Below are positions 1-64,000 of a stretch of 64,000 nt of DNA, piece after piece. Origin of the DNA: Eutreptiella sp. 'Long Island Sound 2002' (lineage: Eukaryota; Protista; Euglenida); NCBI GenBank assembly GCA_964036045.1, contig OZ038378.1, positions 200,756,001 through 200,820,000 of the forward strand, read 5' to 3'. Within the stretch, counting starts at the first letter, position 1, and the number at the start of each line of letters is the position of its first letter. The notes under the pieces were generated by a model that was not told the DNA's origin, did no database searches, and saw nothing but the letters and a program-made list of their open reading frames with translations. The position numbers and the translations under genes were made by a program.

Positions 1-684
1 CCACGCCCACCCCCACTTCCAGTCCAACGCCAACCCCTTCGCCTACTTGCAGCTCCACTGTCTCCCCCACTCCCACGCCCACCCCCACTCCCACTTGCAG
101 TCCAACGCCCACCCCTTCCCCTACGTGCAGCTCCACTGTATCCTCCAAGCCCTCCCCCACTTTGACTGGGACGTCCACCCCTTCGCCTACATGCAGCTCC
201 ACTGTCTCCCCCACGCCCACGCCCACGCCCACTTCCAGTCCTAGTCCAACGCCCACCCCTTCTCCTACTTGCAGCTCCACTGTATCCCCCACGCCCACTC
301 CCACTCTCAGTTCCACCCCCACTCTCAGTCCAACTCCCACTTCTAGTGGCTCGTGCAGTGTGGTTCCCACCCCCTCTTTGACTACAACGCCCACCCGTTC
401 GCCTACTTGCAGCTCCACTGTCTCCCCCACGCCCGCGCCCACCCCCACTCCTACTTCCAGTCCAACGCCCAACCCCTCCCCTACTTGCAGCTCCACTGTA
501 TCACCCACGCCCACTCCCGCTTCCAGTCCAACGCCCACCCCTTCCCCTACTTGCAGTCCGACTGTCCCCCCCACGCCCACGCCTACTGCAAGTCCCAGCC
601 CCTCGGCCACGTCCACACCTTTGCTCATGTCCAGTGGCACGCCCACCGGGATGCGCAAGCCCACGACCGTGCCCAACGCCACAG
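1..684 (+). repeat. Coding tandem repeat (mucin-like, roughly 60-80 bp degenerate units)
   Basis: Recurrent CCACGCCCAC / CAGTCCAACGCCCACCCC / TACTTGCAGCTCCACTG units. Confidence 0.9.
3..684 (+). CDS. Giant membrane-protein gene, first visible exon (5'-partial): Pro/Thr/Ser mucin-like repeats ([14 protein letters not shown] units)
   Basis: Frame is open from position 3 and continuous with ORF 162..1046. It ends ACAG|GTATCC (donor 685, phase 1), which joins acceptor 4963 to give GAT (Asp) in the frame of the next exon. Confidence 0.8.
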
Positions 685-904
685 GTATCCCCGGCTGCGG
701 TCTGGGACATGCCCGTCAGGAGCTCAGGGATGGTGTTGGATCGACGGGGGCGGATGCGCAACAGACGGCGGTGGATGGTCACCTGGTGGCGTTTGGCAGC
801 TGGCAACTGCAACCCCCCCCCCCCAAGAGCGCAAAACGAGGAGAAGGAAAGGACAAAATGGAGAGAATCATTGTGGTTGTGAGAAGCCCATGTCAGAACA
901 ATTG

Positions 905-1200
905 TCCTGCAGATGCACACCCCGGCGCGCACAAGTCAGTGCGGGAGTCAGCAAACCCCCGCATGGACTCGGAGTGTGCATCTGGACGCCCCGGGTCAAC
1001 GGCACGGGCAACAGCCCGTCTCCGGGACAGCCAACCCCCAGAGTAGTCAAACAGGACAAGTCATCCAGGGGATCGTTGACACAACCAGAACATGTTCGGA
1101 CCCACAGAGGGTCAGAATGAGCAGTGGCGAGAGGCCAATAGGCGCCGCCAAAGGCACACCACTAATACCGAGGCCTTGTACCAACCCCCCCCCCCCCCCT
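905..1200 (+). mobile_element. Dispersed non-coding repeat family A (other copies about 38680-38925 minus, 40610-40780 minus, 43980-44095 plus, 44695-44760 plus)
   Basis: Shared sequence GAGTAGTCAAACAGGACAAGTCATCC...GGACCCACAGAGGGTCAGAATGAGCAGTGG...AATACCGAGGCCTTGT(A/G)CCAACCCCCC occurs in both orientations. Confidence 0.8.
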
Positions 1201-1229
1201 CGATACCCGCCCCAGGCGGTGGACTCCAA

Positions 1230-1860
1230 GGCACTGATCTGGTTTGCACTGCGGTGGCAGCAAGGCAAACCACTTTGCCAGCAAGGAACTGAGTAAGTCT
1301 GGCATGAGGTCAGGATTGTGCTGGTCATTTCACAGTAAGACATACCAGTACAGGTCCTCATGCAAGCCATCTGGGAGAGCGACCATCGGCCCCCGACGAC
1401 CGGGCCTTTCGGGCGCTTGCTGCATGTGGTCCGCCTGCTGGGTTGGCAGCCGCTCGAGGGCTGGTGGTCCTGGGCAGTGCCGGGCCAAACAGAGCCACTG
1501 GAACTGGTGCAGGAGCCCATGCGGCAGGTCCAGCACAGGGTGCGGGACAGCCTGCGCTGTCATGCCATGCACGGATTGGAGGCCCGCCGCCCAGCAACCT
1601 ACAGCGGGCTAGGGGACGGGGCCGATGGGGAGGCCTGCTGCGCGGCACTCCGCGTGGCATCCACAGAGCTGGAGGCCTCCCTCTTGCGGGGCCTGTTGGC
1701 TGGGGTGCTATGGACGGTGGCCTGCATGGGCGGGAACAACATGCGGGCCACGTCGAGCTGCCCCGGCTGCGGCTAGCAGCACGAGGATGAGGTGCATGTC
1801 CTCTTGGACTGCCCGTCATGGGAGGCAGCCCGCGTACGACCTTGCTGGCAGTGGTCACAT
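1230..1860 (+). pseudogene. Degenerate 3' fragment of a non-LTR retrotransposon RT (post-RT/zf-RVT region), a different subfamily from the CA-associated LINEs
   Basis: QAIWE...GPFGRLL...LGW...WWSW...LLRGLLAG..W...CPGCG*.HEDEVHVLLDCPSW is colinear with the equivalent region of the LINE at 19700-20160. Confidence 0.7.
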
Positions 1861-2149
1861 CTGTCCGCAGGACATGTACAAGATGTAGTTGTGTCTGTCT
1901 ATGTTTTGTGCCACCACATGTAGTGGGTTGAGGATCTTAGTCATAGTACCTGCAGTGCCGGGCAGGAGTTAAGTACCTGCAGTGCCGGGCAGGAGCTACA
2001 CGGTGTCACGATGACATTGTGTTCTCTATCGCTTGGAGACGGCCGATTGTCACTGCAGAGCCGAAAGGCGCCTATGGTACCACTGACGAGGATTTTGATG
2101 CTGACGTGTGCCCGTACCCTGTGACCAGCACACACCACGCCTCCGTACG

Positions 2150-3425
2150 GGGGGTCTCCCAAGGGATTGGTTCACAACCTGCTTATGCAGTTTTTCACCC
2201 TGGGCAGCTCAAAAATCGCAGTTTCCGAAACTTATTTTTTTGATATTGTGATCACCTAAAATGACCATCCAAGATATGTAAAGCATGTTTTAGCTCGTAT
2301 TCATGTAGTTTTTACCCAATTTCGAGTGTGTGTTGCTCAGGGTAGATTCTCTGTGAGGTGGACTTGCCAAAGGCAATAGAATTTTCAAAATTCAACTTTT
2401 TCCGAAAGTCTTCTGTTGCCCCTAGGATCGGTTTGGGTGATCATTCGGTGACAGTACGGGTACTTGAGCGCCCATGGGGACCCACGTAGTGGCCACTGGG
2501 CCCATGTAGCCCGAGCCATGGGCCCCCCAAAAGCTTCAAAATTGCTGTTTGTAGGTGGTTCAATGGCCTTTGGTGTGTGCACCAACTGCCTAAGCAATTT
2601 TCCACCCTGTAAAGGTCAAAAATGGAAACTTTTGCAAAATTTTTTGGATATTGTGACCACTCACAATGATGAAATATGCTATGTAAAGCATGTTTTAGAC
2701 TCTCGTTTTGTGTTTTTCACCCTATTTGGGTGCCGGGGCGGGGGGGGGGGGGGGGGGCTCCCAAGGGGGCTAGGGCACAACTTTGCAGTTTTCCAGCCTC
2801 GGCAGCTCAAAAATAGTCATTTCCGAAACTGATTTTTTTTTATATTTTGGCCATCCAAAATCATCAAATATCCTATGTAAAGCATGTTTTAGCCCCTCTT
2901 TATGTGTTGTTCACCCTAATTCGGTGGGGTTGGGGGGGGGGTCCCAAGGGGGATGCGGCACAACCTGCTTATGCAATTTTCCAGCCTCAAAATGGTAATT
3001 TCCGAAATTGATTTTTTTTGATATTGTGACCATCCAAAATGACCAAATATTGCATGTAAAGCGTGTTTTGGCCCCTCATTATGTGTTTTTCACCCTAATT
3101 GGCTTTTGGGGGCGGCGGGGGGGGGGGCTCCCAAGGGGGCCTGTGCACAACCTGCTTATGCATTTTTCCAGCCTCGGCAGCTCAAAAATGGTACTTTCCG
3201 AAACTGATTTTTTTTGATATTCTGACAATCCAAAATGATCAAATATCCTATGTAAAGCATGTTTAAGCCCCTCTTTATGTGTTTTTCACCCTAGTTGGGT
3301 TTTTTGGCGGGCTCCCAATGGGGCCTGTGCACAACCTGCTGATGCAGTTTCCCAGCCTTAGCAGCTCAAAAAATGGTCGTCCCTCTCCCCTCTTCGAGGT
3401 GCCTTGCCGAAGGCAATAGAATTTG
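2150..3425 (+). mobile_element. Non-autonomous element(s) with internal 140-190 bp tandem repeats and a terminal TTGCC-N3-GGCAA hairpin; further copy 13985-14400 and remnant 37040-37110
   Basis: CACAACCTGCTTATGCAGTTTT...GGCAGCTCAAAAAT...TATGTAAAGCATGTTTTAG is repeated about 6 times. The hairpin plus TAGA(A/G)TTT occurs at 2364, 3404, 14376 and 37092. Confidence 0.65.
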
Positions 3426-4031
3426 GGTTCAGAGTGGGTGATGGTTATCTGCACTCTCAGCTAGTGCACTGGGTGCTGTGAACACAACAATGACACCAGA
3501 CACTCATCAAGCTCAATCTGGTGTGGGATGTGACATAGATCCATGTTGCTGAGGTTGGTAGAGCCTTGTATAAAGAGAAATTTCAGGAGTTTGTCAACAC
3601 AGTTCATCAGTGTGGTCAGACAAAGTGAGGTTGCCCAGGCTCTCCGGACACCAGTGTGAAGTTGAGCATTTGGTAAACCTAAAATGCGCTCTAGAGGGGA
3701 AGGTGAGGGTGGAGGAAGGACAGGAACCAGATTTGCCACTCCTCCTCAGTTGCATTGCAAGGTTGTACATGGATCTCTGGCAGAGCACAGCACAAGCAGC
3801 AGACGTGGGCAACAGGGAGCCTCTTGGCGTGGTCCTGGGGATCACCAGTGCTGCTTATTTACAGATGATCTGGGGCAGACAGTCAATTTCAACACTGCTG
3901 AAAACCAGGCCAGTGCAGCACCACCCAACCTTCAGTATTCCTCAGCAAGGCTTGTTCAGCAAGGCATGTACATGCTGGAATCCAGGGGTAGGTGTTCAGA
4001 GGGCAAACTGGTAGTGAAGCCTTTTCACCTC

Positions 4032-4763
4032 CAGGGGGGGGGGGATTTCGCCCGGGGACAATTTCGCAGGGGATAATTTCGCCAGGGGAAAATTTCGCCA
4101 CCCTTGAAATCCCCAAAGCCCCAAGCAAGCATGTGTCTCGCAAAATGTCTCTCAATTTTCGAAAAAAATTTTTTGTCTCTCGGTCTGTATATGCCCCTTG
4201 AGGACATAGATGTCAAATGTGGTCATTACTCCAGTGGTACGTGCACTTGATTCTGATTGTACAGGCGTTGGCTCAAAACCCGGGGACGCAATGCTTTTCA
4301 TCTGTCCAGCACTTGTGAATCTGATGAGATTGGTTATTCATGCACAAACAAACCCTGCCTGAAGCAGTCTCCAATGGTCACAAAACAACAACACATGCAC
4401 TACACAGATGGTCCAAACTGCAACAGGCTGGCACAACATGGTCCCAGAATTGTGTTTTCCAAGAGGAGCCAGGCGCGCGTACGAACGCGCCTGAGCCAAT
4501 CGTTTCTTGCGCAGCTTCATGAAATCTGATGCAGACGATCCAGTAGCTGGTGCAGAAGGTGCATGCTTCTTTTTCAAGGCATCAGCAGGCACAGGCGCGT
4601 TCGTAATCGCGCCTGGCCCCGCTCAGGAAACACAATGCCTGCAGCTGTGGTGAAGGATGGAACTGTTACGCCCAAATTTTGCTAGGGGAAAATTTCGCCA
4701 CCTTTCTTAACGGCGAAATTTTCCTCGCGAAATTCTCCCCTGGCGAAATCCCCCCCCCCCCTG
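4032..4763. mobile_element. MITE-like element with CAG(G)nATTTCGCC terminal inverted repeats
   Basis: Left end CAGGGGGGGGGGGATTTCGCC; right end GGCGAAATCCCCCCCCCCCCTG. Subterminal AATTTCGC repeats at both ends. TA is present only on the right flank. Confidence 0.7.
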
Positions 4764-4963
4764 TACGATTTCAGGATTTTTGATGTTGGCAACCAGTGTT
4801 TCAAATGTTTCCATCAGATGTTTCGAAGGGTAACACAGTGGCCTCGCAAATTGAAGCGAAGAAAAGGGGGTTCATGGAGTGAACAGTCCCATTTAAAATC
4901 GCGTGATTTATTCCTCTCTGTGTGATGCCATGTTTTGCGTGTTTTTATTTTCGCCTGTTTCAG

Positions 4964-6270
4964 ATACATCTACAACATCACCAACGCCGTCACCAGCTGC
5001 ATCATCAACAGCAGCACAAACTACATCATCAACTGCATCATCAACTGCATCATCAACTGCATCATCAACTGCAACATCACCTCCGTCGCAAACTCCGTTG
5101 TACACCCATCTGCCCACCCCATCACAAACACCAACACGCTATCCAACACCCACAGCATCACCAACTGCATCACCATCATCAGAGACAGCCTCACAAACAG
5201 CATCACCAACTGCATCATCATCTGCATCCTCAACACTGTTACAAACTCTGAGGCCGACACCATTGCCCACACTGTCAGTAACACCAACACAACATCCAAC
5301 ACCAACCGGATCACGGACTGCATCACCAACACCAGCTGGGACGACATCACGAAGTCCATCACCAACACCGTTACCAGCTGCATCAACATCATCACAAACT
5401 GCATCACCAACTGCATCACCAACTCCATCACCAACTGCATCAGCGTCTGCATCACCAACTGCATCATCAACTGCATCATCAACAGCATCACCAGAGACAC
5501 CATCACAAACATCATCACTAACTTCAGCAGGAACTGCGTCACCAACTGCATCATCAACTGCATCCTCAACAACGTCACAAACTCCGAGGCTGACACCATC
5601 GCCCACACCGTCAGTAACACCAACACGACATCCAACACTAAGTGGATCACGGACTGCATCACCAACACCAGCTGGGACGACATCACAAAGTCCATCACCA
5701 ACACCGTTACCAGCTGCATCAACATCATCACAAACTGCATCACCAACTCCATCACCAACTGCATCAGCGTCTGCATCACCAACTGCATCATCAACTGCAT
5801 CATCAACAGCATCACCAGAGACACCACCACAAACATCATCACTAACTTCATCAAGAACTGCGTCACCAACTGCATCATCAACTGCATCCTCAACAACGTC
5901 ACAAACTCCGAGGCCGACACCATCGCCCACACCGTCAGTAACACCAACACGACATCCAACACTAAGTGGATCACGGACTGCATCACCAACACCAGCTGGG
6001 ACGACATCACGAAGTCCATCACCAACACCGCCACCAAATGCCGCATCAACTGCATCACAAACTGCATCATCGACACCAACTCGATCACAAACTGGATCAC
6101 CACCGCCAGAGATAGCTTCACGAACTCCATCACAAACAGTCTCACGAACATCATCACCAGCTGCATCACCAACACCATCATCAACACCATCGCAGACTCC
6201 ATCGCCAGTTTCATTGTCAACACTATCGCCCACGGCTTCCGCTGGGCTGTCGCCCACGCAGACCGCTAGC
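4964..6270 (+). repeat. Coding tandem repeat: three units of about 324-336 bp built on a 12-bp CATCATCAACTG subrepeat
   Basis: GAGGC(C/T)GACACCAT recurs at 5250, 5586 and 5910, and the CATCA(T/C)CAACTG subunit is pervasive. Confidence 0.9.
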
Positions 6271-9200
6271 CCCAGCGGCAGCACCCTGGATTTCATGATC
6301 ATTGCTGGCCCCCAGCCTCATCCTGCCGGAAAGCCGCTGCGGATGCACGTCTCCGTGCAGGGCTGGACCCCACCCTCCGAAGGCTGCAATATCAGCAGCG
6401 TCACCCATCCCACTTGGCGCTTCACGTGGCAGGTCACACCCGCAGGCCCCGGCCCGAGCCCCGGCCGAACTAAGTTCCATTCCGCCGGAGGCATTGCTGT
6501 CCTGCCTGCCGTTGAGCTCGTGGCCCCTGCCTACATGGTCCGGGTCGTAGCAACGCCCCGCGTGGGGCCCGCGCACCATCTGGAAACCGCCCTCACGGTG
6601 GCCGTGCAGCTGCCGCCGGCGTACAGCGGCGCCGGCGCCGGGCCGCTGCAGGTCGCCGCGGTGCCCGGGGGCGTGCGGCTGTCCACCAACCCCACGCACT
6701 GGCCCGCGGACCTGCGCTACCGCTTCATGCTGCAGTCCCCCGAGGGGCTGCTGCTGCCCATCCCTGACGCCCCAAACTTCACCGCCAGCCCCGCCGTGAC
6801 GGTGCCTCTGCCATGGCTGCCCGCCGTCTCCCTCTCTCCCGTTGGCGCCGTCCCGGGCCCCTACAGCTACACCTTTGCCCTCGTCGTGCGCGACGCGCAG
6901 GGCACGGAGGCGGGGCCGTTCCTGGCGCCGGCCCCAGCCCCCACCCCCGCCGCCGCCCCCAACTGCGTCGCCATCTGCGCCGCCGCCGCGGAACTCCTGC
7001 AGGAGGTCGCATGCGGGACGTGCAGCGCCGCGGGCTACCGGCCCGACGCCGACGTGGAGCGCCGCCTGCGCACTCTCCCTGCGACCGCCGCGCTGGACCA
7101 GCGACGCGACTTGCTGCACGCCGTGGCGCTGGTGGCCCTGCGGTTCCGCGGGACCAGCGGCGCTGCGCCCCCAGCGCTCTCCGCAGGTGCCGCCGCCGCC
7201 GCTGCCCCCCTCCTTCTCAACGCCACGGCGCCGCTCCTGGGCAGCGACTCCGACGCGGCGGTGCTTCTGCGGGCGCTTGACGCGCTGCTGTACGGCAGCC
7301 CCGCCACCACCGTAGGGCTGCTCATGGACATGCTCCGCACTGCGCGCCGCGAGCGCGACGGCTGCGGGGATCCGGGATTCCACTTTGGGCCGCCGGGGGC
7401 CGGGCCCTGCGCCGCCGTGCGCCGCGTGGAGCGCGCGGCGCTTCCGGTGGTTGTTCAAGTGGGCGGGGCGTTCGTGCATCTCCCTCCGTCGGTGTGGGCG
7501 GCCGTGGGCGCCGCCGAGGCCGACGTGCATGCGACCATCACCCGCGGCACCGGGGCTCTGGTAACGGACGTGGTGACGGTTACGCTGCACGACCCAGTTA
7601 CCGGGCGCGGCCTCGCTGTCCGGGATCTACCCGAGCCCATCACCATCGAGTTTGCCACGAATGCCAGTGCTCTGCTGCACCCGCCGGACTGGTACCGCTG
7701 CGTGTCCGGCGCGCCGGGAGACTGGGCCAGCGACGGCACGTGGCTGACCTCCACTGGCGCCGGCGGGCTCCGCTGCCACACAACACACCTCACGTCCTTC
7801 GCCGTGCAGGCCGTCCCGCAGATCGTGGCCGTCAGCGGGTGCGCCCTGGACCTGCCCCCCGGTACTCTGCACTGCCCCGCGGCCCCGGGGGCCCTGACGG
7901 TCGCCGGGGGGCACTTCGGCGCGAGTGGCGCCCGCGTCACTGTACAGGGGAGCAGCGGCGCGGCGCGCGAGTGCCCGACCGTGCGCCACGAGGGGCCGGA
8001 CCAGCTCGTCTGCGCCGACGTGCGGCTGCCTGCCTCCGGCCAGGGGCCGGAGTGGTACGATGTGACGGTGCACACGTCCGGCGGGCTCAGCGCGTCGCGC
8101 GCGCGCGTGCTGCTGTCGGCCGGCGTGCCCGAGCTGTCAGGGCTCCGCGCCCTGGGGCTAGCAACGGGAGCCTGTGCCGAATCCGGCCCCGGGGCCCTCA
8201 CCGACTGCCCCCGCACCGGCACAGCCTTCGGGCTTGAGGGGCACTTTGTGACCAGCAGCGACTTCGGGAGCCCGCGGGTGTTTGTTGGCAGCTTCGAGTG
8301 CCCCAGCGTCATCGCGGTCAGCGCGACGTACCTGGAGTGCCGCGGCCTCGCTGGCGCCGGCCGGGCGCTGCCCGTCGTGGTGCGCCTGGGCCGCGTGGTG
8401 GCGGCGGCGCAGTGGCGCTTCACGGTGGCGTTCCGGGAGTGCGAGGGGAAGGCGGGGCACTGGAGCGGGGCCGAGTGCGCGAAGTGCCAGACGGGGTGGT
8501 ACGGCGCAGGTTGCGACCAGCGGTGCCCGGGCGGCGGGGCCTGCAGTGGGCATGGGATCTGTGATGATGGGCCCGTCGGCAGCGGTAGGTGCTTTTGCGC
8601 GCGCGGCGCCGCGACCGGGTATTGGAGTGGTCGCGCGTGCGACCAGTGCGATGCCTGGTACGGTGGCCCAGGGTGTGTCCTGCGCTGCCCTGGGGTGACC
8701 CGCTTTGGCGTCTGCTCAGGGCACGGGGACTGCGTTGGTGTGGGTTACGACTTTGATAGTATCAGCGGCAGTAGCGATCCCAGTGAGGGAAGCTGCTCGT
8801 GTTACGGCAACGCAACGCATGGCCACTGGACAGGCCCAGAGTGTGCGGACTGTGCCCGGGGGTGGGTTGGGCGCGCGTGCACAGTTGCTTGCCCGGGCCA
8901 TGCCGGTCTTGCTTGCGGGGGTCACGGGGTGTGCAGCAGCGGCAGCAGTAGTCCGAGCAGTGGTGCGGATTCCTCTGATGACAGTAGCGTTGCGGATGAG
9001 GTGGCGTGGTGCGTCTGCGACCCTGAGTACGCCGGGCGCAGCTGTGAGAGCCACTGCCCCTGCTCCGGTCATGGGCGGTGCATCGAGACGGCCATAGGGA
9101 CCGGTGCCTGTGCCTGCGATCCAGGCTTCGCTGGTGCCGCCTGCGCGGCGGAGTGCCCTGGGGGTGCGTGGCTGCCCTGCAACGGGCACGGCCGCTGCGA

Positions 9201-10029
9201 CCCCGGCACGGGCGGCTGCGTGTGCCACCGCGACGAGACGAGCGGGCACTGGGACGGCGCAGCGTGCGACGTGTGTGCCGGCGGGTGGTCCGGGGCCATG
9301 TGTGCAGTGCAGTGCCCCCGGAACGCAAGCGGGGTGCCCTGTGGCCCCGGCCTGTGCCTTGTCGGCCAGTGCCTCTGCCCACCGGGAACGTGCGGGCGCG
9401 CATGCGACATCGCTGGCGCCAGTTGCGATGCGGCGGCCTGCCCCACCGGCTTCTACGGTGCTGGGTGCGCGCGGAGGTGCCCCCGGGACACCAACGACCG
9501 CCTGTGCGGCGCCCGCGGAACGTGTCTCGCGCGCACGTACGGCACGGGGGAGTGCGCCTGCGACGCGGGCTACACCGGAGCGACTTGCAGTTTTCAGTGC
9601 CCCCGCACGGCCGCGGGGGTCTGCGGGGGTCACGGCGTCTGTGTGGTGGAGGCCGGCGGCTGTGCCTGCTTCCCCGGGTATGGCATGCGCGACTGCTCCA
9701 AGGCATGCCCGTCGCACCGGGGGCTGCTGTGTGCTGGACACGGGACGTGCGACGATGGACCGAACGGCCGTGGCACGTGCGAATGCGCCGCGGGATACAC
9801 GAATCTGAGCTGCGGGGCGCTCTGCCCCGGGTTCGACCCATTGGCCCCCTTTCCCGAGGCGTGTGGAGGGCATGGGCTCTGCAACGCCCCGCAGTTGCAC
9901 TGTGACTGCCTGCGAACGGAGCGGACGGGGTACTGGGCCGGGGAGACTTGCGGGGACTGTGCCAGCGGGTGGTACGGTGGCGCCTGCGACAAGCCGTGCG
10001 TCCCTGGGCACGGGCGGACGGTCGGGAAG
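4964..10029 (+). CDS. Exon 2 (5,066 nt): mucin-like S/T/P repeats, REJ-like region, GAIN/GPS motif, TIG/IPT-like domains, tandem EGF/laminin-EGF repeats
   Basis: Core of ORF 4903..10545. Pyrimidine-rich acceptor ending TTTCAG|AT at 4963. WASDGT...CHTTHLTSFAV GPS motif at 7699-7800. Many CPG..CSGHG.C....G.C.C...W.G..C repeats. Donor AAG|GTGTGT at 10030 (phase 0). Confidence 0.92.
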
Positions 10030-11535
10030 GTGTGTCTCCGTTTGCTCGTTGTCGAGGCCGAAGTAGAGGTGGACCGTGGGCGACCTCCCAACTCCAGCGC
10101 GTCATTGCCCCGAGCGGCTGGTGGGGCTGGGCTGGCGGCCGGGCTCTGGGGGGAGGAGGGTAGACAGGAACCGCCGCGGCAAGAGCGTGGATCTCGGAGT
10201 GCCTCTGGAGCGCAATCAACAGCCCTCATGCACGGGCACGGGGGTGGGGGTGGGGGGTGGCTAGTGGAAAAGTATGTTTCATTCATTCAGAGCGGACCTG
10301 TCACGGGGGGCGCTCCTGGTCGGGACCCGACCCCAAAGGGGGGGGGGGGGACCCCCCCCTCTACGGACGCCAAAATTGTCGCACGGAACAATGTGCTTTG
10401 TCGGCGCCAGAGGCGCCGCAGATTTTGTTTTAGGCATACGGCAGGGGGAATTTTTCTTGTTCGACCCTATGTGTCTATACTCAAAATACTCAGAATTTCG
10501 TGGAGAATTCAAAAATGGCTGAAAAGCACAAGAAAGGTTATGTAGCCACCTTGCCCACAAGTGGGCCACTTCTGATTCTGCCCCCCGCTCTGCAGCGGAG
10601 GGGATCCCCCAGGGTGCAGGGGTTATGTAGCCACCTTGCATCTTGTTAGCTTTGTGTGTTTGCGCGCTTGGACGGGGACGGAAAAGGTGCTGGGTTTGGG
10701 TCAACGAAGGGGGGGGGTCCCCCCCCCCTTCGGAGGGGGGTGGGGTCCCCCCCCCCCTACAGCCCCCCAAACTGTCGAACACCCCTCGGGGTCACACATT
10801 GGCTGGCGGCCGCCCCCGTGGGACCTGTAGAAGTACCAAAGTTGCAGACTAGTGCTCAAGTAGGGGCGATGCTTTGGGTGTGCAACAGGGTGGCGTGCGG
10901 TGGCCATCAAGCCATCAGTGGGCACCTGGAATGGTTCAGGGGCAACGCAACATGGCCACCGCGGGTGGAATGCGCCACGGAGGGTCCACCAATGCGGGGC
11001 TAGGGCGTCTCGCTGTGCAAAATTATGTCCATCACACGATGTTCGGGGCCTCTTTACGGTGGTCGCATTCCGTTACCTGGACCAATTTACGGCCCATGGG
11101 AACAGCCCCCCCCTCGTTGCATAGGCCGGCAAAATGTACCATGTTTTGTTCTTATGGACGCAATCTGCAAGTGAGACATACCCCTTCTTTGAATGGCCCA
11201 GTGGAAACAGGAGGAGGCGTTGTGGGGTCCACAATCGGGCGGAGTGGTGCTCAGAGGGGGGCCGAGGGTACATGAGCCCTCCTGTACATCACAGCCAATG
11301 GTGCGTCCTAGGCATCAACACAGTGTCCACCTTGCAACACCCATCCAAACCCCTTTGCCCCTCCTTGGGTTCCTCGTGGCCCAGTGGTCAACGTATGGTC
11401 CTGAGTCCGAACCCCGCAAGGCACAGCGGCGAGTCCTGGGCTGAGAGGGGGTGGGGGGACAAACCTAATGTCACAGGAGAGATCCCTTCAGATGCTCAAC
11501 CTCAACCTCAACCTCAACCTTCCTCGCTCCCTCAG

Positions 11536-11981
11536 AAATGCCACTGCCACACCGGATTCGCCACACTGGACTGCCACGTGGCGTGCCCACGCAGCGAGAC
11601 TGGTGATCTCTGCTTCGGGCACGGGCGGTGCAACGATGGCCGTCTGGGCGACGGCAGCTGCGCATGCGACGCCGGCTGGTATGGGCCCAACTGCACTTGC
11701 AACCCCCAAAATTGCTACACCGGCAATGAGACGGCACCCCCACCGCGTGCCCGTTGCAACGATTTTACGGGCGCGTGCGAGTGCCAGCGCAACGCCAGCG
11801 GGTACTGGGGCGGAGATATTTGCAACCGCTGCCTGGACGGCTACTGGGGTGCCGCCTGCAACCGTGTCTGTGATTGCTGGGGCCACGGCTTCTGCGACCC
11901 TGTGGATGGCATGTGCACCTGCTTCAAGGACTCCGTAAAAGGACACTGGGCTGGCAGCCACTGCGACACTTGCGATGCTGG
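11536..11981 (+). CDS. Exon 3: EGF/laminin-EGF repeats (KCHCHTGFATLDC...CDTCDAG)
   Basis: Acceptor CTCCCTCAG|AAATGC in phase 0 continues GRTVGK|KCHC. Cys spacing as in exon 2. Donor GG|GTATGC at 11982 (phase 2). Confidence 0.88.
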
Positions 11982-12051
11982 GTATGCCTGTAAACTGGGG
12001 TAGTGAGGCCTGTTGTAGAGATTTGTGGAAAGTCGTGGAAGGTTGTGGACA

Positions 12052-12256
12052 CGGATGCATTGGAAGGAGCCCCCCCCCCCCCCCTTCTCGGGCCCTCAGC
12101 CTACAGTCCAGCTGCTCTCTTCATGACCCCACCTGCCGGCTTCAACGGCCTTTGTAACCGGCAGTAACGCCCAACCGCTTTGGCAACTTCCTCCAACCGC
12201 CTGGTTTACCGCTTCTGAAACCCCCTCCAGGGCCCCTTCCCTTCTAATGCATCCCT
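12052..12256. mobile_element. Roughly 200-bp MITE with (C)AGGGATGCATTRGAAG termini; other copies 41230-41432, 42470-42648, 43033-43236
   Basis: Inverted ends GGATGCATTGGAAGG / CCTTCT(A/G)ATGCATCCCT. The shared interior GGCATTTGTAACCGACAGTAACCGCCCC...AACCGCCTCTGGG recurs in four copies. Confidence 0.8.
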
Positions 12257-12904
12257 AGAATTTTGGAGCACACTCTGGAGAGGGATGGAGAAGGAATGGC
12301 CAGTTGCAGGGCATGGTGTGCTCGCTCTGGTCTGACTCAGGGCAGTGCGTGTCCTATTTGCTTGACTCTCCGCCTTTTCCTTATGCCCCTGTTGCTGAAC
12401 CGAATGGACCACCACCGGAAGCCTCTTGCCTCTTGATCTTCCCGCCCATCGCAATGGGAATCAGTTTTCGGCAAATTCCGCCAGTTTCATTGAACGTACG
12501 ACTTCGATCCCCAGCCGTGCGTGTATCTGCATAGCAGAGCCAGTTTCAGGCACGAGGAGGGTGGTGCAGGGCATCTCAACAGTGCAGCCCTGTTCGTGGT
12601 AAACAGAGTTGTATGGGTGACACAACGTGATGAGCCCATGAGTGCGAAGGCTCTTGCACCGATGGTGTGCCCTGCAAGTTGCGCGTTGCAGGGGGGCACT
12701 GCTGAGTGGCAGGGAACAAAACGAAGAGAAAAGCGCACCCCAAACGACAGCAAGCAGCAAGCAACGGGACGGCCTGGGACCCATTTCTATCCGAGCATAG
12801 CAGCTCTTCGTCTTTGGCCACGGGAGGCAAGACCCCAGTTCACGCTCGGGAGGCCCGGCGCGAACAGCTGTGTTGAGTTTACCTCAGCCCGCGAAACTGG
12901 CCTC

Positions 12905-13200
12905 TCGGCAGTGCGCTTGCTCTGTAACGTGCTGGTCCACCCGCCACACGAGCACAGCACATACGCCCAGCGTGCGCGCAAACAGAGCTGTAGAGAGTGT
13001 GTGATAGAAAATGTATTGCTGTGGCTCTCCTTGCTTTGGGGGTCACACACGCAGACGCAGCTGGGCTGTGCAACGAAGCTATGGGCGGGCAGAGGGGGCG
13101 CACACATTGCCTGGTGCAGCCGGGAGCTTGCCTTTTCCACACTGGCGGCGTGGCCAGGGAGGACCGGGGGGGGGGGGGGGTGGCCGGCATTGATGGATGG
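12905..13200 (+). repeat. Dispersed repeat (partial second copy about 44870-44940)
   Basis: GCACACAT(T/G)GCCTGG(T/C)GCAGCCGGGAGC...CACTGGCGGC(G/C)TGGCCA(G/A)GGAGG is shared. Confidence 0.55.
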
Positions 13201-14724
13201 GTTTTGCAGTGGGCCCCCACCCCCTGTGGAACGGCAGCCTTTTTGACCATCAGAGTGACTCCCTGCTTAACACGGGGTCGTTCCGTTGCTCGGGGGGTCC
13301 AAGGGGGAATAGAGCAGGCCTCTGGCCGGCCCTAACCCATAGCCCCTCTGCCTTCCTTCCGCAGTAGGGCCCAGGAGGTAATCACCTCGCAGAGGTTGTT
13401 GGATCAAAGCCAGGCAGGCGTATAGAGGGGAAAACGCCACATACCCCCCATTTTGGGCCTTTTTGGGCCTATTCGCGTACCCTACGCCAAGGGGTTGAAT
13501 TGTTAGTTTAACCCCTTATAAAATCATTATTTTGTCCAATAAACGCATCCCCCAATGAGTTTTTGGTCCGGACCCCTCCAGACCCCCCCCACTTGAAACC
13601 CACTTTTTTGAGGTTTTGAGGGAGGGGTGGGTCAAAAGATTCGAAAAAATGACCCCCCCCCCTTTTTGGGTCGAAAATCATGAATCTTTTGGTTTTTTTT
13701 TTTCGATTTTGAGCCAAAAAAGTGTTTCCGGGTCCCGACTCCATGGGGTTTGTATGGGGCGGAGTGGGACGAGCGCTTTATGCACTTCTGTTGGCGGTGT
13801 CGTCGACCTCAGTGACCCCGTGGTACCCACTCTGAGGGGTGTGAGTGGGGATGTTGTGACAGTATATGCCTACTAGGATACGGAAGGACATTTTTTGCAG
13901 TCTCTAGCCTTGGTGAGAGCCCGTCACAACCCGTGCCAAAGACGCCAAATGACTGTTTCCACCAATAATGGCCTAGTGAATGGGCCGGCCCACAACCTGC
14001 TTATGCGGTTTTTCACCCTGGGCAGCTCAAAAATCGAATTTTTCGAATCCTTTTTTTTTTTATAGCATGATCAACTAAAATGGCCATCCAAGCTATGTAA
14101 AGCATGTTTTTAGGCTGTATTTACATGTGTTTCACCCTATTTGGGTATTGGGCGGGCGGGGGGGGTCTCCCAAGGGATTAGTACACAACCTGCCGATGCA
14201 GTTTTTCACCCTAGGCATCTCAAAAATCGAAGTTTTCGAAACTTATTTTTTTTGATATTGTGATCACCTAAAATGACCATTCAAGATATGTAAAGCATGT
14301 TTCAGCGCGTAATTATGTAGCTTTTACCCTGTTTTAGGTGTGTGTTGCTTGGGGTAGGATCTCTGCGATGTGGACTTGCCGAAGGCAATAGAGTTTGGCA
14401 TTTGCCCTCCTGAATACCTGAATACGTGTGCAAGTGCCCAGCTAGCCCTAACCTGCTAGTCTCCTCACCGACCTTCGCCAGAGCATCTAGGACCTTACTG
14501 GGCCCCTGCCCTCCTTAATACAATGGGCGTTGCACACACACGGACACACACACAGGTGTTTTGTTTTGTTTGCCTGCAAGTGGTAACACTGCCATTGCTC
14601 CCCCCGGAGTACCGAAAACTCTACTCGAAAGCTCATCCCCGCGCCGACGCGCTGTCAGGCGGACCCCCCGCGGCCCTTGTGGTCTCAGTCAACATATACC
14701 CCCCCCGGGGACAACCACATCACC

Positions 14725-16561
14725 ATGGCGAAGATCTCTTTAGACCAACGCTCACTACAGGCGCTTCGCGACCTGATCAAGGAAGAAGTGGCATCAGCCA
14801 TCGCAGGGCCAGGGGCCCGCAAGGCGCACAACACACAGTCTTCAACGAAAGAGGACGAACTGCTCAGAACTATTCAGCAACTGAACCACACCATCCGTGG
14901 GCTCCGGGAAGAACTGGCCGCCGCCAAACGTGGTGGAGGTATGCAGTCACAGCAGCAGCAATCCTCTCCTGGATCTACTCCTCGGAAAGTGACTTACGCA
15001 GAGGCATTGGCCTCCAAGAAAGTGTCGGTCGAATGCACAGTGGCGGTGCAAGCACTGCCGACCCAAGGCGCCCCAGTGCAACCGGTGGCCTCTGCAGTGA
15101 GCAAAATGCTACGGAAGCACGAGTGTACTTCGGTCTTCCCTCTGGAAAATTACTCGGAGGAGGAGCGCAAGACAGAGCACATAAAGCAAGTCAAGGCAGG
15201 GAGGAAAGTGGCACACTGGCCCACCAAAGACGCGGCACATTTCAAACATGTCCTGCTGGTGGGGCACTCGGTGCACGAAGCGCATGTGATAGCCACTCAG
15301 GCTCTCAAATCTCACGACTGCATTCATTCAATGTCAGCAGCGTTACTGGCCACGGAAGCTACGCGCCAAGACGCGTCCGTCTCTCATGTCCTGTCATCAC
15401 TGGGCCGGTCACGAGACAGCCTGCTGATCACGGGGTGCTCAATGCACTCCACAGTGGTCACGGAGCGCATGCAGTGGACCACGGCGGAGAAGGGGGAGCG
15501 CATCTATCCGAAAGGCCATTTGCTGCTTGTGCAGTGGAGCAGGGTTTCACAGGTTTCCGAGGAAGTGAAGGACAGCGAGCCGGCACCTTTGCCACGCGAC
15601 AACACGGCGGTACGAGTGGTTTGCTCGTTGAATCCCCAGTCCCTGAGGGAAGGAGGCAACAGCACCAACAAGGTCAAGACCCAGAAATGGGCAAAGGAAG
15701 TATGCTGGGAGACCACTGCGCCTCTCCTCAAACCACCACTCACGACCCCCCCCCCCCCATGGTCGTGACCATGCGCCTGTGACACGGGGGCGTATGCGAG
15801 CCCAGTTTCCGTTGTCTCATCGCCCCATGGTCGTGGGGAAACGCGGGGGATGGCTCGAAGTCACCTTGGCACTACCGTATCCACTGGTGCAGCAAGTGCT
15901 CAAACAAAGCAGTGCACGGGAGGGCGTCCAGTACCGGTTGTTCCTGAGCAAAGACGTGAAGATCGAGGGGCTCCAAGCACACATGTGTTGGGTGAAACTG
16001 TCGCAGGCAAAACCCATTGCCCAGCTGCACCAAGCCCTGGCAGGACAGCCCTGGTTCGCTGGCCTCTTGTCCGGGGACAAGCCAGACAGAGTCGGAGTCC
16101 GGGTCTGGGGATGCCCAGTCCAACAACAAGTGAGAGCAGAGATTGCGAGTCTCCTGGGAATCAAATTCCAAGCTCCCACAACTACCGTCCGGGTGCGGGG
16201 GTATGGCCTGTCCTTCGGCCTCGTGTCAGGAGACCAGCAGGTGGCTCAAAGGGAAGCGGACAAAGTCTTTGGAGCCAATGTGGTCTCTGTCAAGCACACC
16301 AGGCACCTACAGAAGAGCGGTCTGGAGAGGCCAGTGTACGACGTGGAACTGACAGGGGTTCCGCCGACGTGGGAAGGCGAGGTCGTGCCAGCCGGCGACT
16401 CCCGAATGCCAGACAAGAAATGGCAGCGCATAGTACGAAAAACCCCCCCTCCCGTGTACCAGAGGGTAGGACCGAAGGCATCCCTGCCGGCAGTGGAGGC
16501 GAACGACAAGTCCGACGAGATGGACACGGATGCCAATCGAGAGGACCCGAACCTGCTTTGA
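14725..16561 (+). CDS. LINE ORF1 (about 611 aa if one C is removed from the C13 run at 15746-15758)
   Basis: ATG at 14725, N-terminal coiled-coil-like LRDLIKEE...LRTIQQLNHTIRGLREEL. ORFs 14677..15768 and 15779..16561 join by a single -1 nt correction. The C-terminal part is homologous to 48770-49202. Confidence 0.7.
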
Positions 16562-19500
16562 GAATCCTCCAGTGTGGGGACATCTCCCCGAACCTTGGCC
16601 CCACCAACACGGCGGGGGTACAGGTCATTAACGCCAATTGCACCTCACTGCACGCACACCACAGCACGATTTTTGATTATTGCGCAGACATAGTTGGCCT
16701 GCAAGAGACGAGACTAACAGCCTCAGGTCAGATATGCTTACAGGCCATTGCGGCCCAGCACGGATGGCAATGTTTTTGGGGCTGTCCGCTGGAATCGCCC
16801 ACAGGGGGGATATGGGGAGCAGCACAGGGAGGCGTAGGGTTACCCATCCGCAAGGGCTGGGTGGCCCGCATGGCAGAACGAGACAAGACAGACCCGGTGC
16901 AAGAACAGCTCTGGCACTCGGGCAGGTGGGTCCATGTTCAGGCCTGCCTAGGGGGGGGGGGGGGGGGCACATACATGAACGTGCAAGTCATTTACGGGGT
17001 GGCAGGGAAGGCAGCGCTGAACGCCGAGCTGTGGGAGCTGGCCAAGTGCTATACCAGTGCTTTGGGGAACACCCCACAGATCATTCTCACGGATACCAAT
17101 TTTGACCTGGACAACCCCCGAAAGATGCCATACGCCCCTCTGACAGCGCTTGCGGATGGGTGGCTGGTGGATGCTGACGCAGCCTTTGCGCAGTTACAGG
17201 GCGATGAATGTGTTAGCAAATACACACAGGGCTCCACACACACGCGCATTGATACTATGTTTATCAGTGCCACACACTTCGGCTGCGTTACGCAGGTGAC
17301 CGAAGTCCATGACCACGGGCTGCCGGGGCACACAACAGTGTGCTACAGTCTGGATTTGCAGGCTCCCTGCCAGTAGGTCGTCAAGTTGAGAAAAATTAAA
17401 AAGTTTGACCCCGCCCCGAGAGAGGACGAGGAGTCTATCGCATTATGCGACGCGCTACTCGCCCCCCACAAAGCAGTCTGGCAGCGCATGCTGGAGACAG
17501 GCCATTCCACAGACGATCTCTCGGCACACTGGACGTGGGTTGCAGCGGAGGTGGGGCTGGCGCTGGGCTGTCTGGACATGAGCTCAGAATCGCAGACCGC
17601 ACTGCCTTGTGAACCCAAAACGGCAGACAGAGGTCGGGGCACCGACCACATGCTCAAACACACCACCATGGGCCCGTCCCACACCACACGTTAGGGGGGA
17701 CCCCGCACTAAGCTGTTGTCTAAAATACAGGCGACCATGGGCTGCCTCAGGGACGTCATCCGCTGGGGGCCCAAAGTGGCCAGGCGGGAGGGGGGAAACT
17801 GCAGGGCAACAGCCAAGAAGCCCCTGAGCACGCTGCTGTGCAACACCCCTGTGGATGTAATGCAGGCATGGAATGCAGCATGCAGACGCATGAGGAAATT
17901 AGGACAGTCAGTCAGAGACGATCTCGAACTTCAAGACCTGCACCACCTCTCTCCAGACCCCCTCTGCGAGGTATCGCGGCCCATCCCCAGCCTGACGGAT
18001 GCCATGCGGCATTATGACAAGCTGCAGTTCTTAGGCCGCAAACTGGCCAAGCGAGAGGCCACTGAGCGCATCGCCAAGTGGAAAAAGAAAATGAACGTAG
18101 CCTGGTCAGAGTCACCCAGGGACATATATGCCTGGATCAAGAATGAAAGCTCAGCGCCCCTGCTGATGCTGAAGGACCCAGACACTGGGGAGCCCACCTC
18201 CAATGTCAATCGCATGGATAACATCCTGCATGAGGCCTGGGATAAGGTCATGCGTAAGTACGCAGACCAGGCCGAGCCGGACCCAGATATTTTCTTACGC
18301 AAGTACGCCCCCTTTTTCGGGGGGGGGGCAGCGGATGCAAACCACTCCACTCACAGGGGCGCGGCTCAGAAAACGATTTAAGAAAATGGGGCTGCGCACA
18401 TCCACAGGGCTAGACGGCTGGTGCGTCGCCGACCTCTTGTGCCTGCCTGATGTACTGCTCAACTGGCTTGCTGAACTGCTCACTGTCATTGAACACACTG
18501 GCCGGTGGCCGAGAATCGTGGCCCGTGGCTTCATTTCTCTTATTCCAAAAGGGGAAGGCATGCTCCCCATGCAGCAAAGACCACTGTCCGTGCTGTCTCA
18601 GATTTACCGAGTATGGGCGGGGGTTCGTTTGGAGGAATGCATGACATGGCAAGAAACCTGGATCCATCCTCAGGCCTTTGGTTTCAGAAAGAACAGAGGG
18701 GCCACAGACGCAGCGGGCATGATCTCCCTGCTAATTGAGTTATGCCATGTCATGCAAACGACCCTCATGGGTTTTGGGCTAGATTACGTCAAATGTTTTG
18801 ACCTCATTCCACAGCAGGTGGTTCTCCTGGTCGCCAAAGAAGAGGGCATGGATGAAGGGGTCCACAGGGCTTTATCCGGAATGTACGCCCAGCTCATGCG
18901 CTGTTTCAAAATTATGGCGTGTATGTGCAGTTTTTTCCAAGCCACCAATGGCATTCTTCAGGGCTGTCCCCTCAGTGTGACTTTAATAAACTTGCTGAAC
19001 AGCAATTGGAAGCGAGTCATGGACGCACAGGCACATGCAATCCAGGTGTCAGCAAACCGCATGCCACCAGGGGGATCTCCCACGGAAGCAGTGTCCTTCA
19101 TAATCCCGGCATTAGGGTACGTAGATGACACCTACGGATTCAGCACGGCGCGACCGCGCACGCAGCGACTGCTGGAGCGCACGGAGGAGTGGCTGACCGA
19201 CACAGGGAAGGCAGTGAACCCGTTGAAATCGGTAAGCTTTCAAGTCGGCCTTGCTGACAAAGATCCACTACGGATGGGGCGGGAACCCTTTCCTATTTCG
19301 ACAGAGTTTAAGTCACTGGGGGCAGGGGTGCGCACGACAGGGGATACCAGTTCGGGCCCACTCATCTTGCAACGTATTGCGCGTGCCGGCAAACTGCTGG
19401 ACAGGGTGCACGGAGCCCAGGGACACTTTGAACGGAGATGTTCCGTCGTCTCTACGATGATTACGGCCACAGGCCTCCATGCAGCGGAGATCGTGCCACT

Positions 19501-21748
19501 ACAGCCCAAAAGCCTAAGCTCCTTTGAGACCAAAATCAATTCCACCAATTGGGGTCCCTCCCGCCCAGCGCGGGCCAAGGAAATCGTTTTTTGCCTGCTC
19601 TGTGCAGGGCACAGGATCGCCCCCACCCTGATCATCCCGTATCAGTGCGCGGTATGGCTGGCAAAACTGTGCCGCACGCGGGGACCATCGCTTGTTTTGG
19701 CCCAGGCCATATGGGAGAAACACCCCTTACCGCAATCGGCAGGACCTTTCGGCAGGGCACTGCAGACACTGCACAATTGGGGCTGGACCCCAGCGCAAGG
19801 GTGGTGGGAATGGACAGCGCCAGGCGTCGACCAGCCCCTAAACCTCGTGGGAGACAAGGCGGAGGTCAAGCACCATGTTCGGGAACAGCTCAGGGCACAG
19901 CTGATAGCCCAGCTTATTCAGCGCAGGCCTCGACAGTTCACAGGCATGCACTACACCACTAACAGGCGTTTGGTCCCACAATGCATACTCTCTTTCACGT
20001 CAGAGCTCGAACGCTCTCTGCTACGCACCATCCTTGCGGGGGGGGTCTGGACAGCGCTGCGCGCACATCAAAGGGGCCTGCGGCCCACCTCTGACTGCCC
20101 CTTCTGCGGTAAGGCCGCAGAGACAGAGCACCATATTTTCTGGAGCTGTGAGGCATGGCACGACATCCGAGACTCTCACTCCCCCAATATCGAGCACCCG
20201 GCTTAGCAGTTTCCAGGACTGGAACGCACTGCCCACTGGCCCCCCTGCCTACTCACGTGTGGACTCGCGCCTGACATGCCACTGCCCGTCAACAGGCAGG
20301 AGCGCAACACCAGCCTAGAATTTTTACAGGCCATACATGCCATGTATGTGGCCATTCTTGCGGCCCGCAAGATTCGGGATGAGCAGGCCCCCATGCTGTT
20401 TCCCTCAGCCAGACATGTCAGGCAAACAGGGTATCCGTACCAGCAGCTGATAGGCCCGGTCCCGCGCACCGAAAATTTAGGCACGCTGACACTCGCCAAG
20501 CCCACATCCAAAACTTGGCCTTGGGAGCTACCCTTCTTAGCAGATTTCTTGTCCTGGACGCACCAGCTGGTTTGGGCAAACGAGCCAGGCACAATCACAT
20601 TCATAGAGCTCGCGCTCGATTTCGAGGAAACGTCACAGCGCACCCTACCTACAGCACCACAGGCCAAATACAGAGGGACAGCACTGCCGCTGCAAGAGCG
20701 CGCCAGAGTTCTCAGGCTGGCGTTATGCACCATGCAGAAATTGGTTACGCGGGGCGCCCTGCACCCCGCTAAAGTAATCACGAGGGCGAACTCTCTGGTC
20801 CCGCTGGGGGGGCCTCAGCAAAGCGGACTCAGCAGACGCCCATATTTTGTGTCCAGACAGGCCATGGTGGGGCATATTGCTAAGCTCAGTCAATACTGCG
20901 AAGAAACAGGGGCATTGCGCGCACACTCCAGACAGACCAAGGCACGCGCGTACGTGTACAGACACAGGCGCAGTCCAGCGGAAGTGGAAGAGGCCCGGAC
21001 CCAGCGGGCCCTCATGGGAGCGTTAAACACCGGGCCTATGCCCTCATCCTCGGACACCGCCAAAGGGGGGGGGGGGGGCTTCGCCGCAAATTTCTTCCCC
21101 GTCGTTGGGCAGGGCAAAAACCTGCAGTTGCCATATCATACAACCAGGCAACGCAAGTTCGCAGCGCCGCCGGCGCCGCAAGCATGTGTGACAGCACTGG
21201 CACCACATACATGCGCACGGGCTCTCGACCTATGCAGTACACACCAGCGCGCACCGTGCATCACATGCATGTGTCTGCGCAAGTCAGGGGACGCGTGCTG
21301 TGCCCTCGGACATCACCGGCCAGGATATGTGGACAGGCTGCCCCTGTCAGTCACGTGCCGCCAGCATGGACTGCCGGCTTGCGCCAGATGCACCAGAATG
21401 CAACGAGGGGTCCGAAACTGCTGTGCCAGAGGGCACCACAAAGTACACACGCCGGTGCGCAAGCGGCCAGCCGCGACGGACACGCGACCAGCTAAACGGC
21501 TGCGCACTGCCCGCAACCCCGCACGCACACACATGGAACATGCGCGCTCCCCGCACATACCGGCCACACCGCCCGCCCCAAAACGACGGAGACCCAAGTC
21601 ACCATGCCCCCCCTCCCCCCCCCGCCCCGCGGCCCTGCGAGATGATGGGCGAAGGAGAGCTAGAGCACGTCAGCCGACTTCTGTTTGGTGCGGAGCACGG
21701 GGGAGCTTCCACGGAAATCACATAAGTATGACGGTGCAGAGGTTCTGA
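16420..21748 (+). pseudogene. LINE ORF2: APE endonuclease + RT + zf-RVT + C-terminal Cys/His domain, disrupted
   Basis: APE motifs INAN, GLQET, VIYG, LTDTN, RID and GH. RT motifs LIPKG, RPLSVL, GFRKNRG, DYVKCFD, GILQGCPLS and YVDD. Zinc motif CPFC..ETEHHIFWSC. In-frame TAGs at 17374, 17692 and 20204, and a frameshift in the poly-G near 18320. The start codon is inferred. Confidence 0.9.
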
Positions 21749-22009
21749 CTTTTTGACCGCAGAGATCAGGCAGACCAATAAGGTACACACTCAGGTGTAC
21801 ACTTCGGCAAGCCAATCTCAGCACGCAGTCATACATGGGTCTCCCTCGTTAATAGCACAGTTCAGGCAGGCTCTAACCCGCTAACCCCTAACCCTCCCGT
21901 CGCAAGAGCGGCCAGGACATTAAAAGCCATCAACCCTCGTTAATAGCACAGAGCACACAGGCACACACACACACACACACAACCTATCTGGGGGGCCTCC
22001 AGACCACGC

Positions 22010-22220
22010 CGCGCCGCGACACACCGGGGGGCCAGGGGAGGGATAAGTCCTTCCGCCGCGCCGCGACACACCGGGGGGCCAGGGGAGGGATAGGGCAGGC
22101 TTCAGGCAGGCTCTAACCCGCTAACCCCTAACCCCCCCGTCGCAAGAGCGGCCAGGACATTAATAGCCATCAACCCTCGTTAATAGCACAGAGCACACAG
22201 GCACACACACACACACACAC
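22010..22220 (+). mobile_element. Short SINE-like element sharing the LINE 3' end, with a target-site duplication of at least 29 bp
   Basis: AACCTATCTGGGGGGCCTCCAGACCACGC occurs at 21981-22009 and 22221-22249. A near-identical body is at 27915-28095. Confidence 0.65.
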
Positions 22221-24517
22221 AACCTATCTGGGGGGCCTCCAGACCACGCAGAGCAAAGGAAATAATTTTTTGCCTCATGTCTCAGGGTCGCAGAATTGCC
22301 CCCTCCCTGCTAGTACCTTACGGCCGTGCCGTCTGGCTGGCAAGGCTTTGCAAAACACGCGGCCGAGCCATGATCACGGCACAAGCCGTGTGGGAAGAGA
22401 GCCCCCTCACACGCAAGCCGGGACCTTTTGGCCGGGAGCTAGAAACTCTGCATGAATAGGGATGGCGACCGCTCTCAGGTTGGTGGGAACGGCAGGTGCC
22501 GGGCACCACAGACGCCCTCCAACCGACAGGGGATTTTAAACAGATCAAGCACAGCATCAGGGAACCGTTGCGGTCACAGCAAATCACACATCTTATAGCC
22601 AGGCGGCCACGCCAATGTGCAAGCATGCACTATTACACAAACCGAATGCCGGTCTGCGCTAGCATCGCCTCTTCATTCAGAACAGGAACGCTTGCCGCTG
22701 CGCGCACTAGTGGCGGGGGGCGGCTGTGGACAGCAGTCAGGGCACACCAGAGGGGCATGATCACCTCCTAGTGCTGCCCACATTGCCAACAGGCAGATGG
22801 AACCGAAGTGCACATTCTCTGGGAATGCACAGAATGGGTGGCAGCCAGGGACCTACACATTGCCAACGTCTGCACCTTGGCAGCGAAAGTCCCACATCTA
22901 CGACCGTTTGACAGATGGCCCCCGTGCCTGAAAATCAATGGGCTCCCACCTGAAACAGAGCCACCAGTGAACAGGCAGGTTTAACAGCATGACTTCCCTT
23001 TCATACAGGCCCTCCATGCCATGTTTGTAGCCATACTTGCGGAACGCAAGCTGCGGGACCAACAAGCAACCAAACTCTTCCCCACAGTGCGCCCGCAGGC
23101 GCGCAGCGCACCGGGGCTGGCACTGTCCTTTTGCCTAGACCTTTGTGCGGTGTATTAACCTTGTGGTGTCCTCGGTGGCAGCAGTGCCATACCCTCCGCT
23201 GCATAAGGGTGCGGTGTGGGCACGGCGGTAGCCCGTGCGTCTGGCAGACGTTGGACAGTGGTCTGCGGTCTACATACCCTGGAGTGTGGTGGCCTTTGGC
23301 GCAGCACTTTGCCGCAGACAGGCAAAGCCGTTTACAAGTAACGCATGCCGGTAGTTTGTGGGTGGGGCATGCATGTGCTGATGTCATGTGAGAGGGGACC
23401 GCGATGCACATGGCTGGGGCTGTTGGTTGCGGTGCGCGGCTGCGCGTGGCCGTGTATCGGGCTTGGGCGGCTTCCCCCCCCCCCCCCCATAACAAGGTAA
23501 AAGTCCCCCGCAAAATTTGTCGCGCCCGCCCCCCCCTTAGTGCAGAGGGAAGATGAGGGCATGAGCCCAGTGTTCAAGCTACCCGTAAGTGCACGCTGCA
23601 GACGCGCCTCCTTGGCTTCTTGCTCCGTCTTTCTGCGACGATACTCGTACGGTCTGTGTGCATTAGTGCGCGTGTGCGTGCGCAGCGTCCATATGGACTC
23701 GCAGTAGGAAGCCAGATGTTGGATGTGCTTGTGCATGGGCGTCACCATGTGCAAAATATGGACGGCGATTGAGGCCCGCCACAGGCGGCCCGCCCAGCGG
23801 CACCAACAACGTGGCGCATGCATTGACTTTGGCTGCGTGGAGAGAGCCCGATTTGACCAATCTCTGAAGAGTGCATAGTGCCAGTCGCAGAACCCTAGCC
23901 CTCTCTTGCAGTGGTAGGGTGCGTCCCTGAAACTTAGCTCGGGGTGCTGCCGGCAGGGTGCGTGCCGCGTTCTCTTCAAAATCGAGTGCAAGCTCGATGA
24001 AGGACACTGTGTATGTGTCATCTCTCCATTGTATCGCTCGCAGCCAAGCCAGTAGGTCCGCCAGAAAGGGCTTTTCCCATGGCTAGGTGCGTGCGTTGGG
24101 GTTGTGTAGGCATACCGGGCACCACGCTCACCTCACTTACCACCACCGCCGCCAGCCCCCAAGCGATTGAGACCCAAATCCCCGATCCCCCCCTACCCCC
24201 CAGCCCCACGGCCGCAGGGGATGTAGGTGGATGATGGCGACACGGCAGTGGTGGGGACCCTATTTTCCATGGGACACGGGCGAGCGTCGTCGGAAGTTAG
24301 TTGAGCCCGCCACACCACAGAGGTTCTGACTCCGTGGATAAACGCAAACAGGAGCCTATGCACAGCCCCGCCCAAGTGCCGGGTTAAATATGCCGATTGC
24401 ACTGCTGCCACATATGGGTCTCCCTCGTTAATAGTACAAGTCGCAAGAGCGGCCAGGGCATTAAAAGGCTTCAACCCTCGTTAATAGTACAACGCGCGCG
24501 CACACACACACACACAC
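22221..24517 (+). mobile_element. 5'-truncated LINE copy 3 with an internal inversion (about 23111-24114)
   Basis: IWGASRPRRAKE...RDQQATKLFP on plus, SFIELALDFEE...CC..GHH on minus, then the 3' end, 3' core motifs and (CA)n on plus. Confidence 0.85.
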
Positions 24518-26529
24518 CAGTTTGCGGGCACGCACTATCACATGAACAGGAGACTCATCTGTGCCAGTATTGCATCCTTACAGTCGGAACATAAACGCTC
24601 AGTGCTTTGCACACTGCTGGCAGGAGGTCTGTGGACCGCGGTGAGAGCATATTAAAGAGGCATGATTACCTCCCAGTGCTGTCCTTATCGCCAGCAGGCA
24701 GATAAAGCAGAAGAGCACATCCTCTAGGACTGCACCGAATGGGCCGCGGCACCGGACCCGCACCTCGCCAGCATCCACGCTCTTGCGGCAAAAGTCCCAG
24801 AGCACCCACCTTTTGACAGATGGCCTCCTCGTCTGAAAATCAGTGGGCTCTTGCCCGAAATTGAGCCGCCAGTGAACCGTCACGTGGAGCAGCACGACTT
24901 CTCATTCATCTGTGCACTCCACGCTATGTTTGTGTCGGTACTAGCCGCGTGCAGATGAAGGGACCAACAAGCGCCCAAACTTTTCACCACAGTGCGTCAT
25001 CAAGCGCACAATGCATACCCCTATCACCAGCTTGTGGGCCCCATGCCCCCCCTCCATTACGTCCACTCTGCCTGCACAACCCTACAACACGCACCTGGCC
25101 GTAGGAAAGGCCCTTTCTGGCTGACCTACTGGCTTGGCTGCGCACACTGCAGTGGAAAGATGACACAGACATTGTGTCCTTCATTGAGCTTGCGTTGGAT
25201 TTTGAAGAACATGCAGGACACAGCCTGCCAGCAGCCCCCCAAGCCAAATACCGGGGACACACACTACCATTGCAAGAGACAGCCAGGGTCCTCCGTCTCG
25301 CCCTATGCACACTGCAAAAACCTGGTCAAGACGGGGTCGCTCCACCCCACCAAGGTCATCACGCGCGCTACGTCGCTGGTGCCGTTGGGCGGCCTGCCCG
25401 TGGCGGGCCTCAATCGACGCCCATATTTTGCGTGTCGCAATGCAATGCAGACGCACGTCAAGCATCTGTCATCCTACTGCGAGTTCACGTTGGCGCCGCA
25501 CACGCACACACGCACCAACGCACACAGGCCTTATGTTTATCGCCACCCGCGATCAGTGCAAGAAGTAGAAGAGGCATGCCTACAACGTGCACTCACAGGA
25601 AGTTTGAACACTGGGCTCATGCCCTCATCCTCCCTATGCGCTAAGGGGGGGGCGGGAGCAGCCAATTTCGCAGGGGATCTGTACCCCATCATGGGGGCAG
25701 GCAAAGTCACTCCCTACACAGTCACCCGCGGAAGAGTGCCGGTGCCAGCGGCCACGGCCACGTGCACCCCCTCTAATGTCAGCACGTGCGTGCCCTGCCC
25801 ACAGGCTACCTGCGTGCGTCACGTGTAAACGGCTCTGCCTGTCGGCAGTTGTATGCTGCTCCAAAGGCCATCACGCACCTGGGTATGTGGACCGCAGACC
25901 ATTGTCCAAAGTCTGTCCAAACCGCAGACCACTGTCCAAAGTGCATGGATTGCCGCCCTGCCCACGCTGCACCCTGATGCAGCGCGGGGTACGGCACTGT
26001 TGCCAAAGCGGACACCACAAGGATGTCACCCCTGACACCCTCACAAATCTCTGGGAAAGAGGAGAGCGGCAGCTCCCACGGGCGCCGGAAAACGTCCCCG
26101 GCTGCAGTATGCGGCCCCTGCACACTCGCGGATGCAACCACGCTCACCGCACATACCCCCAACATTGCCAGCACCCAAGCGACGGACACCCAAATCCCCG
26201 ATCCCCCCCTCCCCTCCAGCCCCACGGACGCAGGGTATGCAGTTGGATGATGACACAGCGGTAGTAAGGACCCTTTTCTCCCTGGGCCACGGGCGCGCAT
26301 CTTCGGAAATCACTTGATCCCGTTATACCACAGAGGTTCTGACTCCGTGGAAAGAAGCAAGGACAAATATATGCACAGCCCCACCCGAGTGCCGGGCTAA
26401 GTATACCAGCTGCTCTATAGCCACACGTGGGTCTCCTTCGTTAATAATCCGTGACCCATAACCCCCTCGCTTGATCCGTCGCACAGCGTCCACGACTTCA
26501 ATCGGCCCTTGCCCTCATTAATAGTTTGG

Positions 26530-26573
<44 letters not shown>
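24518..26573 (+). mobile_element. 5'-truncated, degenerate LINE copy 4 with (CA)n tail
   Basis: Starts immediately after a CA run at the QFAG.HY region. Contains SFIELALDFEE, LQRALTGSLNTGLMPSS and the Cys/His motifs, then the 3'UTR with CAGAGGTTCTGAC. Confidence 0.85.
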
Positions 26574-26575
<2 letters not shown>

Positions 26576-26586
26576 ACATGCGCGCT

Positions 26587-26832
26587 CAGGCCCCAGCACT
26601 GACCTGCACCGGGGTCCAGTCTTGTCAGGCCCCAGCAGCGACCCGCACCGGGCTCCAGTCTTGTCAGGACCCAGCACTGACCTGCACCAGGGTCCAGTCT
26701 TGTCAGGCCCCAGCACTGACCTGCACCGGGGTCCAGGCTTGTCAGGCCCCAGCACTGACCTGTACCGGGGTCCAGTCTTGTCAGGCCCTAGCACTGACCT
26801 GTACCGGGGTCCAGTCTTGTCAGGCCCCAGCT
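26587..26832 (+). repeat. 39-bp minisatellite, about 6.3 copies
   Basis: Consensus CAGGCCCCAGCACTGACCTGCACCGGGGTCCAGTCTTGT. Confidence 0.9.
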
Positions 26833-28049
26833 TTGACCCGGTGGTGCAGGGTGCTGTAGGGGATGCATCCCTGAGTGCCCCAACGCACGAGGAGCTGCCC
26901 ATCATCGGGCGCCCCGGCAGCAGCGAGCCGTGCGGTCTGGGCGTCACCGAGCAGGGCGCCAAGGTGTGCTCTGTGTGTACAGGTGCAGCAGCAGCAGGTG
27001 CTGCAGCAGCTGCAGTAACAACAGCTGTGGCCGCGGTGGCGGCCTTCAATGTCTTGGGGGTGCAGGCAGGTGCTCTCAGTGCCGCTGCGCGGGAGGCCGA
27101 CATCAAGGAAATGGAGGAGGAGGAGAGCTGCACCCGTGGGTGCATTGCTGAGCTGCAGGAGGCAGTGCTAGAGCAGCTGCACTGGGATTTCAGGGGTGGG
27201 GGCGCCGTGGGTTCTGCCCCCATGAGATGCCAGCCGGCACCAGGAGGGGTCCGGTTCTGCGCTAACCCGCCCCTGGGCTGCCTGCCCTGTGCGGCGTCCT
27301 GTGGGTCATCTGCTATTGGCTTGGGAGGGGGGGGGTGCTCCCCCCCCCCCCCCCCAGAGGACTCCGTAGGCAGCACAGTGGGATGGGGCTGCACCCCTCC
27401 CCCCTTCCCCTGCCCTGCACACGCACACACCCTGCCCCCCAGACCTCGGGGCCAAGGGACATGGGATGGGGTGGTGAGGCCGCCACCAGTGGCGCCAGAA
27501 CTCAGGTTGTGGCGCAGTCCACCAATGGGGAAATGGAGGGGCCCTGCCGGTTGCGACAACCGCCGGCCCCTCGTCCAGCGAAGGGGCACACTCGGTGCCC
27601 CGGGCAGGGCTGTCCCTGCGTGTCTCAGTGCCCCAGGCTCTATTTTGGGGGGAGGGGGATCACAATCACCCCTTCCCCGCGCGGCTACACATGGGGCGGC
27701 CGGCTAACGCAGCCGCCCGCCAAGGGGGCGGTCAGTCCGCCACAGGTCAGGTGGCGCAGGAGGGTCCACAGCCGGGGGCGGGGGGAGGCAAACCCCTGGA
27801 AGGGCGGATTAAGGTGCCAATGCCGACACATCAGGGGGGCAGCACGGCGCCCATCTTGGCGCATGGGAGGGCCTCAGGAGAGGTCACTTGATCGCGGGGA
27901 GAACGTCCTTCTGCTGCGCCGCGACACACCGGGGGGCCAGGGGTGGGATAGGGCAAGCCACAGGCACGCTCTAACCCGCTAACCCCTAACCCTCCCGTCG
28001 CAAGAGCGGCCAGGACATTAAAAGCCATCAACCCTCATTAATAGTTCAG

Positions 28050-28095
<46 letters not shown>

Positions 28096-28097
<2 letters not shown>

Positions 28098-28605
28098 ACA
28101 TGCGCGCTCCCCGCTCACGCCAGTCACCCCACAGCCCTCGAAGAGGCGGCAAGCATCACCCTCCCCCCCCAAGGGGGCATGGAGGAAGACCTGGACGCCC
28201 CCCCGCGCAATGTTCGCACAGGGGCATGGGAGAGCCCGCATTGAACACAGATAAGGCTCAAGGGACCATGAGGTTGTAATTCAGCGATAGGGGCGGGCGA
28301 AGTCACACAGAGTGCCGACTCTCATGCCAGCATGAATGGGGCTGCCGCCCTCACATCGCACATGGGTCTCCCTCATTAATAGTACACAGCGTCCAGGACT
28401 CTAATCGGCCCATGCCCTCGTTAAGAGTAGGGGGTGGGGGGGGGGGCTGGCGCAGCCAGTCCCTGTCCCATAACCCCCTCGCTTGACCCGTCGTACAGCG
28501 TCCAGGACTCTAATCCGCCCTTGCCCTTGTTAATAGTACCCCTAACCCTCCCGTCGCAAGAGCGGCCAGGGCATTAAACGCCGTCAACCCTCGTTGATAG
28601 TACAG

Positions 28606-28637
<32 letters not shown>
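28096..28637 (+). mobile_element. 3'-terminal LINE fragment (copy 2 subfamily) with stacked 3' modules and a (CA)n tail
   Basis: Colinear with 53990-54300 and carries four CCCTCGTTAATAGTAC-like motifs. Confidence 0.75.
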
Positions 28638-28639
<2 letters not shown>

Positions 28640-29003
28640 TTGAGCTTTGATTTAATACATTGGGCGTCACACACACACACACACACACATGTTGTGGAAG
28701 TGTAGGGAAGTGTAGGTTTTTGTATGTAAGTGCAGGGCAGTGTTTGGGAAGTGTCACTTAGGGAGTATGCTGGTAGATGCTGTGCCTGCTGAACCATTTC
28801 AGTGGAAAAGAGGTTTCTTGCGACGCCGTTGACTGCCGGCTGCTGTGAGTGGGGGGGCAGGGGTGTGGAGGGTGGAGGGGTGTGGGAGGGTTGGATGGGA
28901 TTGGGCAGTGTTGGCCACTGTCGCTGAGGGTCAAGTGTTGGAGAGGGTCGCCGAGGGTCAAGTCCCAATCACGCGTGACCCAGCCGCATCCATGTCAACA
29001 CAG

Positions 29004-29985
29004 GTATCTGTGGCCCACCTGCACTGGGCGCAACGAAGCAGTCGCACGCGGGACGGACATGCCGATGCAGCACTACACTGCAGACCTGGGGGCTGGGACT
29101 GTCGTGACAGATGAGGAAGAGAGGCTACTGTACGTCGGTGGCACGCCGTTGCTTGTGTTTGACATAGACGATCGGAAGTTGCAGGCGTCCATTGAGCTCG
29201 GGGGTACCATGCGTACGGGGCTGGTCCTCCCAGTGTCCCGGGACTGCTGCATCATTCTGCTGCTGCAGTACAGAACCGCAAATGGCAACGACCTCAGGCG
29301 CGTGCGACTTCCCCGGGGGCGCAACCTGGACTCCTACGAGCAGGACTCGCTGATTCCGGCGACTGCAATCCGGCTCCGGACGTTTCAACCGCTGGCGGCC
29401 CCCTCTGTCGAGACCGGGCCCAGAGTTGATGCCCTGACCCCCAGAGGCAGAGCCCGGCACAGAACGGCCCGGCCTCTGGCGACGGGCACTGTGTCGACGG
29501 AGTACGAGCGCACGTTCGCCTCGGCCCACGCACAGTACTACGTGGTGTACCGCGACGGTGAGCTGACGGTTGTGGTGCTGTATGAGGCCCCGGCGACCAG
29601 CCCGCAGCAGCTGGTGCTGCCGGCCGCCTCCGTGGGGCTAGAGCGCGTGCGTGCCGCCGCGCTGTGGTGCCCCTCTGCCGCTGAAGGGCGTTGCAACACC
29701 ATCGATGACCCTGCAGCGCTGCTGGTGGCGGGAACGAGTGGGACAGTGTGGCAAGTGGTGGTACTGCCCCTGCCCCTGGACAGCACGGCCGCCGCCCTCC
29801 AGTTCGTGCCGCTACATGACGTGGCCGCACCGGCCCTGCCTCAGTGCCGGAGCAGCCCCTGCCACTCGGTGGGGGGGCTGGTGACTGGTGACAGCAATAC
29901 CCTCTACATGGCCCTGGAGCAGGATTCAGGGGTCTTAATGGTGACCCTGGCCCTGGGTCCTGTACACGATGTGTCGGCACTGCAG
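29004..29985 (+). CDS. Exon 4: probable beta-propeller-like extracellular region
   Basis: Acceptor CACAG|GTATCTG in phase 2 completes CDAG|YLWPTC. Lies within ORF 28849..30039 and shows coding-like composition. Donor CAG|GTCATC at 29986 (phase 0). The domain call is inference. Confidence 0.8.
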
Positions 29986-30028
29986 GTCATCCCCCCTTCC
30001 CCTGCGTTCGATTCCTCGACCCTGCCAG

Positions 30029-30092
30029 GGGTTGTGTAGCTCAGGCATCTTGCACTTGACACGTGAGCTGGAGGTACCTGGTTCGAACCCCG
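30029..30092 (+). ncRNA. tRNA-like head (A box/B box) of a probable SINE or tRNA pseudogene
   Basis: TAGCTCAGG at 30037 and GGTTCGAACCC at 30080. The D and acceptor stems are not intact. Confidence 0.35.
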
Positions 30093-30659
30093 TTTAAACA
30101 GGAACACACGGCTGCCCTAGGCACTTGGGTGTCGGTGAACCCGCGATCCGGAAGGGAGGCTGCAAGGGATAAGAGCAGGATGTGTTTTGGTGGACAGGTT
30201 TTCCCCTTGCTTGTCCATTGAAAAATGTCGGCCTCCAACCACCGTTGCTAACGATGAACAGTGGCGGCAACGATCCCAACTTGAGGGGCTGTGGGTAGTC
30301 ATGAAAAGCTCGTGATTTGGCCAACCGCGGTCGGTTCCTTTTCAACTACTGTCGGTAACCCCCCCCCCCCCCAACTGCCGTTTTCTGTTTCAGACACAGT
30401 GTGTGTCTTGAGGTTTAACCAGGTTTGGCATAGAGAATAAAGATGCACTTATGCCTGACTGCGGAGTGCATTACCTCTGGTTTGCATTTGTCTGCTTTTT
30501 AATTAGGTCACACTCCCCCCCCACTGCCGTTGGTTACCCTTCAAGTGCCGTCCAACTGTGTGCTAAATTAATGAGCTGGCTACTGGACGGACTGATGTAT
30601 TTTCCTAAGTAAATGATGGAGGGGAAAGCAACGCTGGGGTCTGGAGATCGCCTGGGCAA

Positions 30660-31287
30660 CCTGACCTCGGCTCAGCTCACCTCAGCTCACCTCATCTCAC
30701 ATCACCTCACCTCACCTTACCTCACCTCACCACACCTCACCTCACATCACCCGAACTCAGCTCACCTCAGCTTACCTCACGTCCCTCACCTCACCTCACC
30801 TCACCTCACCTCACCTCACCTCACCTCACCTCACCTCACCCCACCTCACCTCACCTCACCTCACCTCACCTCACCTGACCCCACCCCATCTCACCTCACC
30901 GCACCGCACCTCAGCTCATCTCAGCTCACCTCAGCTCAACTCGCCTCACCTCACCTCACCCCACCCCACCTCACCTCCACCTCACCTCACCTCAGCTCAC
31001 GTTTCTCACGTCAACTCACCCCACCTCACCCCACCTCACCTCAGCTTACGTCATGTCCCTCACCTCACCTCACCTCACCTCTCCTCACTTCACCTCACCT
31101 CACCTCACCTCACCTCACGTCACCTCACCTTAGCCTACCCCACCTCAGCTCACCTCAGCTCACCTCAGCTCACCTCACCTCACCCCACCTCACCTCACCG
31201 CACCTCAGCTCAGCTCAGCTCACCTCACCTCCACCTCACCTCACCTCACCTCACGTCCCTCACCTCAACTCACCCCACCTCACCCTG
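30660..31287 (+). repeat. (CACCT)n degenerate pentanucleotide satellite; second tract at 32956-33003
   Basis: Direct inspection. Confidence 0.95.
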
Positions 31288-31462
31288 GTGACCTGGCACC
31301 AGTCGTGGGACGGATTGCCCACACGCACTGCCACGCTCGAAGCCAGTCATGATACGTCGTGATTCCTCGTGTGTCTTCCCTGTGTCAGGCCGGGCCCACC
31401 CCGCCCGCCAACCGTCCAGGACCCCTCCCTGGGCCAGACATGCAGTCCTGTGGGGGACAGAT

Positions 31463-32105
31463 GCACCTACGTGGCCTCCCCCGACCGCCAGACGCCAACG
31501 TAGCGCCGGCTCAGTGGCAGGGTACCACCGTGGTGCCGCCGACGAATACGTGCGTCACCGTGACGCGACCGCAAGAGTGGAGCGCCACCGTGGCGCTGCC
31601 CCGATAGCTCTGCGCCGACATGGCGCGTGCTCAGTGGCAGGGCACCATCGTGGTGCCACGAACGTACCCGTGCGCTGTCGTGGCGCGGCCTTCTGGGCAG
31701 AGCGCCGTCGTGGCGCGGCCTTCTCGGCAGAGCTCCGCCGTGGCACCACCCAAACAATCCAGCGCCAACGTGGTGCCACTTCGGTGGCAGCACACCATCG
31801 TGGTGCAGACAACGTGCACGTGTGCCGCCGTGGCGCAATCTTCGGGGCACGGCGCCGTCGTGGCACTGCATAGACAGCCCTATGCCTCCGTGGCGCCAGT
31901 TCAGTGGCAGAGCGCCATCGTGGTGCCGCCAACGTACACGTGCGCCATCGTGGCGCATTCTTCAGGGCAGAGTGCCACCGCGGCGCTGCCCAGACAGCCC
32001 TGCGCCGACGTGGCGCCAGTTCAGTGACATGGCACCACCGTGGTGCAGTCAACGTACACGGCGCCGTCGTGGCGCAACCTTTAGGGCAGAGCGCCACCGT
32101 GGCGC
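31463..32105. repeat. 30-bp-period array of about 22 palindromes GCGCCACCGTGGCGC with four cycling 15-bp spacers (120-bp higher-order repeat)
   Basis: Units counted by hand. The spacers cycle A-B-C-D with one C duplicated. Confidence 0.85.
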
Positions 32106-33919
32106 TGCCCAGACGGTTTTCGTGCGCCAGCCTGGCCATGGTGTATCCTCCAGGCCAATGCTCGAGGCACCATGGCGGGGTCTGCACCTGGCGCTCCGCC
32201 AACCTCCGTGACACCCCGTGCAAAGGTGACGTGTCATCGGCGGTACTCACCGCCTCACGTGCCATCGGCGAACGTCGCCGTCTCGCTCGGGCACCATCGT
32301 GGTGCCACTTTCTCGGTCACGTGCCGTCTCGGTGCACGTATCGTAGGGCTCGTCGTTTGGGCTTGGCCTTTGCGGCTGGGCGTCGTCGGTGACCTCCACG
32401 GCGGTGCACCGCCGTGGTGCAATGGCTGTTACGCACGTCCCGCACTCACAGAACCCGGGGGTACCCAGGCCACCAGCGGTGCGCGTGATCGTGTAGCGTG
32501 ACCGTACTCGCGACACCGGCGGTACTCAGCCCGCCGGCAGTGCGCATAGTCGTGCTGGGCCGCGTTCTATTTAGCCCGGCGACATTTTTAAGTCGGGGGT
32601 GATGCCCCGGGAGACCCACATCTTCCGTGACTGTTGATCTTGGGACGGTGCCTCGGGTGGATCCAGGATAGTTCGGAGCGGTCGGTGGCCAGGACCAGAG
32701 AGCAGATCGGACCGTAGCGTTGTCGTACACCGACGCTGTGACCCAACGTACCGAACCTGCAGGATGTCGATGGCGCCAGTCCGCCGCACGCGGTGGAGGC
32801 CGCTGTGCAAGGCTTGCGCAAGGACTGACATCAGAAATGGAACGCCTACTGGGGCAGGAACCCGGAACGACACACGCAAGCCCTACCCCTGACGCTAACC
32901 CTATTTTGCCCCAGACCTCCAACCCAAGCCCTGCCCACCGGTCATCATGCCCTCAATTTCACCTCACTTCACCTCACCTCACTTCACCTCACCTCACCTC
33001 ACCCGGATCTGGATCTTGATCTGGTGGTTGTCGTTTGTAGGGCGACTGCCCCTCCACCCTAGGGCGCGTTGTGTGTGTACTTGCGATGCTCATGCGTGAC
33101 CTACCCCGTGCCGTGCACGTACGTAGCACCAAACCGAGACAGATCCAGTTCCGGTTCGCTGCGCCTATGCGCATGGGCTGATGGCTCCTGCCATGCGCTG
33201 CCCTGTAGCCTTTACGGCAGCTTGTCCGGCCACTTCACACACTATGCGCCGAAGCCGGCACATCCTGTGCTGCGGGAAGTGTGCTCGCTCTCATTTGTTC
33301 GAAACATCCTGCCTGGATCTCTCGTTAGTTTTGTGCTCGCAGTGTCCGCACAGCGGCTCCTCAGAGCTGAGGGCCGCCGTGGGCGCTTGCCCGCGCTCTC
33401 GTGCATATCCTGCTGACTGCAGGCACCTGAAACTTCTTCTGTTGATGAGTACTTGGGAAAGATGCTCGAACCTACAGTGATATGGATATAACCCGTTGCA
33501 TATAGGGCCTCCCGCTGTACGCAAACCCAGTGATGCTCGGAGTCGGGGGCCCTCTGGGCCATACATAGCACTCTGCATGTGCCGTGAAGAAGCTTATATA
33601 GCTTGTCCTTGGACTGAGAACATGATGGTGTCGTCTCTAGCCCTGGCACAATTCGATGGATATTCCCCTCCCTGAACGATTAAGGCCGCCGCCGGCCAAC
33701 GTTGCCTTTGCCGCCTCGGCCTCCCCCTGCCGCTGCCTTTGCACCGATCTCAACCCATGATCCTGCCCCCCTTGCCACTGCCATTCCCATGCCCTTACCA
33801 CCGTCTGTGTGGTTCACCCCCTGCCCTTTCCTGCCCGGCGGATGCCCGGCCCCTGCCCCCGCCCAGCACCCGCCCAGCCGAGGGCGTGAGTCTGTCCCTA
33901 TCACTGTCCCTGTCCGCAG

Positions 33920-34525
33920 GTGATAAACAGCGCACCGCTTCCAGGGGTGAGTGCTGGCACCACCATCACGTCCCTTGTACACGACGGCCTCACGGATGCG
34001 GTGTACGTGGCCGCGCATACGCCAAACAATCCGAGCTTCATCTTCAAACTGCATGCGAAAGACCTGACGCCCTATGGCATGGTGCAGCTTAATCTCCGGC
34101 AAGGAGAGCCGGAGGTCGCACGCGCCATGGAGGCAGCGGTACGTTTGAGGCGCCTTTATGTGCTGACATCAGTGCAGCAGCAGCCAGTGCTGATCACGCT
34201 GCTGCTGTCTGCCGTCAGAGAGCTGCAGCCGGGGCTCGCAGACGCGTCAGGCGGAACCATTATTAACGTCATGGGCGAGGGCTTCGTGAACGGGTCCCTG
34301 TGCAGCTTTGGTGCCGGAATCTTGACGGCAACCACGCTGGTGCGCCCTGATTTGGTCCAGTGCGAGACTCCAGCGACGCCGGACTCGACGACTTGCTCCG
34401 GCAACGCGCTGGAGATTGTACTGACGGCGGGCGTTCAAACTCAGAACAGCGTCCGGCTGTGGCGCCCGGCAACGCCCACGGTGCTCTCCGTCGCGCCGAC
34501 AGGGGGCTACTACAACATGACGCAG
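33920..34525 (+). CDS. Exon 5: end of propeller-like region plus IPT/TIG domain (GGTIINVMGEGF...CSFG...CETP)
   Basis: Acceptor GTCCGCAG|GTGATA, ORF 33920, donor CAG|GTGCTC at 34526. Both junctions are phase 0. Confidence 0.85.
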
Positions 34526-34799
34526 GTGCTCATTCAATCGCGACAGTGCAGGGACAAGCGCTGCTTCTCTCAGTGCATACTGCGTCTATTTCTATCAGGA
34601 TCATCTTGCTCTGCTGTGTGTTTAATCTCCCTGCACCCCCTGCCGCTATACCTGTGGCAACCCTGCGCACTAGCCGCTGGGCCGCTGAGTGTCGGTGAGT
34701 GGCAATATGTCCCATTTTTTCCGCCGGCGAGTGCGGTGGTGTGATTTCACTCAAGGAACTAAGGGGAATATCCTCAGCCTCTAGAAGAATGGGTCAAAT

Positions 34800-35945
34800 G
34801 AGAAAGGCAACAATTGGTAGTCCCATCCCCCCCCCCGACCCCCAATCTCCTCGAAGAGAGGTTGTTCGATCAAGCGCAGATGCGAACGCCATAGACCCCA
34901 TGTTTTGAGGGGAATTCCCAATAGCATATCCCAATGGATGAAATTGGACGTTCAACGCCTGGTAAAACCATCATTTTGGGACATGAAATTAATCCCCAAT
35001 GAATTTTCTATTTTGACTCCCTCAGCGTGTGTCGCTGCTGAAAGGGATGTAGTTGCGGCTATGTGTTTCCTTGAAGTGAACGCAATGGATCACCGGAAAC
35101 ACAGATATCACCCGCACGTCCAGGAGATTGAAATTCCCACGAACTCCCACAACATCCACTGTGAATGGAAGGTGTGCTAGGTACACCGTGCAAAGAAAGG
35201 GGACAATATGTGCAGACATGGAAGAGGGATGCACCAGGCATCTCGACATCCATATGGGAGGGGCCCCTGGTTTATCATAACAATTCAATCTTTCATAATA
35301 ATAAAGAAGAATCAAATTGGCCCAAGGGGCCGCGCAGTTGGTCCCCGTGGAAAAACCGAAGACCTGGCGGAACACCCCTTCGGTTGGTGTGTTAAACACA
35401 TTGTGATTCCATACGAAGTTAAACAGCACTAGACTGCTGCTCAAGTCTTCTGTATGAGGGGTGGAAAAGTAGGGCCACGAATCCTTCAAAGGCTAGTAAT
35501 TGTCTTCACTTATAGGTACCAGCAACCAATTCACAAAAATGACCTCATTGGGCGTAAGGAAACCTAGGTTCAATCGAGACAAGGGAAAACAACACCAGTA
35601 AGTGTACGCCGCAACCACGTCAGACCATATGAAGTTGGCAGACCAAGGAAATAGGTGGATGATGACAGCACATGACCTCGTGCTACAGACCGCCCCCGAC
35701 CTCTTGCAAAAGCCGATGATGACTTTTCTGGATTCTTTCTTGGTGACCAAACTACCAGTGTTTTACTTGCTTGCCAAAAGCGGGGCTGAGATCGTAAGGG
35801 GGCCGAAATGCGAGGCACACGGGCACTTTTCGATCCGGGTGTTTTGGTGCTGCATTCGCATAGAGCCTGAAAGTCCTGTGTGCAGCTCTACTTTGACTGT
35901 TTTCAGTGCCGTTCTGTCTTGTATTGTGCTGTGTTGTATTATGTA
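34800..35945 (-). pseudogene. Degenerate Penelope-like (PLE) reverse transcriptase fragment
   Basis: Minus-strand motifs in the correct order: LY...PKHP....FRP, SDVVAAYT, NVF...GVFRQVFGFSTGTNCAAPWANL...E, NLLDV, RNYIPFSS. The region is frameshifted. Confidence 0.6.
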
Positions 35946-35947
35946 GC

Positions 35948-36022
35948 GTTGTGTTGTGTTGTGTTGTGTTGTGTTGTGTTGTGTTGTGTTGTGCTGTGTT
36001 GTGTTGTGTTGTGTTGTGTTGT
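35948..36022. repeat. (TGTTG)n microsatellite
   Basis: Direct inspection. Confidence 0.95.
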
Positions 36023-36144
36023 GGCATTCTGCTGTGGTGTGGTGGTGTGCGGTACAATCCAGTATGCGTGATTTTGGCGTGTGAGCGCGGCGGTGTGTTT
36101 CTTGTTACGGGGGTGACCAAATCCATAATCAAATGATGATTCAG

Positions 36145-36357
36145 GATGTGTTTCTCTACGGCTACGGGTTCGTCAACTCCTCTGCGGTGGCGTGCTGCTT
36201 CTACACCCCCGGTGGTAAGTTGACCGTGCGTGGGGCCAACAATGTGGAGGTCATCAGTTCCACGAAGGTGCGGTGCCGCCAGCCCAGCCTTGCATTGGAT
36301 TACTGGGCGTCCGGCGTCGGCGGCGCGCCCCAAGTGAAATTCTCCCTGGATGGGCAG
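36145..36357 (+). CDS. Exon 6: IPT/TIG domain (DVFLYGYGFVNS...VRCRQP...VKFSLDGQ)
   Basis: Acceptor ATTCAG|GAT, donor CAG|GTATTG at 36358, phase 0, with an IPT-type G.GF...C..P...SLDGQ pattern. Confidence 0.82.
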
Positions 36358-37185
36358 GTATTGGCTGCTGCTGCGTTTGCATGGATTTGGTTTCAGATCA
36401 AAACATTTTGCAACACGCAACACCGCACCGCACCGCACCGCACCACACCAAGAGAAGCATGGCTGCAATCTTCAGTGCACAGCTGCGAAACTGCCGTTTG
36501 CACTGAAGATGGCCAGTGTAAGTCGACTGAAAAAAATTGACTTTTTCCGGCAACCCGTGATGACCCCTGGGGACCCTTGGGCCAGGCTTGGGTCATCATT
36601 TGGTGACAAGGGAAATGCATATAACCCTATGGGGGGCCACATAGCACGAACTATGCGCCCTTAGTGGTGCCCATTGGCCCCTGGAAGGGCCATTTTGGGC
36701 CATTTTGCACCTTGGTGGGCAAAACTTGTTTGGCGTATTGCGGCCACCATCTGTCGATTGCGATCTTGGTCCGCTTCCACTTTATTCTTCCATATGGATC
36801 TGCCATCCGATTGCAGGGGTCCCGGTTTCTATTCCCGTGTATCGCGGACCGGCTTCCCCTACGCGGCCCCACCGGTGAGGCATCGGGCGCTTTCAGCGTC
36901 ATTTTGTGGCGACAACAGCAGCGCATATAAACCCATGCAAGGACGTGCAGCACCAATTAGGCCCGCCTATTGGTGTCATGGGCCCGTAAAAGGGCTGTTT
37001 TCGGGCTTATTCAGCTCGGTTGCTGAGGGCTAGGGATAACACTAGGACGATTTTGTGGTGCATTGTAGGGGAGACTCTCTGCGAAGTGGACTTGCCCACA
37101 GCAATAGAATTTGCCTCCGGGTTGATTTCCGATTTTAAGCCACCACCAGCCCCGCGGACTGCCACTTCCTCTGCCATTTCACCAG

Positions 37186-37404
37186 AAATTTGCCGGGAAC
37201 GAGACGTACCATTTCATCGGGCCCCCGAAGGCAATCCAAGTGTCGCCGTCACAAGTCACACTCCAATCCGACGAAACCGTCACCCTTGGACCCATTGAAG
37301 TCTCCACAGTGGACCAGTACGGAAATCAAGTGCTGCAGTACGACAACGGTAAGCACGTTGTTGCTGCGCTGCTCACCAGCAAAACTGAGAATTACACCTT
37401 GCAG
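37186..37404 (+). CDS. Exon 7: Ig-like domain start (KFAGNETYHF...VDQYGNQ...NYTLQ)
   Basis: Acceptor TTTCACCAG|AAA continues SLDGQ|KFAG. Donor CAG|GTTGTG at 37405 is the one phase-compatible with exon 8 (TLQ|GVQRAVV). Confidence 0.75.
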
Positions 37405-38950
37405 GTTGTGCTCCGTCGTATCTTTGGCTTGCGCCCCGTTGTGCCCGTTGTGCCCGCCCCCCTTGGGCTATGCTTGAGTGGGAGGGGGGCGGAAGGGGGT
37501 TTTGAAGAGTTTTTGCAAAAGCGGTTACTGGTGGCCGGGTTGCAGCACGATTCTGGCAGTTATAATCCCGTTGGGCGCCGGTTGGTCACGGAGGGAAGTG
37601 GTTGAGCCGGAACCGACCGCAACCCCAAATGGGGGGCGTTGCCCTCCCCGGGACTGTTGGCAAGCGAGAGGAGGAGTGGCCGCACTTTTCCCATGCATCT
37701 CCTGCATGTCCCGCATGCGGCCGGTCCGTGATGCGCATGCGCAGTACATGTTTTCGTACCAGATACCACATACCAGACTTCCCACCAGCGTTTGCCAGCT
37801 GAGACATGATCAGATGGAGCAGGGTCCTACTGAGCCACACGCTGGACGCAGCACGTTCCTACTGAGTTCCGGTGGCGCGGGGGGCGGGTATTACTGAGTG
37901 GCCTTGGAGATGGGGCCAATTCCTACTGAGAACCTGTTTCCCTGCCGGACGCTAGTGCTGCCACATACCCCCACCTTTCCGACACGCCTCGGGGCCGTGC
38001 AGCACGATGGGCGTGCGGGCACCATGTTCCCCCTCCTTCTGGTCGACTGCATCCTCCTCGTCCTCGACAGCCCTGCGGCGAAAGGCGCTTAGGGCCAGCC
38101 CCGGCCCTGAACACGCCCTTTCGTTGTCGTGGCCCTGCATCCGCGCCTTTCTCTGCGTCGCCCACGGCGACGACCACCCACACGCAACACATCCACACGT
38201 CACCGCACGGGGGGGTGGATCTTGACGCCCAACGCGGTGCGGACTGTTGAGGGGTCCGGGCGGGCGGGGGGGGCAAGGGAAGTGGACAATGCAGTTGCGG
38301 GGGGGCTGGGGGTCCGCTCAAGGACCCCCGGAATCGGCCGGCGGAGGCCCACGAAATGGGCTCGAACGACCCCCCCCGCCCCGCCGCCGCGAATGGATTT
38401 TCCAAGTCGGCAGTGGGGCGGGGATCGGGTGGGGGTCACGTGTGGATGTTTTCCCCATCATTTCTGCATTCTCCATTGCATTTCCTCGTCGAGCCCTGCT
38501 CTCTGTACTGCCCCGGGGGCTGCGGCACCTTGAGGACACAGAGCAGTGAGGGTGACGCTGCCACTGGCCGGCGTCTGGTACCTGTGCAGGGGCTGTCCCT
38601 CCGTGTAAGGCCGGGGGTGGGCTTGGGCTTCCCAAGCTGACGTGGATCTTCTGCGATCCGGGGGGGGGGGGGGGGGTGGCACAAGGCCTCGGTATTAGGT
38701 CATTTGCCTTTGCCGGCGCCTACTGGCCTCTCACCACTGCTCATTCTGACCCTCTGTGGGCCCGAACGCGTTTGGGTTGTGTCAACGGAGCCCCCGGATG
38801 ACTTGTCCTGTTTGACTACTCCGGGGGTCGGCCGTCCCGGAGACGGCACTGTTGCCCATGCCGTTGGGGGGGGGGGGGTTGGCACAAGGCCTTGGTATTA
38901 GGTTGTTTGCCTTTGGCGCCTCCCATTGCCATGCTCCTGCTGTATGACAG

Positions 38951-39589
38951 GGCGTGCAGCGCGCCGTCGTGCTGTCGGATGGCGTGGGCCTGTACACAGC
39001 GGCCGTGCCGCGCCCTCACGTCGGGTTCTACGAGCTCAGGCTCTCGCATCCCGCGTTCGGCAAGGCCGTCTCTGTGATCATACTCGTCACCGAGGGGCAT
39101 CCCTCCCGCCTGCAAGTGGTCAAGGAGCCCTCCCCTGCGACCAGCAACGTCCTTGAGTTGCAGGAGCAGCCACAACTGTGGCTGCTGGACGCCGCCGACA
39201 ACCATGTGACCAGCCCCGATCCCACGCTTTGGGGGCCCTTGGTCGCCCTCGCCACCGCTGTTCCCACCAGCACCGACCCGCGGGCTGCGGCGTTGCCGCT
39301 GTCCCGCAGCAAGAACACGACGGAGCACCGGACCGCGTTCAAGGACGGCTTCTTCGTGTTCAGCGACGTCGGGTTCGTGGCGAAGTATGGGCTGCAGTAC
39401 CGACTGAATTTCTCAGTGTGCAACGGGTCCGGGGGCGCCGAGCCCATCCGCGCAATCCAGTGGGTGATGTCCCGCCCCATCGTGGCCAAGGACTGTGGCC
39501 TGGACCAGTACTATATCCCACTGGACACGGAGTGCCGCCCGTGCATGCCCGGGGGCAACTGCACGGGCGGGTCCTTGCATGAGCTTGAG
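38951..39589 (+). CDS. Exon 8: Ig-like domains and start of Cys-rich region (DCGLDQYY...CRPCMPGGNC)
   Basis: Acceptor GACAG|GGC, within ORF 38954..40075. Donor GAG|GTGTGG at 39590, phase 0. Confidence 0.82.
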
Positions 39590-39989
39590 GTGTGGGGTGA
39601 GTGCTGTGCGGGCAAGGGGTTAGGGGGGGGGTTGCCGGCTTGCATTGGTGGGGGCCGTGCCAGAGCGATGTGCCAAAGGAAAACCACAGAGGGGGTGCGG
39701 CCAAACGGGAGCGATCGGGAGCTAGGCCTCAATTCGAGGCTTGGTGGCATCGTTGTCACCCCCCCATTTTTCCTGTCAGACCCCCCCCCCCTCCCCAGAC
39801 CACCCCGTCCAATTCTGAGGGCACTCAAAATAAATCTTGTCGGGTTTATCAAGGGAAAACAATGCTCACCCGGCCTTTGGCCGGAAGAAGACTACTATGG
39901 GGTTTGCAACCCCCCCCCCCCCCGGACCGGGGGGGGTCCTTTGGGATTTTTTTTTTGCTCGGGACCGCCCTTAAGAACCGCTCCAAGGG

Positions 39990-40075
39990 ACGACCAACCG
40001 CCAACTGCCACCAACCGCCAACCGCCACCAACCGCCCACCGCCAACCGCCGACAATCGCTACCAACCATGGTTGA
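39990..40075 (+). repeat. (C)AACCGC-rich repeat block of a dispersed family (related AACCGC/GCGGTT-rich blocks at about 30230-30380, 41050-41170, 62280-62320)
   Basis: CAACCGCCAACTGCCACCAACCGCCAACCGCC... and reverse-complement versions elsewhere. Confidence 0.5.
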
Positions 40076-41490
40076 ACATCTGAGCTACATGCGGTCTTTT
40101 TGCAAAATGCTGTACAGGAACACTTTTTTTCCTCCTGTTAAGGAACCCCCCTGCTCCGGACTCCCCCGCCAGGCCTGACTTAGAATTTCGTTTTTGGCAA
40201 TGGTGGTCCCCCACCACCCCCTTCTAATGCCGGGAAAATCAGGAAAGTTCCTAAGTACCAACACTGTCTACAGTTTGAGCGTTGCTGGTCCACATTCCAT
40301 CTTATGGCCAGGCTTCTCAGCCCCCCCCCCCCCCCCTGGTACCTTTGGGTTGGCATCTTGGCAGTTAGGCTGGTGATCCCAAGAGGAGCAGCCACAACCC
40401 AAATGGGAAGGTGTTCGGTGCCAAAGGAAAAGGAGGGTACACCCACGGTTTTAGTGCCTAGTGCTTGGGCTACCCTATGGGGGGTGGGTGGGTGGATGGG
40501 TTTGCAGCCCCCCCTCCCGGGGTCGGTGGGTTGGCGCCAAAGGCGTCGAAGGAAAATCTTGCTTTTTTTGCCTTTGTGTGTGTGAGTGGGTGGGTGTCCA
40601 TCCGGGGGGGGGGGGGGCGTTGGCACCAGGCCTCGGTGTTTGTCTTTGGCGCTGCCTATTGGCCTCTGGCCACTGTACATTCTGACCCTCTGTGGGTCCA
40701 AACGTGTTTTGGTTGTGTCAACGGAGCCCCTGAATGACTTGTCCCGTTTGACTACTCTGGATGTCGGCCGTCCTGGAGACAGGCTGTTGCAAAACGCCAG
40801 GCGCACCGGAGATTCGTGCCAGGCCGGGCAGCTGGCTCCCTTCACGGAATGGGGCAGGGCAGTGTCCTCAAGACAGATGTACCCCGACGCACTAGTCCTC
40901 CAGACGGAATGGGGAGTGTGGGCAGGGCTGTACCCAACGCACAAGAACAAGGAAGTCTGCTGATTTACCCTTTGGCTCAAGAAATACCCCCCTGACATGC
41001 GGCAGCACTGACAAGCACCAGGCCCCGAGGCATGGCATAGGGCCAGCAACGGCCGGCGGCTCGGCAGCAACCGACGGCGGTTTGCGAGTGGGCGCCTTCG
41101 GTAGGCCCATAGTCACCGCCGGTTGGCCAGCACCTGCCGTCGCCTGGTCACAAAGCGGCGGTTGGCCAGTAATCCCCAACCTAAAGGCTGCCCTTACTTT
41201 ACAAACAGCAAACCTCCCCGTTGAGGGGTGGGGGAGGGAAAGGACCTCAGAGGCGGCCCCAGAAGCGGCTAGACAGGCGGTTGGAGGAGGTTGCCAAAGC
41301 GGTTGGGGGCGGTTAATGTCGGTTACAAATGCCACTGAAGCGGGCATTTGGCGTCAGGGGGACAGTGGATGGGCGTAGGCTGGGCGCCCTGGAGGGGGGG
41401 GGGGTACCCCCCCCCCCTCCAATGCATCCCTGGGGGGGGGGGGTTACGCTAAGGCTCCACGATGCACACACACGCAACCCGCTTTCGTAG

Positions 41491-41766
41491 GTTTTCAGAG
41501 ATTTCTGGCGCGCCAACCGCTACACAACCTCGGTCTTGAAGTGCCCGGATTGGCTGCCGAGCGGGACCTGCCGGGCCGGCCCCCCGGACGCCCCCTGCAC
41601 GGGGAACCACACGGGGTTCCTGTGCGGCCTGTGCGAGGACGGCTATGCCGGCCCGGCCTGCGACGACTGTACGAAGAAGAGCCCGAGCCCCTTGCTCGAC
41701 ATTCTCCTGTTCAGCAGCAGCTACCTCCTGATATTCACGTGGACCACCTTCCGGGCCTACCATCAG
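41491..41766 (+). CDS. Exon 9: Cys-rich linker (FWR...C..NHTGFLCGLCEDGY) and first TM helix
   Basis: Acceptor TTTCGTAG|GTT gives VFRDFWRANRY in frame with ORF 41536. Donor CAG|GTGGGC at 41767. Confidence 0.82.
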
Positions 41767-41959
41767 GTGGGCTCTGTTGTTCGTCTCCTTCGGGCTTCTG
41801 TGCAGGGCTGCATTGGAAGGGGGGGGGGGGTTGCTACCGGGCGCCAGGACAACCCCTGCTCAACCGGCATCAGGTGGGGGGTGTCTCCCGCAGCCCAGAT
41901 GGGCTGTTTGCGCAACAGGTCTGGGAGCCCACCAGGGGCAGACCAGTCGTGAGGGGGAA

Positions 41960-42470
41960 CGGGACATATGGTGGACGGTCGGGACAACGCGTGGAGGAAC
42001 AGGGCACCTGGGCCTCACACACACAGAAACACAGTGAGGCAGGCTATGGACGGCCTGTGGACAGAGGCGCGTGGACAGCAAAAACAGTCAAACGACCCCG
42101 GCAACAACCAGCACATCCTCAATTCGCCAACTATTGGGCGCCGCTGACGCGCAAGTGGCACATCCCGCCACATCCAGCACAGCCCCGGCACACCAACCGC
42201 GAACGCGGAAACAACACCAGCAGGAGCACCGGCCACAGCAGCCGACAGAAAGCAGCAACTCGACACAACATGCGAAGGGAAGAACGGGTGACTGTCCAGG
42301 GCCCCGTAAGGAAACAACAACCAAACGGAATGTCACACAGGGGGGGTACGGGGCTGGCCGCAGCGACCTACAGAAAGCAGCGACCCGACACAACATGCGA
42401 AGGGAAGAACGGGTGACTGTCCAGGGCCCCGTAAAGAAACAGCAACCAGACGGAATGTCACACGGGGGGG
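41960..42470 (+). mobile_element. Dispersed SINE-like repeat with a tandemly duplicated 3' part; relative at 63225-63315
   Basis: CGACACAACATGCGAAGGGAAGAACGGGTGACTGTCCAGGGCCCCGTAA...GAATGTCACAC occurs twice here and once, diverged, near 63240-63310. Confidence 0.7.
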
Positions 42471-44131
42471 TACCCCCCGCCCCTTCCAGGGCGCCCAGCC
42501 TATGCCCGGCCACTGCCAAGTGCCGGGTTCGATGGCATTTGTAACTGACAGTAACCGCCCCCAACCGCTTCGGAAACCTCCTCCAACGGCTTGTCTAACC
42601 GCCTCTGGGACCGCCTCTGAGGTCCCTTCCCTTCTAATGCATCCCTGCCTTTGGGCTTCTGTGTCCCCTCTGCACTGTGGTGTGCCTCTATGTGCGGAAC
42701 TCTCTGTGTGCCGCCGGGTGCCACGGTGTACCTGCCGTGTGCCCTCCGCATGCCCCTTGATGCCCCTGTGGCCGCCACGCATGCCCTGTGCCCATGTACG
42801 CCTGTCGCCCCCCCCCTTTCTGGGCCTGCTACAGGTTTTGCTGCGCCGAAGCTCGTTTTGTTTCGACCGGCACAACCTGCCGCCCGGCACACGCTGTTTC
42901 AGGCGCATCAACGCGGCCTACCCAGGGGACTGATACCGAAACGCCGTGCCTGCGGCCTTTCCCCCGAGGCGACGTCCAGATATCCACACCACGACCACCG
43001 GAACCATTGGGTGTGGGCCGAGGGGGCATAGGCAGGGATGCATTGGAAGCCCCCCCCCCCCCCTCCAGGGCGCCCAGCCTATGCCGGCCACTGTCCCCCT
43101 GACGCCAAGTGCCAGCCTCAATGGCATTTGTAACCGACAGTAACCGCCCCCCACCGCTTTTGCAACCTCTTCCAACCACCTGTCTAACCGCCTCTGGGGC
43201 CGCCTCTGAGGTCCCTTCCCTTCTGATGCATCCCTGGGAGGCGGATGGTGTGCTGGTACGATCAGCCCCTTCTGCGGCTGCCCCGGCAGTCCCGAGCCTC
43301 TCTAATGGGACCCGCGCCTCCCTCGTGATGACGAGGGCGTCTGGAGAGGCCCATACCGTCGGGGGGCTGGCGTCGCTGGCCATCGGTGCAGGTGCACAGC
43401 GCGACTCTACGCGGGGCCTGGGGTGCCCTCCCCACCGTCCACCCCCACCCCCAATCGGTTTGCGCCGCGCCCGTGCAGGCCCGGTGCCGGAACAGAAGGC
43501 CCTCGCTGCACCCCTGAGCGAAGGCGGCGTTGGCGGGCGTGTAAGTGGTTGGCGGACCGTCGACGGGATGCAGGGGGACCAGGCGGCGGCACTGATGGCC
43601 AGGGGACAACAGGCAGACGGGGTGGGTCGGGGGGTGGAGGGGAGAGCGCAGGTCCTCCCTCTCTTTGCGCACTCTTGCTCTTGTAGCCCCCCCCCCCCCC
43701 CGCCCCGTGTGCAGGACCTGCCTTGCGCAGGAACCAGCCGCCGGTTCTGCAGCCAAACATGGCCGGTTTTTGCTCACGGGAGGGGGGGGTACACTCTCCA
43801 ATGTCCGAATGGAGGTAGTCGCAAGTTCGCAAGTGACTCTGCTACGTGCGCCCCTACGGGTGGACTTACTCCGTCTTGTGCTTCTGGTTGCCGCTGCTTT
43901 CGCTGTTGCGGCTACTGAGCAAGAGCTTGCGTGACTAACATTGAGGTTGTGCGGCACAGGACCCCCCCCCCCAAAAAAAACGCCAAAACACGTCTGGACC
44001 CACAGAGGGTCAGAACGAGCAGCGGCGAGAGGCCAGCAGGCGCCGCCCAAGGCAAACAACCGAATACCGAGGCCTTGTGCCAACCCCCTCCCCCCCCTAC
44101 CACGACCACCCACAGCCCCACGCTTCCGCAG

Positions 44132-44524
44132 GACTCAAGCTCCAAACGGCTGCTGACCATCTCCGCGTGGAAGCGCTTCATCGGGTTTTTCCAAACGCTG
44201 CTCTGCCTCCGGCCCCTCTTCGTCGGGATGCCGTGGCTGCAGCGCGTCGCCCAGGAGGTGGGCGGGGTGTGCTCTGTGGCCTTCCCCAAGACCTCCGCGA
44301 CGTGCCTCTTCCCGGGCCTGACCCCGGCCTCGCTGTTCTGGATCTACATGTCATTGCCCTCCACCGGCCTCGTCATCGGGTTCAGCGCGTTCCTCTACGA
44401 CCGGAGCGTGGCCTGCAACCCATTCAAGATCCTTCGGCTGGACGCCGGACAGCGGCTCGAGGCCCGCAAGGGCCTGGTCACGCGCGCCCGGAACGTCGCG
44501 CAGTTGCTGCTCATTGCCTTTTCG
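44132..44524 (+). CDS. Exon 10: transmembrane helices
   Basis: Acceptor CTTCCGCAG|GAC, hydrophobic segments within ORF 43931. Donor TCG|GTGCGC at 44525, joining LLIAFS|VVLLFLYPTL. Confidence 0.8.
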
Positions 44525-45789
44525 GTGCGCACCCCCCGATCCCCTCCGCCCCGCCGGCCCTGGCACCCTCACACCCCGGCCATTGGCGAGCTGCCACTCC
44601 CGTGGGGCCCTGGTCCAGACTGCGCACGTCCTGCGTACTTGTCGCAGCCCTTGCCTCCGCCAACCCTCCCCGCCCCCCGACCACTACCACTACCGAGAGG
44701 CCACTGGGCGCCGCCAAAGGCAAACAATCTAATAACGAGGCCCTGTGCCAACCCCCCCCACCACCACCACTGCCACCATCACACCCCCCCCCCCCACCAC
44801 TAACACCATCACACACGCCCTGCCCCCCCCCCCCCCCCCACACACACAAAGCCACGGGCGGGCGGGAGGAGAGCACACATGGCCTGGCGCAGCCGGGAGC
44901 CTCTGTTTCTACACTGGCGGCCTGGCCAAGGAGGGGCGAGGGGGGGGGGGCTGAGGGGTGACAACCGGCAGCTATGGGCGCGGCACCGAGCCAGATGGCT
45001 TTGTTCTGCAGAACCTCCCCCCCCCCTGGAACGTCAGCCTGTTTGGCCGCTGTGGTGACTCCCTGCTCAACACGACGGGGCAGGGGCCACTGTGGACCCC
45101 AGCCTCGGGCTCGGGGGGGTGGGGGTTCCTACACCTCCCTCTCACACCTCTGCACCCACCACAGCAACGGGGATGAGCCAGTGAGCCAGGTGCCCCCTGC
45201 GCCGGGCGCACGAGAAGACCAATGCTGCGGGCCTGTGAGCTGCGCGGGGCCCTGGCGTGCACCATGCACCAGGGGGCGAGGAACTGTGGCCCCCGCCCTA
45301 ATGTGGGGCATGAGCGCGGGTTGCGTGAGTTGGGGGCGGCGGCGCGACAGGCGCCGGGGGCCAGCCTGCTGGGCATGGGCTTTGCGGCGCGGCCGTGGCA
45401 GCCGGAGGACCTGCCCCGGGGGGGGGACGGGCAACAGCGGGGGGGGCAACAGGGCCCCAGTCGGGGTATGGGTGGGCGCCGTAGGGTCCTACCTGAGGTG
45501 CGGGGGTGGGGCCACGGGGGGGGGGGGGGGGCGGCCGGGGCGGGTCCTTGTATGCGACCCCCCCAGCCCCCCCCCCCTCCCCCGGGTTTTGAAAGATATT
45601 GGTGCCGGGTCGCCCACCAACAAGCGTCCCCAGAGAAAACTGTCCGGCGCCAAAGGCGCCAATTTTTTTTTTCATACTATGTGTTTTGTAGAGAATTCAT
45701 ATTTGTGTTAAAACAACAAGAAAAAATTTTGACCTGAAGGAGGGCTACAGGAGGGCTGCAGGCCCTAACAGCAACCCTAGCCCGAACGC

Positions 45790-48093
45790 TAATCAAGACT
45801 GAATATTGGGACCGAGCTGGTGGGGGAGGGAACATCAGCTATGACTGGTGAGGGACATCAAGAATGATTCACACATTGATGGCTCTTGAGAAAGTGAAAT
45901 CAGCTTGCAAGTGAACCCCATCACCACGAGGCCCACTTTCAAGGCTTTTGTGGACTTGTGAGGGGCCAAAATGCCCCAAAATGGGCTCAAAATGGGCTCA
46001 TTTCACCCGTTTGTGCACCCCCAATGGTCTAGGATGAGGTTTGGAAAAATGCGTTTTTGACCCATTTTTGACCCATTTTTGGTCCCAAAAAAGCCCATTT
46101 TCAAGGCATTTTGGGATTTTTGGAGGACCAAAATGGGCCACCACAAGCTCAAAACGGTCCAAAAACACTTGTTTTAGCGTTGCACATGGTCTAGGATCAT
46201 TTTTGAGAAAAGTCATCTTTTTGCCCCTATTGGACCCTATTGACCCATTTGGGCACCCACCTGTTTGGGCTTGAGCTTGCAGCTTGCCGCAGCCTAGTGG
46301 GCCTAGGTATTGGGGTCTAGACGTCCGTTTGGGCAATTCTGAGGGGTGGAAACCACAAAACGTGGGGGGTTGCAGGTGGAGTAGGTGCCCTCGGAATCGC
46401 ATTTTGAGCCATGTAGCCAAAGATATGGCCTATTCTTGGTTTGTGGCTGTCGGCATTTGGAGCTTCTGGGGGCCCTTTTGGGCCGTTTTCGGGACATATC
46501 ATGGAGTTAGAGGGCCGCAAAGAGCTCGTTGACACGGGGAAGTCAAGCTGCACGTGGAGTGTACCCGCCGTTTCCCTTCGTTTGGCCGTTTTGAATGTGT
46601 TCCAGGGCTTTTTTGGCCCAAGAATGGCTGTTTTCGGCCCTAAACTGCAGCTTTTGAAACTGAGGTCCGCCACTTGCGAATCCCGTTCCCGGCCGCCACC
46701 GTTGAGTTTCTCGCTCAAACTTTGTGTGATTGTACTTCACACCCATAGGTATCATGCACCAAAATTTCAACCAAATCCAAAGCACCACGACGGAGTGCTG
46801 ATTTTTGCCCATTTCGCGCGTGCTGCTGCTTGCTTGCTTGCTTGCTTGCTGCTAAACCTGGTCGGTCCACCCTAGACACTAAAAAGGGTTGAAGACCAAG
46901 ATTGGTTCCACCAGCTCGGTGACCCTCACCCTCACCTTGGGGCTAATCAAGACTGAATATTGGGACCGAGCTGGTGGGGGAGGGAACATTAGCTATGACT
47001 GGTGAGGGACATCAAGAATGATTCACACATTGATGGCTCTTGAGAAAGTGAAATCAGCTTGCAAGTGAACCCCATCACCATGAGGCCCACTTACAAGGCT
47101 GTTTGGACTTATGAAAGGCCAAAATGCCCCAAAATGGGCTCAAAATGAGCTCATTTCACCCGTTTGTGCACCCCAAACGGTCTAGGATGAGGTTTGGAAA
47201 AATGCGCTTTTGACCCATTTTTGACCCATTTTTGGTCCCAAAACAGCCCATTTTCAAGGCATTTTGGGATTTTCCGAGGAACAAAGTGGGCCACCACAAG
47301 CTCAAAACGGTCCAAAAACACTTGTTTTAGCGTCGCACATGGTCTAGGATCATTTTTGAGAAAAGTCATCTTTTTGCCCCTACTGGACCCTCTTGACCCA
47401 TTTGGGCACCCACCTGTTTGGGCTTGAGCTTGCAGCTTGCCGCAGCCTAGTGGGCCTAGGTATTGGGGTCTAGGCGTCTGTTTGGGCAATTCTGAGGGGG
47501 TGGAAACCACAAAACGTGGGGGGTTGCGGGTGGAGTAGGTGCCTTCGGAATCGCATTTTGAGCCATGTAGCCAAAGATATGGCCTATTCTTGGTTTGTGG
47601 CTGTCGGCATTTGGAGCTTCTGGGGGCCCTTTTGGGCCGTTTTCGGGACATATCATGGAGTTAGAGGGCCGCAAAGAGCTCGTTGACACGGGGAAGTCAA
47701 GCTGCACGTGGAGTGTACCCACCGTTTCCCTTCGTTTGGCTGTTTTGAATGTGTTCCAGGGCTTTTTTGGCCCAAGAATGGCTGTTTTTGGCCCTAAACT
47801 GCAGTTTTTGAAACTAAGGTCCGCCACTTGCGAATCCCGTTCCCGGCCGCCACCGTTGAGTTTCTCGCTCAAACTTTGTGTGATTGTACTTCACACCCAT
47901 AGGTATCATCTATCAAAATTTCACCCGAATGTGAAGCACCACGGCGGAATTCTGATTTTTGCCCATTTCGCGTGTGTTGCTGCTTGCTTGTCGCTTGCTG
48001 CTTGCTTGCTTGCTTGCTGCTGCTAAACCTGGTAGGTCCACTCTAGACACTAAAAAGGGTTATAAAACCATGACTGGTTGCACCAGGTCGGTG
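45790..48093. mobile_element. Two tandem, slightly diverged 1.15-kb non-coding elements with 13-bp subterminal inverted repeats and a (TGCT)n microsatellite
   Basis: Units start CTAATCAAGACTGAATATTGGG at 45790 and 46943. ACCGAGCTGGTGG (45811) pairs with CCACCAGCTCGGT (46908). Flanked by degenerate CCCTAA repeats. Confidence 0.85.
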
Positions 48094-48760
48094 ACCCTAA
48101 TCCTAACCCCCCCCCCCCCCGACCCCTGGCTGGACGCCCCCCCGACCCCCAGTCAGATCCCCCTTGGACCCTTGGTAGGAACACCCCTTCCCCCGGACCC
48201 CCGGGAGGAACACCCGCCCCGCCGACTCCCGGCAGGAACCCCCCCCCCCCGACCCCCGGCTGGACCCCCCCCCCCCAACTGCCCCCCCCCCCCGCAAATT
48301 TTGAAAGATAGTTGGGGGGTGGGTCGCATCAGGGTCACATCTGTAGTCGCCCCCCCGGGGGCGGGGCCTTCCGTCGCACCGCGAGCCATGGGGTGTGCAG
48401 GGCAGGGATAGGGCAGGCTCCCGGCCAGCACTAACCCACTAACCCCCTCACCAACCCTCGCTAGAGGAGAGGGGGGGGGGGAAGGGCGCAGGAAGGGTAT
48501 GGGGGGGTTCGACGTACAACCCCCACTCAAACCGCCCTCCCCTGGTACCAGAGCCTGCTGGGCCATAAAAGGCATGTGTCTTCCATACGATGCCATTGCC
48601 CAGCGTCCATGACCTAAATTGGCCCTTGCCCCCCCCCCCCTCTACACACAAGCGTGCGCACACACCCAAACACCCACACCCACACCCGCACCCACACACA
48701 CGCGCACACACCCCCACCCCCACCCCCACACACACGGGCACACGCACCCCCACCCCAAAC

Positions 48761-51700
48761 TCCAAGACCAAGATCGGGCAACTGCTTGGCATTCAAATAA
48801 CACCACCGGTGACCAAAGTGCGTATACGAGGGTACGGTGTGTCGCTGGGTCTCGAGTCCAACAGCCATAGTGGAGCCCAGAGGGAGGCAAACAAAGTATT
48901 CGGCGAAGGCAGAGTAAAGTGCTCGCCTGCAGGCACCAATAGCAGAGCGGCTTCAAAAGGCTTGTGTACAACATCTTATCCGAGTCGACCCCTCATGGGA
49001 ATGATGTACCACACCGGCCGGGGACACGTGGCTACCAGAGTGCACATGGCACAAGTGTTCGCGTGCGACCCCAGTCGCCAAGTACCGCTCACTCGGGAAG
49101 AGCTCCACAGTGCCTGCGCTGACTGGGATTGCACCCCCAGCACAAGACACCGAAATGGACGACGTGGCAGATGGCGAAGAGCTAGACGAGGAGCTCCTAT
49201 AAGAAGGCCGAACATTGTCACGTGCGGAGACATACACCCGAACCTAGGGCCGGTCAATTTCATAAATGCCAACTGCACATCACTGCACGCACACTACGGC
49301 ACCATTTTCCATTACACAGGACATGTGATCGGTCTGCAAGAGACCATGCTCCCACTCACAAGGCAAAAGTGCATGCGCACGCTCGCAGGGGAGTTTGGGT
49401 GGGATTGCCACTGGGGCTCCCCCTTGGAGTCTAGCAAAGGGGGCATGTGGGGGGCACCTCAGGGGGGGATAGGCTTACTTCTCAAAAAGGGGTGGATCAG
49501 CAGGCTGGTCTCTCCAAACCTAGACGACCCCGTACAGCCAAAACTGTGGACCTTGGGGAGATCAATGCATGTTTGCGCAACATTGGGGGGGGGGGATCGT
49601 CACATCAACATACAGGTTGTATATGGCATCCCGAATCAACGGGCACCGAATGAGGCCTTCTGAGAGTTGGTACTGTGTTAGACCGCCGGTCTTGGCAACT
49701 CCAGCCCAATTATCCTCACGGATGCAAATTTCAATCTTGATAAGCCAGACCGCATGCATGTGGCAGCACTGGTGGCATTGCCTGATGGGTGGCTGGTCGA
49801 TGCAACTTTCCTACACTCGAGGCTACACGGCACGAAATGTGCCAGCGTCTTTTCCAAGGACTGACACGCACACATACACATAGACTGCGCACTGATAGAC
49901 CCGGTCATGGCTAGCTCCCTGCAACGGGTCACGGAGGTTTGCAAACATGGGCTCCCCGGGCACAACGCTGTCTGCTATCAGCTAGACCTGGACCAGCCTA
50001 TGCAGCGAGTGGTGAAGCTGAGGTAGTTACCCCCATTCTCCTTAACCCCCAAGGGATCGGGAAGGCACGGCAGCAGTCGTTAAAGTCCTGCTGAAGCCTC
50101 ACCTCAACAAGTGGCATGCCATGATTGATGCAGGCGCGTCCGCTAACGACTTGTGGTCTCTGTGGACTTTCATTGATGAAGAGACAAGCCTAGCTTTGAG
50201 CTGTGATGACCTGAATGAAGACACAGCCACCCCCCTTCTGTATGCTCCCCAAGACTTGGAGAGAGGGCGCGGCACAGAGGCAATGATCCAGCACACAACA
50301 ATGGGCCCAACTAAAATAACATGCAACGGCGCATCGCGCACGCGAGTCCTTTCACGGGTGCAGAGCACCCTAGGTTGCCTACGGCCCGTCATACGCTGGG
50401 CCCGGCTACAGACTAGGGACAACATCCCACAGTGTCAGCCTGGACTGGAGGGCAGCTTGTAAGCGCATGCGCAAATTGAGCACACAAATCCGTGGATACT
50501 CTCTGCTACAGGATCTACAGCGCTGGACCCCCGACCGCTCCCTGCCAGTGCCGCGCCCCCTCCCTAGCCTGGTGGAAATCATGGCCACACATGACGACAT
50601 GCGTACACTCGGCAAGGTTTATGCAAGACAGGAAGAGCGCGCGCGCATGCGTAGGTGGAAGGACAAAATGAATGCCTCGTGGCTCGATACGCCCAAAGAA
50701 GTGTATGCCTAGATGTGGTAGCAATACCAGCCTCTACTAGTCATGCTGGAGGACCCGGACACGGACAACCCCGCCTTGTCAGTGGAAAGAATAGACAACA
50801 TCCTGCATGGTGCATGGGATGTAGTCATCAAGAAATATGCCGACAAACGAGAGCCACATGCAAAAACCTTCATGGAGGGTCGCTAGCGTGAGTACTGCCT
50901 GCTCTGTAGGCGGGGGGAGGGGGCCTACCAGTTGGTGGTGGGTACACGTTGTGTCTGTTGGAATGCGTGCGCCCTGTGGACAGGGCCGGCTATTGTTGAT
51001 CTCGCAGCTTGCGTGCTGCTTGGATCGCCACGTACGTCGTGTGCACCGAAATAAGCGAAGCCAGGGATGCTTCTTTCAGTGGTGCTGGGAAAGTCTCGAG
51101 GGGTGGGGCAAGACCACGGAGTTTGAGACATGGGGGCCAGTTGGATTTGGCCGGCAATTCTTGCAAATTGGCCGCATGCTGTTTGACACCAATCATGAGG
51201 GGGTCGCGCACGTGTGCCCATGTTGCGCAGTGCCAGAGTATGTGCTCCTCCGTCTTCGGGTCCCCTTGACAGTAGGGGCACACGGGTGAGGCTTGGATGC
51301 CGCGCTGGTGCGCCCGTTGGGCGGTCCGAAGAACCCATCTCAGTAGTATGCGCAGCAGCGACTTTTCTTGCTCTGACCCAAAGTGTTGAATGCACTCTGA
51401 GATGAGCGCCCTGCATGTGGTGTAATCCATGCCCGCGAACTGTTGCGGTCGTCGCGCAATCAGCTGGGTGATGCACTGCAGCCTGGGTTGCTCCCGTTTG
51501 GTATGTTTCAGCAACTTGGGGCCATGCTCTGTCAGGCGTATGTGTTGTGTGTTGCCCGGCGCCTTCCATTCCCACCACCTTGTCACTGTTGCCCAGCCCC
51601 ATTTTTGCAGTGTGCACACTGCCCTGCCCAGTGGGCCTCTTCCTGAGCTGGCCGGGTTCGCCTCCCAGACGGCTTGCGCAGTGATGAGTGCGGGGCCCCG

Positions 51701-54368
51701 GCCCCTGCAGAGGCGTGGGACCCAGAGTGCACATTGATATGCTATCAGCATGGTGGGAGACACCCTGCGCCCTGGACAGAGTAGGCAAAATATTATCTCT
51801 CTCACCCTCTGTGGGCGTGACGGCCCCCAGATGGTGTTAACAATCTTGGTTTCAAACTTTCTCACGTCTTTGACTTCGAGCGGAACAATTTTTGCTGCGT
51901 GCAGGCCCGTGGAATTGATCATGGTTGCCACGATCTGGCTGCGCCTGTCAAAATCCCCCTGTGCTCCGTGCACTCTGTCCAGGAGTGTGGAGGCTCGCGC
52001 AATGCGTTTTAGAATCAGTGGGCCCGAGGCCACCCCATCTGTGGTTCGTACCCCCGCCCTCATAGATCGAAATTCTGTCTCACTTGCAAAAGAGACCCCT
52101 TGCAGTTGCGTTGGCAGCTACCCTAAATGTCCCGTTTTGAAGCCCACTGACTTCTTGGCGTTTATCCCTTGCCCCGTCACCGTTAGCCAATCCTCTGTGC
52201 ACTGTAGCAGTGGCTGGAGATCGTTGCCCCCTGCAAACACCCCGTAGGTGTCATCCGCATAGCCTAGTGCCGTGATGATGAAGTGCAGTGCTTCCTCAGG
52301 CTTCCCATTTGGGAGGGATTGTGCGTTGACTTTGACCGCCTGCTCCCGGGCATCGATAATGCGCTTCCACATGCCAGTGAGCAGATTGATAAGAATTACG
52401 CTGAGGGGGCAAGCCTGCAGGATGCCATTTGTGGCCGCGAAAAAGGAGCAGAGGCATCCCATCATTTTAAAACAACACGTGAGTTGTTTGTACATCCCTG
52501 CTAGAGCCCTGTGCGTGCCCGTGTGCATCCCCCGTTCAATGGCGACACACAGAACGATTTGCTGGGGGATCAAATCGAAACATTTCACATAGTGCAGTCC
52601 AAAGCCTTGCAGGGTTTGCTGGATCGTTTTATGCAGCTCTAGAAGCAATGACATCGGGGCTGCCGCATCCGTGGCGCCCCTCTTTGTCCTGAAACCGTAT
52701 GCATGGGGGTGAAACCACTGTTCTTGCCATGTCATGCACTCTTCGGGGCGAATGCCTGCCCAAACTCGGTACAATTGTGAGAGAACCAAGAGGGGTCTTT
52801 GCTGCATGGGCTGCATCCCCTCCCCTTTCGGGATCAGTCAGATAAAGCCTCGTGCTAGATCTGCGGGCTAGATGCCCGTGTCCTCAACAATGCTGAGCAG
52901 TTCTGCAAATATAACCAGGACCTCATCTGGCACATAGAGTAAGTCAGAGACACACCAGCCATCCAGCCTTGTGGCTGTGTGGATGGCCATTTTCTTGAGC
53001 CGTTTCCGTATGCGGGGTCCTGTGAGGAGCGCGGCTTGCATCTGTCCTGTCTTAACCAAGAAATGATTGTACGTACGCGTAGAGCTCCCCTTGGGAACTC
53101 ACGTTCATGACCAATCTGCTCCGGTGGCTCAGAGCGCTCCGCTGGCCGGAGGAACTAGGCACATTCACCTTTTCGGAACTTGGCCTCGATTTTGAGGAGT
53201 CCTCTGAACGGACGCTACCAGCAGGGTACCAACAGGGTTCTCTGCACCGTGAATCGCACATGACAAGATGCGGGGCGTTGATCCCGCCGGGAGGTCGAGC
53301 AGTGTGCGGCTTGAATTGGAGGCCCTATCTTACCTTCAGACAGAAGATGATACGACACATTTGCACACTCACACAGTCCTGCGAAGCGACGTGGATTGCA
53401 CGCTCGCACACACGCCCGGCGGCACAACGGCCGTATGTGTACAGAGCACGCAAAACTCCGGAGCAGGTGGAGGAAGCACGCTTGCAACGCGCTCTCACCG
53501 GCAGTCTCAACACAAGCCTCATGCCGGCGGCAGACACACAAAGGAGGCTCCAGCAGACCCTTTGCCAAAGACCTTTTTCCGGTCATCGGGGACGGCAAAG
53601 TCCCGCGGGCCCCATACACCACAGTCACAAGCAAGTAGCAAGATCCCACACACTGCGCGGTCGCACTGCCAAAGGGAACGGGCACATGGGCACATCACAC
53701 ACACCCGCCACATGCCGCAGACTCCACAGCACAGCGGAAACATGTTGCTCCATGTTGCATCACACACCAGGCCACGTGGCACGTTTGCCCATGCTTCAAA
53801 GGTGTGCACAACACAATCTGCCGCCATGCCCGAGATGCATGGTTACAAGGCGGGGCGTACGCCACTGCTGTGGCAGTGGACACCACAAAGTGATTACCCC
53901 ACGTAGGCTAGATACGCGGGCATGCCCCACAGACAATCAGGGGCCGCCACCGAAGAAGAGACGCGCCATTTCCTAAGGCCCGCACACACGCACGGGACAC
54001 ATGCGCTCCCCACTCACACCAGGCACACCCCAACCCTCGAACAGGCAGCATGCACCCCCCCCCCCCTCAAGGGACATGGATGAGGACGTGGACGCCCCCC
54101 CCCTCCCCCGTGCGTTCTTCGCGCAGGGACATGGAAGAGCCAACAGTGAACACACCTAAGGCTCGAGGGACCATGAGGGTGTGATTCAGCGGTAGGGGCG
54201 GGCACAATCACAAAGAGTGCCCACTCTAATGCCTTCACGAATGGGGCTGCCGCCCTCACATCGCACGTGGATCTCCCTCGTTAATAGTACACTCCCGTCG
54301 CAAGAGCGGCCAGGAGATTAAAAGCCTTCAACCACCGTTAATAGTACAGAGCATACACACACAAACAG

Positions 54369-54441
<73 letters not shown>
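48761..54441 (+). mobile_element. 5'-truncated LINE copy 2 (diverged subfamily) with a 2.2-kb internal inversion (50878-53084) and a long (CA)n tail
   Basis: ORF1 C-terminus, GDIHPNLGP and APE on plus. RT (GLHYVKCFD, GILQACPLS, YADD) on minus. ELGLDFEE and the Cys/His motif are on plus again. Confidence 0.9.
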
Positions 54442-54444
<3 letters not shown>

Positions 54445-54830
54445 TAGATCGTGGGTTCGAATCCCGGAGGGGAGGGCACACCGCCGGGGTTCACACTTCA
54501 TGCAGTTGCCACCCCAGCCCCTTTTTACCCCCTCCCGGCACATGAGCTCCGGCGGTACCCGTGGGTTTTGCGCCCGTGTCCGCCAACAGCACACTAGACT
54601 CGCCCGGTGGGGCACCCACGCAGGGAAGCACGGGAGCACGGACAAGGGATGCGGGAAGCGGTAGGAACACAAAACCTAGCCCCTCTTGTTGCATGTTGCA
54701 TGTCATCTCAACCCGGTTCTTGAAGCCTGGCGACGGGGCAACAGAACACGAGAACTCATGGTTCGGTCGCACCATCGTTGAACCTCGCAGTTTGAGCATG
54801 ATTTGAACGAGTTGGGCGTCACACACACAC
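54442..54830 (+). mobile_element. Probable 5'-truncated tRNA-derived SINE with a CA tail; 3'-end remnants at 28639-28690 and 14410-14554
   Basis: B box GGTTCGAATCC at 54454. The 3' end TTTGAGC.TGATTT.A...TTGGGCGTCACACAC is shared with 28639, and TTAATACAATGGGCGTTGCACACA occurs at 14515. Confidence 0.5.
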
Positions 54831-54870
54831 AAATACATATACACATGTGCACACACACACCAACACACCC

Positions 54871-54924
<54 letters not shown>

Positions 54925-54932
<8 letters not shown>

Positions 54933-55091
54933 CTGACCCAGGCGAGGCCCCCAGCTGCAACCCACACAGGGACCAGACAAGAACGTTGAAAGGTCCTCAG
55001 GGTTGACCGCGGACCTAATTCTATAATGGTACGTCAGGCGAGCACGGAGGCCTTGGACCCATGCGAGTCTCCCTCTTTAATATTGTATTAC

Positions 55092-55143
<52 letters not shown>

Positions 55144-55150
55144 CACACAC
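54925..55150 (+). mobile_element. 3'UTR-only fragment of a related LINE between CA runs
   Basis: Starts at CAGAGGTTCTGAC and ends CATGCGAGTCTCCCTCTTTAATA...(CA)n, resembling the other 3' ends. Confidence 0.55.
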
Positions 55151-56322
55151 GCACGCACCCCACGGCCCACGTCAGCTGACGGACTATGACTAAGTTAATG
55201 GCTGCCCGTCCCCGAGGACAACCTCAGCACTGTACTATAGTCGAGACCGGGATGCTGTTCGGGGATGTATCCACTGTGCGACACATGCGTGAGACTTCCT
55301 AATTTCACAATTGTGGGGTGGTGGCGCCAAATTTGTCGCGTAAACATCAAACTTCCAAGACCGGGCGGCAAGATGCGGACCGGCGGATGTATGCACTGTG
55401 CGACACATGCGTTTGGTCACGTAGATTCACACCCTGCGGGGTGATGGCGTGTTGCAAGCTCACCTCAACAACCGTTCACCCCATCACGAGACAACCACAA
55501 CCACAAAAGAATGGGCAGGACACCGACGCAAGGCGATGAAGCTCAATCCTGGCAGGGAGCGGACGGTACAATAGTCAAAGGTGAGAGACGCTCACAAACG
55601 TCTCCGTCGACCCAAGACACAGTCCACGGCCGACCCAACAAATGGCAAGGTCCAAGACAAATGGCAAGAATGGAGAGACTCTGCTCACCGCGAAACATGT
55701 GAATTTGCAGGATAGTGGGAGCCAAAGGGGCTGGGTCACTAACCCAGACCACAGGAATAAGGGATCAACCCCGGCCGTCCACGGATGGGAGCAGACCCCC
55801 CACACACAAACAGACCGCCATTGACCACCACCACGGCAGACAACAACACCGTGCTGCCCCAACCGCAATCAGCGAGGTCACCGGAGGCAAGCCCGTGAAA
55901 TTGATCTAAAACGCTCAAGGGGGATGGGAGAATGAGGGAAGCATGCAACTGCTTCAGAAAGGCCAGTGACGGACGGATACAAGTGGGCTACAAGAGCAGC
56001 ACTAAATCCTCTTGACCTGGGCAAGTGTCGGCATGTGCCGGCCCCCATCTGAGACGTGGCAACCACGCAAGGGACAATACACCCCTGCCGGACACTCCCT
56101 GAGGTAGGCGGAAGACCTGATCCACATGGCACTGAACATCACCGCATTTGATACCGGGGTATCAGACACGACTGATTCCCATGTGGACCCCCCCTGCCCT
56201 ATCAAGCTTAATTGTTGAAAGCAGGCCAGGGATGGGAAGGCCAGAGTGAGCTGTTCAACCAAAATAGCGACCGGCTTCACTACCATCCTGACGTGATGCA
56301 GAACTGCCCCCCATAGCACCCA

Positions 56323-56448
56323 CACACCCACACACACACATACACGCACGCACGGATGCCCCCCCCCCCACACCCACACGCACACACACACCCACACCCA
56401 CACACACCCACGCACGCACACACACACCCACACCCACACACACCCACG

Positions 56449-56490
<42 letters not shown>

Positions 56491-56631
56491 AACGTGTGCG
56501 CGCGCACACACACACACACCCACACCCACACCCACACCCACACACCCACACCCACACCCACACACACCCACACCCACACCCGCATCCACGCACACAAACA
56601 CACGCACGCACGCACACACAAACACACACTG

Positions 56632-56666
<35 letters not shown>

Positions 56667-56734
56667 CACGCACACACGCACGCACACACACACACACACA
56701 CACCCACACATACACCCACACACACACACGCACG

Positions 56735-56789
<55 letters not shown>
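56323..56789 (+). repeat. Long compound (CA)n/(CACC)/(CACG) microsatellite
   Basis: Direct inspection. Confidence 0.95.
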
Positions 56790-56791
<2 letters not shown>

Positions 56792-59571
56792 CTTCACACG
56801 GCCAAAGGCTGCAAATGTTTGGACCCAACCTCCGCGGGTCTCAGCCTGCTCCAATGGCTAGGACCCCACACCCTCACGTCTACTATGTCCCGCGGACAGA
56901 TGGACCCTGAAGACACCTCCTCTGCCCAACTCTCATACTGCGGGCCGGGGGGGGAGGGGGGCGGGCCCAATAGCAGGGGGTGGCCTGCTCCTGCGGTAAT
57001 CAGCTGTTCAAGCCCTGCTGTGTTCATCGAAAGGGTGTGAGAGCTGGTCGAGGCTGGGCCATTGCTTAAGGACTTGGGATGGGGGGGTGGGGGGCAATTG
57101 GGGCCCCCGGCCGACCCAGTGCTTTGCCACCTTGCAATGGCCTGGCTGAACAGTCATGGGGTGAGATGAGGTGACACTCTCCCGGCTCAGAGGCCCATGA
57201 AGGCCCAGGATCGGCTCTGCCATCAATGAAGTCTGGTGCGGCCGACAGGGCGTAGCTGGTTCCGGGGCCCAGCCCACACCATTGTTGGGGTCACTTGACA
57301 AGGGAGGGTGCCTGCCCCTCACAGCCAGCACCGTCTCCCTCGGGGGGCACCCTCAGGGGGTGGCAAGGTTGGGCCTTGGGCTGACTCGGAAACACTCATG
57401 GGGCTAGGCAGGGGGTCAGCCTGGGACTTCTGAAGTTACGTGCCTGCCTGGTCGGGGCGACGCACCCTACCACCACGCCCAAGGCCAAAGCCCCCCACCA
57501 ACGGCCAGGCCTGTGCTTGGATTGTTTTTTGGCAAAGGTCCCCCCCCCCCCCGTCCCCAAGTCTGGAGCCCCCCCCCCAGCTGTAGCCAAGGCTGCAGGT
57601 GCAGACGGTCAGGCTGAGAGATGAAGGCAAGTCCGTGTTGCCCTGACACTTGGCCCACCACAGCCCTTACCAACCACCGTTGACTGCGCCATTTTGCACA
57701 TGTCTTAAGGTTCATGAGAGAGAACGGGGGGGGGGGGTCCCAAACATTGCAGTTGCTGGTACGCCGTTGGCAGGGCTGTGCTTGGAGGGGGTGTTCAGTA
57801 TAGTCACTGGGGCAGTCAACAGTACCAACAGTACATCAACAAAATGGGACCGAAAACGGGACCATTTCTCTGGATTTCCATGCGCTGCAATTGGCACTCG
57901 GAGTGTGTGTCATGACGGGGGGTTACCAGATCCTTGTCTTCATTGTGCTATGTGTTGTGGCAGTGCTATCATGAGAGTGCAGACCATAGCAGGAGGAGCA
58001 TTATGCTCAGACAACACCCCTGCTTCTACCCATCAACGAGCCCAGCCATGCGAAGGGGAGGATTAATGGGCGACCTGAAAATTGCCCAGGAGGGGGGATT
58101 GGCATGGAGGCCCAGCAAACGAGAATGCCTTGCCCGCACTGCGTCCGCAGTGCAAAGTTTGTCCCAGGGGGGGCGGGGGGTGAAATGGGCTTCTGCGCCG
58201 GCCCCCTCGTTTTTGTGGGAGCAAAGATGTTGGTGCTGCAGGCGTCGGAAGAGAAATTTTGGCCAAAATAGGTTTTCTTCAAAAAGTTTCCCCTCCTACA
58301 TAGGTATTGTCCAAATGATCAACGGGAAGTGGGGATCATTTTGAGCCATGTATGCACCCCCCCCCCCCCCCCGGCACGGCGGACAAGGAGGGTGAGGGGG
58401 GGGGGATGGGCCTCTGTGCCACGCCCACCCCCTGGAGCAATTTCCTTCCTGCCATGGACCCATGTGCGTTTTCATTCGGTCGCAGTTGAGGTGCAGTTTA
58501 CCGTAGAGCGATCTTATGAGCCAACGCCACGATGCCTCACCGCCTTTTCTGCTGCCACCATCTTTTCCGTGTTTAATAGGGGCCTGCCCCACACATCTGC
58601 TTGCTGCACCCCCCGTCCCCCACCATTTCACACCCCCTCCCTAACAACTATCCCTCCCCCCCCACGCCCCTTGTCTAGGCTATGGCCTTGTCCAAGCTAC
58701 AGTAGGCGTAGGGACCGTATTAATTTGGGACCTAATTTGATTCGGTACAAATGTAGTGCGGCCACATAAGACATGGGGTTGGTGACAAAGTTGCCAGCTA
58801 CATAGAGTCATGGACACATTTGTTGTGAGTGTTTGCCCACTTGAACCCACAGAGCTCTGAGTTTGGGGATATTTGAGCATTATATTTCCTTTTCTTGCAC
58901 CACCTCACCATGCAATCTTCTTTGTTGGAACCTGGGCATCTACGGCTTTGTCCAAGCTACAGTAGGCGTAGGGACCGCATTGATTCGGGACTGTTGTGTA
59001 GCTTATACAAAAGGGATGGGGGTTTCGTGCCATCCGGTGTCCACGCGCATGGCCCGCTGCTGCTGCCTGTGTGCGCATGCGGCGAAGTGGTGTGGCTCAG
59101 CAACAGAGCATTGAGGAGGGGATTGTGGTACACAGGGGATGGTGAGAGCTGTGTTCAGGGATTTTTAGGAGTGGGGGAGCCCCCCCCCCCCCCCCCTCCT
59201 CCTCTTCCAATGTTTGGGGCAGTCGGGGTCCCGCCTTCATTGTGGCCCAGTCAAATTTCTCTTGTGCGCCTTTGGCGGAAGAGAATATAGCCCAAAAGAA
59301 ATTTTCGGTGCCTTCAGAGCGGACCACCGGGGGAGGGGGGGTCTGGGCCAACCCCCCACCCCCCCCTTCTCTCTGTTCTACTACATCCCTGGCCGCATCA
59401 GGCTGTCCTGAAATGGCGTATGACACGGGGTACAAGGCCAATTCTACGGTTCAAAATTACGGAAGTTGCGTCAATTTTTCAGTGGCTCCGTCCGTTTTTT
59501 TGCAATTGATTCTGCCACCCTCCAGTTGCGCATCCCAAGGCCTGTCCCGTTCAACATGTCACGTCCCGCAG

Positions 59572-59946
59572 GTGGTCCTGCTGTTCCTCTACCCGACCCT
59601 CAACAAGAACTCAGCACGGATGAACCAATGCACCGAGTATGTGGTCGACGACAACCACATCGACAATATCTACAAGAATGTCACACTTCTGAAGTCGGAT
59701 CTTGGCACGCAGTGCGTCGGCGCCGAGTACCAGCAAATCCAGACCATCAGCATCATCTTCCTTGGCATGTACGGGATCGGCATTCCTGTCATGATCCCAG
59801 TGATCGGATGGCTGCTGCGCACAGTGGGGCAACGAAAGGCGGGCGAAGAAAGGGGAAGAGAGCTGGAGTTTGAGACCTTCGCTTTTCTGTTCGTGGGTTT
59901 CAAGAAGGAATTCCGGTACTGGGAGTCTGTCAATATGTTCCGGAAG
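59572..59946 (+). CDS. Exon 11: TM region, TRP/Pkd2-like C-terminal domain (LYPTL...C...GIGIP...YWESVNMFRK)
   Basis: Acceptor GTCCCGCAG|GTG within ORF 59242, carrying a YWE.....RK motif. Donor AAG|GTCCAA at 59947. Confidence 0.85.
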
Positions 59947-60257
59947 GTCCAACTCTCTGCCGCCCTGTACAACCTTCGAGAGACCTCCCCGACCCTTCAC
60001 AAACGGTTGCACCCCTCGACAACGCTGTCCTGACTGTCTGCAATCCTCCGCAGTCGTGGTGGCCCCCGTAAAAGTCCGCCTGGAAGCCCCAACTCTCAGC
60101 GGACTGCACATGCACGTTCTGTGCCCCTCCGCACTCATCAATTATCGAAGCCGCCAGCTGCCTGTTCAGCTGTGAACCGCCCACCACTTCTGAGCGGTCC
60201 TCCTCAGTGCTCATTATTTCTCCCTGGATGGCCCTGTCCAACACTCAGCATCCTGTA

Positions 60258-60592
60258 CCCCCTCCCCCTTGTCTAAGCTACAGCGGGCGTAGGGGCCGTA
60301 TTAATTCGGACCCAATTTAATTCGGTAGGAAATGTAGTGCAACCGCTTAAGACATGGTTTTGGTGACAAATCTGCCAATTGCATGGAGTCATGGACACAT
60401 TTGTCTTGATTGTTTGCCCACTTGAACCCACAGAGCTCTGAGTTTGGGGATATTTGTGCATTATCTTCCCGTTTCTTGGTCGTGGCGTGTGTGCCAGTAG
60501 TTGTATGTGTTGTGCGCAAGCTACGGCCTTGTCTTAGCTACATTAGGCGTAGGGACCGTATGAATTCCGTAGCTTAGACAAGGGGGGGGGGG
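60258..60592. mobile_element. 335-bp MITE with TA target duplication (older copy about 58650-59025)
   Basis: TA|CCCCCTCCCCCTTGTCTAAGCTAC ... GTAGCTTAGACAAGGGGGGGGGGG|TA. The interior is highly similar to 58680-58985. Confidence 0.85.
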
Positions 60593-61384
60593 TATGGGCC
60601 GTCGTCATCTGCTTGTACATGTGCCGTAGGTGAAGGCCTGGGCAGGTGCAGCTACACTCCAATACCGCAGTGACTTGCGCGATGCCCCACGGCGCCCCAC
60701 TGCACTGCACGGGAGAAGGGGAGGGGGTCACACGTCTTTGAAGTTTATTGCCGTCTGGATCCTTCATGTCTTTGGCCGACACGACCTGCCGCATGGGGCA
60801 ACAGAAACGGTGTGGCCAAAGCAGCGGCTTGTGGAGCTTCACAAAATTGCAAACACCCACCCACAAACACGCGTCCACCAAACCATTTGTTCCACGACAA
60901 ACACACCTGCACCCTCACAGGGTCTGTTGGTGTGTGCATCAGCGCTGTTTGGGTGAATGCTTCTGGGAAGCTGTGGAGTGTTCTGAATGGTTCGGTAGGC
61001 GGAAGTCCAGGGTTGTACATTATAGGGGGTTGAATACAGTTGTTCAGGTTTGCACGGGTTGATACTGGATGGCACGGGGCTGTATGGGGGTGGTCCGGGC
61101 ACACTACAGGGCTATGGCGCAACCGTTCGAATGAATCGTCGTGCTGCCCAGTGTGTGGAGGCATGTGCTCCACACGTGTGCGCTGAACACCCCGTGCAAT
61201 GCCCAGCCCTGTACAATCCCGAACAACCCTGCACAACAATGCCCTACCCTCTCCTCCGCCGTCCCCTTGCAATCCCTTTCCCGCCACCCCGGCCCACAAC
61301 CGCAACTCTCCGGACCTGTGCCCCGGCCTCGTGAACTCTGCCGACCGTCTCGCACCCCTGCGCCCACCTCCGTTCCCACTGCAG

Positions 61385-61751
61385 CTCTTGTTGGTGGTCA
61401 TCATGACCTTTGTGGAGGATTTCCGCCTGAAGGTCTACGCCGCCATGTGGACGCTGACGTTCTTCCTCATGCTGCAGCTCGTGTACCAGCCGTCCGCCAA
61501 CCACATGCTCAACCGCGTGGATGCCCATGCCCTGATCGCCCTGATCATCAACCTCAACGTGTATCTGCTTGTCCTGCCCTCGAGCCCCATCGTGACGGCC
61601 TCTGCGTGGGATACGGCCATCGAGCTTGGGGTGCTCGTGATGCACGCGACGGTGGCGGTGCACCTGATCCTGCTGCTGCTCCTGGGGGTCAAGCAGATTG
61701 GGAAGAGCGTGCTGGGACTCTACCTGAAGCGGCAGCTGGCCTTGACTGCGG
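61385..61751 (+). CDS. Exon 12: last TM helices (LLLVVIMTF...QLVYQPS...NRVD...LIINLNVYLL)
   Basis: Acceptor CCCACTGCAG|CTC continues FRK|LLLV. The QP...N..D motif is typical of TRP-like C-terminal domains. The 3' boundary (donor G|GTACC at 61752) is uncertain. Confidence 0.75.
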
Positions 61752-62505
61752 GTACCACAACTGCCGGGGCGAGCCAGGGATTTTGCCTCGTGTTTGGCCT
61801 ATGGGACACGGGGCAGGGAGGGGGGGGGGTCAGAGGGCCACAAAAGGTTTGCAGCCCCCCCATCCCCCCCCCCCTTATGGCTCCCAGGATGTAATGGGCA
61901 TACCGGGGTTTCCAGTGAAGGAGGGGGGGGGTCAATAGAGCGCCCCAAATCTGGCGGGGGGGGGGGAAGGGCTCAATTGACAGGCACCATAAATCAGTTA
62001 TCATGAACACTGGCCTGAAGGCGCCGAAAATTTTTTTGGACCATTAAAAATGGTCAAAATTTGTTTCGCCAAATACATGGCAAATGCTGACTTTTCTGAA
62101 CCCCCTCGACGCGCTGAGTCCAAAAATCCCATTTTCATTTTTTTCTGATTTTTCCGTTTGGGTCACCTCCGAGGCCCAGGGTTCAATCTCGTTAGGATTT
62201 GGGGGGTCCCGTCAATTGAGCCTTTTTTTTGTGGGGGGGTCTAACCAGGGGGCTCTATCGACCCCCCCTCCTCACTTGAAACCCCGGTTGCCCATGGACG
62301 GCGGTTGGCGATAAACCGGGCGCCAATTAAGTGCCCCTGGTCAGGTCCATGAATTGACATCGTGTTCGGCCATGGGGCCGACGAGATTCGTTACTGACTG
62401 CTGCAGTGCTCTGTTCATCACGCCTGTTCGTCTCGCTTCAATTATGTGTGTGTGTGTGTGTGTGTGAGTGGGGAGGGGAGGGACCTGCCTGAAGGTGTAA
62501 GCTAG

Positions 62506-62633
62506 CTTCACTGGGCTACTGGCTGCGGCATTGTCCTGCTGGCCCCTGCCTGGGCGATGCTGGCGGTGGTGAACGACGCGGGCTCGTGCTGACCCACATC
62601 TCCACGTACCCTGTACTACAGAAAGGCGCCTAG
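62506..62633 (+). CDS. Possible terminal exon of the giant gene (SLGYWLRHCPAG...QKGA*)
   Basis: TAG|CT acceptor is phase-compatible with the 61752 donor and the frame ends in TAG at 62631-62633. The polypyrimidine tract is weak and there is no domain support. Confidence 0.2.
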
Positions 62634-64000
62634 CACAGTCAAACAATGCCACTGCTTTTGTTCTGACTGCGCCTGACGAGATTCAGTGCAAGCCTCCTTG
62701 ATTGCTGCCCGTGTCTTGGCTGTTGCCCGTTTGTTGCGTATATCGTGTGTGTGAGTGTGACCTGGAGTGGGGTACCCTCGGCCTGGTGTGTGTGTGTGTG
62801 TGTGTGTGTCTGTGTGTGAGGGCTTCACCGCGCTTGCCTCTGGCAGGGTCAACGGTGGTCGTGGGCCACGAGTCCAATGCGGGGCAGTCTCAGGCTCATT
62901 TCTTGGTCCGTTCCCGGCCCAGGGCCGTGGTACCGCATCAGTGCAGTCCGATGTGGTGCTGGACTCCCATCCCACCCCATCCCATCCCCCTTCTATTGGA
63001 AATGTCATTGGTCCACAGCGGAAATGGTTTTCAGTGTCAGGGCAAGGGTAAGTACTGGACACCACCCACACGAAGCGTGAACCAGCCCTCTGAGAACGGG
63101 CACGAGCAGACACGAAGGCGGAACAAGCCCCGGGGGAACGGGAAGAACCGGGCGCGACACAAGCGCAGAGGCAAAGGGACGCTGGAGCCCGAGACCCTCG
63201 ACGTCAACGCCCATCAGGAAATGGTGACCCGATGTGTAGAACGAAGGGACAAACGGGTGACTGTCCAGAGACCCGTAAAGAGACCGCAAGCGGACGAAAT
63301 GTCACACAGGGGGTCTGTAGTACTTCAAGACACCGTCGCAGTTCACTGCTGCAGAGCCGACAGGCGCCTGTGAGACCACTGAAGAGGCTTTCCTTGTGTT
63401 TACGCTGGTGCGTCTCTCATTTGGGCTTGCACCACACACACAGGGCATTCATGATGGCCCATCACGTCACCCGTCAATTCCAAAATACACGCGGGTCAAG
63501 CCTCCCCTCCACCTCCCCTTTTCTTTCGAAAAGCCTCAAAAGGTGGTTTCTGTGCAAAAAAAAAATTTCCAAATTAAAAACAAACAGGACAAAAAAACAC
63601 ATGAAAAATCTCCCTTTTCATCAACCAGCCCGCCAACCTGCCAAACACCTTGTTGACGGGCATTTGTGAAGGCCCTGCACACACGTCTCTGTACCGGGGG
63701 GGGGGGGGGCAGCATGGGTGGATGTCCTTCCAAGCACCCCTCGCCCCCATCCCCCTTCCGTTGCCCAGCAAATCTCTGGATGGGGCGTGCCTGACCCGTA
63801 CCCATGTGCACAGCACATATTGGCGTGCAGTTCCCTCGTCCTGGCACCCCCAGAACTGCACTGCGATGGTTTGGAGGGCCCGGTCGTTCAGGCCCTGAGA
63901 GGGTGTGTGGGTGTGGGTGGGAAAGCGCCACTGCCCCCGGAGGTCAGCGGCAGTGGTGATGCCATTTGACTGCCGAATCGCCACGCTTCTGTGGCCCCCC

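Follow-up and report, generated by a model that had tools for sequence, protein, structure and literature searches.

Introduction

Some LINEs carry their target with them: the 3' tails of Kibi, Koshi and Dong consist of the target repeat, so that insertions regenerate it. SART1 and TRAS1 of Bombyx form co-oriented arrays in a tandem-repeat target, and Anzai in 2005 and Osanai in 2004 are said to have found, for R1Bm and for SART1/TRAS1, that the 3' end of the element RNA pairs with the nicked target and so sets the point at which the RT starts. Products of RT template switching are also familiar, in the chimeric retrocopies of L1 and the template jumping of R2.

Other described systems close to the one treated here are microsatellite-specific. 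MinoAg1 of Anopheles gambiae, a member of the R1 clade, is an APE-type LINE specific for AC microsatellites; Waldo has ACAY repeats as its target; and Kibi ((TC)n) and Koshi ((TTC)n), both from fish and of the Tx1 clade, as well as Dong ((TAA)n; R4), are further microsatellite-specific LINEs (PMC3812793). Target-specific LINEs are models for programmable insertion and illustrate how mobile elements find safe places to land. A literature search found no described CA-targeting LINE in Euglena; about one third of the repeats in the published Euglena annotation are unclassified (PMC11252322).

Here we analyse a stretch of 64,000 nucleotides of euglenid DNA (the window) that contains a long array of CA-tailed retroelements. 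AC-targeting LINEs are already known, and the array is a clear new protist example of this CA-seeking habit, known so far from a few animal LINEs. Like MinoAg1, the elements are APE-type, are inserted in AC/CA dinucleotide repeats with one fixed orientation, and show the marks of TPRT with 5' truncation. Unlike MinoAg1, they live in a euglenid host, match the L1 endonuclease rather than the endonuclease structures of the R1 clade, have an ORF1 with no recognisable domain, and belong to several families that have both the target and a 3' box in common. With Kibi, Koshi and Dong they have in common a 3' tail made of the target repeat, and they differ from them in repeat unit, in host and probably in clade.

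Results

Architecture of the array

From 14.4 to 28.7 kb the window holds a head-to-tail array of about 10–12 co-oriented non-LTR retroelement units, almost all of which end in (CA)n. This organization had been proposed by the sequence-only reading and is confirmed by TRF and a regex search, which place the CA ends where that reading had them, and by self-BLAST. Self-BLAST resolves one full-length LINE, two longer 5'-truncated LINEs, a composite unit, a 3' fragment and short tail fragments. The units, together with a second array in the same window, are as follows.

14398–14554, + strand: 3' end of an older retroelement with tail ...CCCTCCTTAATACAATGGGCGTTG (sequence and TRF; 5' limit approximate); (CA)n at 14533–14554
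14555–21860, + strand: full-length LINE-A copy, 7,306 bp, beginning GGTGTTTTGTTTTG and ending ...GGGTCTCCCTCGTTAATAGCACAG (Pfam, relatives and genomic copies)
21861–21981, + strand: 5'-truncated 3' end of LINE-C, 121 bp, with its own (CA)n at 21954–21981
21982–22009, + strand: first 28 bp of a truncated LINE-B, homologous to LINE-A 19548–19575
22010–22221, + strand: LINE-C 3' fragment, 212 bp; (CA)n at 22194–22221; TSD of CA run plus 28 bp
22222–24517, + strand: 5'-truncated LINE-B of intermediate age (self-BLAST); (CA)n at 24501–24517
24518–26573, + strand: old 5'-truncated LINE, distantly B-like (self-BLAST); (CA)21 at 26532–26573
26574–26587, + strand: GGACATGCGCGCTC, left TSD copy (CA run plus 14 bp); the same 14 bp open the unit at 28096
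26588–28095, + strand: composite low-copy retroelement (TRF, genomic copies); (CA)22 at 28052–28095
28096–28637, + strand: LINE 3' fragment and three stacked tail modules (self-comparison); (CA)15 at 28608–28637
28638–28689, + strand: 30-bp stub of a CA-tailed element (...TTTAATACATTGGGCGT) and (CA)11 at 28668–28689, the final array unit
53975–55150, + strand: second, smaller co-oriented array

All eight (CA)n runs given for the main array (TRF and regex) lie on the + strand. Across the whole window, runs of six or more units number 19 for CA and 2 for TG, and the 3' box CCCTCNTTAATA occurs 11 times on the + strand and 0 times on the − strand. The run at 14533–14554, which follows a 3' box match at 14509, is the putative landing site of LINE-A, and the older tail that carries it is similar to 28652–28692 in self-BLAST.

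It had also been claimed that nearly every unit starts right after a CA run. This describes most of them, but the LINE-C fragment at 21861 is joined straight to the LINE-A end at 21860 with no CA between, and two units start 28 and 14 bp past the run because those bases, together with the run, are TSDs. In the first case the 28 bp at 21982–22009, taken with the tail end and CA run just before them (21947–21981), form the left TSD copy of the LINE-C fragment 22010–22221, with 21940–22009 identical to 22180–22249. In the second, the 14-bp TSD is seen in the comparison of 26505–26592 with 28025–28114 (self-BLAST 26512–26587 vs. 28032–28109, 94.9%).

The short units at 21861–21981 and 22010–22221, first taken for SINEs, turned out to be 121–212-bp 3' ends of LINE-C; the SINE reading is rejected because the sequence they share with other copies extends over at least 2 kb (98%) and includes a LINE-type ORF. 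The first 37 bp of the fragment at 22010–22221 are a partial internal duplicate, and genomic copies match from query position 38 at 97–100%. The LINE-B copy at 22222–24517 carries an in-place internal inversion (23159–24112) and a double 3' box, and the old B-like LINE is collinear with LINE-A 20600–21632. The composite element consists of a 39-bp tandem repeat of 6.5 copies (26586–26838), a GC-rich body and, from 27834, a LINE-C-like tail that is 86% identical to the LINE-C reference; it has 3–7 further copies at 72–93%. The stacked tail modules lie at about 28384–28430, 28431–28537 and 28538–28607 with CA-less joints; 28084–28387 is 81% identical to 53983–54292, and 28538–28637 is 94% identical to 27982–28081. 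An ORF downstream of the main array (28849–30039) corresponds to the called protein P0205. In the second array a LINE 3' fragment, a LINE-C tail, a SINE (tail ...TTGGGCGT) and a further element (tail ...CCCTCTTTAATATTG) follow one another, each with a (CA)n end. Downstream of this array, at 56300–56790, lies a long and impure CA microsatellite.

Coding content of LINE-A

LINE-A has an ORF1 at 14736–15782 and an ORF2 at about 15850–21748. The latter comprises, in order, an N-terminal region, a 2A-like GDISPNLGP motif (16577–16603) whose 'PGP' is kept in the lineage consensus, an APE domain (about 16618–17373), RT with zf-RVT (18203–20206) and a Cys-rich C-terminal region (20276–21748). Pfam assigns RVT_1 to 18203–20206 at 9.5e-13. 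The APE region (16600–17373) shares 43% identity (E 1e-59) with the Pfam Exo_endo_phos domain of the relative P0029; its direct match to Pfam Exo_endo_phos is weak (E 0.042), it has no phmmer match to solved structures at E ≤ 1, and in the window copy a G replaces the catalytic D of the PDH motif found in relatives. For ORF1, the N-terminal region of ORF2 and the C-terminal 490 aa nothing credible was found in Pfam, even at E ≤ 10. Pfam detected no RNase H in the window copy; RVT_3/RNase H is present in two of its relatives. A 2A-like peptide near the N terminus, the domain order APE, RT, RNase H and an RT that groups with Ingi/L1Tc are traits of the Ingi clade of trypanosomatid LINEs.

Compared with solved structures, a profile of the lineage matches human L1 ORF2p at E 4e-54 and R2 at 4.5e-30, L1 ORF2p being the best match among solved structures, which include no full-length I, Jockey, CR1 or R1 element. 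The L1 endonuclease is found at E 3e-4, and the TRAS1 and R1Bm endonucleases are not found at E ≤ 0.1, which is a weak test of the R1 clade. Judged by these sequence comparisons, the lineage is an L1-like one with APE and RT and with diplonemid relatives. Hints of Tx1 kinship are confined to one protein-atlas neighbour named 'Transposon TX1' and to the zf-RVT match (1.9e-5, 25.7 bits), which lies under the cut-off of 27.5. The combination of a non-LTR RT, an APE N-terminal to it, variable 5' truncation with a common 3' end, TSDs and no LTRs is that of an APE-type LINE.

The window copy, with three CAG to TAG changes (17374, 17692 and 20204) and a frame change near a G run at about 18320, is dead. 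Programmed read-through at the three in-frame TAGs was considered and rejected because other LINE-A copies have CAG at these positions. Six other full-length copies are 91–97% identical at the 5' end.

CA runs at 5' junctions genome-wide

The flanks of LINE-A copies were tabulated across the genome. The CA-targeting proposed by the sequence-only reading is supported well beyond this locus: 26 of 27 LINE-A 5' junctions lie directly at a same-strand (CA)n run or at most ~12 bp 3' of one (7/7 full-length and 19/20 5'-truncated copies), with a TG run at 0/27. The genome contains ~35,000 C-initial starts of (CA)≥6 per strand (B(CA)6) in 2.28 Gb, so that a random site would fall within 12 bp after a CA run with a probability of ~4e-4 or less, and only ~0.01 of 27 junctions would be expected to adjoin CA by chance. 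As a negative control, ~7 of ~5,600 spliced-leader copies adjoin a CA run. Nearly all LINE-A copies are flanked 5' by the CA repeat in one orientation, a hallmark of a microsatellite-specific LINE.

The 20 truncated copies have 20 different truncation positions. The suggestion that truncation points fall at CA-like microhomologies is borne out by the 11 of 13 filler-free junctions at which the CA phase is continued (C/CA microhomology; binomial p ~7e-5 at 0.3). TSDs extending beyond CA were not found in the 16 LINE-A copies checked for them, and about one third of LINE-A and LINE-C 3' ends have no CA run.

Several runs upstream of LINE-A belong to long, impure microsatellites or are flanked by unique sequence with no tail motif, which provides indirect evidence that the upstream runs are putative pre-existing targets; some of them may have come in by template jumping onto other CA-tailed RNA. 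Upstream of about 16 of the 26 used CA runs no retroelement tail is recognisable, a share close to that among random CA runs (~14 of 20), and exact box-plus-CA tails (~370 per strand) make up roughly 1% of the genome's CA runs. The idea that tails regenerate their own target and so produce self-extending arrays survives in part: new CA tails are made and the array grows by re-insertion, but the apparent target is CA runs in general, beyond the family's own tails, and self-extension is a by-product.

Proposed mechanism

We consider it likely that the region has become a graveyard for at least 4–5 APE-type LINE families (LINE-A, LINE-B, the older B-like family, LINE-C and other CA-tailed elements) that integrated at CA by TPRT in a fixed orientation. 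The (TG)n-bearing strand would be the first to be nicked, within the run or at its edge, and the 3' end exposed by the nick would pair with the RNA of the element at its CA tail and prime cDNA synthesis. The 5' end of the cDNA, often after 5' truncation, would then be joined to the CA-bearing strand through 1–4 nt of C/CA microhomology. A second nick inside the run would give a CA-only duplication, and one 14–28 bp past it a TSD made of the CA run and unique bases. Since every insertion leaves a fresh 3' CA run, earlier copies would themselves be targets, and co-oriented arrays would accumulate. The choice of CA may reflect either a CA-specific APE or annealing of the CA tail to nicked (TG)n. 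In the latter case the start of the RT would be set by pairing much as in R1Bm, SART1 and TRAS1, at a dispersed microsatellite instead of rDNA or telomeres.

Discussion

Template jumping and the order of insertion

The array could instead have arisen mainly by template jumping within single integrations, in which units and the CA runs between them were co-inserted and no CA run was targeted. Fusions of the required kind are frequent and independent: all five truncated LINE-C copies (5/5) are fused to a LINE tail without CA, 8 independent fusions of a LINE-A end to LINE-C have differing breakpoints, and at locus L046 a LINE-C tail adjoins a spliced-leader-capped unit. Joints of this type are present in the window as well, at 21860/21861, where both partners are young, and among the modules at 28384–28607. 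As an account of the whole array, however, template jumping seems unlikely to us, because CA-joined neighbours are far apart in age. LINE-A is 95–98% identical to its copies, the best genomic relatives of LINE-B are 82–89% identical and those of the old B-like unit at most 77%, with LINE-C fragments at 97–100%; such unequal ages (≤77% to 97–100%) mean that repeated insertions, rather than one event or a duplication, built the array. The two TSDs found in the window argue in the same direction, as they take in, besides the CA run, 14 or 28 bp that belong to the older unit downstream, and so record insertion into a pre-existing junction. Many upstream CA runs elsewhere in the genome, being uniquely flanked or long impure microsatellites, also speak against co-insertion.

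With targeted insertion retained as the main process, the independent recurrence of tail-to-5' fusions suggests that template jumping or nicking at the CA edge is a second route to the head-to-tail structure. In such CA-less units the RT would switch templates, passing from the RNA of one element onto the 3' box of a second, or the nick would fall at the boundary of box and CA. The fusions resemble the template-switch products of L1 and R2, although the putative acceptor would be the 3' box of a sister LINE and not U6 or an arbitrary RNA.

Passive retention, rearrangement and assembly

We also considered whether insertions were passively retained in CA-rich, low-recombination or subtelomeric DNA, as has reportedly been argued for Waldo-A/B of Drosophila, or whether unequal crossing-over or tandem duplication between CA runs produced the array. 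The window belongs to a 201-Mb contig, 146–210 kb short of its end, box-plus-CA matches on that contig are concentrated toward the ends, and the 240-bp periodicity at 21861–22249 resembles a tandem duplication. We nevertheless regard this explanation as very improbable, given junctions that are base-precise and strand-specific genome-wide (26/27) and spliced-leader copies that do not sit beside CA runs. Local rearrangement is at odds with the differing families and truncation points of the units, and the tandem duplication was rejected in favour of insertion with a TSD at the 240-bp repeat. An assembly artefact, with repeats collapsed or chained through CA runs, is hardly credible: long homopolymer runs are common in the assembly and coincide with frame breaks, and CA runs are hard to assemble, but every junction is unique, the units are unlike in family, truncation point and divergence, and the same junction grammar recurs at 27 independent loci on many contigs.

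A shared 3' box

The LINE families of the region have in common a 3' sequence box, (GGGTCT)CCCTCGTTAATAG, followed by the (CA)n tail. Genome-wide, the box-plus-CA combination has 368 forward matches vs. 0 for the control. RNAalifold on seven tails yielded only a 3-bp GGG/CCC mini-stem and no covariation, and we therefore describe the box as a conserved sequence and not as a structure; any 'stringent' 3' recognition is inferred purely from the conservation of that sequence.

Tentatively, we propose that the host may carry a guild of Euglenozoa-specific L1-like LINE families with one 3' box and a safe haven in (CA)n, in which two array routes, re-insertion and RT jumping, are coupled. If true, this would be the first description of LINEs that target microsatellites in a host other than an animal. 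CA specificity in a deep-branching protist lineage, spread over several young families and copies in the hundreds, would show that LINEs acquired microsatellite targets repeatedly in evolution, and it would offer a tractable case in which to separate endonuclease specificity from RNA-tail annealing. It would also account for repeat arrays with a common orientation, and for some of the CA microsatellites, in a 2.3-Gb genome. The guild may even be a significant source of CA microsatellites; among random CA runs, 6 of 20 have a retroelement tail.

Association of LINE-A with CA runs across the genome

The sequence-only reading had inferred a CA-targeting family and proposed tabulating the 5' and 3' flanks of its genomic copies. 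LINE-A, the full-length family of the array, was gathered across the entire 2.28-Gb genome, giving 7 full-length and 20 5'-truncated copies. The start GGTGTTTTGTTTTG lies directly 3' of a same-strand CA run in 7/7 full-length copies; the truncation points of the other 20 all fall at different positions, and in 19 of them that point adjoins a CA run or is no more than about 12 bp away from one, the sole exception being a copy interrupted by other DNA. TG was found at 0 of the 27 junctions. With about 35,000 C-initial (CA)≥6 starts on each strand of the 2.28-Gb genome, a random site lies within 12 bp 3' of such a run with a probability of about 4e-4 or less, so that about 0.01 of the 27 5' junctions would be expected at CA, compared with the 26 observed. 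The association is real and far beyond chance, which supports the core of the earlier proposal. As a negative control we used what we take to be the Euglena spliced-leader sequence, which has about 5,600 copies in the genome (0 for the reversed control). Since a CA run adjoins only about 7 of these, the association is specific to these LINEs and not general to retroposed DNA.

Among the 13 filler-free junctions the CA phase is continued by at least 1 base in 11 and by at least 2 bases in 4, in agreement with the CA-like microhomology previously noticed at 5' truncation points. Upstream, the CA run is often a long impure microsatellite or lies beside unique DNA, and a recognisable retroelement tail precedes only about 10/26 of these runs, as against 6/20 random CA runs. 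This comparison indicates that the target is CA runs generally, with the family's own tails used roughly according to their share. On the 201-Mb contig, which ends 146–210 kb from the window, exact matches to the 3' box (a conserved motif ahead of the (CA)n tail) plus CA lie nearly all in 0–36 Mb and 141–200 Mb, with only three in the central 105 Mb.

Microsatellite-specific APE-type LINEs are established, with MinoAg1 inserting in AC repeats, Waldo in ACAY, Kibi in TC, Koshi in TTC and Dong in TAA (PMC3812793). The LINE-A system acts likewise and is closest in manner to Mino. The literature library searched contained no account of such elements, either in Euglena or in another protist. In the published E. 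gracilis assembly, 1.5% is listed as LINEs and 33% as unclassified repeats (PMC11252322).

Array structure and growth

The array (14.4–28.7 kb) was analyzed by direct reading, a TRF scan and BLAST against the entire window. In the following, LINE-B is another LINE family, present as a truncated copy, and LINE-C is the LINE behind the short units.

Features of the array and of its smaller counterpart
ends 14554, + strand: tail of an older element, preceding LINE-A
14555-21860, + strand: LINE-A, full-length, 7.3 kb
21861-21981, + strand: 121-bp LINE-C fragment, joined to the LINE-A end without any CA
22010-22221, + strand: 212-bp LINE-C fragment
22222-24517, + strand: LINE-B, truncated, with internal inversion
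24518-26573, + strand: older LINE, truncated
26588-28095, + strand: composite element, low-copy
28096-28637, + strand: LINE 3' fragment and three stacked tail modules
28638-28689, + strand: 30-bp stub and CA run
~53,975-55,150: second, smaller array of like kind in the same window

TRF and direct reading recovered the CA-run ends noted earlier (14554, 21981, 22221, 24517, 26573, 28095, 28637 and 28689, all on the + strand). CA runs of 6 or more units number 19 in the 64-kb window, versus 2 TG runs, and the box CCCTCNTTAATA has 11 copies on the + strand with 0 on the − strand. The LINE-B inversion (23159–24112, ~950 bp) is in place relative both to the neighbour at 25069–26022 and to LINE-A; its order of forward, inverted, forward differs from the classic 5' twin-priming pattern.

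Identity to genomic relatives is 95–98% for the LINE-A unit, 82–89% for LINE-B, at most 77% for the unit that follows it (24518–26573) and 97–100% for the LINE-C fragments. Because CA-joined units differ so strongly in divergence, a single event cannot explain the range and the array must have accreted over a long time, as expected from the proposed head-to-tail growth by insertion at the CA of earlier units.

That nearly every unit starts directly after the previous CA run does not hold for the CA-less fusions discussed below, nor where sequence beyond the CA is duplicated. The 212-bp LINE-C fragment lies between exact copies (21940–22009 = 22180–22249) of a stretch made up of the end of the tail, a CA run that is impure and the first 28 bp of LINE-B. 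The composite unit is bracketed by the box, a CA run and 14 bp, GGACATGCGCGCTC, with which the next unit opens. Both cases fit target-primed reverse transcription in which the (TG)n strand is nicked first, at or within the run, and the second nick lies between a few and 28 bp farther downstream. Duplication beyond the CA is absent in 16/16 LINE-A copies inspected, which suggests that both nicks usually lie inside the run.

Short units and CA-less fusions

The short units had been taken for SINEs. In other copies in the genome the homologous sequence, at about 98%, extends over 2 kb or more and encodes a LINE-A-like C-terminal ORF, which rules out a SINE identity; the short units are severely 5'-truncated LINE-C copies. 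The LINE-C tail carries three imperfect CCCTAA (telomere-type) repeats, CTAACCCGCTAACCCCTAACCC, at 21873–21894, 22113–22135 and 27971–27992.

Roughly one in three 3' ends of LINE-A and LINE-C lacks CA and is adjoined directly by another co-oriented element, in the window at 21860/21861 and in the stacked modules at 28384–28607. For all 5'-truncated LINE-C copies found (5/5) the fusion partner is a LINE tail, joined at ...TTAATA(G)(CAC), and the eight fusions of a LINE-A end to LINE-C have eight different breakpoints, which points to recurrent, independent events. Two routes fit such fusions: the RT could jump templates to a sister RNA, landing on its conserved 3' box, or a nick could fall exactly at the box/CA boundary. 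The box sequence is conserved across element families; no conserved RNA structure was supported there.

At one locus (L046, G000:C20:4251140-4253332) the Euglena spliced leader, with a further element behind it, directly abuts the end of the LINE-C tail ...TTAATAGCAC; at a second (L020) that further element lacks the leader and comes after a LINE-A/LINE-C tail. A third locus (L022, G000:C10:61278315-61279075) is palindromic: a unique sequence and its inverted copy enclose, in order, (TG)n, one tail in inverted and one in forward orientation, and (CA)n. The arrangement resembles the outcome of twin priming or of a hairpin.

Coding capacity and lineage of LINE-A

LINE-A encodes an RT (Pfam RVT_1, 9.5e-13; zf-RVT below threshold), and its APE-type endonuclease is seen via a 43%-identical relative whose corresponding region matches Pfam Exo_endo_phos. 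An exhaustive HMMER search gave 6,961 relatives, and diplonemid transcripts (Rhynchopus, Diplonema) are the named entries among the best full-length ones. A lineage profile built from ten relatives was searched against solved structures and matched human L1 ORF2p (E 4e-54, versus 4.5e-30 for R2) and the L1 endonuclease (3e-4), with no match to R1-clade endonuclease structures. Based on the diplonemid relatives and the L1 matches, the lineage appears to be an APE+RT, L1-like group of Euglenozoa. The structure search, a weak test, argues against R1-clade membership.

The window copy is dead, with three in-frame stops in ORF2 (17374, 17692 and 20204), all TAG. Other LINE-A copies covering these positions all have CAG (or CGG/CAA), so these are three private C>T nonsense changes. 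A 2A-like GDISPNLGP lies at 16577–16603, just N-terminal to the APE domain, and 'PGP' is kept at the corresponding place in the consensus of the ten relatives, diplonemid sequences included. The ORF2 C-terminus (21160–21450) carries a Cys/His motif, C..H....C..C.........CC...H, repeated twice and conserved across the lineage, for which there was no Pfam match.

Neighbouring features

An AT-richer, satellite-like repeat of ~196 bp has copies at 2640–3303 and, immediately upstream of the array, at 14000–14396. LINE debris of like lineage spans 48367–53100, with APE-like and LINE-C-like pieces at 48367–49663 (+ strand) and RT plus zf-RVT at 50990–52816 (− strand), and an impure CA/CCCA/CGCA microsatellite of ~490 bp (56300–56790, same strand) lies downstream of the second array. 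Upstream of the main array lies an open frame of 1,880 aa (4903–10545 and 11134–12003) that carries EGF repeats of the teneurin and laminin types. An IPT/TIG match is placed at 33920–34744, and a single large surface-protein gene may have these pieces as its exons.
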